A stretch of 64,000 nt of DNA, taken from Octopus sinensis (taxonomy: Eukaryota). The DNA lies in NCBI RefSeq assembly GCF_006345805.1, contig NC_043011.1, positions 23,820,464 to 23,884,463 on the forward strand. Direction: 5' to 3'. The notes beneath the pieces are model-generated. The model was not told where the DNA came from, did no database searches, and worked only from the letters and a program-made list of their open reading frames with translations. This document shows positions 1 through 64,000 of this stretch, piece by piece. The first letter of the stretch is position 1, and each line of letters starts with the position of its first letter. Both the position numbers and the translations under genes were made by a program.

Positions 1-740
1 GCAACTTTTCTCTCTCTCTTTTTCTAACTGGGGTAGCTATGTATCTCCTCTACTGCAGGACACCTGTACCAAAACTATTTTGCGTAGTATTTTGACTGAT
101 TAATGTATGAACTTACCTGTGTAAAAATTCCCTCCTGCAACTTTTCTCCCTTTTTTTTCTAGCTGGGGTAGCTATGTATCTTCTCTACTTCAAGACGCCT
201 GTATCTATCTTATCATACTCATCTCCTGGTTCAAAGACCCCTTACTCAATAACACTCCCTCTCTCAGTCGATGGGTCCTATCGTACAAATTACTTGGTGA
301 TATCATTGCTGCCATGTAAAAAGCACCCAGTACATCCTGTAAAATAACTGGCATTAGGAAGGGCATCCAACCATAGAAATTATAACAAAGCAGACAGTAG
401 ATTGGCACAGTCCTCTGGATCACCAGCTTCTGTCAATCCGTCAACCCATTCCTGCATAGAAGGTGGATGTTAAATCATGGTAATGATGTTACTTAAGGTT
501 GCACTGTTATGAAAATTAGATCAGAATGAGTCAATTTTATTGATACAAATTTAGGAATTTGTACATATACTATATTTTCGGTTGGGTCAGAGATATCAAC
601 AACCAATCTCTGATGTAACAGTAAAAAAAATGCTGAAACTGATCTGATTTATCATTTGTTTGCTGGTGACAGAAAAATGTCGTTTAATTACTGTATCTTA
701 ATTACTGTATCTTCATATCTCAGTGAGATAGTTAACATAG

Positions 741-901
741 GCACAAGAGTGGCTGTGTGGTAAGTAGCTTGCTAACCAACCACATGGTTCCGGGTTCAGT
801 CCCACTGCATGGCATCTTGGGCAAGTGTCTTCTGCTATAGCCCCGGGCCGACCAAAGCCTTGTGAGTGGATTTGGTAGACGGAAACTAAAAGAAGCCTGT
901 C

Positions 902-951
<50 letters not shown>

Positions 952-1121
952 GTTTGTGTGTCTTGGTGTGTTTACGTCCCCGTTACTTAGCAGTTCGGCA
1001 GAAGAGATCGATAGAATGAGTACTGGGCTTACAAAGAATAAGTCCCGGGGTCGATTTGTTCGACTAAAGGCGGTGCTCCAGCATGGCCGCAGTCAAATGA
1101 CTGAAACAAGTAAAAGAGAAA
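741..1121 (+). mobile_element. Bipartite tRNA-derived SINE family A (head, microsatellite, tail). Other copies: 4214-6300(-, split), 14070-14398(-), 14560-14830(+), 15292-15690(+), 24770-25162(+), 37315-37450(+), 39470-39665(+), 49010-49415(-), 52655-53075(+)
   Basis: Shared gtggctgtgtggtaag...ggttccgggttcagtccc (A/B-box-like), ccttgggcaagtgtcttct core and tail ...aaatgactgaaacaagtaaaaga. Confidence 0.85.
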
Positions 1122-2029
1122 AGATATGTTCATTAAACTCGTATATGCGAGTGTACCAGATATCTGTGTCAGAGTTGTCTCCCATTCTTGTTGGGAAAAT
1201 GTATTTCTCTCCCTGTAAATTTGTTCTGACTTTAGTGTATTAATGTTTCAAATATTGACAGTTAACTATGTGCTAAACTGGCTGGTATTCTACTATGAAC
1301 AGCTTCAGAAATGTAATTCCATCATTCATCCTAACTACACTGTTTTCTTATCTGCTAAAAGTATATATGATAGTATTATTGTGTGTGTGTGTGCTGTGTA
1401 TAAAATTTTATATATAATCATTCGATGTCTATTTTCCATGCTGGCATGGGTTGGATGGCTTGACAGGAACTGGAGAGCTGCTCAGGCTCCATGTCTGGTT
1501 TCTATGGCCTCCTAATGCCAACCACTTTACACAGTGTAATGGGTGCTTTTACGCAGCACTGGCATCGGTGTGTTTACGTGGTATTGATGTGGCTGCTTTT
1601 TACATGGCACCAGCATCCACGAGCCTCCAAGGTTAGGAATGTTCCCTCCCCCTATCTATCTTTCTCTCTCTTTCTCTCTTTCCCTCTCTCTTTCATTCTC
1701 TCTCTTCTCTCTCTCTCTCCCTCCCCTACACACGTGCATCTTGGGGTCAGCCCTGATTCTGTGAATAAAATGGAGTGGGGATAGGCAGAAACTCATTAGA
1801 AGCCTGGTGATTCAAAGGCCTTGTCATTTAGTGCCACACTGGTTCTGCCTGTGAATTATTTAAATACATAAGTCTGTGGAATACTCAAGCACATGCTAAT
1901 TACGTATAGACGAGCTGAGAAACCCAGCGTTGTTCAGGATTAAAATAGCATACATATACGCAGCGCTAAGCGTGTGGCAAGCTTTCTACGGCCGGATGCC
2001 CTTCCTGACGAGTTTGTATATATTACAGT

Positions 2030-3340
2030 TATGTTGAAACAGCTGATATGGGAAAGTGCAGCATTGACAACAAAAGATTTGTGGAGTAAATGATGGGCTA
2101 ATTCGACTAAGCAACATACTATGCGTCCATATGGAGTATTTCAAGCCCTAACCTGTCATGGAAAATTGGGGGTGGGAGTTATAGGATTTTTGAACCCACT
2201 GAAATGCTGTCAGTGGATATACTCTCTTTTGCAGCAGTCTGCACTGTGTCTAACACGACCCATCATCTGAAATTTTGACACCTCCTTCAGCTTTGTTGTC
2301 CTACATCCCTCATAAAGTAAATTTGGAGGAACTGTGCTTGTTCATTTGTGGGTAACAGGGAACCAATGAGGTGATAGACTTGCCCTTGAACTTTGATGTT
2401 GACGTAAATTCATGTTTAAGTATCTTCTTAGATGCACTAAACGATGTCATTTGATATGCAGAGTTGTATTGTCTGATATTGTTCAGAAAATCCTTTGACT
2501 GGATCTAAGTGCCTTCTAGAGGTTGAGAAAGAGCTGGTAGTGCTGGCAATCTTACCTAACCGCCTGAGCAGCACATGCCATTTGTTTCATTTGAAAATTT
2601 AAAAACTCTACAAAACTATTTGTGTTAAGCACACCAGTTTCGACAGAGTTATCATTTTTATAATAATGGGATGGATATCTGAAAGCAGCCCCAGGAGTTG
2701 CGAAGAACTAATTTGTATGTAGTATGTTTCTGAGAGCTGTTCTATTAGACCTCTGTCTAATCATTAAAACACTGATTTAATGATCCAGCATTAAGTGCTG
2801 CAGCATGTGTTTGCTGATCTTGGGAAAGTCTCATCTCCTTTCTCTCTTGAGTTTTCGTCTAACGTGCTGCAGCATCCCTTTGCTGATCTTGAGAAAATCT
2901 CGTCTTTGTTTCTCTCTTCAGATTCTCGCCTTTGGTTTTCTACCATCCTCCTTGCTTTGTACTTGTTTCTGGAGAGATTATGTCTTTTCTTTGGTGGCAT
3001 ATTTTCTCAATATTGTAAACAAAAAATTATGAACATAGAAAAAAAATTACACATTAATCCCTATTTTTGTAAGCAGTTGTATGTATGTATGTAGTATGTT
3101 TTTATTTTTGTATGCAGTATAAATTAACCAAGAGAAGCACATGTATGAGCTTCTAATTTAACAGTAAATGCCACAAATATAAGTAAATTCCTTAATATAT
3201 ATATATATATATATAAAGTACATGTATTAAATGTTAATTTAAGGGTAAATATGTAACTGTAAATACCTTGCAACTGCTGCAATAATGATTAACTGGTAAT
3301 TGAACGGTAAATGTGTATTTTTATATATCTTGGTATAGAT
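2030..3340 (-). mobile_element. Internally deleted Helitron with a RepHel N-terminal relic
   Basis: The minus strand reads MPPKKRHNLSR..., FCRVFKFSNETNGMCCSGG*VRLP, FLNNIRQYNSAYQMTSF and KVQGQVYHLIGSLLP..FLQIYF, all Helitron N-terminal motifs. A TC-like 5' end lies near 3339. Confidence 0.8.
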
Positions 3341-3989
3341 ATAGTTATTGGTATAAGAGATAGTTATTGGTATAGAGATAGTTTTAGACATAGGTAGTTA
3401 TAGACATAGATTTCTTTATTGGCTACGCAGGGCTGAACACAGAAGGGACAAAATACAAAGTAGAGCTTTTCTTTTTGGGAAGAAGAAAAGAAAAAAAAAA
3501 GGGTTGAATTCCGATCAAAAGGGATTGTGAAACAAAAAAAAGAAAAGAAGGTAGGGGACGATCAATAGGGATCATGTATCACAGAAATGTCAATGTAAAA
3601 AAATGTTACATGTTATTGTTTTTGTTGAATAAAATTTGTTGAAAAAAAAGCTGCAATAATTATGTACCAACCCAATACATATATGTGTGTGTGTGTGTGT
3701 GTGTGTGTAGCTTGCTGCAGTTGCCATGTCAGTACTGGAAGTTGACAATGAAAAACTATTTTAAAGAAGGGAATCATATATATACAGCTATATTATTTAT
3801 TTTTAGTAAAAAAATAAAATGGAGACCCTATTATGTATCCAAGGTCGAATTATTCATGCATCCCAAGTATGGAACCAAACTGCACAGCCGTTTTCGCGTG
3901 AAAAGCGAACACACACACATGGGTCTATTTTATATATTAGATATAGATGTATGGTTATTGTGGCTGCTGAGGCAACTTTCAGGAAGACA

Positions 3990-4140
3990 CTTACTTGAAA
4001 TATTCCATCGTCTGGCCTAGTGGTTAGGGTATTTGGCTCATGATCGTAAGGTTGTGAGTCTGATCCCCAGCAGCACGTTGTGTCCTTGAGCAAGACACTT
4101 CATTTCACATTGCTCCAGTCCACTCAGCTGGCAAAATTGT
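3990..4140 (+). mobile_element. SINE family D. Relatives at 17200-17370(-) and 51880-52070(-)
   Basis: ggcctagtggttagggt...gtgtccttgagcaagacactt...gctccagtccactcagctgg. Confidence 0.6.
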
Positions 4141-4414
4141 GTAGTACCTGTATTTCAAAGGGCCAGTCAGCCTTGCATATTGTGTCATGCTGAATATCCC
4201 TGAGGACTACTCTTTTACTTGTTTCAGTCATTTGACTGTGGCCATGCTGGAGCACCGCCTTTAGTCGAGCAAATCGACCCCAGGACTTATTCTTTGTAAA
4301 CCTAGTACTTACTCTATCGGTCTTTTGCCGAACCGCTAAGTAACAGGGACGTAAACACACCAGCATCGGTTGTCAAGTGAAGTTGGGAGGACAAACACAG
4401 ACACACAAACATAT

Positions 4415-4453
<39 letters not shown>

Positions 4454-4454
<1 letters not shown>

Positions 4455-6114
4455 CTCTTATTATAAAAGGCAGATTTTATCTGCCTCCCTTTGTAACTTA
4501 TAGAAATCTACAATATAGGATTTCTTCAATTACAATTTACCTAGCATTTTTAAGAGTAGAATGCATCGGGTCATGCCAGGTCTAGTTTTTAAAATTTAAA
4601 CTCCAATTAAGCAAAATTTACAGAAAACTCACATTCTGGTGTGTATGTCAAATGCTTTTCTTAATGTGGTTTACACCACACGTACACGCACACACAGTGT
4701 GCAACGAATAAAATGAAAGTAAATAGCGACAGTGATTTGAGGAAGACTAAACTGAAAGTATTTAAACCACTACTCAAAAAATAAAAAAACACAGCAAACA
4801 GAAACAAATAAATACATAACGATTTACTCCTCACACAATTTCTTCAATTAGAGTTTACCTAAGATTTTTCAAAGTACTCCATTCGGTCATGCAATAATAT
4901 ATTTCTTTCAATTTCACCCCCAATTAAGACAAAATCGAGAAAACTCAATATTTTAACATTTCACTCCGAAAGCATTGATGTATATGGGTGCGTGCGGTGA
5001 GTGTGTGTGTGTGTGTTTGATGGGTTGTGCGACACAGAAAGTGTGGTGTGTAAGTGAAGTGCTTTGTTAGTGTGTGTAAAGAGACAGACAGTGAAAAGAC
5101 AGAAATAACTGAACTTTTTTTATTCACTTTTTGTAGTGAGTGACTGAGAGAGAAAAGAGAGAGAGAGGTTATGTATGTATATATGTATGTATGGCTTCAG
5201 TGACACACACACACACAAAAACACATACCTACGTACACCTAAAGCACGCACGCACACACACACACACACACAAGCAGAGCGCGAACTTCATAATTTTGGT
5301 AGTATTAATTTGCGAGCGTACTTCTAAGCGCGCGTAATTGAAAGTTTTCACTATGATATCACCACGTGCGAAAAAATTCGAAGGGTTTTGAACAATTGAG
5401 ATACAGATGTCACGCCTGTATTGAAACCATTGCTAAGCTGCCGTAATTGCTTAATTAAGACTTTGTTTAAATTGAAAGGGGCAAATATGTGACGAGGTTG
5501 AAAAAAAATACCCCAGAAAAAAAAATGTACTGCTGGTATTTATATAATTCACTACTATTTTGCTACAATGTCATGAAAAAGAAAAAATTTAGGTATGTAA
5601 ATCGAATTCGCCACCCTCTTTTCCCCGTTCGCGTTTGTGTAAAAAAATTATTATTTAAGTTTTAAAAATTATTTACTTTGTTCAAAAAAATATTAATATT
5701 AATTAATTTTCAAGAATTATTTAATTTTATTCTGTAAAATAGTAATTAATTCATTTATCTGTAAATCCGCGAGGTTGTTACTCAGGCACCTAGAATGGTA
5801 ACCTTCAACTAACACTATCTCCTCCGAGACCCTGCGGCGCAAGTTGACCAAAATTGAGAGTATGGTAGAAGAAGGGTTGCTCTTCCTTCCGTAGAACATA
5901 AAATTCAAATCGGACCATGTTAACACCAAAAATTATTTACATCAAAAAGATGCTTTTTTCTATGAAAATCCCTATTTTTTACGATTTTTTCACTGCTGTG
6001 TTGCCACTTTTCGGTTATTTTCGACCAGAAAAATGTTCACAAAATTTTTACTTTTCAAAATTACAATTCCAGCGGGTCGAAACAAACCTGAGCAACGCCA
6101 GGCGATACTGCTAG
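4454..6114 (+). mobile_element. Non-autonomous Helitron nested in the microsatellite of a SINE
   Basis: Starts A|TCTCTTATTATAAAAGG and ends with GAGCAACGCCAGGCGATACTG-CTAG|T. It splits a minus-strand SINE (4214-4440 and 6135-6300). Confidence 0.8.
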
Positions 6115-6616
6115 TATGTATATATATACATATTTACGATGGGCTTCTTTCAGTTCCCGTCTACCAAATCTGCTCACAAGGCTTTGGTCGGCCCGAGGCT
6201 ATAACATAAGACACTTGCCCAAGGTGCCATGCAGTGGGACTGAACCCGGAACCATGTGGTTGGTAAGCAAGCTACTTACCACACAGCCACTCCTACGCCT
6301 AAGGGTATGCGTATGTGTTTTTTCGTGCAGGCTGTTCTGTCGATCAGATCAACTGGAACCCTTGTCATTGTAACTGAGGGAGTGCCAGTGTTTTTCTTTT
6401 GTTTTTTTTATATCGAGTGTGGAAACATGAGTGGATGACAAAGAGAGAAAAATGAATACAGATGTTAAAATGAGACTGCTACAAGAAAATGATCAGTCTG
6501 TGCCTTCATGTTAAACTTTCACGTTGAAAACAGTTTCTATATAAATTGTTCAGTGTTGAAATTTTCTGTTGCATTCTATGATATTGGAATTAATCTTTAG
6601 TCTTTAATTTTGACAG

Positions 6617-6725
6617 GATCCTGCACCACCACCACCGCCACCAAACCCGCGCCATAGACGTTCAAAGTCTTCTTCGGCTGCCGAAACGTGGCTGGAACAC
6701 AAGAGCCAAGACCATGAAGAACTTG
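6617..6725 (+). CDS. KIF23: KIF23/MKLP1 (kinesin-6) tail exon: DPAPPPPPPNPRHRRSKSSSAAETWLEHKSQDHEEL(G)
   Basis: Acceptor tttgacag and donor G|gtaatt, phase 0 in and 1 out. RHRRSKS..W.EHK matches the recalled KIF23 RHRRSRS...WVDHK (Aurora B/14-3-3 site). The upstream exon was not found in the window. Confidence 0.92.
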
Positions 6726-6924
6726 GTAATTGAATTATTAATCAACTTGCAGATCTACCCAGCATTGCCTGGGATTAAAATGGTATAGTTTGTGTGTGTG
6801 TGTGTGTATCTATCTATCTATCTATCTACATATATTTCCGGTCTTTCAATATGTGACCTCGTGAGTACCACTAGCGATTTTCTTTTCCTCTGTCCTCCCT
6901 TCTCGGGATCTTTCCTTCTCCTAT

Positions 6925-6959
6925 GTTTCTGACGAAGAGCTCCTCTCGAAACGTTAAAC
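6925..6959 (+). ncRNA. Minimal type I hammerhead ribozyme motif in the 5' pseudo-LTR
   Basis: GUUU-CUGACGA-A-GAG(cucct)CUC-GAAA-C-GUU-AAAC. Stem I is GUUU/AAAC, the core is canonical CUGANGA, stem II is 3 bp and stem III is palindromic ACGU. Confidence 0.7.
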
Positions 6960-7289
6960 CCTCCTTCTTCCCTTCTTCCCTGAGCATCCAATAATACTCT
7001 ATTTGTTCTACGTCCTTGCGGTGTTGTGTTTTTTTGTTTTTTTTTGTTTGGATTAACTTTATATATCGCATGCTCACATGGATACTGAGTGCCTTGGATA
7101 CCAATTCCTGGATTTTTACACCTACGGATTACTGTTACCATTCTTCCGGAGTACGCCACTGAAATCGTGATTGGAAATCAAAAAAACCTGTCCGTGACTC
7201 TACAATAACTTTTTTCCTCGAACTTTTTTTCTCGTACTTTTTCCTTCTTTACCTTTCTTCTTCTACCTCCATTTTTCCACTTGTGTCGC

Positions 7290-9965
7290 CACCACTTACA
7301 CCTACACAAACATCCACCACTTCTCAACATGCCTGACTTGCACTCGTTCGTCCAACACCTTCAATCCCTTCTTAGCCGCTTTCTCGCTTTTTTCCCCGCC
7401 CAATGCTTACAACCCGCAAAAAAACTTTCTCACTTACTTTTTAAAAAAACTCGCCACTCTAGCCATCTCTCCTTCCTCAGCCGTTGCCTCCGCCATCACG
7501 TCACGCTCCGTGGCTTCCTCTTGAAGTTCCACGCCACCCCCTATTTCTTCCCCCTCATCGAACCCACCCTCGCCCGCACTTCCTGCCTCCTCATCCGTGC
7601 TACCATCCGTTCCACCTGCTCTCTCTTTCACTCCCTTGACTACCAACTTCCCCAGGCTTACCTCCTTCTCTCCTCCCTCTGCCCTCCACTCTTCACCCAA
7701 CCTATTCTCCGCTTCATTCTTAATCTCAACCGCCAACTTCACAATTTCCTCACACACAAAAAACAAAAAACTCCACTACCTCCTCAACCCTTCACCTCCT
7801 TCCCCTCCCCCATCCCCTACATCCTCCCCTCCAGCTCCCCCAACTCCCTCTATTCCTGCACCCTCCCCCTTACCCCTCCACGGACCTACACACACCCCAC
7901 CCTGACCTTCCTACGCCTACCCCATCTTCACCCAACCACCCCAACCCTCCTCCCCACACCTCTGCACCCCTTCTTCTTGATCCCACTCATCCCACCCCCC
8001 CGCTTCCTCGCACTGTTGTCACTATACCCCCCAATTTCCCCCTCTCCGCTGCTGAGAGCTCTCTCTCTGTAAGGGACTCTGCTTCACGCCTCTCATGCAC
8101 CACTGACGAATTTGAGACTCGGACCGACATCAACCAGTTCCTGCGCCGCCTCAAACTTTGCGCATTCTTCCATGCGTCCCCGCAGCGTCATGACAATCAG
8201 GATTGGTTTTTGGAGCTGGGGTGGCGACCAGTTGGATGGGCGGCGCCAATTCAGTAGCCTAGATTTGTTCGTGAACGATTGCAACGCGTTGGTCAACCAG
8301 TTTAACTTTAAAAAAAAGATCTCTCCGAGACAACCTCACTCGGGCTGAATTGATTGCCCTTCGCCACCTCCGTCCCCGCAATGACATTGTCATCAAACCG
8401 GCGGACAAAGGTGGAGCAGTGGTGGTGTGGCGCGCAGATCTATACAAGGAGGAAGTGCTCAGCCAGCTTCAAAATCCCCTCTTCTATTGCCTCCTCCCCT
8501 CCGGTCCTACCTCTTCCTACCAACAGCGAGTGTCCTCCACCATCCACAACCTCATCTCCTCTTCTGCTCTCCCCCCCACCGCCACCAACCTCATCGTCCG
8601 CACAACCCACACCTCCACCATCTATTTCCTTCCCATCATAAACCCAATAACCCTGGCCGCCCCATCGTTTCCGCCTGTAATTGCCCCACTGAACACCTTT
8701 CCCTATACCTCGACCGCATCCTGTCCCCTTTAGTCGCAGCGCTCCCATCCCACATACATGACACCAACCACGCCCTCTGTCTCTTCAATTCCTTTTCCTT
8801 CCCTTCCAGTCCCTCATACCTCCTCTTCACCTTAGACATAAAATCCCTGTATACGGTAATTCCCCACAACGACGGTCTCTTAGCCCTCCAACACTTCCTC
8901 GACTGTCGTCCCAACCCCAGAACTATACGGTCGCTACATAGACGACTGCATAGGCGCCACCTCCCTTTCCCGTGAACAACTCTGCCACTTCATCTCTTTC
9001 CTCTCTAACTTCCACCCCTCTCTACAATTCACTTCCACCATCCCCAATACCTCTGTTAACTTCCTTGATATCTCTCTCAGCATCGACCACCCCTCCCACT
9101 CTCTCACCACCTCCACCTTCTTCAAACCCACGGATTCCCACCTCTATCTCAACTTCTCCTCCTCCCATCCCTTCCACACCAATCGGGCCATCCCCTACTC
9201 CCAGTTCCTCCGCCTCTGACGCTTGTGCAGCTGCGACCAGGATTTCGAGACCCAGTGTCAATACCTGGCCTGCCTGTTCAGGCATCGAGGATACCCACCT
9301 ACCCTGGTCTTGAACACCCTCGCCCGCACCACCACCCTTTCTCCTTCCTCTCACCCACCCCCAACTGCACCCCCTTTCTCCTCCTTTTCCACCCCTCTAC
9401 TCTACCCCTTCGTCGGAAGATACTACGTGCCTTCCGTCGTCTCCAGCTCGATCCCACGACCCGCCCCATTTTCCCCAACCCACCCTGTCCTTCAAACGAG
9501 CCCGGAATCTACGTGACCTCCTGGTCTGTAGCACCCTCTCTTCTTCCCCTTCAGCCCCACACGGATCCTTCCCGTGCTCCAGATCCCGCTGCAACACCTG
9601 TCCCTTCATCACCAACACCACTGCTGTCACCGGTTCCAACCAGCGTACTGTACGTATCAGGCATTCTTTTACGTGTACTTCGTCTGGTCTCATATACTGC
9701 ATTAAATGCAACCTCTGCGGAATGCTGTATGTAGGACAGACGGGACGCTGGTTGTCAGACCGATTCGCCGAACATCTAAGGGATGTTCGTCTACGGTCCA
9801 ATTCTCCCGTCGCACGTCACTTCCGCTCGGCCAGCCATTCCCCCGATGACATCTCTGTGTTTGGTCTCGCCCCACACAACAGTCCTCCACAATCCAGGCT
9901 TCAGTTGCAGCAACGTTTCATTTTCACTTTACAGACCAATACCCCACACGAACTCAACACAGCCC
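7290..9965 (+). pseudogene. Disrupted PLE ORF (RT plus GIY-YIG endonuclease)
   Basis: Motifs across frames: HLSFLSRCLRH, KGLCFTP, IVIKPADKGGAVVV, HKPNNPGRPIVS, LDIKSLYTVIPH, RYIDD, NFLDI, KPTDSHLYL, PYSQFLRL*RLCS, CSRSRCNTC, LIYCIKCNLCGMLYVGQTGR..RFAEH. It carries frameshifts, a stop and loss of RT motif 4. Confidence 0.92.
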
Positions 9966-10420
9966 CCTCCTACTGCGCTCCACCTCTCCCCACTAGCAAC
10001 TTTTTTTTTTGTTTTAAAATATTTTGTCCTTATACAGAAACACACACACATACTCACGTATCCATGAACACACCTACTTCCAACACACCACACACATACA
10101 ACCTACATGCACATGTACGCACACATACTTCCACACCTATACCCCCCCCACGCGCATGCACACATGCCCGTGCACAGGCACAAACAAACAATACTCATAC
10201 AGATACGCACACTCTTATAAACACCTAGCAGAGATACACACACGTAGGTGCACGCAAGCATGCGCATGTACATTACGCCCACACAACTCCAGTAAAACCC
10301 ACACACACACGCATACATTCACACACATAAATATGTACACACACATACATACATACATACATACATACGCACACATACATACACACATACACATACATAC
10401 GTACATACACACACACATAG

Positions 10421-10454
<34 letters not shown>

Positions 10455-11332
10455 ACATACATGCATACGGAGTTGGCTGTATTGCAGGCGTGCGTCAGTG
10501 TGTGTATGTGTGCCTGTGAATTCACATACACCCACACCAATTTTTTTCCATCAATCTTTCAATTATAAAGTGTGTGCTTGCATACATATATACACACACA
10601 TATAAACACATAAACACACATATAAACCTCTACATTTGTACACACACGCACATATATACATACATTCACTCGCACGCACATACACACACACGCACACACA
10701 TTTACATATATATATATACAATACACGCACACACATACACACGTACAAAGACACACAAATTCACATACACACCGACACATACATACACACAATATATACC
10801 TACACACGCACGCACACATACACATACGTACACACATAAGCACAGATACACACACACATACGCACACATACACTTAGTTAAGCACAGTTACTCGCCACAC
10901 ACCCAAACTCTATGCATACACACACATATACACTACAAACAAAACACACACGATACATATACATACACGCACACACACATACCTCTTTGTTTTTGACCTG
11001 TGACAAAAAACACCACTCCTTATTCTCACATACTGGCCAGCTACTAGCCAGTTGTTCGCCATAGACACACACGCACACACACACGTGTCATCATTGCACA
11101 CACACACACACGCGCACACGCAGACCTCCGTGCACGCACACATCCACACACATTCCCCCTCTCACTTTCCTTGTCTTTGCCATACTGTCTTTGAAAACTC
11201 TCCTGTCTTTAAAAAACATTATTCTTCCACCTTTCTACTTCCGGTCTTTCAGTATGTGACCTCGTGAGTACCATTGGCGTTTTTTTTTTTTTCTCCTCTG
11301 TCCTCCCTTCTCGGGATCTTTCCTTCTCCTAT

Positions 11333-11367
11333 GTTTCCGACGAAGAGCTCCGCTCGAAACGTTAAAC
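11333..11367 (+). ncRNA. Hammerhead motif in the 3' pseudo-LTR (CCGACGA core variant)
   Basis: GUUU-CCGACGA-A-GAGC(ucc)GCUC-GAAA-C-GUU-AAAC. Perfect stems I and II with a U4-to-C change. Confidence 0.6.
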
Positions 11368-11479
11368 CCTCCTTCTTCCCTTCTTTCCTGAGCGTCCAAT
11401 AATACTTTATTTGTTCCACGTCCTCGCGTTGTTGTGTTTTTTTTTTTTTTTGTGTTTTCTTGTTTGGATTAACTATATA

Positions 11480-11859
11480 CACTACCGTCAGAAATTAATT
11501 AGCACCCTTGATTTGCTCTTCACTCAAGGTATGTGCTGTCACCTAGTGGCCATATCTCGAACTATTGCTTTGTTGCGAGTTCACTGTTGCGCAGAACGAT
11601 GACGTAACTTTGTTTGCAGAGCAGTTTGAGAGTCTACAGCCTTATGATGTTGACATAGCAGTGCAACAACAACTTGGAGTGCGGATGCAGACAAATCTTC
11701 CTTTGTTTAATAGATATAGGTAGCGCCTCGCAAGGACCGAAATCACACCATACTAAGTTTTCTCATCGCGTAAGACGTTTTGAACAGCTCATAGGTTAAT
11801 TGATTTAACTTATTTAATGTAGAAATTTGAGAAGTGCTAATTAATTTCTGACGCAAGTG
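11480..11859. mobile_element. Tc1/mariner-type MITE
   Basis: About 26-bp TIRs (cactaccgtcagaaattaattagcac and gtgctaattaatttctgacgcaagtg) with TA flanks; it abuts the PLE 3' end. Confidence 0.8.
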
Positions 11860-11887
11860 TATATATATATATGTATATATATATATC

Positions 11888-12190
11888 TCATCATCATCAT
11901 CATCATTTAGCGTCCGCTTTCCATGCTAGCATGGGTTGGACGGTTCAACTGGGGTCTGTGAAGCCAGAAGGCTGCATCAGGCCCAGTCTGATCTGGCAGT
12001 GTTTCTACGGCTGGATGCCCTTCCTAACGCCAACCACTCCGTGAGTGTAGTGGGTGCTTTTTACGTGCCACCCGCACAGGTGCCAGACGGAGCCGGCAAA
12101 CGGCCACGGACGGATGATGCTTTTTACATGCCACCGGCACAGGGGCCAGGCGAGGCTGGCAACGGCCACGTACGGATGGTGGTGCAGACG
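11888..12190 (-). mobile_element. SINE family C with (GAT)n tail. Relatives at ~300-490(+), 1430-1630(-), 13420-13480(-) and 19190-19340(+)
   Basis: (cat)n-ttagcgtccgctttccatgctagcatgggttggac...ggctggatgcccttcctaacgccaac. Confidence 0.7.
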
Positions 12191-12229
12191 AGTTGGTGGT
12201 GCATATATATATACACACACACACACATA

Positions 12230-12970
12230 TATATTACAGTTGAAACAGGTGATATGGGAAAGTGCAGCATTGACAAAACATTTGTGGAGTAAATGATGGT
12301 CTAATTCGACTAAACAGTATCTAATGCGTCCGTTTGGAGGATTCCATGCCCTAACCTATCATGGAAAATTGGGAGTGGAGGAGTATGTAATTTTTGAACC
12401 CACTGAAAAGCTGTCATGTGGATATACTTGCCTTTGAGGCAGTCAGTGTGGTGTCTAATATGACCCATTGTATGGTTGACTGTCAAATGAATGGAGGTGT
12501 AATGGAGATATTGTACGTAAATGGGTATATTCTGGAAATGGGCTGCAATGGGGGACGGCAACGGGGAAGAGAACTGTTGAAATGTTGCAAAAGGTGAAGG
12601 GTTGACATTGGATTGCTGGTATGACTGTAGAATAAGAAACATAGAGTGAGGCTATACCATCACATGAGAATATGTAGTAATGAAATACTTGAAGAAATAC
12701 CGCATGGTATGTATTTTAGTATGTCTGTATTTTTTTATGCAGTGTAAATTAATAAAATATAAGCAAATGAACGAATTAGAAGCACATGTATGGAACTGCT
12801 AATTTAATGGTAAATGCCTCAATAATACAGAGATCAAGAATTATATATAGGATATATAATTATATAAGAATTATATATAGGGTAAATATGTAATTGTAAA
12901 TACCTTGCAACTGCTGTGATAATTATTAACTGGTAATGGAACAGTAAATATGTATTATAAATACCTTGGA
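12230..12970 (-). mobile_element. Second copy of the same Helitron-derived family with a different internal deletion
   Basis: 12230-12500 aligns by eye to 2030-2290 and 12700-12970 to 3090-3330. The middle has weak PIF1-like remnants. Confidence 0.6.
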
Positions 12971-13029
12971 CCTTGCCACCTCGTTTTTTTTTTTTCAAGT
13001 GTCACGTCTAGAACTCATACATTCAGGCA

Positions 13030-13960
13030 TGTCAGTTGACACATGTATATTTATGTGTGTGTTTAATAATGTACGTAACACAGAAACACACACACTCACA
13101 GACAGGTATACACTCATATACGAAATGTGACGTCGTCTTAGTTGTGGTATAGAATGTGACTGACATACGTGCATGTACTAAGATAGCAACACAGAGACAT
13201 ACATTTACATATGTCAGTCGTTACATATGTTTATGGGTGTGTGTGTGTGTTAATAACGTACCTAACACGGAAAGACACAAGCTGAGACACACACATACAT
13301 ACACTCACAGACAGATACAGCCATATACAAAATGTGACGTTGTGTTATAAAATGTCCTGTTGAGAATAGAAAGATTATCTCTATGAAATGTTATATTGTT
13401 TTAATTGAAATGAAAGTTTGACCGTCCAACCCATGCTAGCATGGAGAACAGACGTTAAACGATGATGATGATGATGATAGGCCAGCCCTCACATACATAT
13501 AGTAAGATAGATGCACAAACATACATTCATATATGTCAGTCTTCACATTTGTATGTGTATGTGTAGATGTGTGTGTGTTTAATAAAGTACCTAACGCGGA
13601 AAGACACACACACTCATACACTTAATACACTTACACAAATACTCTCACAAACAGATACAGTCATATACAAAATGTGATGCTGTTGTCGTTGAGATATAAA
13701 ATGTCCTGTTGACAATAGAAAGATTATCTCTATGAAATGTTATATTGTTTAAATGGAAATGAAAATAAAATTTCGTATTGACACTGACCAGCCCTCACAT
13801 ACATATAGTGTATTTAATAATAAACCTAACAGGGAAAGACACACTGATACATATACACTCTCATACAATCACACACATACACTCACAGATAGATGCAGTC
13901 ATACACAAAATGTGATGTCGTCGTAGTATAAAAAATGTCCTGTTGACAATAGAAAGATTG
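13030..13960. repeat. About 4 diverged tandem units of ~200-300 bp
   Basis: Recurrent cctaac.ggaaagacacac, caaaatgtga.g and aaaatgtcctgttga.aatagaaagatt at ~13345, 13695 and 13930. Confidence 0.65.
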
Positions 13961-14997
13961 CAGTGTGGAAGATGTTTGTAAGCCATTCAAGAACACACAA
14001 AAATTATTAGTTTCACTTCAACATTTAAATTCCATTTGTGTCAAAATATTTTCTTTGCTTTGAAACTGCAACCCCAGAACTTATTCTTTGTAAGCCTAGT
14101 ACTTATTCTATCAGTCTTATTTGCCGAACTGCTAAGTTACGGGGACGTAAACACATCAGCATTGGTTGTCAAGCGATGTTAGGGGGACAAACAAAGACAC
14201 ACAAATACACACACATATGTACATATACATATATACGATGGGCTTCTTTCAGTTTCCGTCTACCAAATCCACTCGCAAGGCTTTAGTCAGCCCGAGGCTA
14301 TAGTAGAAGACACTTGCCCAAGGTTCCACACAGTGGGACTGAACCTGGAACCATGTGATTGGTAAGCAAGCTACTTACCACACAGTTACTCCTACGCCTA
14401 TAATTGTGTAGAATTTTTCAGGTTGTCTCTGTGTTTTCAAGTTCTTCTCTAAAGAATAAGAGATTAAATGCAAGACACATTCTGTAACTTTGGATATTCA
14501 ATTAATAAAGATTCCTCTGTCAAAAATAGATTTAAATTTTGAATCGGTTTTTAGAGTTAGTAGCATGGCTGTGTGGTTAAGAAGCTTGCTTCCCAACTAT
14601 GTGATCTTAGGATCATGCCACCTTGGACAAGTGTCTTCCATTATAGCCTTGGACCAAACAAAACTTAGTGAGTGGATTTGGTAGATGGAAACTGGAAGAA
14701 GCCTGTTGTATGTGTGTGTGTATATATATATATGTATATATCTGTATCTTTGTGTTTGTTCTCCTCCACTGCTTTATGACGTATGTTAGTTTATATCCCT
14801 GTAACTTAGTAAGTTCAGCAAAAGGCATCGAAAGAATACCAGACTCAAAAAAACAAAAACAAAAAAAAAACAAACTACTGCGGTTGATTTGTTTAACTGA
14901 ATCCTTCAAGTTGGTGTTGCAGGATGGCTGCAGTCCAAGGACTTTTAAACAAATAAATGATAAAAGAAATTGTTTCACAATTTTCTGTCCACACTCT

Positions 14998-15218
14998 TTT
15001 AGCTCTTAAACATTTAAACCGACCATATCTGGCCAAAATATACCACTTGTTTTTTGTAAAAACAGGCCAGATCCAGCCTCTTACACCAACCCTACAATGT
15101 TAGTCTAAAAATAAGCAATCACTTCTCTGGAATTTTGAAGCTGTGAAATAATGCATAATTAATTCAAAACGATGTGAATAAATAAGCATTTGACAGTAAT
15201 CTGAATGCCAAGGGATTA
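14998..15218. mobile_element. Degenerate MITE, possibly piggyBac-like (TTAA end)
   Basis: tttagctcttaaacatttaaacc...ctgaatgccaagggattaa gives weak terminal inverted similarity. Confidence 0.35.
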
Positions 15219-15434
15219 AGTCTCATTTGCTTCCTCTTAATTCCATTTTTTTCCCCTGAGGAATATGAACTTCCACATTAGTTGTCTTTACAGGCACCGG
15301 CACAGCTGTGTGGTATGGAACTTGCTTCCTGACCACATGGTTCCAGGTTCAGTCCCACTGCATGGCACCTTGTGCAAGTGCGTTCTACTATATCCTTGGT
15401 AGACAGAAACTGAAAGAAACCAGTCGTGTGTGTT

Positions 15435-15475
<41 letters not shown>

Positions 15476-15859
15476 ACATACACACACATTTGTGTTTGTG
15501 TCTCTGTCCTAACCCCCATCGTTTGACAACTGATGTTGGTGTGTTTATGTCCCTGTAACTTATCAGTTCAGCAAAAGAGACCTATCGAATAAGCACTAGG
15601 CTTACAAAGAATAAGTCCTGGGGTCGATTTCTTTGACGAAAGGTGGTGCTCCAGTATGGTCGCAGTCATATGACTGCGACAAGTAAAAGAATAAGTTTAT
15701 CTCTGTTGTTAGTTTGTTGAATGAAGACAAGTGTTTTTAAAGTGGGGAGTATTACTATTTTTGAGAAACTGTTGTAGTATGTCTTTTGTTGACATAATGA
15801 AGTCCTTAGGTGAAAAAAAAAAAAGTCAAAATAATTGTTCTTTGTTGTACTCATTGTAG

Positions 15860-15999
15860 GTACCCTCTTTCAACCAAAGCTGAAGAAAAAACGATCGGTG
15901 ACTAAATTGACTGAGAAGGACACTAAAGAGGTATCCAAGTATTGCCTTAACCATCAAGAGTTGGGATCAGATGGAGAAATGCGTACTAAATTATATAAG
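15860..15999 (+). CDS. KIF23: KIF23 exon: GTLFQPKLKKKRSVTKLTEKDTKEVSKYCLNHQELGSDGEMRTKLYK
   Basis: Boundaries cattgtag| and AAG|gtgaca. Phase 1 in matches the previous exon. KY.L.HQEL.SDGE..TKL.K is the MKLP1 Arf6-binding tail motif. Confidence 0.93.
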
Positions 16000-16786
16000 G
16001 TGACATTTCTTTGCCTCATTCTTTTTGCACCTCAAAACGATAATTCTTTACACTTGGTATTTCTCTCTGATTGAACCTGACTTTTAGTGATGGCATAGGT
16101 AAAATACTTTACGGCTTGGGTTATTTGTTGAAAGAACTTTGTGCATGCGTGTGTGCATGTGTGCATGCATATATTTTGTTCTCTTCATCCTCATTATCAT
16201 CATCTTACATTTGCTTTTTCCACTGGTATGGGGTTGGTTAGGTTGTCAGTTCTCATTTGGAGTTATTACCCTTAAGACGTGTTAGAGGACCACTTTTTTG
16301 CTTATGCATTTTATGTTTTGGTTGGTTGTCAACCACTTCACAGTGTGTAACTGGGTGTGTTCTAGTATAGCACCAGGTTGTCATTTCCTTGTCATAAGAG
16401 TCCTCTCTCCTTTCAACCCTATGTTGTTTTCACTCATACACTTTCCACTTTATAGTGTGTACTTGGGGTGCATTTTATTAAAGAATTGGTAAAATTTCAT
16501 ATTTATTTGATTTTGATCAAGATACATTTTACTCTTCTTGCCCCTACTCCATATACTGCAAGTGCTAACTCTTTTGCTTGTTGCTGCTACAGTGGACAGT
16601 GTTACCATGTAATAATTCTTCCCAATTTTGGCATGAGGCCAGCAGTTTTAGTTGTGAAAATAAATCAATGGCATTGACCCCAAAAGGATGAAGGGCAAAG
16701 TTGGTTCCAGTAGGATTTGAACACAGAACATAGAGCTGGAAGAAATGCCACCAAACGTTTTTATCTATAGAATTTTTAATTGTATA

Positions 16787-17093
16787 TCTTTATATATAAA
16801 ATTGAAGTTGTGTGTGTCAGACTCTGTCTCCTCCGATTTAGATTCCTAACTACTCCCACATTTTGCGGTGCAGTTTAACCAAAAGTGGGTATCTTATAGT
16901 CGTCATTCATATCGAGCCCTGCTGGGTATTAGCGCATGGCTACGATGAATCTACGATTTAAAAAAAAATTTACCATAATTTTTCTGCATTTTTAATGATT
17001 TTGGCTCAGGTTATATAAGGGAAGTAACTCTCTAAAAATGCTTATATAGTTATTTCCCTTACAAACCTGAGCAACGCCGGGCGATACTGCTAG
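16787..17093 (+). mobile_element. Short non-autonomous Helitron
   Basis: 5' A|TC; 3' AAACCTGAGCAACGCCGGGCGATACTGCTAG|T. Confidence 0.8.
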
Positions 17094-17619
17094 TTATTTA
17101 ATACAGTTTAACTTGAGATGAACAGTTTGTTGATAGGATCTGAATTTAAAGAAAGGGGTGGGGAGCAAAGATCTGTTCTGAGCCATTGACTCATAAGGCT
17201 AGTTTCTGAGGTATATACATTCTGCCCTTGGATTGGACACCAGTGCAGGATTACTCATTTATGCCAAGAACAGAACACAATGCATTGCCTGGTCCAGGAA
17301 TCGAAACCACAACCTTATGATTATGAGTGCAACAACCTAACCATTAAGCCAGCCACTTCCACAGGATCAGGATAACTCACCCATAAAAAATATAATTTTT
17401 CTAAATTCAGAGATTTGTTCATACTAAATTTATTTGTTAAAATTTCCTAAATGAAATTTTACTAAATCTGTGTGTGAAAATTGACTAATGAAACTTTTAC
17501 TGAAACAAAGTTGGGAAGGGAGATCTTTGGGAATTCATCTTTCATTTTTACAAATAAATCAATGGTTTCCTTCAATGCAATCACACTCTCTTTTTTTTTT
17601 TTTTTTTTTTTCACTTTAG

Positions 17620-17801
17620 GGCAATGTTCTTCCCACAGCTACTGGAGGTTGCACAATGGTTTTTAATGAAGTAGAAATGGTAAGACGTGGAAATCCTGGC
17701 AATGGCAAGAAGAGGCATAGTCCGCCTAACCAACATACTCGTCCTGGCAGTGACTGGACTGATACTGACGTACGATGTGGCTATGCTATTGATGGACATA
17801 A
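17620..17801 (+). CDS. KIF23: KIF23 exon: GNVLPTATGGCTMVFNEVEMVRRGNPGNGKKRHSPPNQHTRPGSDWTDTDVRCGYAIDGH(K)
   Basis: Poly-T tract then cactttag|; donor AA|gtaagt. G.V..T..GG....F...E and WTD...RC match the KIF23 C-terminus. Confidence 0.92.
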
Positions 17802-18409
17802 GTAAGTTTTGCGTTTATTTACTTCATTGGTTACATGGTCTTTTTTTTAACTAAAACATGTTGCCTATGTCTGTTCTATTTCTAAATTAGTGAATTTAAA
17901 CGGGTTTCGTTAAAAAAGTCATAACTCTGTTGTTAATTTTTGCCGTTGTGTAGCTCCAAGTCAGTCCTGATTGCACATAACCATTGCCAATATGTCTATG
18001 TATATTCAGGATTATATTGTCCAGTGTGTTTGTGGTTTTCTTTTTGCCTTTTTTTAAAGAAGGTAGGATATATGATATGAGGAAAATTTGGTTGCTATTT
18101 CTAACAGGTCAATAGCCCACATAGAAAATTCTCTGTTAATCTGTATATTAGGATGTTTAGAACTCATAAAAGATTGTAACAAATTTATAGTAATTGTTTT
18201 TTCCTCTACTCGCTCAAAAGCCTTACTCTAATTACTAGTAAACGCATTGGAATCTAAAATTAAAATCATCACAAAGTGTCCAGTTATCATAAATAAGAAA
18301 CTAAGACATTGTAAGTACAGATAGAGCTGGGTGGTTAACTAATTTGCTTCACAATTTTGTATCTGGGTTTTGATTATACCAGTAGTTCAAACCATCTGTG
18401 GACTATCAG

Positions 18410-18650
18410 TCTGGTTTGACATTGAACAATGTGTCCATTAGGGCTGTATCCTTTCTCTGTACCCCTTTAATGTTTATTCCAAGACAATAAAGAGACACAG
18501 TGTATGGTTTCATTGAAAGCATCAAATCAAAATTAATGGTAAGGTCATAAAAAATGTGAGGTATGCAGACAATGTAGTCCTCATAGCTGGCAGAATGCAA
18601 CAGGATTTAGTAAATAGACTAAGCGGTGCAAGTACTCAAGTTGAGCTTCA
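18410..18650 (+). pseudogene. RTE-like LINE RT fragment in the last KIF23 intron
   Basis: GCILSLYPFNVYS (like GCILSPYLFNLY) and IKINGKVIKNVRYADNVVLIA (YADD region). Confidence 0.75.
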
Positions 18651-19579
18651 TCTACCCCAACCCCACAAAAGAAACAAAAAAAAAAGTTACAAAAACAATT
18701 AAAAGTACAGCAAACAATGAACAAGATTGCATAACAATATTAACAATAATATTGAAAACATAAAAGATATCTCTCTCTCTTCCTCCCTCTCTCTCTGTGC
18801 CCTTGCAGTCTAGTGGCCCCCTTTTTCTGTGTCTTCTTCTTTTGTGATTTTTATATCCTGGTGTTTGATGTAGAATTTAATGAAAGTATTCACATGACGT
18901 AATACTATTACTGTTACACAAGGTTAAACGGTCATATTATTTGTATTGTGTGTATATATAGGTCTGTGTGTGTGTGTATATATTGTATATATGTGTGTAT
19001 ATATTTGTGTATATATGTGTATGTGTATATGTATGCGTATGTGTGTGTATATATGTGTGTGCATGTATGTCTGTATATGTGTATATATGTGTGTGTGTAC
19101 ACGTGCGTGTGTATATACGTCTGTATATATCTCTATGTATATATATTGTGTTTATGTGTCTAAGTGTACCCTTGTCTTGACATGCAATGTTAATGAAAAA
19201 CACATATGGCCTTGGGGAAATATTACCTTGCTTTGAAACAGGTGAGAGTTGGCAACAGGAAAGGCATCCAACCGTAGAATGTCTACTTCAACAAATTCTG
19301 TCTGACTCATTGAACAGGGAAGTGTTGAAGTGATGACAATCAGTATATGAAACTGATTCAGGTGGATAGGGTTTTTCCTGCTAGCTGATAATTTTTTTAA
19401 AATCTAAAGGAATTATGTAAGTAAGAAATGCCATGTGATGTCTGATATTTACATTCGCCTCTTGCTTCTGAACAACTTAATAATAAAAAATATATAATGT
19501 GGCTTTGTTATTTGTGTAAAGAAATATGTAAAAAAGAAAAAAAAAATAGTCACCTTTATTTTTCTATTTGTCTTTGTAG

Positions 19580-19604
19580 GAGACCTAAACCATCACAAAT
19601 ATAG
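19580..19604 (+). CDS. KIF23: KIF23 terminal coding exon: (K)RPKPSQI-stop
   Basis: Acceptor tctttgtag|G completes the phase-2 codon AAG. The basic KRPKP resembles the terminal KRKKP of vertebrate KIF23; TAG at 19602-19604. Confidence 0.75.
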
Positions 19605-21189
19605 AATATCGACCCCGTGGAATTTGGAGTCTGGTGCTGTGTATATACATTGGAGAATTAAAGAACTGAAATTAGTGATGGTAGCCAAGCTGCTAATAGT
19701 TATGAGTATAGTTATGAGTGCAACCGATTGTGTGTATGTGTATGTGTGTGTGTGTACTTGATTGTGTGTGTATCGTAATATAACAGCTTAAAAAAACGTA
19801 CTACAAAATTGATAGAAAATATATAAATCAAATTAAATTAATGCTTCTGAATTATCTTAAAAAATTGGTGTAAATATTATGTCTGTTGAAGATAAATTCT
19901 ACAAGTAAATATATATATAACACACTGTATATAGCATATATATATATATATATATAGCATACTGTATTTTTTTTTTATGACCAGTCACATTATGCTATGT
20001 GCTTCACTAGCTGTCTGTAGAAATCAGAGAAATATATAAGAAACCAATTGTGTATGTATTAAAGTTTATATTAACTAAATGTAGACATTTAGTCTTTAGT
20101 CAATGTCATGTTTGGCCTGTAATGAAAGTTTTTAATGCCAGTTAATAGTTTTATATTATTCAGAAATGTGGAAAGATGTACAGTAGAACACCAGATTAAA
20201 TTTTTCCTTTTTTGCTTTAATTTGGTAGGTTTTTAGTTATTGTTGCATTATTCTTCCTTCTATGTTTAATGAACCTGTAATATTCTGGTGTTGATTTACA
20301 TCACTACACATTTCTATAACAAGCAAAATTTATCACTTGTTTAAAGAAATGGAATCAGTATGCTGTATCTTTAAATCGATTATATAAAAAAAAAGGCTTT
20401 TTATTATCCAACTTGCATAAATTAAACTTATATTAAATATTAATAAGATATACACATAAGGTTTTTTATTATCTAGCTTGCATAATTAAACTTATGTTAA
20501 ATATTAAGATATACATATAAATGTGAATTAAATATTTTGAACATCATCATCTTTATTAAGTTACCCAGATCACTGTAACTCTTCCATGCCAAACATCCCA
20601 TTTGAGTGATGAAGCATGAATGTCTGTGCCTGGGTTTTAGTCACAGTGGTTCATTGTTAGCTGAAATGCCTCATCTGTGCACGCCACAAGTACAGATGGT
20701 AGCAGTATTTCACTTACTGAAATGGTTCGATCTTGACAGTTTGTTGTCTGTTAATCTGCTTAGCATCTAGTGATATTTACCATTGAATCTATAAGTTCAT
20801 CTGCTGAAATAACTCACATTCACCAAGCTGCATCCCATGATTTCAATGCACTCTGGACCAGGTGGTTACATGCTATTTAACTCATAGCTGGTGCTACTAC
20901 TTTGGGTCAGAGTAGACCTGGGAAGAATAGGGGCTAAAAGGTGGTTCCACACCCCTCAAAACCCAGGAACTTTTAAACCAGGCTCCCACTGTTGGATGCA
21001 GTCTATAGTAGCTAATTTCATCTTTCTTTGTCAATTTATTAAAAGCAGGGAAAATTAAAAACTGAAAGACCCCTAGTACATTTTATATGCATGCGTATAG
21101 GAATAAATTGCTTTTCTACTTTTGTTGAAATTTCATTTTGGTATTGTGTTGGTGTCATTGGAAAATCTATATATAATGTTCAGTGAATT

Positions 21190-23600
21190 ATAAGGCAGCG
21201 AGCTGGCAGAATCATTAGCATGCTAGGTGAGATTCTTAGTGGCATTTCATCCGTCTTTACATTCTGAGTTCAAATTCTGTCAAGGTTGACTTTGCCTTTC
21301 ATCCTTTTGGGGTCAATAAAATAAGCACCTGTTGAGCACTGGGGTTGATTTAATCAGCTTACCCCTTTCTCAAAAGTGCTGGCCTTGTACCAAAATTTGA
21401 AACTATTATTGAGAGGGAATACGTATATATATATTAGGAGCGAGCCATGTTTCTTGGATTTTTAATGGAAGAAAGTTGTTTGTCAGTTTAGTTTATTGTC
21501 CGATATATTTTTACCTATTCTCTGATACAGTGATATAATTAATACACAACTTTTTAATCTTCATGCACCTGTGCATGTACACTCTTACATTTGTGTGTGT
21601 TTGTGTGTGTGTACTGGCACATTTTCATGTTGCTCAGGAATATTTAACCTTTTACTGCTCTATTTTGTAACAGACCATATCAAAACCAATTATTTCTCTT
21701 CTTGAGTTTCGAGACAGTGAATTCTTGATATTGTAATCATCATCATCATCATCATCATTTTAGCATACCAGGTGAAATACTTAGTGGTATTTTGCCTGTT
21801 GTTATGTTCCGAGTTTTAATTCTGCCAAGGTCATCTCTGTCTTTCATCCTTTTGGGGTTGATAAATTAAGTACCAGTAGAACACTGGGGTCGATGTAATT
21901 GACTACTCCCCTCCCTGTGAATTTCAGGCCTTGTTCCTTTAGCAGAAAGGAATATTATTATTGTTAAGGTGGGTAGCTAGCAGAATTGCTAGTACACTGG
22001 ATAAAATGCTTAGGACTATTTCTTCTGACTTTACATTCTGAGTTCAAATTCTGCTGAGGTTGACTTTGCTTTTCATCCTTTCAGAGTTGATAGAATAAGT
22101 ATCGGTTGAGCACTGGGGTCGATGAAGTCAACTATCCTCTCCCACCAAATTTTAGTCCTTGTGCTTGTACTAGAAGTAATTGTTATTGTTGAGAGTGGCT
22201 AGCTGGAGGAATTGTTAGTGTTGGGAAAAATGTTTTGTGGTATTTCTTCTGGCTTGGGTTCAAATTCTGCTGAGGTCATCTTTACCTTTCCTCCTTTTGG
22301 GGTTAATAGAATAAGGTACCAGCCAAGTGCTGGAGACTCTGTAATTGATTGACCTCTTTCCTCTAAAACTGATAGCCTTGTACCAAAATTTGAAACAATT
22401 ACGACACTGTGTAGCACAAGTTTTGTCCTTGGGTAGCATCTGTTATTTCTTATTTGCTTACCCCTAGAAAGTATGAAAAATAGCTAATATTTTCTTCAAA
22501 CTTTGCATTTGTTACATTTATTCAAGCCCTAAAGAACCCTTTCAACACATGGCTATGATACTCCCCCACTACTCTTGCTCATGATCAGAGATGCACATAT
22601 TGTCAATCACTAAGGGACATGTTCCAGTGTTTATGGTCAAGCAACTGACAAGCAAATCTGTGGTATTGAGCAGAATATTTGCTATAACGATATTCTGCTT
22701 CAGTAACTCAGCGTTGTATATATTTGAAATGTAATGGAAAATAAGTCAGTTTCAAGACAGATGTTCAGATCACAAAAGCAAAGTTTGAAGGGAATAGTAA
22801 TTTCCTTTGATTTCTAAGTAGAAGCAAATAGGAAATAACACTAATTGACCAAAGACACAAAAATAAATAAATAATTTTGTTAATGTTATATTAAAAACAT
22901 TATTTGACAATGGTAGAGCAATGGATTGCTGTATTTAGTTAAAGGTTCTGTAGATTCTTGCAGTATTTAGTTGTAGTTCTTTAGATTCAGAGTTCAAATT
23001 CTGCTGAAGTTATCTATTTGAACTCATTCTCTTTTCCTTCTCAATGCTACTTTGTATTTTGTTTCACTTGTCTGTTTTTTATTTATCCTTTTAGAAAGTT
23101 GATAAAAATAAAAGTACCAGTCAAATGCCGGGACTAATAAAATCAACTAATTCTATTCCCTCAAATTTCAAGCCTTGTACCTATGTCAGAAAGCACCAAG
23201 AATAGCATAGTGGAAATATTAAAAGAATTGAACAGTTTTTCGACCATTTAGTTGCAACTCTTTATGTTCTGAGTTCTTTGTCAGTTCCAGTCTTTTTCCA
23301 AGTTTGATAAAATTAAATCCATGTCTTACTGGTTATAGTTATTACAAGGAAGATAATTATTTCTACATAATATTTGGTGGGACTAAGGCAGTGATCTGCC
23401 AGAATTGTTAAGATGTCGGGCGAAATGCTTGGTGGTATTTCATCCGTCCTTACGTCCTGAGTTCAGATTCCACCAAGGTTGACTTTGCCTTTCATCCTTT
23501 CAGGGTCGATAAATTAAATAGCAATTGAGCAGTGGGGTCAATGTATCTGACTTATCCCCTTTCCCAAAATTACTGGCCTTGTGCCAAAGTTTGAAATTAA
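21190..23600 (+). mobile_element. Cluster of SINE family B copies (21190, 21750, 21965, 22195, 22900, 23385). Also at 25935, 28075, 40780, 48140 and 16620(-)
   Basis: Repeated aaggcggcgagctggcagaa...ctgagttcaaattc.gccgaggtcgactttgcctttcatcc...taagtacc. Confidence 0.8.
22410..22860. repeat. Interspersed repeat, with a second copy at 49625-50070
   Basis: Long near-identical blocks (ttttgtccttgggtagca...ccctagaaagtatgaaaaat...gatcagagatgcacatattgtca). Confidence 0.8.
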
Positions 23601-24731
23601 TATTTGGTGGGTTTAGAAAAAATCTAAATGATAATGATATATTAATGAATATTCAGTTACATCCATACCCTTTCCTCTCAGTTTTGGTGTGTGCCCTGTT
23701 CAAAGATATTGTCCTTGTTTTTGTTTTGCTTTATAATAATTTGACCCTTTCCTGCATGAATATTGCTGATAATGACACAAATGAGGAGGCTGACACCCCA
23801 TTTCTCTGAGAGATGAGTTGTGCATCTAGCCTATCTGCTCAAGTGTAAAACATCAGTTTTTCAGAATGACCCTTGGCAGTTGACGTACTAAAAACATGGG
23901 ATGGGATAGAGAGAGAGAGAGAGACTGTTATTTAATATGTACATATTTTATATATTCTCTAACTTCCACACAATAATAAGATGTTAGACATATCTTGTTT
24001 AATCAGGGAAAACCTCCGTCCACTACCACTACCATCACCACCACTACCACCACCACCACCACCACCACCACATAGTCTTTTTACTATGTTTTCCAAATAA
24101 TGTTATCTCCCTGAAGCCAAAGTTCCAATTGTTTACCGACCTATCCTTGTCTCTTTTCCCTTTTTTTTTAATCACCAACAGTTAAGAATGTCACCGGATG
24201 GTTCTCTCTCTCACTCTCCCTTCCTCTCTCTCTCTCTCTCTCTCTCTCTCCTCCTCCACCTCTCTCTATGTATGGATATGAATGTGAAGAATTTGTTTCC
24301 TTATTGTTTCCTCCTGAGTAATTTGCTATTCTTCTCTCCTTTCTTACTTGCACTCATTTGTCTCATTCTCTTTTCCTTCTCAATACTACTCTGTATTTTG
24401 TTTTGTTTGTCTGTTTTTACATCAAGCTTTCTCTCTGTTCTGTCACTCTCTTTCTTTTATATATTTCTGTGTATTTGTTTTTTTTTTTTTTACTCCCTCT
24501 CTTTATTTTATGTATCACCATTATGTTTTTATATCATGCCCCAGTGTCATGTGATAACACCCTATTATTATAACCCACAATGTATAAAATTAATATTCAT
24601 TGGTTGCAATAATAATAAAATCACACTATTTGCTTATAAATCTAGTTTTTTCTATTTTTTTATGTCTTCATCTTTTCTTATATGTTTTTCTTTAACCCTT
24701 TAACATTGAAATTACTCTGTCAAATGTAATG

Positions 24732-24767
<36 letters not shown>

Positions 24768-25164
24768 CATAGCGTAGGAGTGGCTGTGTGGTAAGTAGCT
24801 TGCTAACCAACCACATGGTTCTGGGTTCAGTCCCACTGCGTGGCATCTTGGGCAAGTGTCTTCTGCTATAGCCCCGGGCCGACCAAAGCCTTGTGAGTGG
24901 ATTTGGTAGATGGAAACTGAAAGAAGCCTGTTGTATATATGTATATATATGTGTGTGTTTGTGTGTCTGTGTTTGTCCCCCTGGCATTGCTTGACAACCG
25001 ATGCTGCTGTGTTTACGTCCCCGTCACTTAGCGGTTCAGCAAAAGAGACCGATAGAATAAGTACTGGGCTTACAAAAGAACAAGTCCCGGGGTCGAGTTG
25101 CTCGATTAAAGGTAGTGCTCCAGCATGGCCGCAGTCAAATGACTGAAACAAGTAAAAGAGTACA

Positions 25165-25520
25165 TGGTGGATTCTCTCATTGAAGACGATGAATGAGGGT
25201 TCAGTAAATAACCTTCAACAATTCCTAAGCCTTGTAACACGCATGTGTACCTTCAATCCAGCAGATGTCTTACACACTTTCTCGCAAATGGTACACCTGC
25301 ATGTATTCGTTGGTTCAAAATGTCTTCTTGAGTGGACAGCTAACCCAGCTTTGCTTCGTGCTTTAAACCCACAGTGACACACACAATCATTGTTTGGTGG
25401 ATTTTGCTGATGATGTATTGCTTTCAAATTTGCACGAAGGGCGTCCCTATGACGAAGACGGTTACTTTCAAATTCTCTAGTCTTTAGAAAACACATTTTC
25501 CTCCATTTGCTGCAATCCCC
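25165..25520 (-). mobile_element. 3' end of an RTE-type LINE with tandem C2H2 fingers
   Basis: FE..R.....R...K then CHCGFKARSKAGLAVHSRRH and CTICEKVCKTSAGLKVHMR, followed by a short UTR (catcgtcttcaatgagaga). Confidence 0.7.
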
Positions 25521-26089
25521 TATATTGGTAAAAACGGTAAGATAACAAAAGAAAGAGACCTCAATATTATGTAAATAGAGGAAATTTATCTATTATATAT
25601 ATGTGTGTGTGTGTATGCATGTGTGTGTGTATGCATATGTATGTGTATACGTGTGTATGCATATGTCTGTGTGTTGCATATGTATGTGTATGCACATGTA
25701 TGTGTATACGTGTGTGTATGCATATGTATGTGTATACGTGTGTATGCATATGTATGTGTATACATGTGTATGCATATATATGTGTATGCATATATATGTG
25801 TGTATTTGTGTATGCATATGTATGTGTGTATTTGTGTATATATATGTATTTGTGTATGCATATGTATGTGTGTATATACATATATATATATATGTGTATA
25901 TATATTTATATATGTGTGTGTATATATGTGTATGAATTTCAGCCGACGTCGACTTTGGCTTTCATCCTTTCGGGGTCTATGAAATAAGTACCACTTACAC
26001 ACCGAGGTTGATGTAATCGAGTGGACCCCTTCCCCCACCCCCACCAAAGTTTCAGGCCTGTGCCTATAGTAGAAAAGACTATTGGGAGT

Positions 26090-27900
26090 AACTACATCAA
26101 GGGATGGAAGGTACAATTTCCTGTAACTCAGCAGACCAAATTGAAAAGGCGTTGCGTCGGAGGATGGCGAGTGAGATGTGCCGGAATAGCTACTCTGACT
26201 GACGGGCTTACGCTTGCAGATAGCCATCTTTGCCCCAATTGGTAGGAGGGGGGACATGGTTCGCGGGGAGCCAAGAATGCTAGAGGTCACCCCTAGATAG
26301 CCATCTTTGCCCCAATTGGTAGGAGGAGGGACATGGTTCGGGGGAGCCAAGAATGCTAGAGGTCACCCCTAGATAGCCATCTTTGCCCCAATTGGTAGGA
26401 GGAGGGACATGGTTCGGGGGAGCCAAGAATGCTAGAGGTCACCCCTAGATAGCCATCTTTGCCCCAATTGGTAGGAGGAGGACATGGTTCGGGGGAGCCA
26501 AGAAGCTAGAGGTCACCCCTAGATAGCCATCTTGCCCCAATTGGTAGGAGGAGGGACATGGTTCGGGGGAGCCAAGAATGCTAGAGGTCACCCTAGATAG
26601 CCATCTTTGCCCCAATTGGTAGGAGGAGGGACATGGTTCGGGGGAGCCAAGAATGCTAGAGGTCACCCCTAGATAGCCATCTTTGCCCCAATTGGTAGGA
26701 GGAGGGACAGGTTCGGGGGAGCCAAGAATGCTAGAGGTCACCCCTAGATAGCCCTCTTTGACCCCAATTGGTAGGAGGAGGGACATGGTTCGGGGGAGTG
26801 CAAGAATGCTAGAGGTCACCCCTAGATAGCCATTTTCCCCCAGTTGGTAGGAGGAGGGACATGGTTCGGGGGAGCCAAGAATGCTAAGGGTCACCCCTAG
26901 ATAGCCATCCATCTTTTGCCCCAATTGGTAGGAGGAGGGACATGGTTCGGGGGAGGTCAAGAATGCTAGAGGTCACCCCTAGATAGCCATCTTGGCCCCC
27001 ATTGGTAGGAGGAGGGACATGGTTCGGGGGAAGTTCAAGAATGCTAGAGGTCACCCTAGATAGCCATTTTTGCCCCAATTGGTAGGAGGAGGGACATGGT
27101 TCGGGGGAGTCAAAATGCTAGAGGTCACCCCTAGATAGCCATCTTTGCCCCAATTGGTAGGAGGAGGGACATGGTTCGGGGGAGCCAAGAATGCTAGAGG
27201 TCACCCCTAGATAGCCATCTTTGCCCCAATTGGTAGGAGGAGGGACATGGTTCGGGGGAGTCAAGAATGCTAGAGGTCACCCCTAGATAGCCATCTTTGC
27301 CCCAATTGGTAGGAGGAGGGACATGGTTCGGGGGAGCCAAGAATGCTAGAGGTCACCCCTAGATAGCCATCTTTGCCCCAATTGGTAGGAGGAGGGACAT
27401 GGTTCGGGGGAGCCAAGAATGCTAGAGGTCACCCCTAGATAGCCATCTTTGCCCCAATTGGTAGGAGGAGGGACATGGTTCGGGGGAGCCAAGAATGCTA
27501 GAGGTCACCCCTAGATAGCCATCTTTGCCCCAATTGGTAGGAGGAGGGACATGGTTCGGGGGGGAGCCAAGAATGCTAGAGGTCACCCCTAGATAGCCAT
27601 CTTTGCCCCAATTGGTAGGAGGAGGGACATGGTTCGGGGGGAGCAAGAATGCTAGAGGTCACCCCTAGATAGCCATCTTTGCCCTAATTGGTAGGAGGAG
27701 GGACATGGTTCGGGGGGGAGCCAAGAATGCTAGAGGTCACCCCATGTCACAGGCTTGGCCCTAAACCTGCCAGCTACCGGTAATTTGTCAGTTTGCTTTT
27801 TTCAGCCTGATGAGCGGCAGAGGTCTGGGTTGGTGACCCAGCACACCAAGTTGCCGTGGAATGGGAAAGTTGGCTTACCGTCATGACTTTGTGTTCCTTT
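26090..27900 (-). mobile_element. C-terminal RLE endonuclease relic of a CRE-like LINE, interrupted by a minisatellite
   Basis: Minus strand reads SAAHQAEKSKLTNYR*LA (AE..K..KY motif) before the array and LFRHISLAILRRNA (like QRISIAIQRGNA) after it. Confidence 0.55.
26218..27745. repeat. 76-bp GC-rich minisatellite, about 20 copies
   Basis: Unit tagatagccatctttgccccaattggtaggaggagggacatggttcgggggagccaagaatgctagaggtcacccc; period 26294 to 26370. Confidence 0.97.
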
Positions 27901-28169
27901 TTGATGGAATGTAACTTTATGGTTGGTTGAAGTTTTGGTGCCCACCAAACTCCCCCTAAAAACAAAACAAAAACCCAACGGTAGTGTATTTACTTATTAC
28001 GTTTGCAAATTCAAATATGCTTCCATTTGTGTGTATATGTGTGTGGTTATCTTTATGTCTTCTATTCCCCTGTTGAGGCGGTGAGCTGGCAGAATCTTTA
28101 GTATATTGGACAAAATGCTTATTTCTTCCGGCTGTTTGTTTTGAGCTTAACTCTTTAGTGCTCACATTA

Positions 28170-28740
28170 TTCTGTCAAAAGTAATTCTCATAACTACCTT
28201 CACAACCATGACCCAAGTAGATTCTGCCCCCACCAAGCCGCAGAAAGGAAGACCACCCAAAATCACGCCGGCAGTGAGAAAAGCACAACAGAGCGCAGGA
28301 GTGGCTGGACCATATCCACTCGGGACCCTGAGAACAACAATCAGGTGAAAAAAAAAAATGTTTGTGCATGCTATGGGAGCTAGCGTAAGAACCACATAGT
28401 GAAGTTTGACAGGAAACTTTACATGCAGATTCAAGGTGCAGCCATTAGTGTTGGTGTGACTGGAGATGAAGTCAATCTCTTCATGACCTGGTGAAATAGA
28501 AAACTTAATTCCTAGCTGTATTGCTTTACTGTAGGTATGTAGATGACATTAATATTGTAGTTAGGACAAACCCTAATAAATGTCTAGAAACCGAGAGGTG
28601 CATAATGGAGAGCATCCAGCATGTAGCTAACTCCATCCACCAAAGTTTCAAGGTAACTATAGATTACCCCACTAGGCACCCTAATAATAGACTCCCTGTC
28701 TTTGATACTAAAGGTTAGAGACTGTAAATAACAGAGTGCA
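28170..28740 (+). pseudogene. PLE RT fragment of a second family
   Basis: KGRPPKIT, GKLYMQIQGAAISVGVTG, YCRYVDDINI and VTIDYP..HPNNRLPVFD. Confidence 0.7.
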
Positions 28741-28774
28741 ACTCCTCTACTCCTGTTACAGGGAGCTAAACCAG

Positions 28775-31134
28775 CATATATCGTGTCACACGGGAGGTGA
28801 GGCGACAGACGTTTGTGGCGAGACGTTATGTGCGTGGAGACAGTCGACCGAGGCAGCGACGATTGTCGACTTGAAATCGACATACTTGCAGCTCCATGTG
28901 AGCGACAAACTGTGGCGATATCAGCTGTGCGGTACAAAGGCCGGACGTACTGTTTAACCAGGCTGGGTTTCGGGCTGAATTCCGCTCCGAAGATCATGGC
29001 GGCAGTGCTTAAGTCCGTCCTAGGGAAAGACGGCAAGATTAGAAAGGCCACCAGCTCCTACATTGACGACATTTTGGTGGACGAAACTGTAGTGCCAGTC
29101 AACGAGGTAGTTAGACATCTGGAGAAGTTCGGACTGATTGCGAAGCCACCGAAGTCGATGGAAGGGGGAGCCGAGCTGGGGCTGAAGCTGCGAAGAGATA
29201 GATCGGTTGAACTGGTGTTCCGGAGAGGGAATGAAATCCCAGAGCTGAGTTCCAGCGTCAGCAGGAGAGAGCTGCTCTCAGTGTGTGGGATGTTGGTCGG
29301 TCACTACCCGATCGCTGGATGGCTGCGCACGGCGTGTAGTTACACCAAGAGACGAGCAGAGGGGGAGAGTTGGGGCGACAAGGTGGGAGAAGGGACGGTG
29401 GTGATGATGCAGGAAATCCTAGAGAGGACGAGAGCGGAAGACCCGGTCAGGGGGGACTGGTACGTGCCCAAGACGGAATGCGGGACCGTCTGGTGTGATG
29501 CTAGCAGTATAGCGATAGGGGTTGTGTTGGCAATCGAAGGTGCTGCGGTGGAGGACGCGGCCTGGCTTCGGAAAGCAGATGTTTTCAACCACATCAATGT
29601 CACCGAATTAGACGCGGTGCTGAAAGGGGTAAACTTGGCCCAGAAATGGGGGCTGCGCACAATTGAAATCCGGACGGATTCGGCCACTGTGCTTGGCTGG
29701 GTAGGATCGGTGATCACCGGTGAAAGGAGAGTGCGGACGAAAGGTGCAGCGGAGATGTTAGTGAAGCGCCGTCTAGGAGTTCTAGGTGAATTGATCGCCG
29801 AGTTCGGACTGAAGCTGAATGTGGTTTTCGTGCCTTCGGAGAAAAACAGGGCGGACGCACTGACCAGGGTGAAAAGAGCGTGGTTGGAAGAACCGGAGGA
29901 GGCCCGGAAAGGGATAGCTGCGGCGTGTCGGTTGGATGACTCCGAACTGAAGAGACTGCATGCTATGCATCACCTGGGTGTGGACAGGACCCTGTATCTG
30001 GCGAAGAAAATTGATGCTGACGTCACTAGGAGAAGCGTCCGGAAGCTGCGACAGATGTCAGTCCATCGACCCTACTCCGTGTGGGCATGAACAGGGAAGC
30101 CTTTCGGTGGAGCAGAACTGGAAAAGGCTAGCTGTGGATGTGACACACTACCGTCAGGGAATGTAGCTATCCATGGTCGACTGCGGGCCAGGCCGGCTGG
30201 CCATTTGGAGGGAGTTGAGAACGGGCATTGCTGACGAGATCGCGCAGATCCTGAACGGGATATTTTTAGAGAGAGGTCCCGTGGAAGAACTACTGATGGA
30301 CAACGGGGCGGCGTTTCGTTCGGAAGCATTGAGGGTTATGCTTGATCGGTGGAATGTGCGTCGCTTGTTCAGAGCAGCGTATAGGCCGAGCGGTAACGGG
30401 ATCGTGGAGAGGCACCATCGGACAGTCAAGGCCATAGCGGAAAGAGGGCACATTTCGCCGCTTGAAGCAGTTTTTTGGTACAACTTGTCTCCCCGATCCG
30501 GACAAGCTGAGGAATCTGTGCCGCAGTGAGCTGTGTTCAAATATGAATGGAGGCACCCGAGCAAAGCGCCGGAGGGTCACGAGGAAGAGAAGGGACCCGT
30601 TCGCGTGAAAATAGGAAGTCTGGGTTAAGCCACCAAAGGCGCGCTGTACGTCTCAATGGAGCAGAGGAAACAACGTATCCGTGGATGAAATGCCGCGACA
30701 CGTCTTGGACCTTCGCAGGATTGTCGCTTCGACGGACAACGATTCTGGAGAGGGAGAGAACGAGGTGCCCAGCTTGAGAAGACCTCGACGCGCAAGACGC
30801 CCTCCCAGTTGGATGGTGGACTACGACATGGAGTGGAGAGATTGTGATCTTTAAGATCAGGGTGGCGTGTGGGATGACGTTAGCAGTTGGGTGCGTTGAC
30901 CGGACGTTGGGGCAACCGGAAGACGTGCGCAGGGAGCGGGGATTTCGGCCTTTCCAACGAGGGTCGTCGAGGTGTTAAGACGTGTGAAGACGTTGCTAAG
31001 GCTGGATGAAGCAGCTGCTATCTTTAGCGTTCGGGTCGGGGTTGTGACGAAGGATCCGTTACCACTGAAGGGTCTCTATCAGAGCGAAGAGAAGGTAGGT
31101 GCCTTTATATATCGACTATCTCGCACACACTACA
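28775..31134 (+). mobile_element. 5'-truncated Gypsy-like LTR retrotransposon (RT, RNase H, integrase, putative 3' LTR 30868-31134)
   Basis: YCLTRLGFGLNSAPKIM, SYIDDILV, WCDASS...HINVTELDAV, HHLG..RT, C..CQSID, MDNGAAF and GNGIVERHHR. A purine-rich tract precedes TGT...ACA; no 5' LTR is visible. Confidence 0.88.
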
Positions 31135-31239
31135 GATACAAAAACAAAGTAATTCTCATTTATTCACATACATATGGGGTCGGCCCCATATGCGTGCGTT
31201 GTGTTGTTTGTGTGTTGTGTGTGTGAGCGTGCTGCGTGT

Positions 31240-34200
31240 GTGTGCGTGCGTATGTATACATACACACATGCATGCCCGTGCGCACACCTACATACCTACA
31301 TACTTACACTTACACACACTTACACACATACATACACACACACATACACACACATACATACCTACACACACACACATACACACACATACATACATACACA
31401 CACATACATACATAAGACATACATACACACAGACATACACCCTTACACACTCACACTCACACACATTCACACACACCCCATATACACGCACACGCACACA
31501 CACAACACCTCACTCCCACATACATATATACGCACCTACACGCACACAGCATACACACACACACGCATACATACACACATTACATACGTACACACACACC
31601 TTACATACATTCATACACACATACACTACATACATTCATACCTTCACTCATACATACATACACACACACACACAACATACACAGAGGACACACCCTTTAC
31701 TACATACACACATACACCTATACACACACGCCTACACACAACATACACGCATACATACACACACACACATACACACACATATACGCACTTACACATATAC
31801 TTACACACATACGCACATGCATGCTTGCACGCATACATACACACACATACACGCATACATACATACACACACACACGCATGCACACATACATACATCACA
31901 CATACATACATACTTACACACACACACACACTTCCACAACATACACACATACATACACACACACATACATACATACATACACCCATACACATACACATAT
32001 ACACACCCACATACTTACATACTCTCATACGGACACGCATACACACAGACATACACCCTTACACTCACACTCACACACATTCACACACACCCACATATAC
32101 ACGCACACGCACACACACACACACCTACACTCCCACATACATATATACGCACCTACACGCACACGCATACACACACACACGCATACATACACACATTACA
32201 TACGTACACACACACACTTACATACATTCATACACACATACACTTACATACATTCATACCTTCACTCATACATACATACATACACACACACAAACATACA
32301 CAGACACACACCTTTACATACATACACACATACACCTATACACACACGCCTACACACATACATACACGCATACATACACACACACACATACACACACATA
32401 TACGCACTTACACATATACTTACACACATACGCACATGCATGCTTGCACGCATACATACACACACATACACGCATACATACATACACACACACACGCATG
32501 CACACATACATACACACACATACATACATACACACACACACACACTTCCACACATACACACATACATACACACACACACATACATACATACATACACCCA
32601 TACACATACACATATACACACACACATACTTACATACTCTCATACGGACACGCATACACACAGACATACACACATACACACTCACACATACATACACACA
32701 CACATACTTACACACACACTCGCCTGCACGCGCACACACATGCATGACATACACACATACACACACACCAACATATACACGCACACGCACACGCACACAC
32801 ACACACACCTACACTCCCACACACATACATACGCACCTACATACACACACACACGCATACATACATACACACACACGCATACATACATACATTACATACG
32901 TACACACACACACTTACATACATTCATACCTTCACTCATACATACATACATACATACATACACACACACACAAACATACACAGACACACACCCATACATA
33001 CATACACACATACACCTATACACACACGCCTACACACCTACATACACACACATGCATACACACACACATATACGCACATACATATATACTTGCACACATG
33101 CACACATATACATACGCACATGCATGCAGGCATGCACACGTACACACACCTACACGCATGTATGCATACACACACACACACGCACGTACACATACATACA
33201 TACATACACACATACATACATACATACATACACACACACACTTCCACACATACACATACACACACATACATACACACATACATACATACACTCATACACA
33301 CATGCACACACATACTTACATACACTCATACGGACACATATACACAGACATACACACCTACACACTCACACATACATGCACACACATACTTACACACACA
33401 CTCACATGCACGCGCACACACATGCACATACACACACTTCCACACATACACACATACATACATACACACTCACACACATACACACACATACATACATACA
33501 CCTATACACACACACATATACACACACACATACTTACATACATTCATACGGACACACAGACACACAGACATACATCCCATACACACTCACACATACACAC
33601 ACATACACACATACATACATACACACTCACAACATACACACACATACTACATACACCTATACACACACACATATACACACAACATACTTACATACATTCA
33701 TACGGACACAAAGACACAAGACAGACCACCACTACACACTCACACATACACACACACACACACACATACTTACACACACGCTCGCATGCACGCGCACACA
33801 CATGCATGCACCACGCCTGTGGGTTCTGGCTAAATCTCGGGTTCGTGTCTGGGGCCGGCGTGTTCTTGGGTTTCTCTTACGCCTGTCCACCGCGGGAGTA
33901 TTTTCCCATCATTCCGTCAGTTGCAAATTGTTTCCTTGCATGCATATACACACCACACAAAACATATAAACAACACATATAATACCCCTACTTTTTGTAC
34001 ACACACGCACACACATACAAACATTCACTCCCACGCACTCACACACACACACATTTACATATATATATATATATATAAATACACGCACACACACTTACAC
34101 TCGTACAAACACAACAAATTCACATGCACACGGCACATACACACACCCACCCAACATATACTCCACGCCCCGCACGCACACATACACATACGTACACACA

Positions 34201-35660
34201 TATAAGCACAGACACACAATACATACATACACCTATACACCACACACATATACACACACACATACTTACATACATTCATACGGACACACAGACACACAGA
34301 CATACACCCATACACACTCACACATACACACACATACACACATACATACATACACACTCACACACATACACACACATACATACATACACCTATACACACA
34401 CACATATACACACACACATACTTACATACATTCATACGGACACACAGACACACCAGACATACACCCAACACACTCACACATACACACACACACACACACA
34501 TTACTTACCACCACCGCTCGCATGCACGCGCACACCATGCATGCACCACCGCCTGGGGTTCTGGCTAAATCTCGGGTTCGTGTCTGGGGCCGGCGTGTTC
34601 TTGGGTTTCTCTTACGCCTGTCACCGCGGGAGTATTTTCCCATCATTCCGTCAGTTGCAAATTGTTTCCTTGCATGCATATATACACACACACATAAACA
34701 TATAAACACACATATAATACCCCTACTTTTTGTACACACACGCACACACATACATACATTCACTCCCACGCACTCACACACACACATTTACATATATATA
34801 TATATATATATACAATACACGCACACACACTTACACTCGTACAAACACACACAAATTCACATGCACACCGGCACATACACACACCCAACATATACCTCCA
34901 CGCGCACGCACACATACACATACGTACACACATATAAGCACAGACACACACATACATACGCACACCTAAACATGCGCACACACGCGCACGCACACATACA
35001 TACATGCACACAAGTATACATATAAGCACACACACACGCCTACACATACACTCTGTTAAGCAAAGTTACTCGCCATACACACAAAAAAAACGCACACGTA
35101 CACACACATACTACAACAAAACACACACACGGGACGTACACACGCACGCACACATTCCCCTTCTTCCTCCTTTTGCTACTGACCTGTGACTGCTACGTCC
35201 ACTAGCCTTCGCCCAACATACACACACATACACACAGACGCACGCACTAATAAACACACACTCTGTCATCCCGCACACCGCCACTACCGCTGCTTGCCAC
35301 TAGCCGTCGCCTAACATATACATACATACACACACACGCACACACTCACATACACACACTCTTCATCTCACTCATTGTGTTTTTACCTTCCTTCTTTTTC
35401 CGCTCTCCTGTCTTTCAAAACCTGTCCCCTCTCGTCTACGACTTCCGCTTCTCAGTATGTTTACCTCGTGAAGACCACTCGCGTTTTTTTCCCTCTGTCC
35501 TCCCACCTCGGGATCTTTCTTTCTCTTATGTTTCCGACGAAGAGCTCCGCTCGAAACGTCATACCCTCCTTCTTCCCTTTTTTCCTGAGCGTCTAATAAT
35601 ACTTTAATTGTTCCACCTTTTGCGTTGTTGTCTTTTTTGTTTTCTTGTTTGGATTAACTT
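31240..35660 (+). repeat. CA-rich higher-order repeat plus the 3' region and pseudo-LTR of the 6833-11479 PLE family
   Basis: Landmarks recur every ~620-670 bp. 34680-35200 is homologous to 10600-11000. A duplicated unique block lies at 33820-33950 and 34555-34680; pseudo-LTR at 35440-35660. Confidence 0.8.
35530..35564 (+). ncRNA. Hammerhead motif in a third pseudo-LTR copy (CCGACGA core, GUC triplet)
   Basis: GUUU-CCGACGA-A-GAGC(ucc)GCUC-GAAA-C-GUC-AUAC. Stem I has one U-U mismatch. Confidence 0.55.
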
Positions 35661-35669
35661 TATATATAT

Positions 35670-35961
35670 ATATATAATTTATTATATAGAAGGAGCTTCT
35701 ACAGGACTAGAACTGTTTCATTCAAGAGAAATCTTCAGGAAGCTAGTTAACAAGAATTGTATTGGCATTTATACATTTAGGCAGGTTTAAAGGGGTGTTG
35801 GTGGGGGACTTTTTGGGGGTAGGCATAGCGCAAAAAATCATACTTGGGGGAGTGGTCAAGGAGTCAGTGTTAAATTAGATAGGAGAATAAAAAAAAAAAA
35901 AAAAAAAAAATAAAAAAAAATAAAAAATAAAAAAAAATAAAAAATAAAAAAAATAAAAAAA

Positions 35962-35993
<32 letters not shown>

Positions 35994-36670
35994 TATAAAG
36001 GGGGAATAGAGTTTTAGGTAAATAAGGAGATTCTCACTTATACCTCTGCCACATATGTATACTATATATACACACGCATACAAACATATATACATATACA
36101 TACACACATACATACACACACATATATATATTATAATATATATATATATATATACACATATATATACACTCACACATACATATACATATCTATGTATCAT
36201 ATGTATGTATGTGTGAGTGTATATATATGGTATATATATATATATATATATTGTGGTGTATGTAGATGTATGTGTATGTATTGTATATATGTTTGTATGC
36301 GTGTGTATATATGTATACATATGTGCAGAGGTATAAGTGAGAATCTCCTTATTTACCTAAAAACTCTATTCCCCCCTTTATATATTATATATATATATAT
36401 ATAATATATATTTTTTATTATATTATTATTATTTTTTAAATTTTTTTTTTTATTTATTCTCCTATCTAATTTTAACACTGACTCCTTGACACTCCCCCAA
36501 GTAGATTTTTTGCGCTATGCCTACCCCCAAAAAAGTCCCCCACCACACCCCCTTTTAAACCTGCCTAAATGTATAAAGCCAATACAATTCTTGTTAAACT
36601 AGCTTCCTGAAGATTTCTCTTGAATGAAACAGTTCTAGTCTGTAGAAGCTCCTTCTATATAATAAATTAA
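35670..36670. repeat. About 1-kb foldback (inverted repeat), centre near 36190
   Basis: gaaggagcttctac...gagattctcacttatacctctg is mirrored by cagaggtataagtgagaatctc...gtagaagctccttc. Confidence 0.9.
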
Positions 36671-36738
36671 TTTTATCTGCTATGTATTGAGTACCTTATT
36701 TACTGGTGGTTAACACCCGAATCAACCCGGGACACCTA

Positions 36739-36773
<35 letters not shown>

Positions 36774-36792
36774 ATATATTATATAGATATAT

Positions 36793-36847
<55 letters not shown>

Positions 36848-36929
36848 TATATTATATCTATATAATATATATATATACATATATATATTATATATATATA
36901 TATATAATATATATACAATATATATATAT

Positions 36930-37006
<77 letters not shown>

Positions 37007-37028
37007 ATATATATAATAATATAATATA

Positions 37029-39280
37029 TCTCTTATCTTATGATAAAAGGCAGATTTCGCTGCAGCCGTACACGTCTATACAAGAGGGAGGACAAGATCC
37101 AATTGATCGAAATTGCAAGAGACGGGCCTACAATTCCAGTCTGTTATATATTTTGAGTATTGTTATCACTAGCGATATCAACATATAACTTTGTATTTTC
37201 TATTTTATGTGTAGATGTATATATATATATAGATGTACGTGTAATATGTACACATATATACATGCATAATATATCTACCCATACACACATACGCACATAC
37301 ACACACACATACATAGGGGCAGGTGTGGCTGTGTGGTAACAAACTACGTTCCAAACACATGGTCCTGGGTTCAGTCCACTGTGTGGTGATTGGCATGTGT
37401 CTTCTGCTGTAGCTTCAGACCAACAAAAGCCTTCTCAGTGGATTTTGTACATATACAGGCATACATACATATATATACATGCATACGTACATATTCGGCA
37501 TAAGCACTCTACCACTACACTAATAAAACTATTGGGAACATTTTCAAACCTACCTTACATTCGAACCGGAATCTCAAAAACATTGTCCCCTTCAGCGCCA
37601 AGCTCAACTGCTCTATCCTGACATGGAGGGTATCAGCAATGAAATCTATAACAAAAACACTCATTGACGTTGAAGACAGAATTGCTAAACTGGGTGAAAT
37701 GAATTGTCGACGTATGGCCTGCCGCAAGCATTCAGGTCAGGGTCCAAATAGCCCCTCCCACTGCTGTCATTCGTGAAACAACCTACGACACCCAGCGCTT
37801 TCAAAGTACATTGTTGAAAATGAGCCTAAATTACTTCCGGACCAACTGCAGGCCTACAGAACTATTCTTAACAGTGTACGCCAACGCGAGGGACGAATCT
37901 TCTTCCTCGATGCTCCTGGAGGGACAGGAAAAACATTTATTACAAAGCTTCTCCTTGCAGAAGTTAGGTAGCATCAGGACATTGCAGTAGCTGTAGCCTC
38001 CTCTGGCATTGCAGCTACTTTGTTACCAGGTGGCAGGACAGCACACTCAACTTTTAAACTCCCTCTCAATTTAGTAGCATCCTAAATGCCTTCATGCAAC
38101 ATCAACAAAAGCTCAGATCAGGGACAAGTACTTAAAATGTGTTATGTAATTGTCTGGGATGAGTGCACTATGGCTCACAAGGGAGCTTTGGAAGCATTAG
38201 ATAGAGCCCTGAAAGACATCCGAGACTGTCAGGCTCCAATGGGAGGTGTAACGCTTCTGTTGTCAGGTGATTTCAGCCAAACTCTTCCTGTCATTCCGAA
38301 AGGCACTAGAGCTGATGAAGTTCAAGCATGCCTAAAGTCCTCTACCCTGTGGCATCATGTTACAATCTTTAGTCTCACCACTAACATGAGAGCTCAGCTA
38401 CACGGCGACAAAATGTCCACAAGGTTTGCACAGGACATTTTGACACTTGGTGAAGGCAAGATGCCTCTCGATGCTGCAGGACAAATGGAAGTGTGGTCAT
38501 TTTCCTCTGTTGTTAATTCTGTAGATGACCTCAAAAACAAAGTCTTTCCCAACTTCACACAAAACTAACAAAATCACAATTGGCTGTGTGAAAGAGCAAT
38601 ATTAGCTCCAGAAAACGTCGCTGTTAACAAAATTAATCAACAGCTAATGCATTCTCTTCCCGGCACCATACACACTTACAAGTCTGTTGATACAATTCCA
38701 GATATAAATGAAGTTGTGAACTATCCTCCTGAATTTCTCAATTCACTGGAGCCTCCTCGACTACCTCTACACATATTACCACTTAAAGTTGGAACTCCTG
38801 TAATGCTACTCCGCAATCTGGAACCACGAAGACTTTGCAATGGAACACGACTGGTGATAAAGAAAATGATATCACACGTTATTGAGGCGATCATTCTTTC
38901 TGGATGTGGAAAAGGTAATGACGTCTTTATTCCAAGATTTCCTCTTACTCCATCAGGAGCAGAAATTCCATTTACATTCAGAAGACTGCAATTCCCCCTT
39001 CGTGTCAGCTTTGCCATGTCCATTAACAAATCTCAGGGTCAAACCCTCTCTGTAGCTGGTCTTCTCTTGGAAGAGCCCTGCTTCTCGCATAGGCAACAGT
39101 ATGTTGGCTGCTCAAGAGTAGGAACCAAAAGAAACCTTTTTGTATATGCTCCACAAGGGGAAACAAGGAACATTGTTTACAACGAGGTGTTATAACCTCA
39201 ACAGCCAGGAGGTATATACATGATCCCCTTTTTTTAACAAACTTCATGTACTTTCATGTATTTATATTAATATACATATA

Positions 39281-39317
<37 letters not shown>

Positions 39318-39389
39318 CCATATATATATATAACAGAAAAGTCTAATTCTTCTATGAATGTAACCGGGCAACGCCGGGCATCTCTGCTA

Positions 39390-39390
<1 letters not shown>
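37029..39390 (+). mobile_element. Helitron with PIF1 helicase but no Rep domain
   Basis: The A|TCTCTTATC..ATAAAAGGCAGATTT start resembles 4454; ends CCGGGCAACGCCGGGCATCTCTGCTAG|T; embedded in (TA)n. Confidence 0.9.
37800..39195 (+). pseudogene. Helitron PIF1-like helicase, with stops
   Basis: FLDAPGGTGKT, ASSGIAATLLPGGRTAHS, WDECTM, SGDFSQTLPVI, LCNGTRL, QFPLRVSFAMSINKSQGQTL and YVGCSRV. Confidence 0.92.
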
Positions 39391-39449
<59 letters not shown>

Positions 39450-39869
39450 GTGTGTATATATATTCGTGTGTCTACGTTTGTCCCCCCAACATCGCTTGAC
39501 AACCGATGCTGGTGTGTTTATGTCCCCGTAACTTAGCAGTTGGGCAAAAGAGACCGATATAATAAGTACTAGGCTTACAAAGAATAAGTCCTTGGGTTGA
39601 TTTGCTCGAATACATGCGGTGTTCCAGTATGGCCACAGTCAAATGACTGAAACAAGTAAAAGAGTAACTATTAATTTTTAGAAAGACATTGGTGATGGTT
39701 GGTTGATATCTTGAAATCTAGATGCGGTGATGAAAAATAGATTAGATTTTTGGATTCAGTATATCAAGAAACCTTCAGATGAAGTCAAATTGTCCTGACG
39801 ACAAAATATCTGTTCTAACATAATCACAAATTTGTACATTTTTCTGAGTGGTACGGAATAATCGAAGTA

Positions 39870-40378
39870 CCGTAAATCTTCGATAGTCCGCTCTCGAGTA
39901 TAATACACAGGGGATCTTTAGGCAGCTGTACCTCTGAAAAACCTAAACCTTGTGAATAATACGCACCCCTTATCTAACTTGAGTCAAGGAGGTCTATATA
40001 ACGTCCCTGGTTTGTAAAAATGTATGCGGTAACGTACTTTATCATTATTGTATATATAACATAATGCAAACGTGTAGCTCTTTTGTGCATTTTGTTTGCA
40101 GAAAATAAAGAAATAACAGTAATAACGTTTAATAAATGTTGCTCTCTGCAAGTTATGGATGATTCTTTTATGACTTCATTGCTTTCAGGCTTAGCTTAAG
40201 GTATTTCCGCGCCCGACATCACAAAATGCGTCTGAATAAACATTGCCGGACAGCAAATAGAGACTCGGACATTGCTTAGAAAATAATTTCCATTTTTAAC
40301 CTCTTGTATAATAAGCACTAGGAATTTTGACCTTTAAATTTTGGGGAAAAAATGCGGATTATACTCGAGGATTTACGG
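39870..40378. mobile_element. pogo/Tc1-type MITE with CCGTA TIRs
   Basis: TA|CCGTAAATCTTCGA... and ...TCGAGGATTTACGG|TA. Confidence 0.75.
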
Positions 40379-40990
40379 TACGTGATCCTGGTATTTTACT
40401 GGTTTTCATAGTATGTTTTCTGACATTGTTATAAGGCGGCAATGTTTTTGGGAGGAGAATATAGTCCATAAAATATATTCCCAGGGCTTGACTAGTAATT
40501 TCATTTGTTGCATTATGTTACGTTTACCTTTCATCTAGAATGATGAAAAGTAAAGTCTGCCATGAATAGGATTTGAACTCAAAGCAAACAAAATATTGTA
40601 AGGCTTTTTGTCTGATGCTCTAATGAGCTTGCCAAAGTATTATAATACAGATTACGAAAATTTTTGGTCTTACGGTCTGAAACAGAAAAAAATTTCAAAG
40701 CAGATACTAACACAGTCCGTTTCGTTTTTTTTTTTTGGTGCTAGCTCTAAAGCACACACAGCAATGTTATCTTTTCCTTAAGGCGGCGAGCTGGTAGAAA
40801 CGTTAGCACGCTGGGCGAAATGCTTAGCAGTATTTCGTCTGCCGTTACGTTCTGAGTTCAAATTCCGCCGAGGTCGACATTGCCTTTCATCCTTTCGGGG
40901 TAGATAAATTAAGTACCAGTTACGCAATGTAATCGACTTAATCCCTTTGTCTGTCCCCTCTATGTTTAGCCCCTTGTGGGCAATAAAGAA

Positions 40991-41070
40991 TGATGAAAGG
41001 TATGTAGTGCTGATGAAAGGTATGAAGTGCTGATGAAAGGTATGTAGTGCTGATGAAAGGTATGTAGTGT
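40991..41070. repeat. 20-bp minisatellite x4
   Basis: (tgatgaaaggtatgwagtgc)4. Confidence 0.9.
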
Positions 41071-41976
41071 TTCTTTTTGACTCCGCGTGTGTTGTGCTTA
41101 AAAACGTGTTTGTATTCTTGAATGTGTAAAATTAGATTATTATCCTGATTCGAGCTACAATGTTGTTGTCAGGATTTGAAAAATAGGGCAGATTTCCTCC
41201 TCCCTTATTTTGTGATTTAGGAGGGATCTTTGAAAAACAAGGGGGAATTTGCGGCGGTGTTCAGTGAACAAATTAAACACACTACTCGGCAGTGGCTAAA
41301 ACGTGAACCGATCAAGTTTGTGTATAAATATTCTTTTTATATGTTTGTTTCTTTTTACACAATATTAAAATAACGGCTAAAAATTTTCTGAAGCAGCACC
41401 CACACTAAATTCTATCTACGAACTGACACTGCCCCCCCACCACAAAAGTGATTACTGATTTAGGGACAAAGCCAGTAGTATTAAGAGAAGGAGATAGTCG
41501 ATGCCACCAACCTTAATGCATGACTGGTACTTCATTTTATCTATCATGAAAAGAAGAACGGTAAAGTCGATTCGGGCAGGATTTGAACGTAGAGCTTAAA
41601 GAATCACAGCGAAACACTTTAAATAATTTTGTCCGAGACTCTAATGGATCTACCAGTACATCATCCCCAAAAGAATGGTGGACCATAGAATCATGAAAGT
41701 ACAACTCACATTGCTAAGGTGTCGATTTGATTGTCATGTGCCACTGTCAGAACTCATTATAATAAAAATGATATATGCCAAAAGACAGATACAGGGCCTG
41801 CAGATAATTGGAATAAATAAATAAATGAATTAAAAACAACACTGCAGTAGAATTGCCCAATATATTTTAGCAACGAAGGGTTACAAGCATATAGTCTTTC
41901 ATTTAAAGCTAATTATTAATGAACTTACGTATTTACAATTATTTTAATTTTTGTTTCGTGTGAGTGTGTGTGAGGA

Positions 41977-42008
<32 letters not shown>

Positions 42009-42054
42009 CGAGGGAGGGAGAGAGAGAGCGAGGGAGTCCCTGCGCATATATATA

Positions 42055-44584
42055 CAGGCATATCTCGGCTTAAGTCGTTCTCGATTATACATCGGTTTTC
42101 AAAAATAATATATGGAAAAATAAAAATCAAGTAAAGTCATTTTACTCCACTTTACGTCTGTCCGCCACAAATATTGGAATCGTAAAATCACTAGAAAACC
42201 GTTAAAAATACATAAAATCACGTTACTGTACAATAAATAAGAATAAAAGCATATAAAATCATATTAAAATACGCACAGTAAATGTTAAGATAACGCCATA
42301 AAGCGAAATCGTGAAATCAGCTGTGTTGTCTTATTTATCGATCTTTCGGATCTCATATTGCACCATAGTTCCAATATCTACCGTTAGGCGTCGTTGTCAC
42401 TCGTGATTCCCGCGTATTTTGAATTCAGATTTGCTTACGTCTATTTATCAGCTCCTCTCTCATTCTCATACATTTGGAATGTTATTTTTTGCCCCCATGG
42501 CTCCTAGTAAAATTCGTAGTGAAAGTGCTAAGCGTCATACTATAACGCTGGAAGATAACTGGCTATGATAAAACGCCGTGTAAAAGGTAAAAAAGTGGTA
42601 GCAATTGCACGATCTTTTGGGATGAGTTGGACAACTGTATCGTCGATTTTACATAAGAAGATTTTAGCACATAACAAATCTGAAGCCCCAAGGATGAAGA
42701 ACATTGTCATCAATAAGGAAAAAAAAAAAAAAAGGCGAAATCTTTGAAGAAATGGAAAGTCTTCTTTCTCTTTGGATTGTTAGGCTGAATCATCAGCGTG
42801 CTACTATTAGTCAAGAAATCATTCAAGAGAAAGCGTTGTCGTTTATTTGAGGACCCGAAGAAAAAAATATCCAGTTGTGAAAGATGTCGAGTTCAAGGCA
42901 AATCAAGGATGGTTCATGAGATTTAAGGAGCGAAAAAGTTATCACTCCATTAAGAAGCAAGGTGAAAGTGCATCAGCTGACGAACAAGCAGCAGTGGAAT
43001 TTCCTAATGCATTAAAAAAAACCATCGAAGAAAACGGGTTTCTTCTCGAACAGATTTTTAACGTAGACGAAAGTGGATTGTATTGGAAAAAATTGCCAGA
43101 CTGTTCATTCATTTCCATAGAGGTCTCAAAAGAACGTGTGACCATTATGTTTGGAGGTAATTGTGCAGTGCAGGAGATTTTAAGTTAAAGCTATTGCTTG
43201 TGTATCATGCACACAACCCCCGTGCCCTAAAGAACATACCCAAGGCATCTCTCCCTGTTATATGGATAGCTAATTCAAAAGCATGGGTTACTGTTGTTGT
43301 TTTTGAAGATTGGTTCTTCAATCATTTTATACTAGCAGCGGAGAGGTACTGTATGGAGAAGGGGATTCCTTTTAAGGTTTTACTTATCTTAGATAATGCT
43401 CCTGGCCGCAAAACATCGTAAATTTTTTTTTACCGTCGTATACCTCCCTCCGAATAATTGCTGTTTTCAAGCGTTACTTTATGAAGTGTACGCAAGCAAT
43501 AGCTGCAACTTATCTTGATGAGTCCACCACACTTCGTGACTTTTGGAAGAGATACGATAACTACAAGTCTGTAGATGTCTACAGAACATAGCAGCGGCAT
43601 GGAATGATGTACAGAGCACAGCTATGAATGGTGTATGAAAGAAGCTATGCCCGCAATTCGTGAATGATTTTAAGGGGCTTGATAATGTTGCCATCCACAA
43701 AACGTTGGTGATTACGAGCAAAGAACTGGAAATGGATTTGGAGGAGAAGGATTTCACAGATTTATTTGAAAAAGACAAGCAGCCCCTGACGAACGAGGAT
43801 TTGATAGAGCTTCAAGAGCAGCAAAATAAAGAGGGGGAAGTCGAACCTGAGTCACGTTACTTTACCATTAAGGAAATATATATATCGAAAAAGGTCTTTC
43901 TATGTTCAAGGATATGGATCCAAATGCTCAACGCTCTTCCAAGATTATGGGGGCTTGTCACGGAGCTTTTGCTCCTCATAATGTAATCCTTGAGGAAAAG
44001 AAGACAGTTCAAGGAACTCTCAACCGTTTTTTTGAGCGCATCGAACAACAAGAACAGCCAGAGTGAGCTGCTGATGTTGACGATCTACAGCCATCTACAT
44101 CCGCGATGTGAACCACCAAATTGGTAAATTTAAAATAATTTAATAATAATGGCCATCTTTCGTTTTGAGAAGGCAAGTTTCCGTGAGCACTTGTTGCCTT
44201 GACAACTGCGTGTTTGTTGTTTGATGTATCGAAGTGGAAGAGGAAGCTAATGGGTTGTACGCTTGTGTATGCTTGTCCTTTTGTGTGTCTATGTGTGTGT
44301 GTGTGTGCTTGTTCTGGTGTGTGTGTGTGTGTGTACGTTCTTGTTTTTTTGTATGTGTGTTAATGTTTGTCTATGTGTGTGTGTGTGCTTGTTCTTGTAT
44401 GTGTGTATGTGTGTGTGTGCGTGCGTGCGCGTATGCTTGTTCTATTTCTATGTATTTATGTGTGTGGAATGTAGATATAACAAAAACAAAGTCGCATTTG
44501 AAACTTCGAAAAAAAAAGCCTTGCATATTTGTTCTTACCTACTTCATGTGTGTACGTAAAATCCGTGCACACACACAAGGACAA

Positions 44585-44617
<33 letters not shown>

Positions 44618-44974
44618 TTACTGAATTTGTTTTTTAAGCTTACAAAAGGCTTTTATTTTACCATCTCTTATTTACAAACCGCATTCATAAATAAAGCATC
44701 CGAGTTGTACAGTAAACACTGCCAAATTGTATTCGTAAATTTAGATTACTTTTTTTTTTACTGTACTGTATTAAAAAATATTAAAAAAAAATGATTTGCT
44801 TGTAAGCTTAAAATAGGTTTTTATTAACCATGTATTATTGAAAATGCATTCGTAAATAAAATACAGAACTGGGAGGCAAGAGAAAAGTAAATTCGGCTTA
44901 GCCTAGAGACAAGTTTATTCGACTTAAGTCAGGTCTCCTGGAACCAATTAACGACGTAGGGCGAGGTATGTCTA
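42055..44974 (+). mobile_element. Tigger (pogo family) DNA transposon with a degraded transposase at ~42497-44060
   Basis: TA|CAGGCATATCTCG TIR and an imperfect right TIR CGAGGTATGTCTA. Motifs ANQGWFMRFKER, IFNVDESGLYWK, KERVT, NSKAWVT and LILDNAPG. Confidence 0.9.
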
Positions 44975-45025
44975 GGTATTTGTAGTAAAGAAATAGGTAT
45001 GTCTGTTGTGTGTGTGTGTGTGGTG

Positions 45026-45083
<58 letters not shown>

Positions 45084-45091
45084 CGTGTGTG

Positions 45092-45125
<34 letters not shown>

Positions 45126-45634
45126 ATATACGTTTTTATTATTATTTTTTGCAATTTACTTAATCTTTGGCATTTTATTGTTATTTTAATTTTAATTTTT
45201 CTATTATATGTAATTTTCTAGATGGTGTAATCTAATTGTTCCTTTTGAATTAATAAAAGGTGTTTTTTTTTTTCTAATTTTATATATATATAGGCCTGTT
45301 TGCAAAAAAATTCTATTTTGTTTATGGGGATATGTTATCGGAACGGGTTCCGGTTTTTCGCTACTGTCGGTTGAAAATTCAGGTTATTGTATGTGTGCTT
45401 ATGTACTAATGTTTATGGTTGGTTAGTTTAACCGCTCCTAGTACATTCCAGTTCAGAAAATCCAGTTGTTCCTATCGCGACTTCATTCTTTTCGATATTA
45501 GAGAAATAATTAATAGTTTAAAGGAAACAAAGAATGCATTTAGAATATATCCATTTTTAATCATTGTGCAGTCACGTAGACAAAAAAGAACTTAGTAAGA
45601 CGGTACAATGATAAAAAAAGTTAATAATCCATAT

Positions 45635-45836
45635 CGAAGGGGTGATGAAAAATTCCTGGTTTCAGGTAAAAGAAAATACAGGAGGATGAGTTAATTATTC
45701 TATTCAGCATATTCCTCTCTCAGATTCACACATTTATTGTAGCAGTCCTTTAGTTTTTCTAAGCTCTCAAAAGGTTGGGCATCGGAAAAGACTTTCGCCA
45801 CATCCTTGAAGTCAGGAACTTTTTAGTACCCCATCG
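45635..45836. mobile_element. mariner-type MITE
   Basis: Imperfect TIRs cgaaggggtgatgaaaaattcctgg and tcaggaactttttagtaccccatcg. Confidence 0.6.
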
Positions 45837-45844
45837 TATATACA

Positions 45845-46125
45845 TCTCTCTCTATATATATAAAGCTGAAGTCGTCTGTGTATGGCAGGTTTGGTAGCCT
45901 TCAAATAACACTATCTCCTACGAGACTCTGCGGCGCAAGTTGGCCAAAATTGAGAGTATGATAGAAGAAGGCTTGTTCTTCCACCCGTAGAAGAAAGAAT
46001 TCAAATCAGAAAAAATGTTCACTTAAAGAGAATAACAAGCTACATAATGAAAAATTTTTACTTTTCAAAAATTCCAATTCTAAAGGGTCGAAACAAACCC
46101 GAGCAACGCCGGGTGATACTGTTAG
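45845..46125 (+). mobile_element. Short non-autonomous Helitron
   Basis: 5' A|TC; 3' CCCGAGCAACGCCGGGTGATACTGTTAG|T. The internal part matches 5800-5920. Confidence 0.75.
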
Positions 46126-46516
46126 TATATTTAAAATTAGTGTTCTTAATTTGAATATTGCAAAATCATAATAATATCTTACTATATGTGTTAATAATTA
46201 CGTAATAATTATGTAGTTATCAATGAAAACATTTGATACATCTTCGCCTCTGTGTAATCCGATTAGAATGTGTAAGATGCCAGTGTGTTTATTTCATATA
46301 TTTTAAAATATGTGTGCATGTTGTTGTGCATGTGTGTGCGTGTGTGTGTGTACATGTGTGTGCGTGTGTGTACATATGAATATATATGCTTATATATATA
46401 TATATTACATATGATATATAATATATATATATTAGATTTCTTGTTAATGGCAAACGATTAAACGGAAATTATTCGTGTTGTTTATAAAAAAAAGAGGAAA
46501 AGTTCTTCATATTTGC

Positions 46517-47512
46517 TTAAAATGCTATCAGTTTAAAACTGCTACTACAAACACATATTATGAAGAAAACCATGCAGTTCATAAGAGTTAAATTCGATGC
46601 TGTTGATGGCTGGAGGATATTCGAGTGAATTAGCTGTAACATACCATCTAAATCAAGCTGACATTCTCTATATATTTCGCTGACACAGTCCAGATATGTT
46701 CCCGGAGTGTACGTAGTGTTAGGTTTTGAGTTTATTTTAAATGCTTTCCGTTTGCAGTTTTCAAAACCTTCCTTTGTACATGAGTCTATTAAGTTTTTGG
46801 GAATTTTCAAAAGTTTTTCACAAAAATATTTTGTTTTGTTTAGAAATTTCAAAGCTTCTTTCTGAAACAGATCTCTTCCATTTAAATATTCATCTTTGGA
46901 TACAGAGTTGATCTTTTTAATTGTGCATTCCTTTATAGTGGAATAATTAAATATTTTACAGTACCTAAATTGGTAGTCTAAAACATTTAATTTCTGGTGC
47001 TTTATCATAAATTCCAATGGATAGCATTTTAGTTGTGGGCCGTACGATGGAATTAAACCACGGCTGATATCAGTTTCTTGACAATATAAACTAGCCATAT
47101 TTCGCAACAGTTCAGACGTAATAAATCCCTTGTACACACTGCAGGATTCGAGATTTAGAAAATTGATCCTGTATGTGTTGTATAGACACGAGAATTCGAC
47201 ATTTTGTAGTTTCTCTATCAGAGATTGGCATGAAGTTTTGTTTAGGTTCAGAGAACAGTACTGCTTAATATATTTTGGCATGTCGCGAAAATTGAATTTT
47301 GTTCTCAATCTTATATCGAAATCATACGACGTTTCATAAATACGCTTAGCAACGCACTGCAAGCCGTCTTGGATCTGTTTACTACAATATTTTTGCACTG
47401 AAAAGTCATTCGGAGATATGCTACATGAATGAAAACTGTTTTGTAGAAATGCCTGATTTAGAGGAAACAAGAAGAAGACGAAAAATATCGAAGTTGTTTT
47501 AAAGACATTCAT
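46517..47512 (-). CDS. Intronless 331-aa Cys-rich protein, probably secreted and GPI- or membrane-anchored; family unknown
   Basis: A 996-nt stop-free ORF in AT-rich DNA that is not low-complexity. N-terminal hydrophobic signal (MNVFKTTSIFFVFFLFPLNQA), 16 Cys in the mature region, 5 N-X-S/T sequons, and a C-terminal hydrophobic tail (LMNCMVFFIICVC). Confidence 0.75.
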   Translation of the reverse strand: MNVFKTTSIFFVFFLFPLNQAFLQNSFHSCSISPNDFSVQKYCSKQIQDGLQCVAKRIYETSYDFDIRLRTKFNFRDMPKYIKQYCSLNLNKTSCQSLIEKLQNVEFSCLYNTYRINFLNLESCSVYKGFITSELLRNMASLYCQETDISRGLIPSYGPQLKCYPLEFMIKHQKLNVLDYQFRYCKIFNYSTIKECTIKKINSVSKDEYLNGRDLFQKEALKFLNKTKYFCEKLLKIPKNLIDSCTKEGFENCKRKAFKINSKPNTTYTPGTYLDCVSEIYRECQLDLDGMLQLIHSNILQPSTASNLTLMNCMVFFIICVCSSSFKLIAF

Positions 47513-48775
47513 CTTGCTTTTACGTTTAAATCTTTTTTTTTTCTACAACACAACCGCTGAATATTTCAATCTTTTCACAGACTTTGCGTAGCTTAGACTG
47601 ATCGACGATAAAATAAATACTTGTGTCGTAAAAACGCGCCTTGCTTTTATGCTTGAGTGTTATGGACATGTGACAAGTGATTAAATTTCGTCAATAGGAT
47701 AAGAAACCATATTTTGCAGGAAATAAACGACTTCCGATTTACTGCAATCACACACGCGGTCTGTACACCCTACGCTACGTTACTGACAATGAAATGCTTT
47801 GGAAAAAACATTTAGTGATAAATTTAGCAGTCTCTAATTTGGTTAAAAGGGACTTTTCTTTTAAATTAGAATCTGTTTTTCTCTTCTTTTCATACGGTAC
47901 CTTATCATATCCTAAATTATAATTCATAAAATTTTATCGACTGAAAGCGATGAAAATCCAGTGGAAATATCGTGTGCATTTCTCCATCGGAGTAGTCCAA
48001 TATACTTCAATTATTTTTATTTCGTCTTCTGAGACGGGCAATTAAACTGATTGTAGAGAACCAGATTTTTATATTTGCTGACATTCTTTGCACGGGATTG
48101 TTGAGAGTTTTTTTCTTTTCATTATTTTTTTCTACTGAGGAAGGCGGCGAGCTGGCAGAAACGTTAAGCACGCCGGGCGAAATGCGTAGCCGTATTGCGT
48201 CTGCCGCAACGTTCTGAGTTCAAATTCCGCCGAGGTCGACTTTGCCTTTCATCTTTTCGGGGTCGATTAACTAAGTACTAGTTACGCACTGGAGTCGATA
48301 TTATCGACTTAATCCGTCTGTCTGTCCTTGTTTGTCCCCTCTGTGTTTAGCCCGTTGTGGGTAGTAAAGAAATAATTATTTTTCTACTGATATTAGTCAG
48401 ACCTGTCTTTCTCATTTGTTCATTATCTTTTTCAAAGAGTTTACAGCAAAAATAATCAACAATTAAGAAAAAACAACTTCGATTGTTAAAAAAAAGTTTA
48501 GAAGATGAAACGTCCTAAAACATTCTCCACATTTTCGTCTTATTTATCTTGTCCCTGTAAGGACATTTCAAAACACCTTTCATATATTTCTCCTGAGTTT
48601 AATTTCAGTTATCGAGCATTATCAATATCTATAAATCTTCAAAATATATTTCCTTCTCTTCCTGTCCAGCACCACTCCTTTACGCATACATCACTCACAT
48701 AAACACAAACACACACGCATCACATAGATACTACCATATACACACACGCACACACACACACACACGCGCACACGC

Positions 48776-48853
<78 letters not shown>

Positions 48854-49215
48854 TAACAAGTAATGTAAAAGCGCATTGCTAACGCAATAGAACGCAGTAT
48901 TGACTTACAAAGGCGTTTAATATACTTAATAGTATATTCTGGTTGCGTAACGAAATACTGTGTAACTACAAGTTGTTAAAAACGCACTGGATCCTGTATC
49001 ACGCTTTTACTCTTTTACCCTTTTACTTGTTTCAGTCATTTGACTGCGGCCATGCTGGAGCACCGCCTTTAGTCGAGCAAATCGACCCCAGGACTTATTC
49101 TTTGTAAACCTAGTACTTATTCTATCGGTCTCTTTTTGCCGAACCGCTAAGTTACGGGGACGTAAACACTCCAGCATCGGTTGTCAAGCGATGTTGGGGG
49201 GGAAACACAGACACA

Positions 49216-49266
<51 letters not shown>

Positions 49267-50603
49267 CTGGCTTCTTTCAGTTTCCGTCTACCAAATCCAC
49301 TCACAAGGCTTTGGTCGGCCCTAGGCTATAGTAGAAGATACTTGCCTAAGGTGCCACGCAGTGGGACTGAACCCGGAACCATGTGGTTGGTAAGCAAGCT
49401 ACTTACCACGCAGCCATTCATACGCTCTGGTTATGAAATTTTTATGTACAGGAACCATGTAAGTTGAGACTGACACTATTTGGTAAGATATGTTGGGAGG
49501 ATAAGTTACAGGACATTGTCAAATATCAACACTGAAACTCCCTACCATGACCAGCATTAGCCATTGCTGATATAACTATCCATTGCCAATCAGCAACACT
49601 GAAATTACACTGTCAATGTCTAACTCGATTTTTGTCCTTGGGTAGCAACTGTTATTTCTTATTTACTTAACCCTAGAAAGTATGAAAAATGGCTAATATT
49701 TCCTTCAAACTTTGCTTTTGTTACAATATTTATTCAAACCCGCAAGAATCCCTCTCAGCACATAATTACGATGCTCCTCCACTTCTCCTGCTTACGATCA
49801 GAGATGCACATATTGTCAGCCATGAAGGGACATGCTCAAGTGGTTATGGTCAAGTGAATGACAAGCAAATCTGTGATATTGAGCGGAATATTTCCTACAA
49901 TGATATTTCTGCTTCAGCAACTCAGTGCTGAATCTGAAATGTAATGGAAAATAGTTCAGTTTCAAGACATAGATGTCCAGGTCACAAAAGCAAAGTTTGA
50001 AGGGAATAACAGTTATTTCCTTTGTTTTGTAGATAGAAACAGAGAGAAAATAACACTTACTGAACAAAGAAAAAATTAAAAAATTGCTACAGTGTTATTA
50101 ATCATCACCATTAATTCAATTTTCACTGCTGACACTCCTAACAATTATCTCTAATACAAAGCTATTATCACTTTTTAAGTAGTGCACGCAAATTATGACA
50201 TTATGAGAACTTACGATAATGTGCTGAATATTTAGTTTATTAAGTCATGACAGTGACTGAAAAATATTTGTTTATCTGTTTTTATTGTTAATTTCCCCCG
50301 AACGTGTGAGGATTACAATATATATATATATCTTTTATTATAAGGAACTGCTAGTAAGCAGAATCAACAAAGGACAACAAAGATATTTACAATACGAACA
50401 GAATTTTATTTATTTTTATCTTTATTTTATTTTCTGACTATAACTCAGTGTGTTTTTATTAAAATTTGTGAAACATGAAAAAATATCAAAGGATATTTTC
50501 ATTTATAGTCTGTTAAAAGTGATGGCATTGAAGCCATATGTTTTTTATGCACCTTTGGTCTTTTATGCCAGAGTTATACTCCATCTTCATTTATCTATGT
50601 TTT

Positions 50604-50963
50604 TGCGTCCCCAAAGTCCATCCCCTCCTCACCGTGGTGGGGACGCTGGCAACGGGTAGTGTCTGAGCTATGCCGTCGAGAACTTCGGTTCCTGGTAGGG
50701 CCACCCAAGGCGGATTGGTCTGACATCGAGTGGTATTAGGGCCACCACCCGGTGAAAATCCTCGGAGTGTCTGTTTCGGCAACCGGCGGCTCCTCGGTCG
50801 TTCTGTCTTTGCGTCCGCGGACAATCTGCGGCAAACAGGATGTCTTTACATGCGGGATTGTTGGGGACCGCTTGTGAAATCCACATATTCCCATGAAACT
50901 TCTTCCAAAGAAGCAGCCGACTCAACCCGCCGGGGTGAATGTCGTCACAAGTACAAGTACAAG
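50604..50963 (+). mobile_element. 360-bp non-autonomous retroposon (RTE-like tail) with a 12-bp TSD
   Basis: Flanked by tatctatgtttt at 50592-50603 and 50964-50975. Ends in (CAAGTA)3. GC-rich insert adjoining the pogo relic. Confidence 0.8.
50605..50685 (+). ncRNA. HDV-like ribozyme fold at the 5' end of a retroposon
   Basis: P1 GCGUCC/GGACGC(U); P3 CCA/UGG; L3 starts UCC and can pair with GG 50648-49 (P1.1); P4 ACGG/CCGU plus UAG/CUA; C50677-GAGA; P2 AAGU/ACUU. L3 is atypically long (17 nt). Confidence 0.5.
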
Positions 50964-50975
50964 TATCTATGTTTT

Positions 50976-51730
50976 AGAGTGAACATAGATGATAATTTCT
51001 GGTGGAATAGTTTCTTTTAACTCTGTTTTCTGCTTGAAAGGTACCAATCTGGCGCCTATAATACAACTAGTCCATATATATGTAAAATGTGATTTCTCAC
51101 GGCCAAAAGTTTTCATGGCAACAGTTTTGATTTTTACGACAGCACACTTGTTGGTTGGTATATCACACATCACTGTAATTTCATCTATGTTTGCAATATC
51201 CTTCAGTTCAAAATTTGTCTTTTTGGTGTTTATAACAAATCGATGAAACTCGATAATTACGGTTTCTAACTCCACGGCCTTTTTTGTGCTATGTTGTCCT
51301 TGTTCGCATGGCTAATTCGTTCTTTTCCATAAATCTGTAGAACCATCTATTAGCACAAAAAAAAAAAAAATCATTATTTCCTCCTGCCACCACTTTGCCC
51401 CGATTTTAACCCTCACTTTGGCTTCGTAACTGATATTTTTAGTTGACACTGCAGAATCTTAGCTTCGTTTCTCTAAAATCCAGGCCATCATTTCACTTTA
51501 AGTTCCACCCATCTTGGTTTCGAGTTTCGAAGTTTGTCCTAGAATCTTCCTGTTTTCTGAAGCTTATCGTCTTACGCCAGTCAAGAATAATCTTTGAAAA
51601 AAAGGAGCCCAAAATGCTTTGCAGCAGCTCTGTTATCGTGGTCCTTCGCGAATTTTACTATCTGCAATTTATAGCCGACTGTGAGGTATAGTTTGTCTTT
51701 GACTACGTTATGGGGATCATAAAATTTGAA
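50976..51730 (-). pseudogene. POGK-like pogo transposase relic (Brinker-type DBD, CENP-B HTH, start of DDE)
   Basis: YKLQIVKFAKDHDNRAAAKHFG, RWFYRFME...RTRT and IANIDEI..CDIP....KT.G.EK.HFT. Confidence 0.75.
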
Positions 51731-52781
51731 AAAAGCTGAAAATTGTAAAACGTGACATACGGTGATATATATATCACAGTACATCACAGTATCAACCAAA
51801 CTACTGGATGTTGTTATACAATCGCTTGTCATAATACATTTCGCATCTTTTAACATCTGAATGATGCCACCCCGCTGGATAAGCGAGAAGGCCAACATTC
51901 TCCCTGATCGGAAGGCTATACGTCACAGGGTTATCCATTTACAGCTGAATGAACTAGAGCAACATGAAATGAAGTGCCTTACTCAAGAACACGACGTGCA
52001 GTCCAATCTGGGAAGGGAACTCACGCTCTAGGATAGTGATTGCAACAGCCTAACGACTAGGTCACGCACCTTCATACTCACACACACACAAGCACATGAA
52101 TTTAAAAGTATTGAAGAATGGAGTTAGCATATTGCATTTGTTGTTTAGTTTACAATTGTTTCGTCATTTTTTATTATAACCAATCTTGCGTCATTTCGTT
52201 ACTATGTCAACAATTACTGATTTATTTGCATGCGCTGTGCAATTATTCATTTACAGCGCAGAGTGGAATCATCTCCTCAGAATGCTACACAAGGAAATAT
52301 GTTGATTGATTTTGCATTGCAATTTTTGCATTGCAATTTTTGCCTTCATAGCAATCTGTTGTAGCCGGTTACTATTAACCATATTCGTTCAAGAGAAATA
52401 TAACTGGAAAAAAAAGGAGTACATTAGACGAAGGAAGAGTAGCAGAATGTGACAAGCTAATAAAACCCGTATCAGCTGTTTCCAGTGTTCACCAATACAA
52501 GTTTCTTTCCAATTGTTCCGACTTCCATAAATAAATTATTTAGGTGGTGGTGTTTGACAACAAGGCGTTCAGAGGCAGTGACATTTGTTCCTAGCCACTT
52601 TAGCAGCAGACTAAGAGCCGAAACATCAAAGACTAACTTTTTTTTTTATTAAATTGGCGTAGGAGTGGCTGTGTGGTAAGTAGCTTGCTTACCAACCACA
52701 TGGCATCTTGGGCAAGTGTCTTCTACTATTGCCTCAGCCCAACCAAAGCCCTGTAGATGGAAACTGAAAGAAGCCCGTTCT

Positions 52782-52833
<52 letters not shown>

Positions 52834-53413
52834 GTATATGTATGTGTGTGTATATGTTTGTGTGTCTGTGTTTGTCCCCCAACATCACTTGACAACCGAT
52901 GCTGGTGTGTTTACGTCCCCATAACTTAGCGGTTCGGCAAAAGAGACCGATAGAATAAGTACTAGGCTTACAATGAATAAGTCCTGGGGTCGATTTGCTC
53001 GACTAAAGGCGGTGCTCCAGTATGGCCGCAGTCAAATGACTGAAACAAGTAAAAGAGTAAAAAAGTAAAGAGTAAATCCGACAACAATAAATTCGTCCAA
53101 GAAAACAATCAATCACATTCATTTACACACGCAAATATTCTTACACACGTACACATATAACACAATAATTTTGCATACACTGGCCCCACAACTAGCTTTC
53201 TCACACACCCGCACATGGTTATACATACATGCTCGTATACATTTTCCTAATAAACCCAAATGCATATTTCGATATTCGTACCCGGGAATACTTACACACT
53301 TGCGTAGGGGTGCGTCCATTTGCACGCACATAAACATTTGAATATTTTGATATGATTCCGCTTCATATTTACTCCACTAGGCTCACGTTTACCTACTCTC
53401 TTTACTATATATA

Positions 53414-53486
<73 letters not shown>

Positions 53487-54277
53487 ATATATACCGGAGT
53501 AAACACATAAATATATATATATAAAATAATATGTCACAATTACTCAATAGTCAAGATAAAACTCTCTTCGGTTATCTGGCCATCTGAAAAAACGCTATGA
53601 AAAAATACCGTTATATAAAGGGAAATTACTGTGTTATAATTCTGCTACTTATATAAAATAAGATTAAAATTTCATAGTCTAGTCATACGCTCACATGTGC
53701 GCTCGCGGACCCACGTGCGTACTTATACGTCACTATGAAAACGTACACGTCTTCACTCGCATTTTTCACCAAATATATACGCATATATATACAAACTCAT
53801 ACACACACACATGCGTACCGTAAAAGTTCATACATACGTCTATATACGCACAAGCACAAGAAAAACCATGGTTAAAGGTAACAGAAAAAAACATAAGGAA
53901 GTATACAAGGCATAAAAACCACGTTCATATACGGACATGCCCTTATTCACTCATACGCACACGCCCATATATGTACATACTCGCACATGTTTATATACGC
54001 ATACAGACACACGCATATACGAAAAATGAATATACATATGCCCCCCCCCCAAAAAAAAACCCCTTAAAAAAATGGAAAAATACTAAGTAAAAACGTCTAT
54101 ATATATATGTGCATTTTTATGCCCGCACACAGGCGTACATCTAAAACTGCCCACTCATACATATTCACACACGTGTACAAATGAAACTATATACACGTCA
54201 TAAGTAGCAGAATTTCCATTTATATAGTAATTTCCATTATATAACGGTATTTTTTCATAGCGTTTTTTCAGATGGCC

Positions 54278-54340
54278 AGATAACCGAAGAGATGGTGTTG
54301 TGGATTTCCACTTCGGCATCTGAAACTCAGAGTTTTATCT
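54278..54340 (+). ncRNA. Hammerhead-like motif of a second family
   Basis: AGAUAA-CCGAAGA-GAUG...GUGG(auuu)CCAC...CAUC-U-GAAA-CUC-A-GAG-UU-UUAUCU. Stem I is 6 bp and stem III is self-complementary. Non-canonical at C4 and the extra U. Confidence 0.45.
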
Positions 54341-54443
54341 TGACTATTGAGTAATTGTAACATATTATTTTATAGATAAATTTCCTCTATATATTGAGGT
54401 CTCTTTCTTTCTTCTGTTATCTTACTGTTTTTACCAATATATA

Positions 54444-54498
<55 letters not shown>

Positions 54499-55293
54499 AT
54501 ATATATATATACCGGAGTAAACACATAAATATATATATATAAAATAATATGTCACAATTACTCAATAGTCAAGATAAAACTCTCTTCGGTTATCTGGCCA
54601 TCTGAAAAAACGCTATGAAAAAATACCGTTATATAAAGGGAAATTACTGTGTTATAATTCTGCTACTTATATAAAATAAGATTAAAATTTCATAGTCTAG
54701 TCATACGCTCACATGTACGCTCGCGGACCCACGTGCGTACTTATACGTCACTATGAAAACGTACACGTCTTCACTCGCATTTTTCACCAAATATATACGC
54801 ATATATATACAAACTCATACACACACACATGCGTACCGTAAAAGTTCATACATACGTCTATATACGCACAAGCACAAGAAAAACCATGGTTAAAGGTACA
54901 GAAAAAAACATAAGGAAGTATACAAGGCATAAAAACCACGTTCATATACGGACATGCCCTTATTCACTCATACGCACACGCCCATATATGTACATACTCG
55001 CACATGTTTATATACGCATACACACACACGCATATACGAAAAATGAATATACATATGCCCCCCCCCCCCAAAAAAAAACCCCTAAAAAAATGGAAAAATA
55101 CTAAGTAAAAACGTCTATATATATGTGCATTTTTATGCCCGCACACACGCATACATCTAAAACTGCCCACTCATACATATTCACACACGTGTACAAATGA
55201 AACTATATACACGTCATAAGTAGCAGAATTTCCATTTATATAGTAATTTCCATTATATAACGGTATTTTTTCATAGCGTTTTTTCAGATGGCC

Positions 55294-55356
55294 AGATAAC
55301 CGAAGAGATGGTGTTGTGGATTTCCACTTCGGCATCTGAAACTCAGAGTTTTATCT
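55294..55356 (+). ncRNA. Second copy of the hammerhead-like motif in the tandem 1-kb unit
   Basis: Same sequence as 54278-54340, 1016 bp downstream. Confidence 0.45.
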
Positions 55357-55473
55357 TGACTATTGAGTAATTGTAACATATTATTTTATAGATAAATTTC
55401 CTCTATATATTGAGGTCTCTTTCTTTCTTCTGTTATCTTACTGTTTTTACCAATATATATATATATATTATAT

Positions 55474-55541
<68 letters not shown>

Positions 55542-55698
55542 TATATATAATATATATATATATATACACATATATATATATATGCACACATACATACATA
55601 CATATGTATGTATGCATGTATGTATGTATGTATGTATGTATGTATGCATGCATGTATGTATGTATGTATGTATGTATGGACATACATAATACATATAC

Positions 55699-55744
<46 letters not shown>

Positions 55745-56029
55745 CTTGAGTTTCACGATGCACAATGTCGAAAATCCACTCTTCCAGTGTCGTTCGATCT
55801 TGAGAAGGCATGGCAGAATAACATATATATATATATCAAGGTACACTTACACATGCACCTACATATTTATATATATACATACATATACCAAGCTACGTAT
55901 ATATGCATACACCGACAGGGAACTTTGCGATTACTGGACATGTACTATATGTCCTTTATTTTATAATGTCTATGCAGTCACAATTAATACCAAAACCAGT
56001 CAATTACTAAGTGTTCCGAGTTACACCGG

Positions 56030-56350
56030 ATATTTCATATTTAAGATTCATACTTAAGATTCTCGTTTAGATTAAGGTAGTGTATATACAATCGGGTATC
56101 TAAGTGTGAAGAAAATTAACTAACCTATAATTTGTTTCTATTGTGAAAGCTAAGCCGAAGTTTCTAAAGAATTTTAATAATTTTTCCCACAACGTTCTAG
56201 TTCTCTCACATTGCACTAATCAGTATGAAAGAGTGTGTCATCCCAATATAAACTCTCTCCCAAGTTAGATTTTAGGCGGAAAAATGAATAAACCAAATTT
56301 TACACATTTGTCTATAATTACGTGGATAATGTAATTTGTGACCATTCTTT
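56030..56350 (-). pseudogene. PLE RT fragment of a third family
   Basis: Minus strand: NLGESLYWDD (like GLYRDD), ELERCGKKLLKFFRNFGLAFTIETNYRLVNFL. Confidence 0.65.
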
Positions 56351-56389
56351 AGGCGTTCTCTCCCCCCTCTCTCTGTATGCATACATACA

Positions 56390-58478
56390 TTTTTTTTTAG
56401 CATGTGGGTGGTTCTGCATTTAAGGATCAGTTTCTTCACTGCCAGAGCTAACCAGTTTGGTATGCTTCTATTCCCACTGAGGGTTTGCTGGTACAAGTTG
56501 ATATGATATGGTCGGTAGAAGGTTAGCTTCTTGCACCAATATCAAACAATCAAGTCTCTTCCAGGTGATTTTCCATCCTGAAGTTTCTGGATTACAGTCA
56601 TAAGGGAATCATCATCAATGCTATATGTCTTGAGTGTAATGCAGGGACAATAAATTCTTCGAATTTCTTCCAGCCACAGAGCATCTTGGTTAAACTCCAT
56701 CTCTTCTATGATGTTCACTGCTTCTCCTCTCATGTCTCTGTACACTGATGCCTGGTTCCGGTTAATGTTTTTATTTATTGTTTTATATACAGCATGTTTA
56801 AACCTCTTTCTCTAAGACCATTGTGAAAGTGATAACATCATCACTGCAGAACAAGCAACTGGGAAGAAGGGAGTCTGGGGATGTGTCAAGCAATTATTAA
56901 TAAACAAAACTGTAAGTTCAGATAAGATGGAGCATAGACGGAACCTAGTTTCAATGTGGCTGGACTACAAGAAGGCCTTTAACTCTGTCCCCCACTCATG
57001 GATGCTAGAAGCCCTTCGACTTGATAAGGTCCTAGTGATCATAGTCAAAGCCATAGCTAACTTGACTTCATCGTAGGCCACCATCTGGAAATCAAACACA
57101 ATGAATGATTGTATTATCACTGATAGAATATAGTATCGCAGAGGCATATTCCAAGGGGACTGCCTCTCTGTGATGTTTATACTTTCTGTCATTCATGTTA
57201 AAGAAGTATGAAGGATATCTCACTGGTTCAAAAGGAAACAGAAATACCAAAATTACATACTGTTTCTTTGTGGATAACTTGAAACTATATGTCAAGAATA
57301 TATATATGGGATGAAAAAGAACATTGACCTGGTTACAACATTCTCAAAGGATATAGGGTTGGAGTTTGGTCAGGATAAATGTTGCTAAATGGTTGTGAAG
57401 AGAAGGAAAACTGTAAACCACACTAGCAACATCTTCATCAATGATTTAACTGTTTCCTCTATATCTGATGAGGAATGTTACATGTATCTAGGGGCGGATG
57501 ACAGCATATCTTACAATGGCACCTGTAACAAAACATGTGTCACTGAAGAATATTACAGCCAAATAAAGAAAATATGAACCTCAGAACTTTCTGCATTCCG
57601 TAAAACAGTGGCCCACAATGTGTTTGCAGTGCTATTACTCATGCCAACATTTGGTCTGCTTCACTGGACGCTTGATGAGGTCCGAGTCATTGATGCGAAA
57701 ACCCGGAAGATACTAACTAGCATACTTAATTTCCACATCAACAGAACGTAGACCGCCTGTACTTAAAATGAAAACAAGGGGGCAGACACTTAACATTGAT
57801 CCAGACTACTTTGAATGTTGTATTTTATCCCGTCGGCAACATCTTTTAAATGTCAAGTGTCGAAATGCATCCCTTGACCAATTATGCATACATGAGGCTG
57901 ATAACATCATAAGACTTGGAAAGCAACTGCTTGAGCAGCATTGCTTGTCTGATAACTTTAAATATATGCCCAAAGTGGTCGCACGACTCTACCGCAATGG
58001 ATCATCAGATGAAAGGATAAGCGTATATCAGCAAAAGACCATGCATAGATATGTCAAATGTAAGCATGACATATTGTTGTTTGGGACAGAGGGATATATA
58101 TATGTACCATCATAGAGGTTAACTACCTTGCAGATATTAATATCTCTTTGAAAATCTACGAAAAAGAGGATTTCTATGGATAACTGCTTCGAAACCTCCA
58201 GCTTCTATATCCAGACTATGAATCCATATTCACACCAATAATAATTGGAGCACTAGGTTTTGTTAGTAAATGCTTACAGGAGAATCTGGATAAATTGGGA
58301 TTTTCAGAAAGAGAAATTGACCGGCCGATTCGTACAGTGGAACAGTAAAAATATGCAAGACTTTTCTCAAGTTCCAAATGTGAATTTGTCTGTGTTAACT
58401 ACATCCCAAAGATGGAGCCTTGTATCTTTGCTGGAAACCGGCTCCCTTCTCAGTAGAAGATTTATAATAATAATTAAA
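56390..58478 (+). mobile_element. R4/Dong-clade non-LTR retrotransposon relic with an inverted 5' segment (56390-56805)
   Basis: Plus strand: EQATGKKGVWGC, WLDYKKAFNSVPHSW, RRGIFQGD, FSKDIGLEFGQDKC and RLE LRNLQLLYPDY..PIIIGALG, with a (TAA)n tail. Minus strand: NQASVYR, GKSPGRD and PNWL. Confidence 0.85.
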
Positions 58479-58733
58479 AAGTAGAAGAGACATACATACA
58501 TAGGTCGGTAAGTACGTGCACATATATGCATATATGCATGTACATACGTACATACATACATGTATGTATGTATGTATGTATGTATGTATGTATGTATGTA
58601 TGTATGTATGTATGTATGTATGTATGTATGTATGTCATTATTCAGTTTATTTCAAGATTTCTTGCCAATAGAGAAAGAACCGGTTTTTAACCTAGATTCA
58701 AGATTCCTTCATTGGAATATCAACATCAACAAC

Positions 58734-59984
58734 AGTGTACTTTGTTAATATAATGCAACTTACTCCGTTATCAATTCGTCAGCAGATTATTAAGCTTCGA
58801 AAGAAGGATAATTAAGTATTGGGTCTATTGCAAAGATTGTTAACAAGTCAAAATGTGTTGTTCACGGAATTCTTAAGGTTCGATGATTGTGGTTCGTGTG
58901 AAGCAAGAAAGTCTATAGATAGGCCAAGAAAAACGACCAAGAGAGAAGAACGTGCTATGGTAAAGTTGGTTAAAAAGGACAGATTTAAAACTGCTGCTGC
59001 TGTTTCTCGGGAAATGAGCATTGTATTGAAGAAAACGTTATCTCGAAAAACTTGTCTCATCGTTTAGTTGAACATAACCTACAAGCAAGATCACCAGCAG
59101 TGAAGCCACTGATCAGCTCCAAAAATAAAAAGTGTCGTCTTACCTTTGCAACCGAACATGTGTTGTGGTCTCAAGAAAAATGGCAAACGGTGCATTTCAG
59201 TGATGAATCTAAGTTTATCTTATTTGGCTCAGATGGGAAAAGGTACGTTCGTAGAAAAGTAGGTAAAAAATTGTCGCCTAAATGCCTTAAGATTAGTGTT
59301 AAATTCGGTAGAGGAAGTGTCATGGTTTGGGGGATGATATCTGGAGATGGTGTGGGCCCTTTGGTGCGATTACATGGAAAGGTAAAAGCAGGAGTTTATA
59401 AGTGCTGAGAAATTCAACTAAGCGACCACCCATATTCATGCAGGTCAATGCCCCATGTCACAAGGCTAAGGTGGTCATGAACTTCCTCAAGGCTGAAAAG
59501 GTTATTATTATGGATTGGCCTGCTCAAAGCCCAGATCTCAATCCTATTGATAATGTGTGGAATATTCTAGGAGAACGTTCGAAAGCCAGAAATCCTAAAA
59601 CAACCGAGCAATTATGGAATGCCCTTCGAGAAGAATGGAATAAGATCACCTCCTCATGCAGTTGAAGATGTCAAAGTGTGATTGAAGCTAAAGGGCTTCA
59701 CACTAAATATTAAATAATTCCAGTATTCTCTATCATTTTTGATTATTTTGTTATTTTTTCAACCGTTCTGATCATTTTTGGCCGCCATGGGTTTTGCAGT
59801 AAATCACTAAATGATGCATAACTTTTGTATTATCCTCTCAAATTACACCAAAATCTCAGACAATAACAATTAATATCGTATTTATTGTCTGTGAAAATTA
59901 TAGAATATAAAACAACTTTGATAAAAACTTATACCTAGTTTTCTGGCGAAAACAATGCCGTTCTGAAAATTTTGGCCGCAACTG
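58734..59984 (+). mobile_element. Tc1-like transposon copy 1 (left TIR deleted)
   Basis: Frameshifted transposase and right TIR ...GGCCGCAACTG|TA. The left junction caacaacag|tgtactttg skips the TIR. Confidence 0.92.
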
Positions 59985-60111
59985 TATGTATGTATGTAAG
60001 TATGTATGTATGTATATGTATGTATGTAAGTATGTATGTATGTATGTATATATGTATGTATGTAAGTATGTATGTATGTATATGTATGTATGTATGTTAT
60101 GTATGTATGTA

Positions 60112-60385
60112 TTTACGTGCAGATTTGTATGTTTTATGTATGCATTTTCAGGCATATAGCTACATATCTAGATATGCTCATATATATTTAAATGATAAAC
60201 TTTTGGAAGGTTTTTACAGATTTTTATATTTGTATATGTATGTATGTATTTACGTGCAGATTTGTATGTTTTATGTATGCATTTTCAGGCATATAGCTAC
60301 ATATCTAGATATGCTCATATATATTTAAATGATAAACTTTTGGAAGGTTTTTACAGATTTTTATATTTGTATATGTATGTATGTA
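60112..60385. repeat. About 137-bp tandem duplication inside TATG microsatellite
   Basis: tttacgtgcagatttg occurs at 60112 and 60249. Confidence 0.9.
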
Positions 60386-60705
60386 TGTTATGTATGTATG
60401 TATATATGTATGTATGTATGTATGCATGTATGTATGTATGTTATGTATGTATGTATGCATGTATGTATGTATGTTATGTATGTATGTATGCATGTATGTA
60501 TGTATGCATGTATGTATGTATGTATATATGTATGTATGTATGTATGTTGTATGTATGTATGTAAGTATGTATGTATGTATGTATGTCATTATTCAGTTTA
60601 TTTCAAGATTTCTTGCCAATAGAGAAAGAACCGGTTTTTAACCTAGATTCAAGATTCCTTCATTGGAATATCAACATCAACAACAGGGTATTTTGTTTCT
60701 ATGTA

Positions 60706-62279
60706 CAGTTGCGGCCAAAATGTTCAGAACGGCATTGTTTGCGCCAGAAAAGTAGGTATAAGTTTTTATCAAAGTTGTTTTATATTCTATAATTTTCACA
60801 GACAATAAATACGATATTAATTGTTATTGTCTGAGATTTTGGTGTAATTTGAGAGGATAATACAAAAGTTATGCATGATTTAGTGATTTACTGCAAAACC
60901 CATGGCGGCCAAAATGATCAGAACGGTTGCTTTTACTCCATGTTTTAATATATTTAACCGGCGAACTCTAATGTTTTGAATTTGTTTACGTGACGGTTCG
61001 TTTACTAAACATTAGTAAGAATATCTGCAGTGTACTTTGTTAATATAATGCAACTTACTCTGTTATCAATTCGTCAGCAGATTATTAAGCTTCGAAAGAA
61101 GGATAATTAAGTATTGGGTCTATTGCAAAGATTGTTAACAAGTCAAAATGTGTTGTTCACGGAATTCTTAAGGTTCGATGATTGTGGTTCGTGTGAAGCA
61201 AGAAAGTCTATAGATAGGCCAAGAAAAACGACCAAGAGAGAAGAACGTGCTATGGTAAAGTTGGTTAAAAAGGACAGATTTAAAACTGCTGCTGCTGTTT
61301 CTCGGGAAATGAGCATTGTATTGAAGAAAACGTTATCTCGAAAAACTTGTCTCATCGTTTAGTTGAACATAACCTACAAGCAAGATCACCAGCAGTGAAG
61401 CCACTGATCAGCTCCAAAAATAAAAAGTGTCGTCTTACCTTTGCAACCGAACATGTGTTGTGGTCTCAAGAAAAATGGCAAACGGTGCATTTCAGTGATG
61501 AATCTAAGTTTATGTTATTTGGCTCAGATGGGAAAAGGTACGTTCGTAGAAAAGTAGGTAAAAAATTGTCGCCTAAATGCCTTAAGACTAGTGTTAAATT
61601 CGGTAGAGGAAGTGTCATGGTTTGGGGGATGATATCTGGAGATGGTGTGGGCCCTTTGGTGCGATTACATGGAAAGGTAAAAGCAGGAGTTTATAAGTGC
61701 TGAGAAATTCAACTAAGCGACCACCCATATTCATGCAGGACAATGCCCCATGTCACAAGGCTAAGGTGGTCATGAACTTCCTCAAGGCTGAAAAGGTTAT
61801 TATTATGGATTGGCCTGCTCAAAGCCCAGATCTCAATCCTATTGATAATGTGTGGAATATTCTAGGAGAACGTTCGAAAGCCAGAAATCCTAAAACAACC
61901 GAGCAATTATGGAATGCCCTTCGAGAAGAATGGAATAAGATCACCTCCTCATGCAGTTGAAGATGTCAAAGTGTGATTGAAGCTAAAGGGCTTCACACTA
62001 AATATTAAATAATTCCAGTATTCTCTATCATTTTTGATTATTTTGTTATTTTTTCAACCGTTCTGATCATTTTTGGCCGCCATGGGTTTTGCAGTAAATC
62101 ACTAAATGATGCATAACTTTTGTATTATCCTCTCAAATTACACCAAAATCTCAGACAATAACAATTAATATCGTATTTATTGTCTGTGAAAATTATAGAA
62201 TATAAAACAACTTTGATAAAAACTTATACCTAGTTTTCTGGCGAAAACAATGCCGTTCTGAAAATTTTGGCCGCAACTG
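60706..62279 (+). mobile_element. Tc1-like transposon copy 2, full length with ~220-bp IR/DR-type TIRs
   Basis: TA|CAGTTGCGGCC...GGCCGCAACTG|TA, with internal DR gcggccaaaatg.tcagaacgg. FSDESKF, QDNAPCH, SPDLNPIDNVW; frameshifted. Confidence 0.95.
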
Positions 62280-62523
62280 TATGTATGTATGTATGTATTA
62301 TGTATGTATGTATGTATGTATGTATGTATGTATGTATGTATGTATGGTATGTATGTATGTATGTATGTATGTATGTATGTATGTATGTATGTATGTATGT
62401 ATGTCATTATTCAGTTTATTTCAAGATTTCTTGCCAATAGAGAAAGAACCGGTTTTTAACCTAGATTCAAGATTCCTTCATTGGAATATCAACATCAACA
62501 ACAGGGTATTTTGTTTCTATGTA

Positions 62524-64000
62524 CAGTTGCGGCCAAAATGTTCAGAACGGCATTGTTTGCGCCAGAAAAGTAGGTATAAGTTTTTATCAAAGTTGTTTTA
62601 TATTCTATAATTTTCACAGACAATAAATACGATATTAATTGTTATTGTCTGAGATTTTGGTGTAATTTGAGAGGATAATACAAAAGTTATGCATGATTTA
62701 GTGATTTACTGCAAAACCCATGGCGGCCAAAATGATCAGAACGGTTGCTTTTACTCCATGTTTTAATATATTTAACCGGCGAACTCTAATGTTTTGAATT
62801 TGTTTACGTGACGGTTCGTTTACTAAACATTAGTAAGAATATCTGCAGTGTACTTTGTTAATATAATGCAACTTACTCCGTTATCAATTCGTCAGCAGAT
62901 TATTAAGCTTCGAAAGAAGGATAATTTAAGTATTGGGTCTATTGCAAAGATTGTTAACAAGTCAAAATGTGTTGTTCACGGAATTCTTAAGGTTCGATGA
63001 TTGTGGTTCGTGTGAAGCAAGAAAGTCTATAGATAGGCCAAGAAAAACGACCAAGAGAGAAGAACGTGCTATGGTAAAGTTGGTTAAAAAGGACAGATTT
63101 AAAACTGCTGCTGCTGTTTCTCGGGAAATGAGCATTGTATTGAAGAAAACGTTATCTCGAAAAACTTGTCTCATCGTTTAGTTGAACATAACCTACAAGC
63201 AAGATCACCAGCAGTGAAGCCACTGATCAGCTCCAAAAATAAAAAGTGTCGTCTTACCTTTGCAACCGAACATGTGTTGTGGTCTCAAGAAAAATGGCAA
63301 ACGGTGCATTTCAGTGATGAATCTAAGTTTATGTTATTTGGCTCAGATGGGAAAAGGTACGTTCGTAGAAAAGTAGGTAAAAAATTGTCGCCTAAATGCC
63401 TTAAGACTAGTGTTAAATTCGGTAGAGGAAGTGTCATGGTTTGGGGGATGATATCTGGAGATGGTGTGGGCCCTTTGGTGCGATTACATGGAAAGGTAAA
63501 AGCAGGAGTTTATAAGTGCTGAGAAATTCAACTAAGCGACCACCCATATTCATGCAGGACAATGCCCCATGTCACAAGGCTAAGGTGGTCATGAACTTCC
63601 TCAAGGCTGAAAAGGTTATTATTATGGATTGGCCTGCTCAAAGCCCAGATCTCAATCCTATTGATAATGTGTGGAATATTCTAGGAGAACGTTCGAAAGC
63701 CAGAAATCCTAAAACAACCGAGCAATTATGGAATGCCCTTCGGGAAGAATGGAATAAGATCACCTCCTCATGCAGTTGAAGATGTCAAAGTGTGATTGAA
63801 GCTAAAGGGCTTCACACTAAATATTAAATAATTCCAGTATTCTCTATCATTTTTGATTATTTTGTTATTTTTTCAACCGTTCTGATCATTTTTGGCCGCC
63901 ATGGGTTTTGCAGTAAATCACTAAATGATGCATAACTTTTGTATTATCCTCTCAAATTACACCAAAATCTCAGACAATAACAATTAATATCGTATTTATT
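62524..64000 (+). mobile_element. Tc1-like transposon copy 3 (runs off the window)
   Basis: Near-identical to copy 2 at an offset of about 1818 bp. Confidence 0.95.

What the first reader, a model, noticed from the sequence alone, without database searches (positions are those of the whole stretch)
6925..11367. Sense-strand hammerhead pair in PLE pseudo-LTRs inside a KIF23 intron
Seen: both pseudo-LTRs carry stem I GUUU/AAAC, a core, stem II and GAAA-C-GUU, with stem III reduced to the palindrome ACGU. Known: PLE pseudo-LTRs carry minimal type I hammerheads that can work as dimers by swapping stem III. Inference: KIF23 pre-mRNA contains both motifs in sense, so the 5' copy (canonical CUGACGA) could cleave the 3' copy in a cytokinesis gene's intron, or they have decayed in complementary ways (weak stem II in one, U4C in the other).
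Basis: partly seen in the sequence, partly recalled or inferred. Interest (0 to 1): 0.7.

Follow-up and report, generated by a model that had tools for sequence, protein, structure and literature searches.

The report
Relic hammerhead motifs in dead Penelope retroelement
The two small hammerhead-ribozyme motifs are real, but they are the standard motifs that every Penelope-like retrotransposon carries in its flanking repeats; here they sit in a dead copy inside a KIF23 intron and most likely do nothing for the gene.

Summary
Observation confirmed. Minimal type I hammerhead (min-HHR) motifs lie at 6925-6959 and 11333-11367 (+), one in each pseudo-LTR (6836-7066, 11239-11481; 92.6% identical) of a 4.6-kb Penelope-like element (PLE). 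The PLE lies in sense in the 9.1-kb intron (6728-15859) between two exons encoding the Arf6-binding domain of a KIF23-like kinesin.

The motif has the published hallmarks of PLE min-HHRs. A descriptor expects 0.01 such hits per shuffled window. A covariance model built only from related PLEs picks out these copies plus a third at 35530-35564. Stems I and II covary across relatives. Rfam's hammerhead models miss them.

Interpretation partly supported. The dimer topology is right: the 5' copy's core would cut at 11363. Cleavage is unlikely, because the ORF is dead, the double-hammerhead fold is about -2.5 kcal/mol against -24 for a competing duplex, and the copies are 4.4 kb apart.

"Complementary decay" is wrong in polarity. 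With the third copy as outgroup, both differences arose in the 5' copy. C4 (CCGACGA) was probably present at insertion, and the canonical U4 is a CpG-to-TpG change.

A separate C4 subfamily has also amplified in metagenome contigs of an unidentified host. Ordinary finding; low interest.

The parts
6617..6727 (+). KIF23-like exon (start of the Arf6-binding domain, ...RHRRSKSSSAAETWLEHKSQDHEEL), followed by a GT donor at 6728
   Evidence: Pfam PF16540 MKLP1_Arf_bdg, profile positions 2-29, E 2.9e-4. Joined to the next exon it matches PDB 3VHX_B KIF23 at E 2.1e-11.
6728..15859 (+). Intron (gtaattg...cattgtag) that contains the whole PLE
   Evidence: The Pfam profile and the PDB alignment run contiguously across the two exons. 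Splice sites were read.
6836..7066 (+). 5' pseudo-LTR (3' end of an upstream partial tandem unit)
   Evidence: Direct repeat of 11239-11481, 92.6% identical over ungapped columns.
6925..6959 (+). 5' min-HHR: canonical CUGACGA core, bulged A, stem II reduced to 3 bp, ACGU palindrome, predicted cut 6955|6956
7329..9975 (+). Decayed PLE ORF (N-terminal domain, RT, CX4CX2C linker, GIY-YIG endonuclease)
   Evidence: tblastn with a 735-aa relative (L007:7628-9835:-, Pfam RVT_1/HTH_animal) gives six pieces in frames 2,1,3,1,3,2. Residues 321-374 of the relative (RT core) are missing. In-frame stops are visible.
10000..11160 (+). CA-rich microsatellite-filled 3' UTR of the element
11239..11481 (+). 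3' pseudo-LTR
11333..11367 (+). 3' min-HHR: CCGACGA (C at position 4), intact 4-bp stem II GAGC/GCUC, predicted cut 11363|11364
15860..15999 (+). Next KIF23-like exon (GTLFQPKLKKK...KYCLNHQELGSDGEMRTKLYK)
   Evidence: PF16540 profile positions 28-80, E 3.8e-13. 3VHX_B alignment. Boundaries read.
34368..35667 (+). 5'-truncated second copy of the same PLE family (3' UTR plus pLTR-equivalent), ending in a (TA)n tract
   Evidence: blastn against 10297-11479. 84-87% identical to the two pLTRs.
35530..35564 (+). Third min-HHR copy: GUUU CCGACGA A GAGC-UCC-GCUC GAAACGU C AUAC (C4, H17 = C, stem I broken)

Best explanation
A canonical endonuclease-bearing Penelope-like retrotransposon inserted, in sense orientation, into an intron of a KIF23-like gene of a cephalopod-like genome. 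It inserted as the usual partial tandem, which produced two pseudo-LTRs.

Like canonical PLEs, it carries one minimal type I hammerhead motif per pseudo-LTR. The motif has no stem III, only the palindrome ACGU, so any catalysis would need two copies to pair as a double hammerhead.

The copy is now dead. Its ORF is frameshifted and has lost the RT core.

Its lineage most likely already carried C instead of U at core position 4 when it inserted. The 3' pLTR and an independent copy at 35.5 kb keep that state. The 5' copy later gained a canonical U4 through a CpG-to-TpG transition and lost one stem II pair.

The motifs are relics of the transposon's own RNA biology, whose function is itself still unclear. 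They most likely have no effect on KIF23 pre-mRNA.

Shown: the anatomy, family membership, orientation, ORF decay and covariation. Inferred: the ancestral C4 state, the lack of cleavage and the lack of effect on the host gene.
For: - Motif and repeats.
- PLE identity and decay: (E 8e-80 to a 735-aa RT plus GIY-YIG relative; six frame pieces; 54-aa RT gap). The closest named protein is an Octopus bimaculoides GIY-YIG protein.
- Host gene and sense orientation.
- Same architecture in related PLE loci, 30-290 nt downstream of the GIY-YIG-encoding gene: short stem I, CUGAYGA, bulged A, G10.1-C11.1, GAAACGU, H17.
- Covariation: 78% of cells paired against 63% when shuffled. Covariation score 0.44 against 0.16, reached by 0 of 500 shuffles. 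All slid controls score 0.12 or less. The three inner stem I pairs all show compensatory double changes. G10.1-C11.1 is invariant in 17 of 17 sequences.
- The custom model finds exactly the three window copies.
- Polarity: the two pLTRs are each other's closest relatives (17 differences, against 30 and 35 to copy 3). Both hammerhead differences are derived in the 5' copy: 6930 C>T in TCCGA, and 6944 G>T.
- C4 is heritable elsewhere. Among 127 unique metagenome instances of the same hammerhead type, position 4 is U in 80 and C in 45. Other free positions are at most 20% non-consensus. The state agrees in 13 of 15 two-copy loci. C4 is in near-complete linkage with downstream flank variants, Fisher p about 1e-15.
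- Energetics.
- Literature: the published min-HHR hallmarks and their low in vitro activity (PMC4209133). The Anolis PLE hammerhead cleaves only with its protein, is not needed for insertion in vitro, and leaves no RNA-seq ends at the cut site (PMC11167929). HHR function in PLEs is still unclear (PMC8557442). Mutations in the CUGA U-turn give low activity (PMC9901934).
Against: - No RNA data are available for this locus, so residual cleavage cannot be excluded.
- The 5' copy does have a canonical core, and it would face the intact substrate strand of the 3' copy.
- PLE protein could be supplied in trans by live copies elsewhere in the genome.
- The effect of C4 has never been measured in a PLE min-HHR.
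- The ancestral-state inference rests on a single outgroup copy.
- Nearest-neighbour energies ignore tertiary contacts and proteins.
Confidence: 0.85

Rival explanations
1. The two copies still act as a one-sided double hammerhead in KIF23 pre-mRNA. The 5' copy's canonical core pairs through ACGU and a swapped stem I with the 3' copy and cuts the intron at 11363|11364. This would modulate KIF23 mRNA output or release an intronic RNA.
For: The topology is correct, and both strands needed for that one active site are canonical: the 5' core is CUGACGA...GAAA and the 3' substrate strand is ACGU-U|AAAC. Both motifs lie on the pre-mRNA sense strand. Conserved intronic hammerheads exist in amniote genes (PMC6155905).
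Against: - The active fold is worth only about -2.5 kcal/mol, against -24 for a competing duplex. The 5' monomer prefers a GUUUC/GAAAC hairpin (-5.0) over the hammerhead fold (-0.6).
- Stem II of the catalytic copy has only 3 bp with a 5-nt loop.
- The partners are 4.4 kb apart.
- Perfect min-HHR dimers cleave weakly and mostly at unphysiological Mg2+ (PMC4209133).
- A PLE hammerhead needed its own protein to cleave (PMC11167929), and this ORF is dead.
- The canonical U4 is a recent CpG decay product, not a conserved state.
Confidence: 0.05
2. The motif is kept in PLE pseudo-LTRs for a non-catalytic reason, such as a protein-binding, packaging or promoter-associated element. The hammerhead resemblance is then functionally secondary, which is why C4 lineages amplify freely.
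For: - C4 subfamilies amplify.
- PLE clades without hammerheads proliferate well, and hammerheads may simply parasitise PLEs (PMC8557442).
Against: - Stems I and II covary as an RNA structure.
- The core boxes, the bulge, G10.1-C11.1 and the palindrome are exactly the catalytic architecture.
- Fungal and plant PLE hammerheads cleave efficiently (PMC4209133).
- This rival concerns the PLE family in general. It does not change the verdict for this dead copy.
Confidence: 0.08
3. Chance resemblance: a CT-rich repeat that happens to contain CUGANGA and GAAA.
For: The Rfam hammerhead models do not score it.
Against: - Expected 0.01 hits per shuffled window.
- The same architecture recurs at the same place in related PLEs from other assemblies and in more than 120 metagenome loci.
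- There is covariation, and the custom model hits the copies.
Confidence: 0.01

Closest known systems
Minimal hammerhead ribozymes of Penelope-like elements (Cervera & de la Pena 2014, PMC4209133; Lunse, Weinberg & Breaker, RNA Biol 14:1499, cited in PMC6765202)
   Same: One motif in each pseudo-LTR, on the strand of the ORF. Type I topology. No helix III beyond a palindrome at 15.2-16.2. An unpaired nucleotide between A9 and G10.1. A G10.1-C11.1 pair. A short helix I (4 bp). Expected to work only as a dimer.
   Different: Helix II is short (3-4 bp, against 7-8 bp in the Schistosoma families). Two of the three copies have C at core position 4. The element is a dead copy. The host appears to be a cephalopod.
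Poseidon PLE hammerhead of Anolis carolinensis (PAc; PMC11167929)
   Same: A PLE-borne hammerhead at the pLTR, in tandem or partial-tandem units.
   Different: PAc is a live element whose hammerhead overlaps the ORF start and cleaves only with PAc protein. Here the motif is about 1.36 kb downstream of the ORF, 118 nt from the unit's 3' end, and no protein can be made from this copy.
Double hammerheads of newt satellite 2 and avocado sunblotch viroid (Forster et al. 1988, as summarised in PMC6155905)
   Same: An unstable helix III is rescued by pairing two copies. Each core then cleaves the other copy's site.
   Different: Those copies are adjacent tandem repeats a few hundred nucleotides apart, with both cores intact. 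Here they are 4.4 kb apart and at most one active site is canonical.
Conserved intronic hammerheads of amniotes (RECK, CTCL, DTNB; PMC6155905)
   Same: A type I hammerhead in sense in an intron of a protein-coding gene, probably derived from retroelements.
   Different: Those are canonical, stable motifs with tertiary loop contacts, conserved across orthologues and recognised by Rfam. This one is a min-HHR inside a recognisable decaying transposon, is not scored by Rfam, and has no evidence of conservation.

Membership tests
PLE min-HHR (Cervera & de la Pena 2014) | Located in both pseudo-LTRs of a PLE, on the ORF strand | tested here: met
   Direct repeats at 6836-7066 and 11239-11481 each hold one motif on the + strand. 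The ORF remnants are on the + strand.
PLE min-HHR (Cervera & de la Pena 2014) | Conserved core boxes CUGANGA and GAAA | tested here: inconclusive
   The 5' copy has CUGACGA and GAAA. The 3' copy and the copy at 35.5 kb have CCGACGA, with C at position 4. So the feature is met in one copy of three.
PLE min-HHR (Cervera & de la Pena 2014) | [quoted passage not shown] | tested here: met
   An extra A at 6936, 11344 and 35541. The same bulge is present in all relatives.
PLE min-HHR (Cervera & de la Pena 2014) | G10.1-C11.1 closing pair of helix II | tested here: met
   Present in all three copies. Invariant in 17 of 17 distinct sequences.
PLE min-HHR (Cervera & de la Pena 2014) | No helix III; palindromic 15.2-16.2 that allows a dimer | tested here: met
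   A15.1-C-G-U16.1 = ACGU in all copies.
PLE min-HHR (Cervera & de la Pena 2014) | Short helix I (4-5 bp) and H17 other than G | tested here: met
   GUUU/AAAC with U17 in both pLTR copies. The copy at 35.5 kb has C17 but a broken helix I.
PLE min-HHR (Cervera & de la Pena 2014) | Families with covariation and compensatory changes in the helices | tested here: met
   Covariation score 0.44 against 0.16 when shuffled (0 of 500 shuffles reach it). Five pairs have double changes. Slid controls score 0.12 or less. The sequences come from several PLE families, not from the window's own family.
PLE min-HHR (Cervera & de la Pena 2014) | Self-cleavage as a dimer | not testable with these tools
   Only thermodynamics could be computed: the double-hammerhead fold is -2.5 kcal/mol against an MFE of -24.
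Rfam hammerhead families (Hammerhead_1, _3, _II, HH9, HH10) | Score at or above the family's gathering threshold | tested here: not met
   No hit at gathering score over the window. No hammerhead hit at E<=10 on 301-nt slices around either motif.
Canonical EN+ Penelope-like element | Single ORF with an RT followed by a C-terminal GIY-YIG endonuclease, flanked by pseudo-LTRs | tested here: met
   tblastn to a 735-aa RT plus GIY-YIG relative covers residues 6-734 in order. The GIY-YIG segment matches 300 relatives. A CX4CX2C linker (CSRSRCNTC) was read directly; by the description in PMC8557442 this suggests the Neptune or Nematis clades, which is an inference.
Canonical EN+ Penelope-like element | Intact coding capacity (a live copy) | tested here: not met
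   At least five frame changes, in-frame stops and a 54-aa gap in the RT core. Pfam finds no RVT or GIY-YIG domain in the fragments.
KIF23 / MKLP1 | C-terminal Arf6-interacting domain (PF16540) | tested here: met
   Two + strand exons match profile positions 2-29 and 28-80. Joined, they match PDB 3VHX_B, 'Kinesin-like protein KIF23', at E 2.1e-11. The motor domain was not sought in the window.
Domesticated intronic hammerhead (amniote type) | Conservation at the orthologous intron across species, independent of the transposon | not testable with these tools
   No genome of the source species or its relatives was reachable. Exact-pattern scans of metagenome and viral contigs found no copy of this family.

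The most novel reading that the evidence does not exclude
PLE lineages whose hammerhead core reads CCGANGA (C at position 4) are transposition-competent and not rare. The window's family made at least two insertions carrying C4. In contigs from an unidentified host, a sequence-distinct C4 subfamily has amplified alongside a U4 subfamily. If so, either hammerhead catalysis is dispensable for PLE propagation, or the protein-assisted dimeric min-HHR tolerates a change that cripples ordinary hammerheads.
Probability: 0.45. Interest if true: 0.45.

Novelty: new member of a known kind. Interest (0 to 1): 0.17.

Why it matters
For KIF23 it probably does not matter. The locus is a decaying transposon in an intron, with a textbook PLE feature.

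It is useful as a worked example in two ways. First, Rfam's hammerhead models do not detect PLE min-HHRs, whereas a small custom model does. Second, a 'canonical' core in one copy can be a product of CpG decay rather than a conserved state.

The one point of wider interest is the side observation that C4 core variants are inherited and amplified in PLE lineages. This bears on the open question of whether hammerhead catalysis is needed for PLE retrotransposition at all (PMC8557442, PMC11167929).

Tried and rejected
- Rfam at gathering score and at E<=10 found no hammerhead, only chance hits to leuA-Halobacteria, CRISPR-DR52 and Zeta-pan at 14-22 bits.
- Pfam on the PLE ORF fragments found nothing. 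Identity had to come from tblastn with a relative.
- A possible extra exon at about 11619-11720 (EQFESLQPYDVD...) was considered and dropped. The PF16540 profile and the 3VHX_B alignment run straight from the 6617-6727 exon into the 15860-15999 exon.
- An exact-pattern scan for more copies of the window's own family (GTTTCNGACGAAGAGCTCCNCTCGAAACGT) found none in metagenome contigs or viral contigs. The family consensus at position 4 therefore could not be obtained.
- L002 and L010, which hold more distant PLE relatives, gave no hammerhead by descriptor or model. L009 holds a copy with stem II deleted.
- The Lunse et al. paper and the supplements of Cervera & de la Pena are not held, so I could not check whether C4 variants are already described.
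- A regex search for the last Arf6-domain exon (GGGQSVQF-like) found nothing convincing. Whether the copy at 35.5 kb is still inside KIF23 is undetermined.
- The third protein-database search was not spent on naming the species.
Full report
OBSERVATION.
- At 6925-6959 (+) it reads GUUU-CUGACGA-A-GAGC UCC UCUC-GAAA-CG-U-U|AAAC.
- At 11333-11367 (+) it reads the same except for C instead of U at core position 4 (11338) and G instead of U at 11352. That G completes a 4-bp stem II (GAGC/GCUC).
- In hammerhead numbering this gives: stem I of four pairs (2.1-2.4 with 1.1-1.4), C3-A9, one unpaired A, G10.1...C11.1, G12 A13 A14, then A15.1 C15.2 G16.2 U16.1 with no loop, then U17.
- The predicted cuts are 6955|6956 and 11363|11364.

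A descriptor I wrote requires stem I of at least 4 bp, CUGANGA, an optional bulge, stem II of at least 3 bp, GAAA, a palindrome, U16.1 and H17. It finds only these two sites on both strands of the 64-kb window. In 300 dinucleotide-preserving shuffles the mean is 0.01 exact-core hits per window. Rfam 15 reports no hammerhead, either at gathering score or at E<=10 on 301-nt slices. That is expected for a motif without helix III.

THE ELEMENT. The motifs lie in two direct repeats, 6836-7066 and 11239-11481, which are 92.6% identical.

Between the repeats lies a CT-rich ORF remnant and a CA-microsatellite-filled 3' UTR. A 735-aa relative from another assembly (L007:7628-9835:-) has Pfam RVT_1 and HTH_animal hits on record and ends in a GIY-YIG motif. 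It aligns to 8012-9973 in order, but in six pieces in frames 2,1,3,1,3,2. Residues 321-374 of the relative, the RT core, are missing. In-frame stops are also present.

The GIY-YIG segment finds 300 relatives. The closest named one is an Octopus bimaculoides protein at 62% identity.

This is therefore a dead canonical (RT then GIY-YIG) Penelope-like element with pseudo-LTRs. The linker CSRSRCNTC fits the CX2-5CxxC motif that PMC8557442 ascribes to the Neptune and Nematis clades; the clade assignment is an inference.

HOST GENE. The + strand exon 6617-6727 matches Pfam MKLP1_Arf_bdg positions 2-29. The + strand exon 15860-15999 matches positions 28-80. Joined, they align without a gap to PDB 3VHX chain B, 'Kinesin-like protein KIF23', at E 2.1e-11.

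The intron is 6728-15859 (gt...ag), and the PLE lies wholly inside it in sense.

FAMILY MEMBERSHIP. Cervera and de la Pena (PMC4209133) list four traits of PLE min-HHRs that were not in their search descriptor:
- families with covariation;
- a conserved G10.1-C11.1 pair;
- palindromic 15.2-16.2.

All four are present here.

I fetched DNA around relatives of the GIY-YIG segment. The same architecture lies 30-290 nt downstream of the GIY-YIG-encoding gene, and often also as an inverted partner upstream. Examples are UCU-CUGACGA-A-GAGC GAAU GCUC-GAAACGU-U-AGA, GCU-...-C-AGC, UACUC-CUGAAGA-A-GGCCG AGA CGGCC-GAAACGU-C-GAGUA and CAA-CUGAUGA-U-GGAUGA...UCAUCC-GAAACAUGU-C-UUG.

Counts on 13 such sequences, and on 17 distinct sequences once the window copies are added:
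- 76-78% of cells are paired, against 61-63% when shuffled.
- The covariation score is 0.50 and 0.44, against 0.18 and 0.16 when shuffled. None of 500 shuffles reaches the observed value.
- All slid controls score 0.17 or less.
- The three inner stem I pairs each show compensatory double changes.
- G10.1-C11.1 never varies.

A covariance model built only from the relatives ranks the two pLTR motifs first and second in the window. It ranks a third copy at 35533-35561 third. The next hit has E 0.72.

A THIRD COPY AND THE POLARITY OF THE DIFFERENCES. The third copy belongs to a 5'-truncated insertion of the same family at 34368-35667. It also reads CCGACGA with an intact GAGC/GCUC stem.

The two pLTRs differ from each other at 17 sites, and from copy 3 at 35 and 30 sites. 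They are therefore sisters, and copy 3 is an outgroup. Polarised this way, 10 changes fall on the 5' pLTR and 5 on the 3' pLTR. Both hammerhead differences are derived in the 5' copy:
- 6930 C>T, in the CpG context TCCGA>TCTGA;
- 6944 G>T.

The element therefore most likely inserted with C4 in both pLTRs. The 'canonical' core of the 5' copy is a later CpG-to-TpG change, and the same copy lost a stem II pair. This rests on one outgroup copy and needs a genome-wide census.

C4 ELSEWHERE. A metagenome scan with GACGAAGRGCN{3,4}GCTCGAAACGT leaves positions 3, 4 and 17 and stem I free. It returned at least 120 loci.

Among 127 unique instances, position 4 is U in 80 and C in 45. The other free positions are at most 20% non-consensus, and the ordinary U-to-C change at 2.1 is seen in 5 of 127. 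The state agrees in 13 of 15 loci that hold two copies. It is also almost completely linked to downstream flank variants, with Fisher p about 1e-15.

C4 thus marks a subfamily that has amplified. This makes a C4 master for the window's family plausible. It also fits reports that hammerhead catalysis is not needed for PLE insertion in vitro (PMC11167929) and that hammerhead-less PLEs proliferate (PMC8557442). Deep mutagenesis of a canonical hammerhead shows low activity for changes in the CUGA turn (PMC9901934). The effect of C4 in a min-HHR is untested.

HOW IT WOULD WORK, AND WHY IT PROBABLY DOES NOT. In a stem-III-swapped double hammerhead the substrate strand (16.x-H17-1.x) of one copy sits in the core of the other. 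The structure written out shows this.
- The 5' copy's CUGACGA/GAAA core would face U17 of the 3' copy, giving a cut at 11363|11364.
- The C4 core of the 3' copy would face the 5' site.

Several points argue against cleavage:
- The fold evaluates to about -2.5 kcal/mol for the isolated 35-mers, against -24 for a competing extended duplex.
- The 5' monomer prefers a GUUUC/GAAAC hairpin (-5.0) over the hammerhead fold (-0.6).
- The catalytic copy has the weakened stem II.
- The partners are 4.4 kb apart in a 9.1-kb intron.
- Perfect min-HHR dimers cleave poorly in vitro (PMC4209133).
- The one PLE hammerhead studied with its protein needs that protein (PMC11167929), which this copy cannot make.

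From general knowledge, not tested here: slow ribozyme cuts inside introns are usually tolerated by co-transcriptional splicing. I put the chance of a measurable effect on KIF23 at about 5%.

COMPARISON AND VERDICT. The finding is a new instance of a known kind, the PLE min-HHR, in a dead element in an intron. It is not a member of the Rfam hammerhead families by their thresholds. Nothing indicates a domesticated intronic ribozyme of the amniote type. Interest is low. The only lead worth following is the heritable C4 core variant.

Noticed in passing
window 34368-35667 (hammerhead at 35530-35564, + strand): A third, unreported copy of the same PLE family. It is 5'-truncated and ends in a (TA)n tract. 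Its min-HHR also has C at core position 4, H17 = C and a broken stem I. I did not determine whether it is still inside the KIF23-like gene.
   Followed up: partly
loci L013-L132 (metagenome contigs Ga0126336/37/43, OMLO01..., and others): More than 120 loci hold the same PLE hammerhead type. 35% of 127 unique copies have C at core position 4. The state agrees within two-copy loci (13 of 15) and is tightly linked to flank variants (p about 1e-15). So a C4 subfamily has amplified beside a U4 subfamily. The host of these contigs was not identified.
   Followed up: partly
window 6925-6959 and 11333-11367: GUUUC (stem I 5' strand plus C3) is complementary to GAAAC (G12-C15.2), and GAGCUC in stem II is itself a palindrome. 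Alternative hairpins and extended duplexes therefore outcompete the hammerhead fold in nearest-neighbour energies.
   Followed up: partly
window 58800-63800 (+ strand): Three near-identical tandemly spaced Tc1/mariner-type transposase remnants, with Pfam HTH_Tnp_Tc3_2 and DDE_3 hits. They start at about 58816, 61111 and 62930 and are separated by (CATA/TGTA)-type microsatellite blocks.
   Followed up: partly
window 28500-31000 (+ strand): An LTR-retrotransposon pol remnant, with DUF7047, an RNase H-like RVT_3 hit and a weak integrase core hit. It is preceded by a roughly 700-bp-period repeat around 26000-27800, seen as repeated ORF peptides.
   Followed up: no
window 53680-55110: Two tandem units of about 1018 bp with nearly identical ORF remnants: 53678-53872 and 54696-54890, then 53824-54087 and 54757-55101.
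   Followed up: no
window 841-987 (+), 6064-6198 (-), 14647-14780 (+), 24872-24991 (+): Several copies of a short interspersed repeat that translates as ...PRADQSLVSGFGRR/WKLKEA... It is probably an abundant SINE of the host genome and occurs on both strands, including inside the KIF23 intron.
   Followed up: no
window 11474-11505 vs 11834-11865: The last bases of the 3' pLTR plus 24 nt of flank recur as a 32-nt inverted repeat (94% identical) about 330 nt downstream. It may be a trace of the inverted partial copies or 'tails' described for PLE insertions.
   Followed up: no
locus L009 11024-11059: A related PLE hammerhead whose stem II is deleted (GCU CUGACGAAGG UCGAAACGUC AGC). This shows another way these motifs decay.
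   Followed up: no
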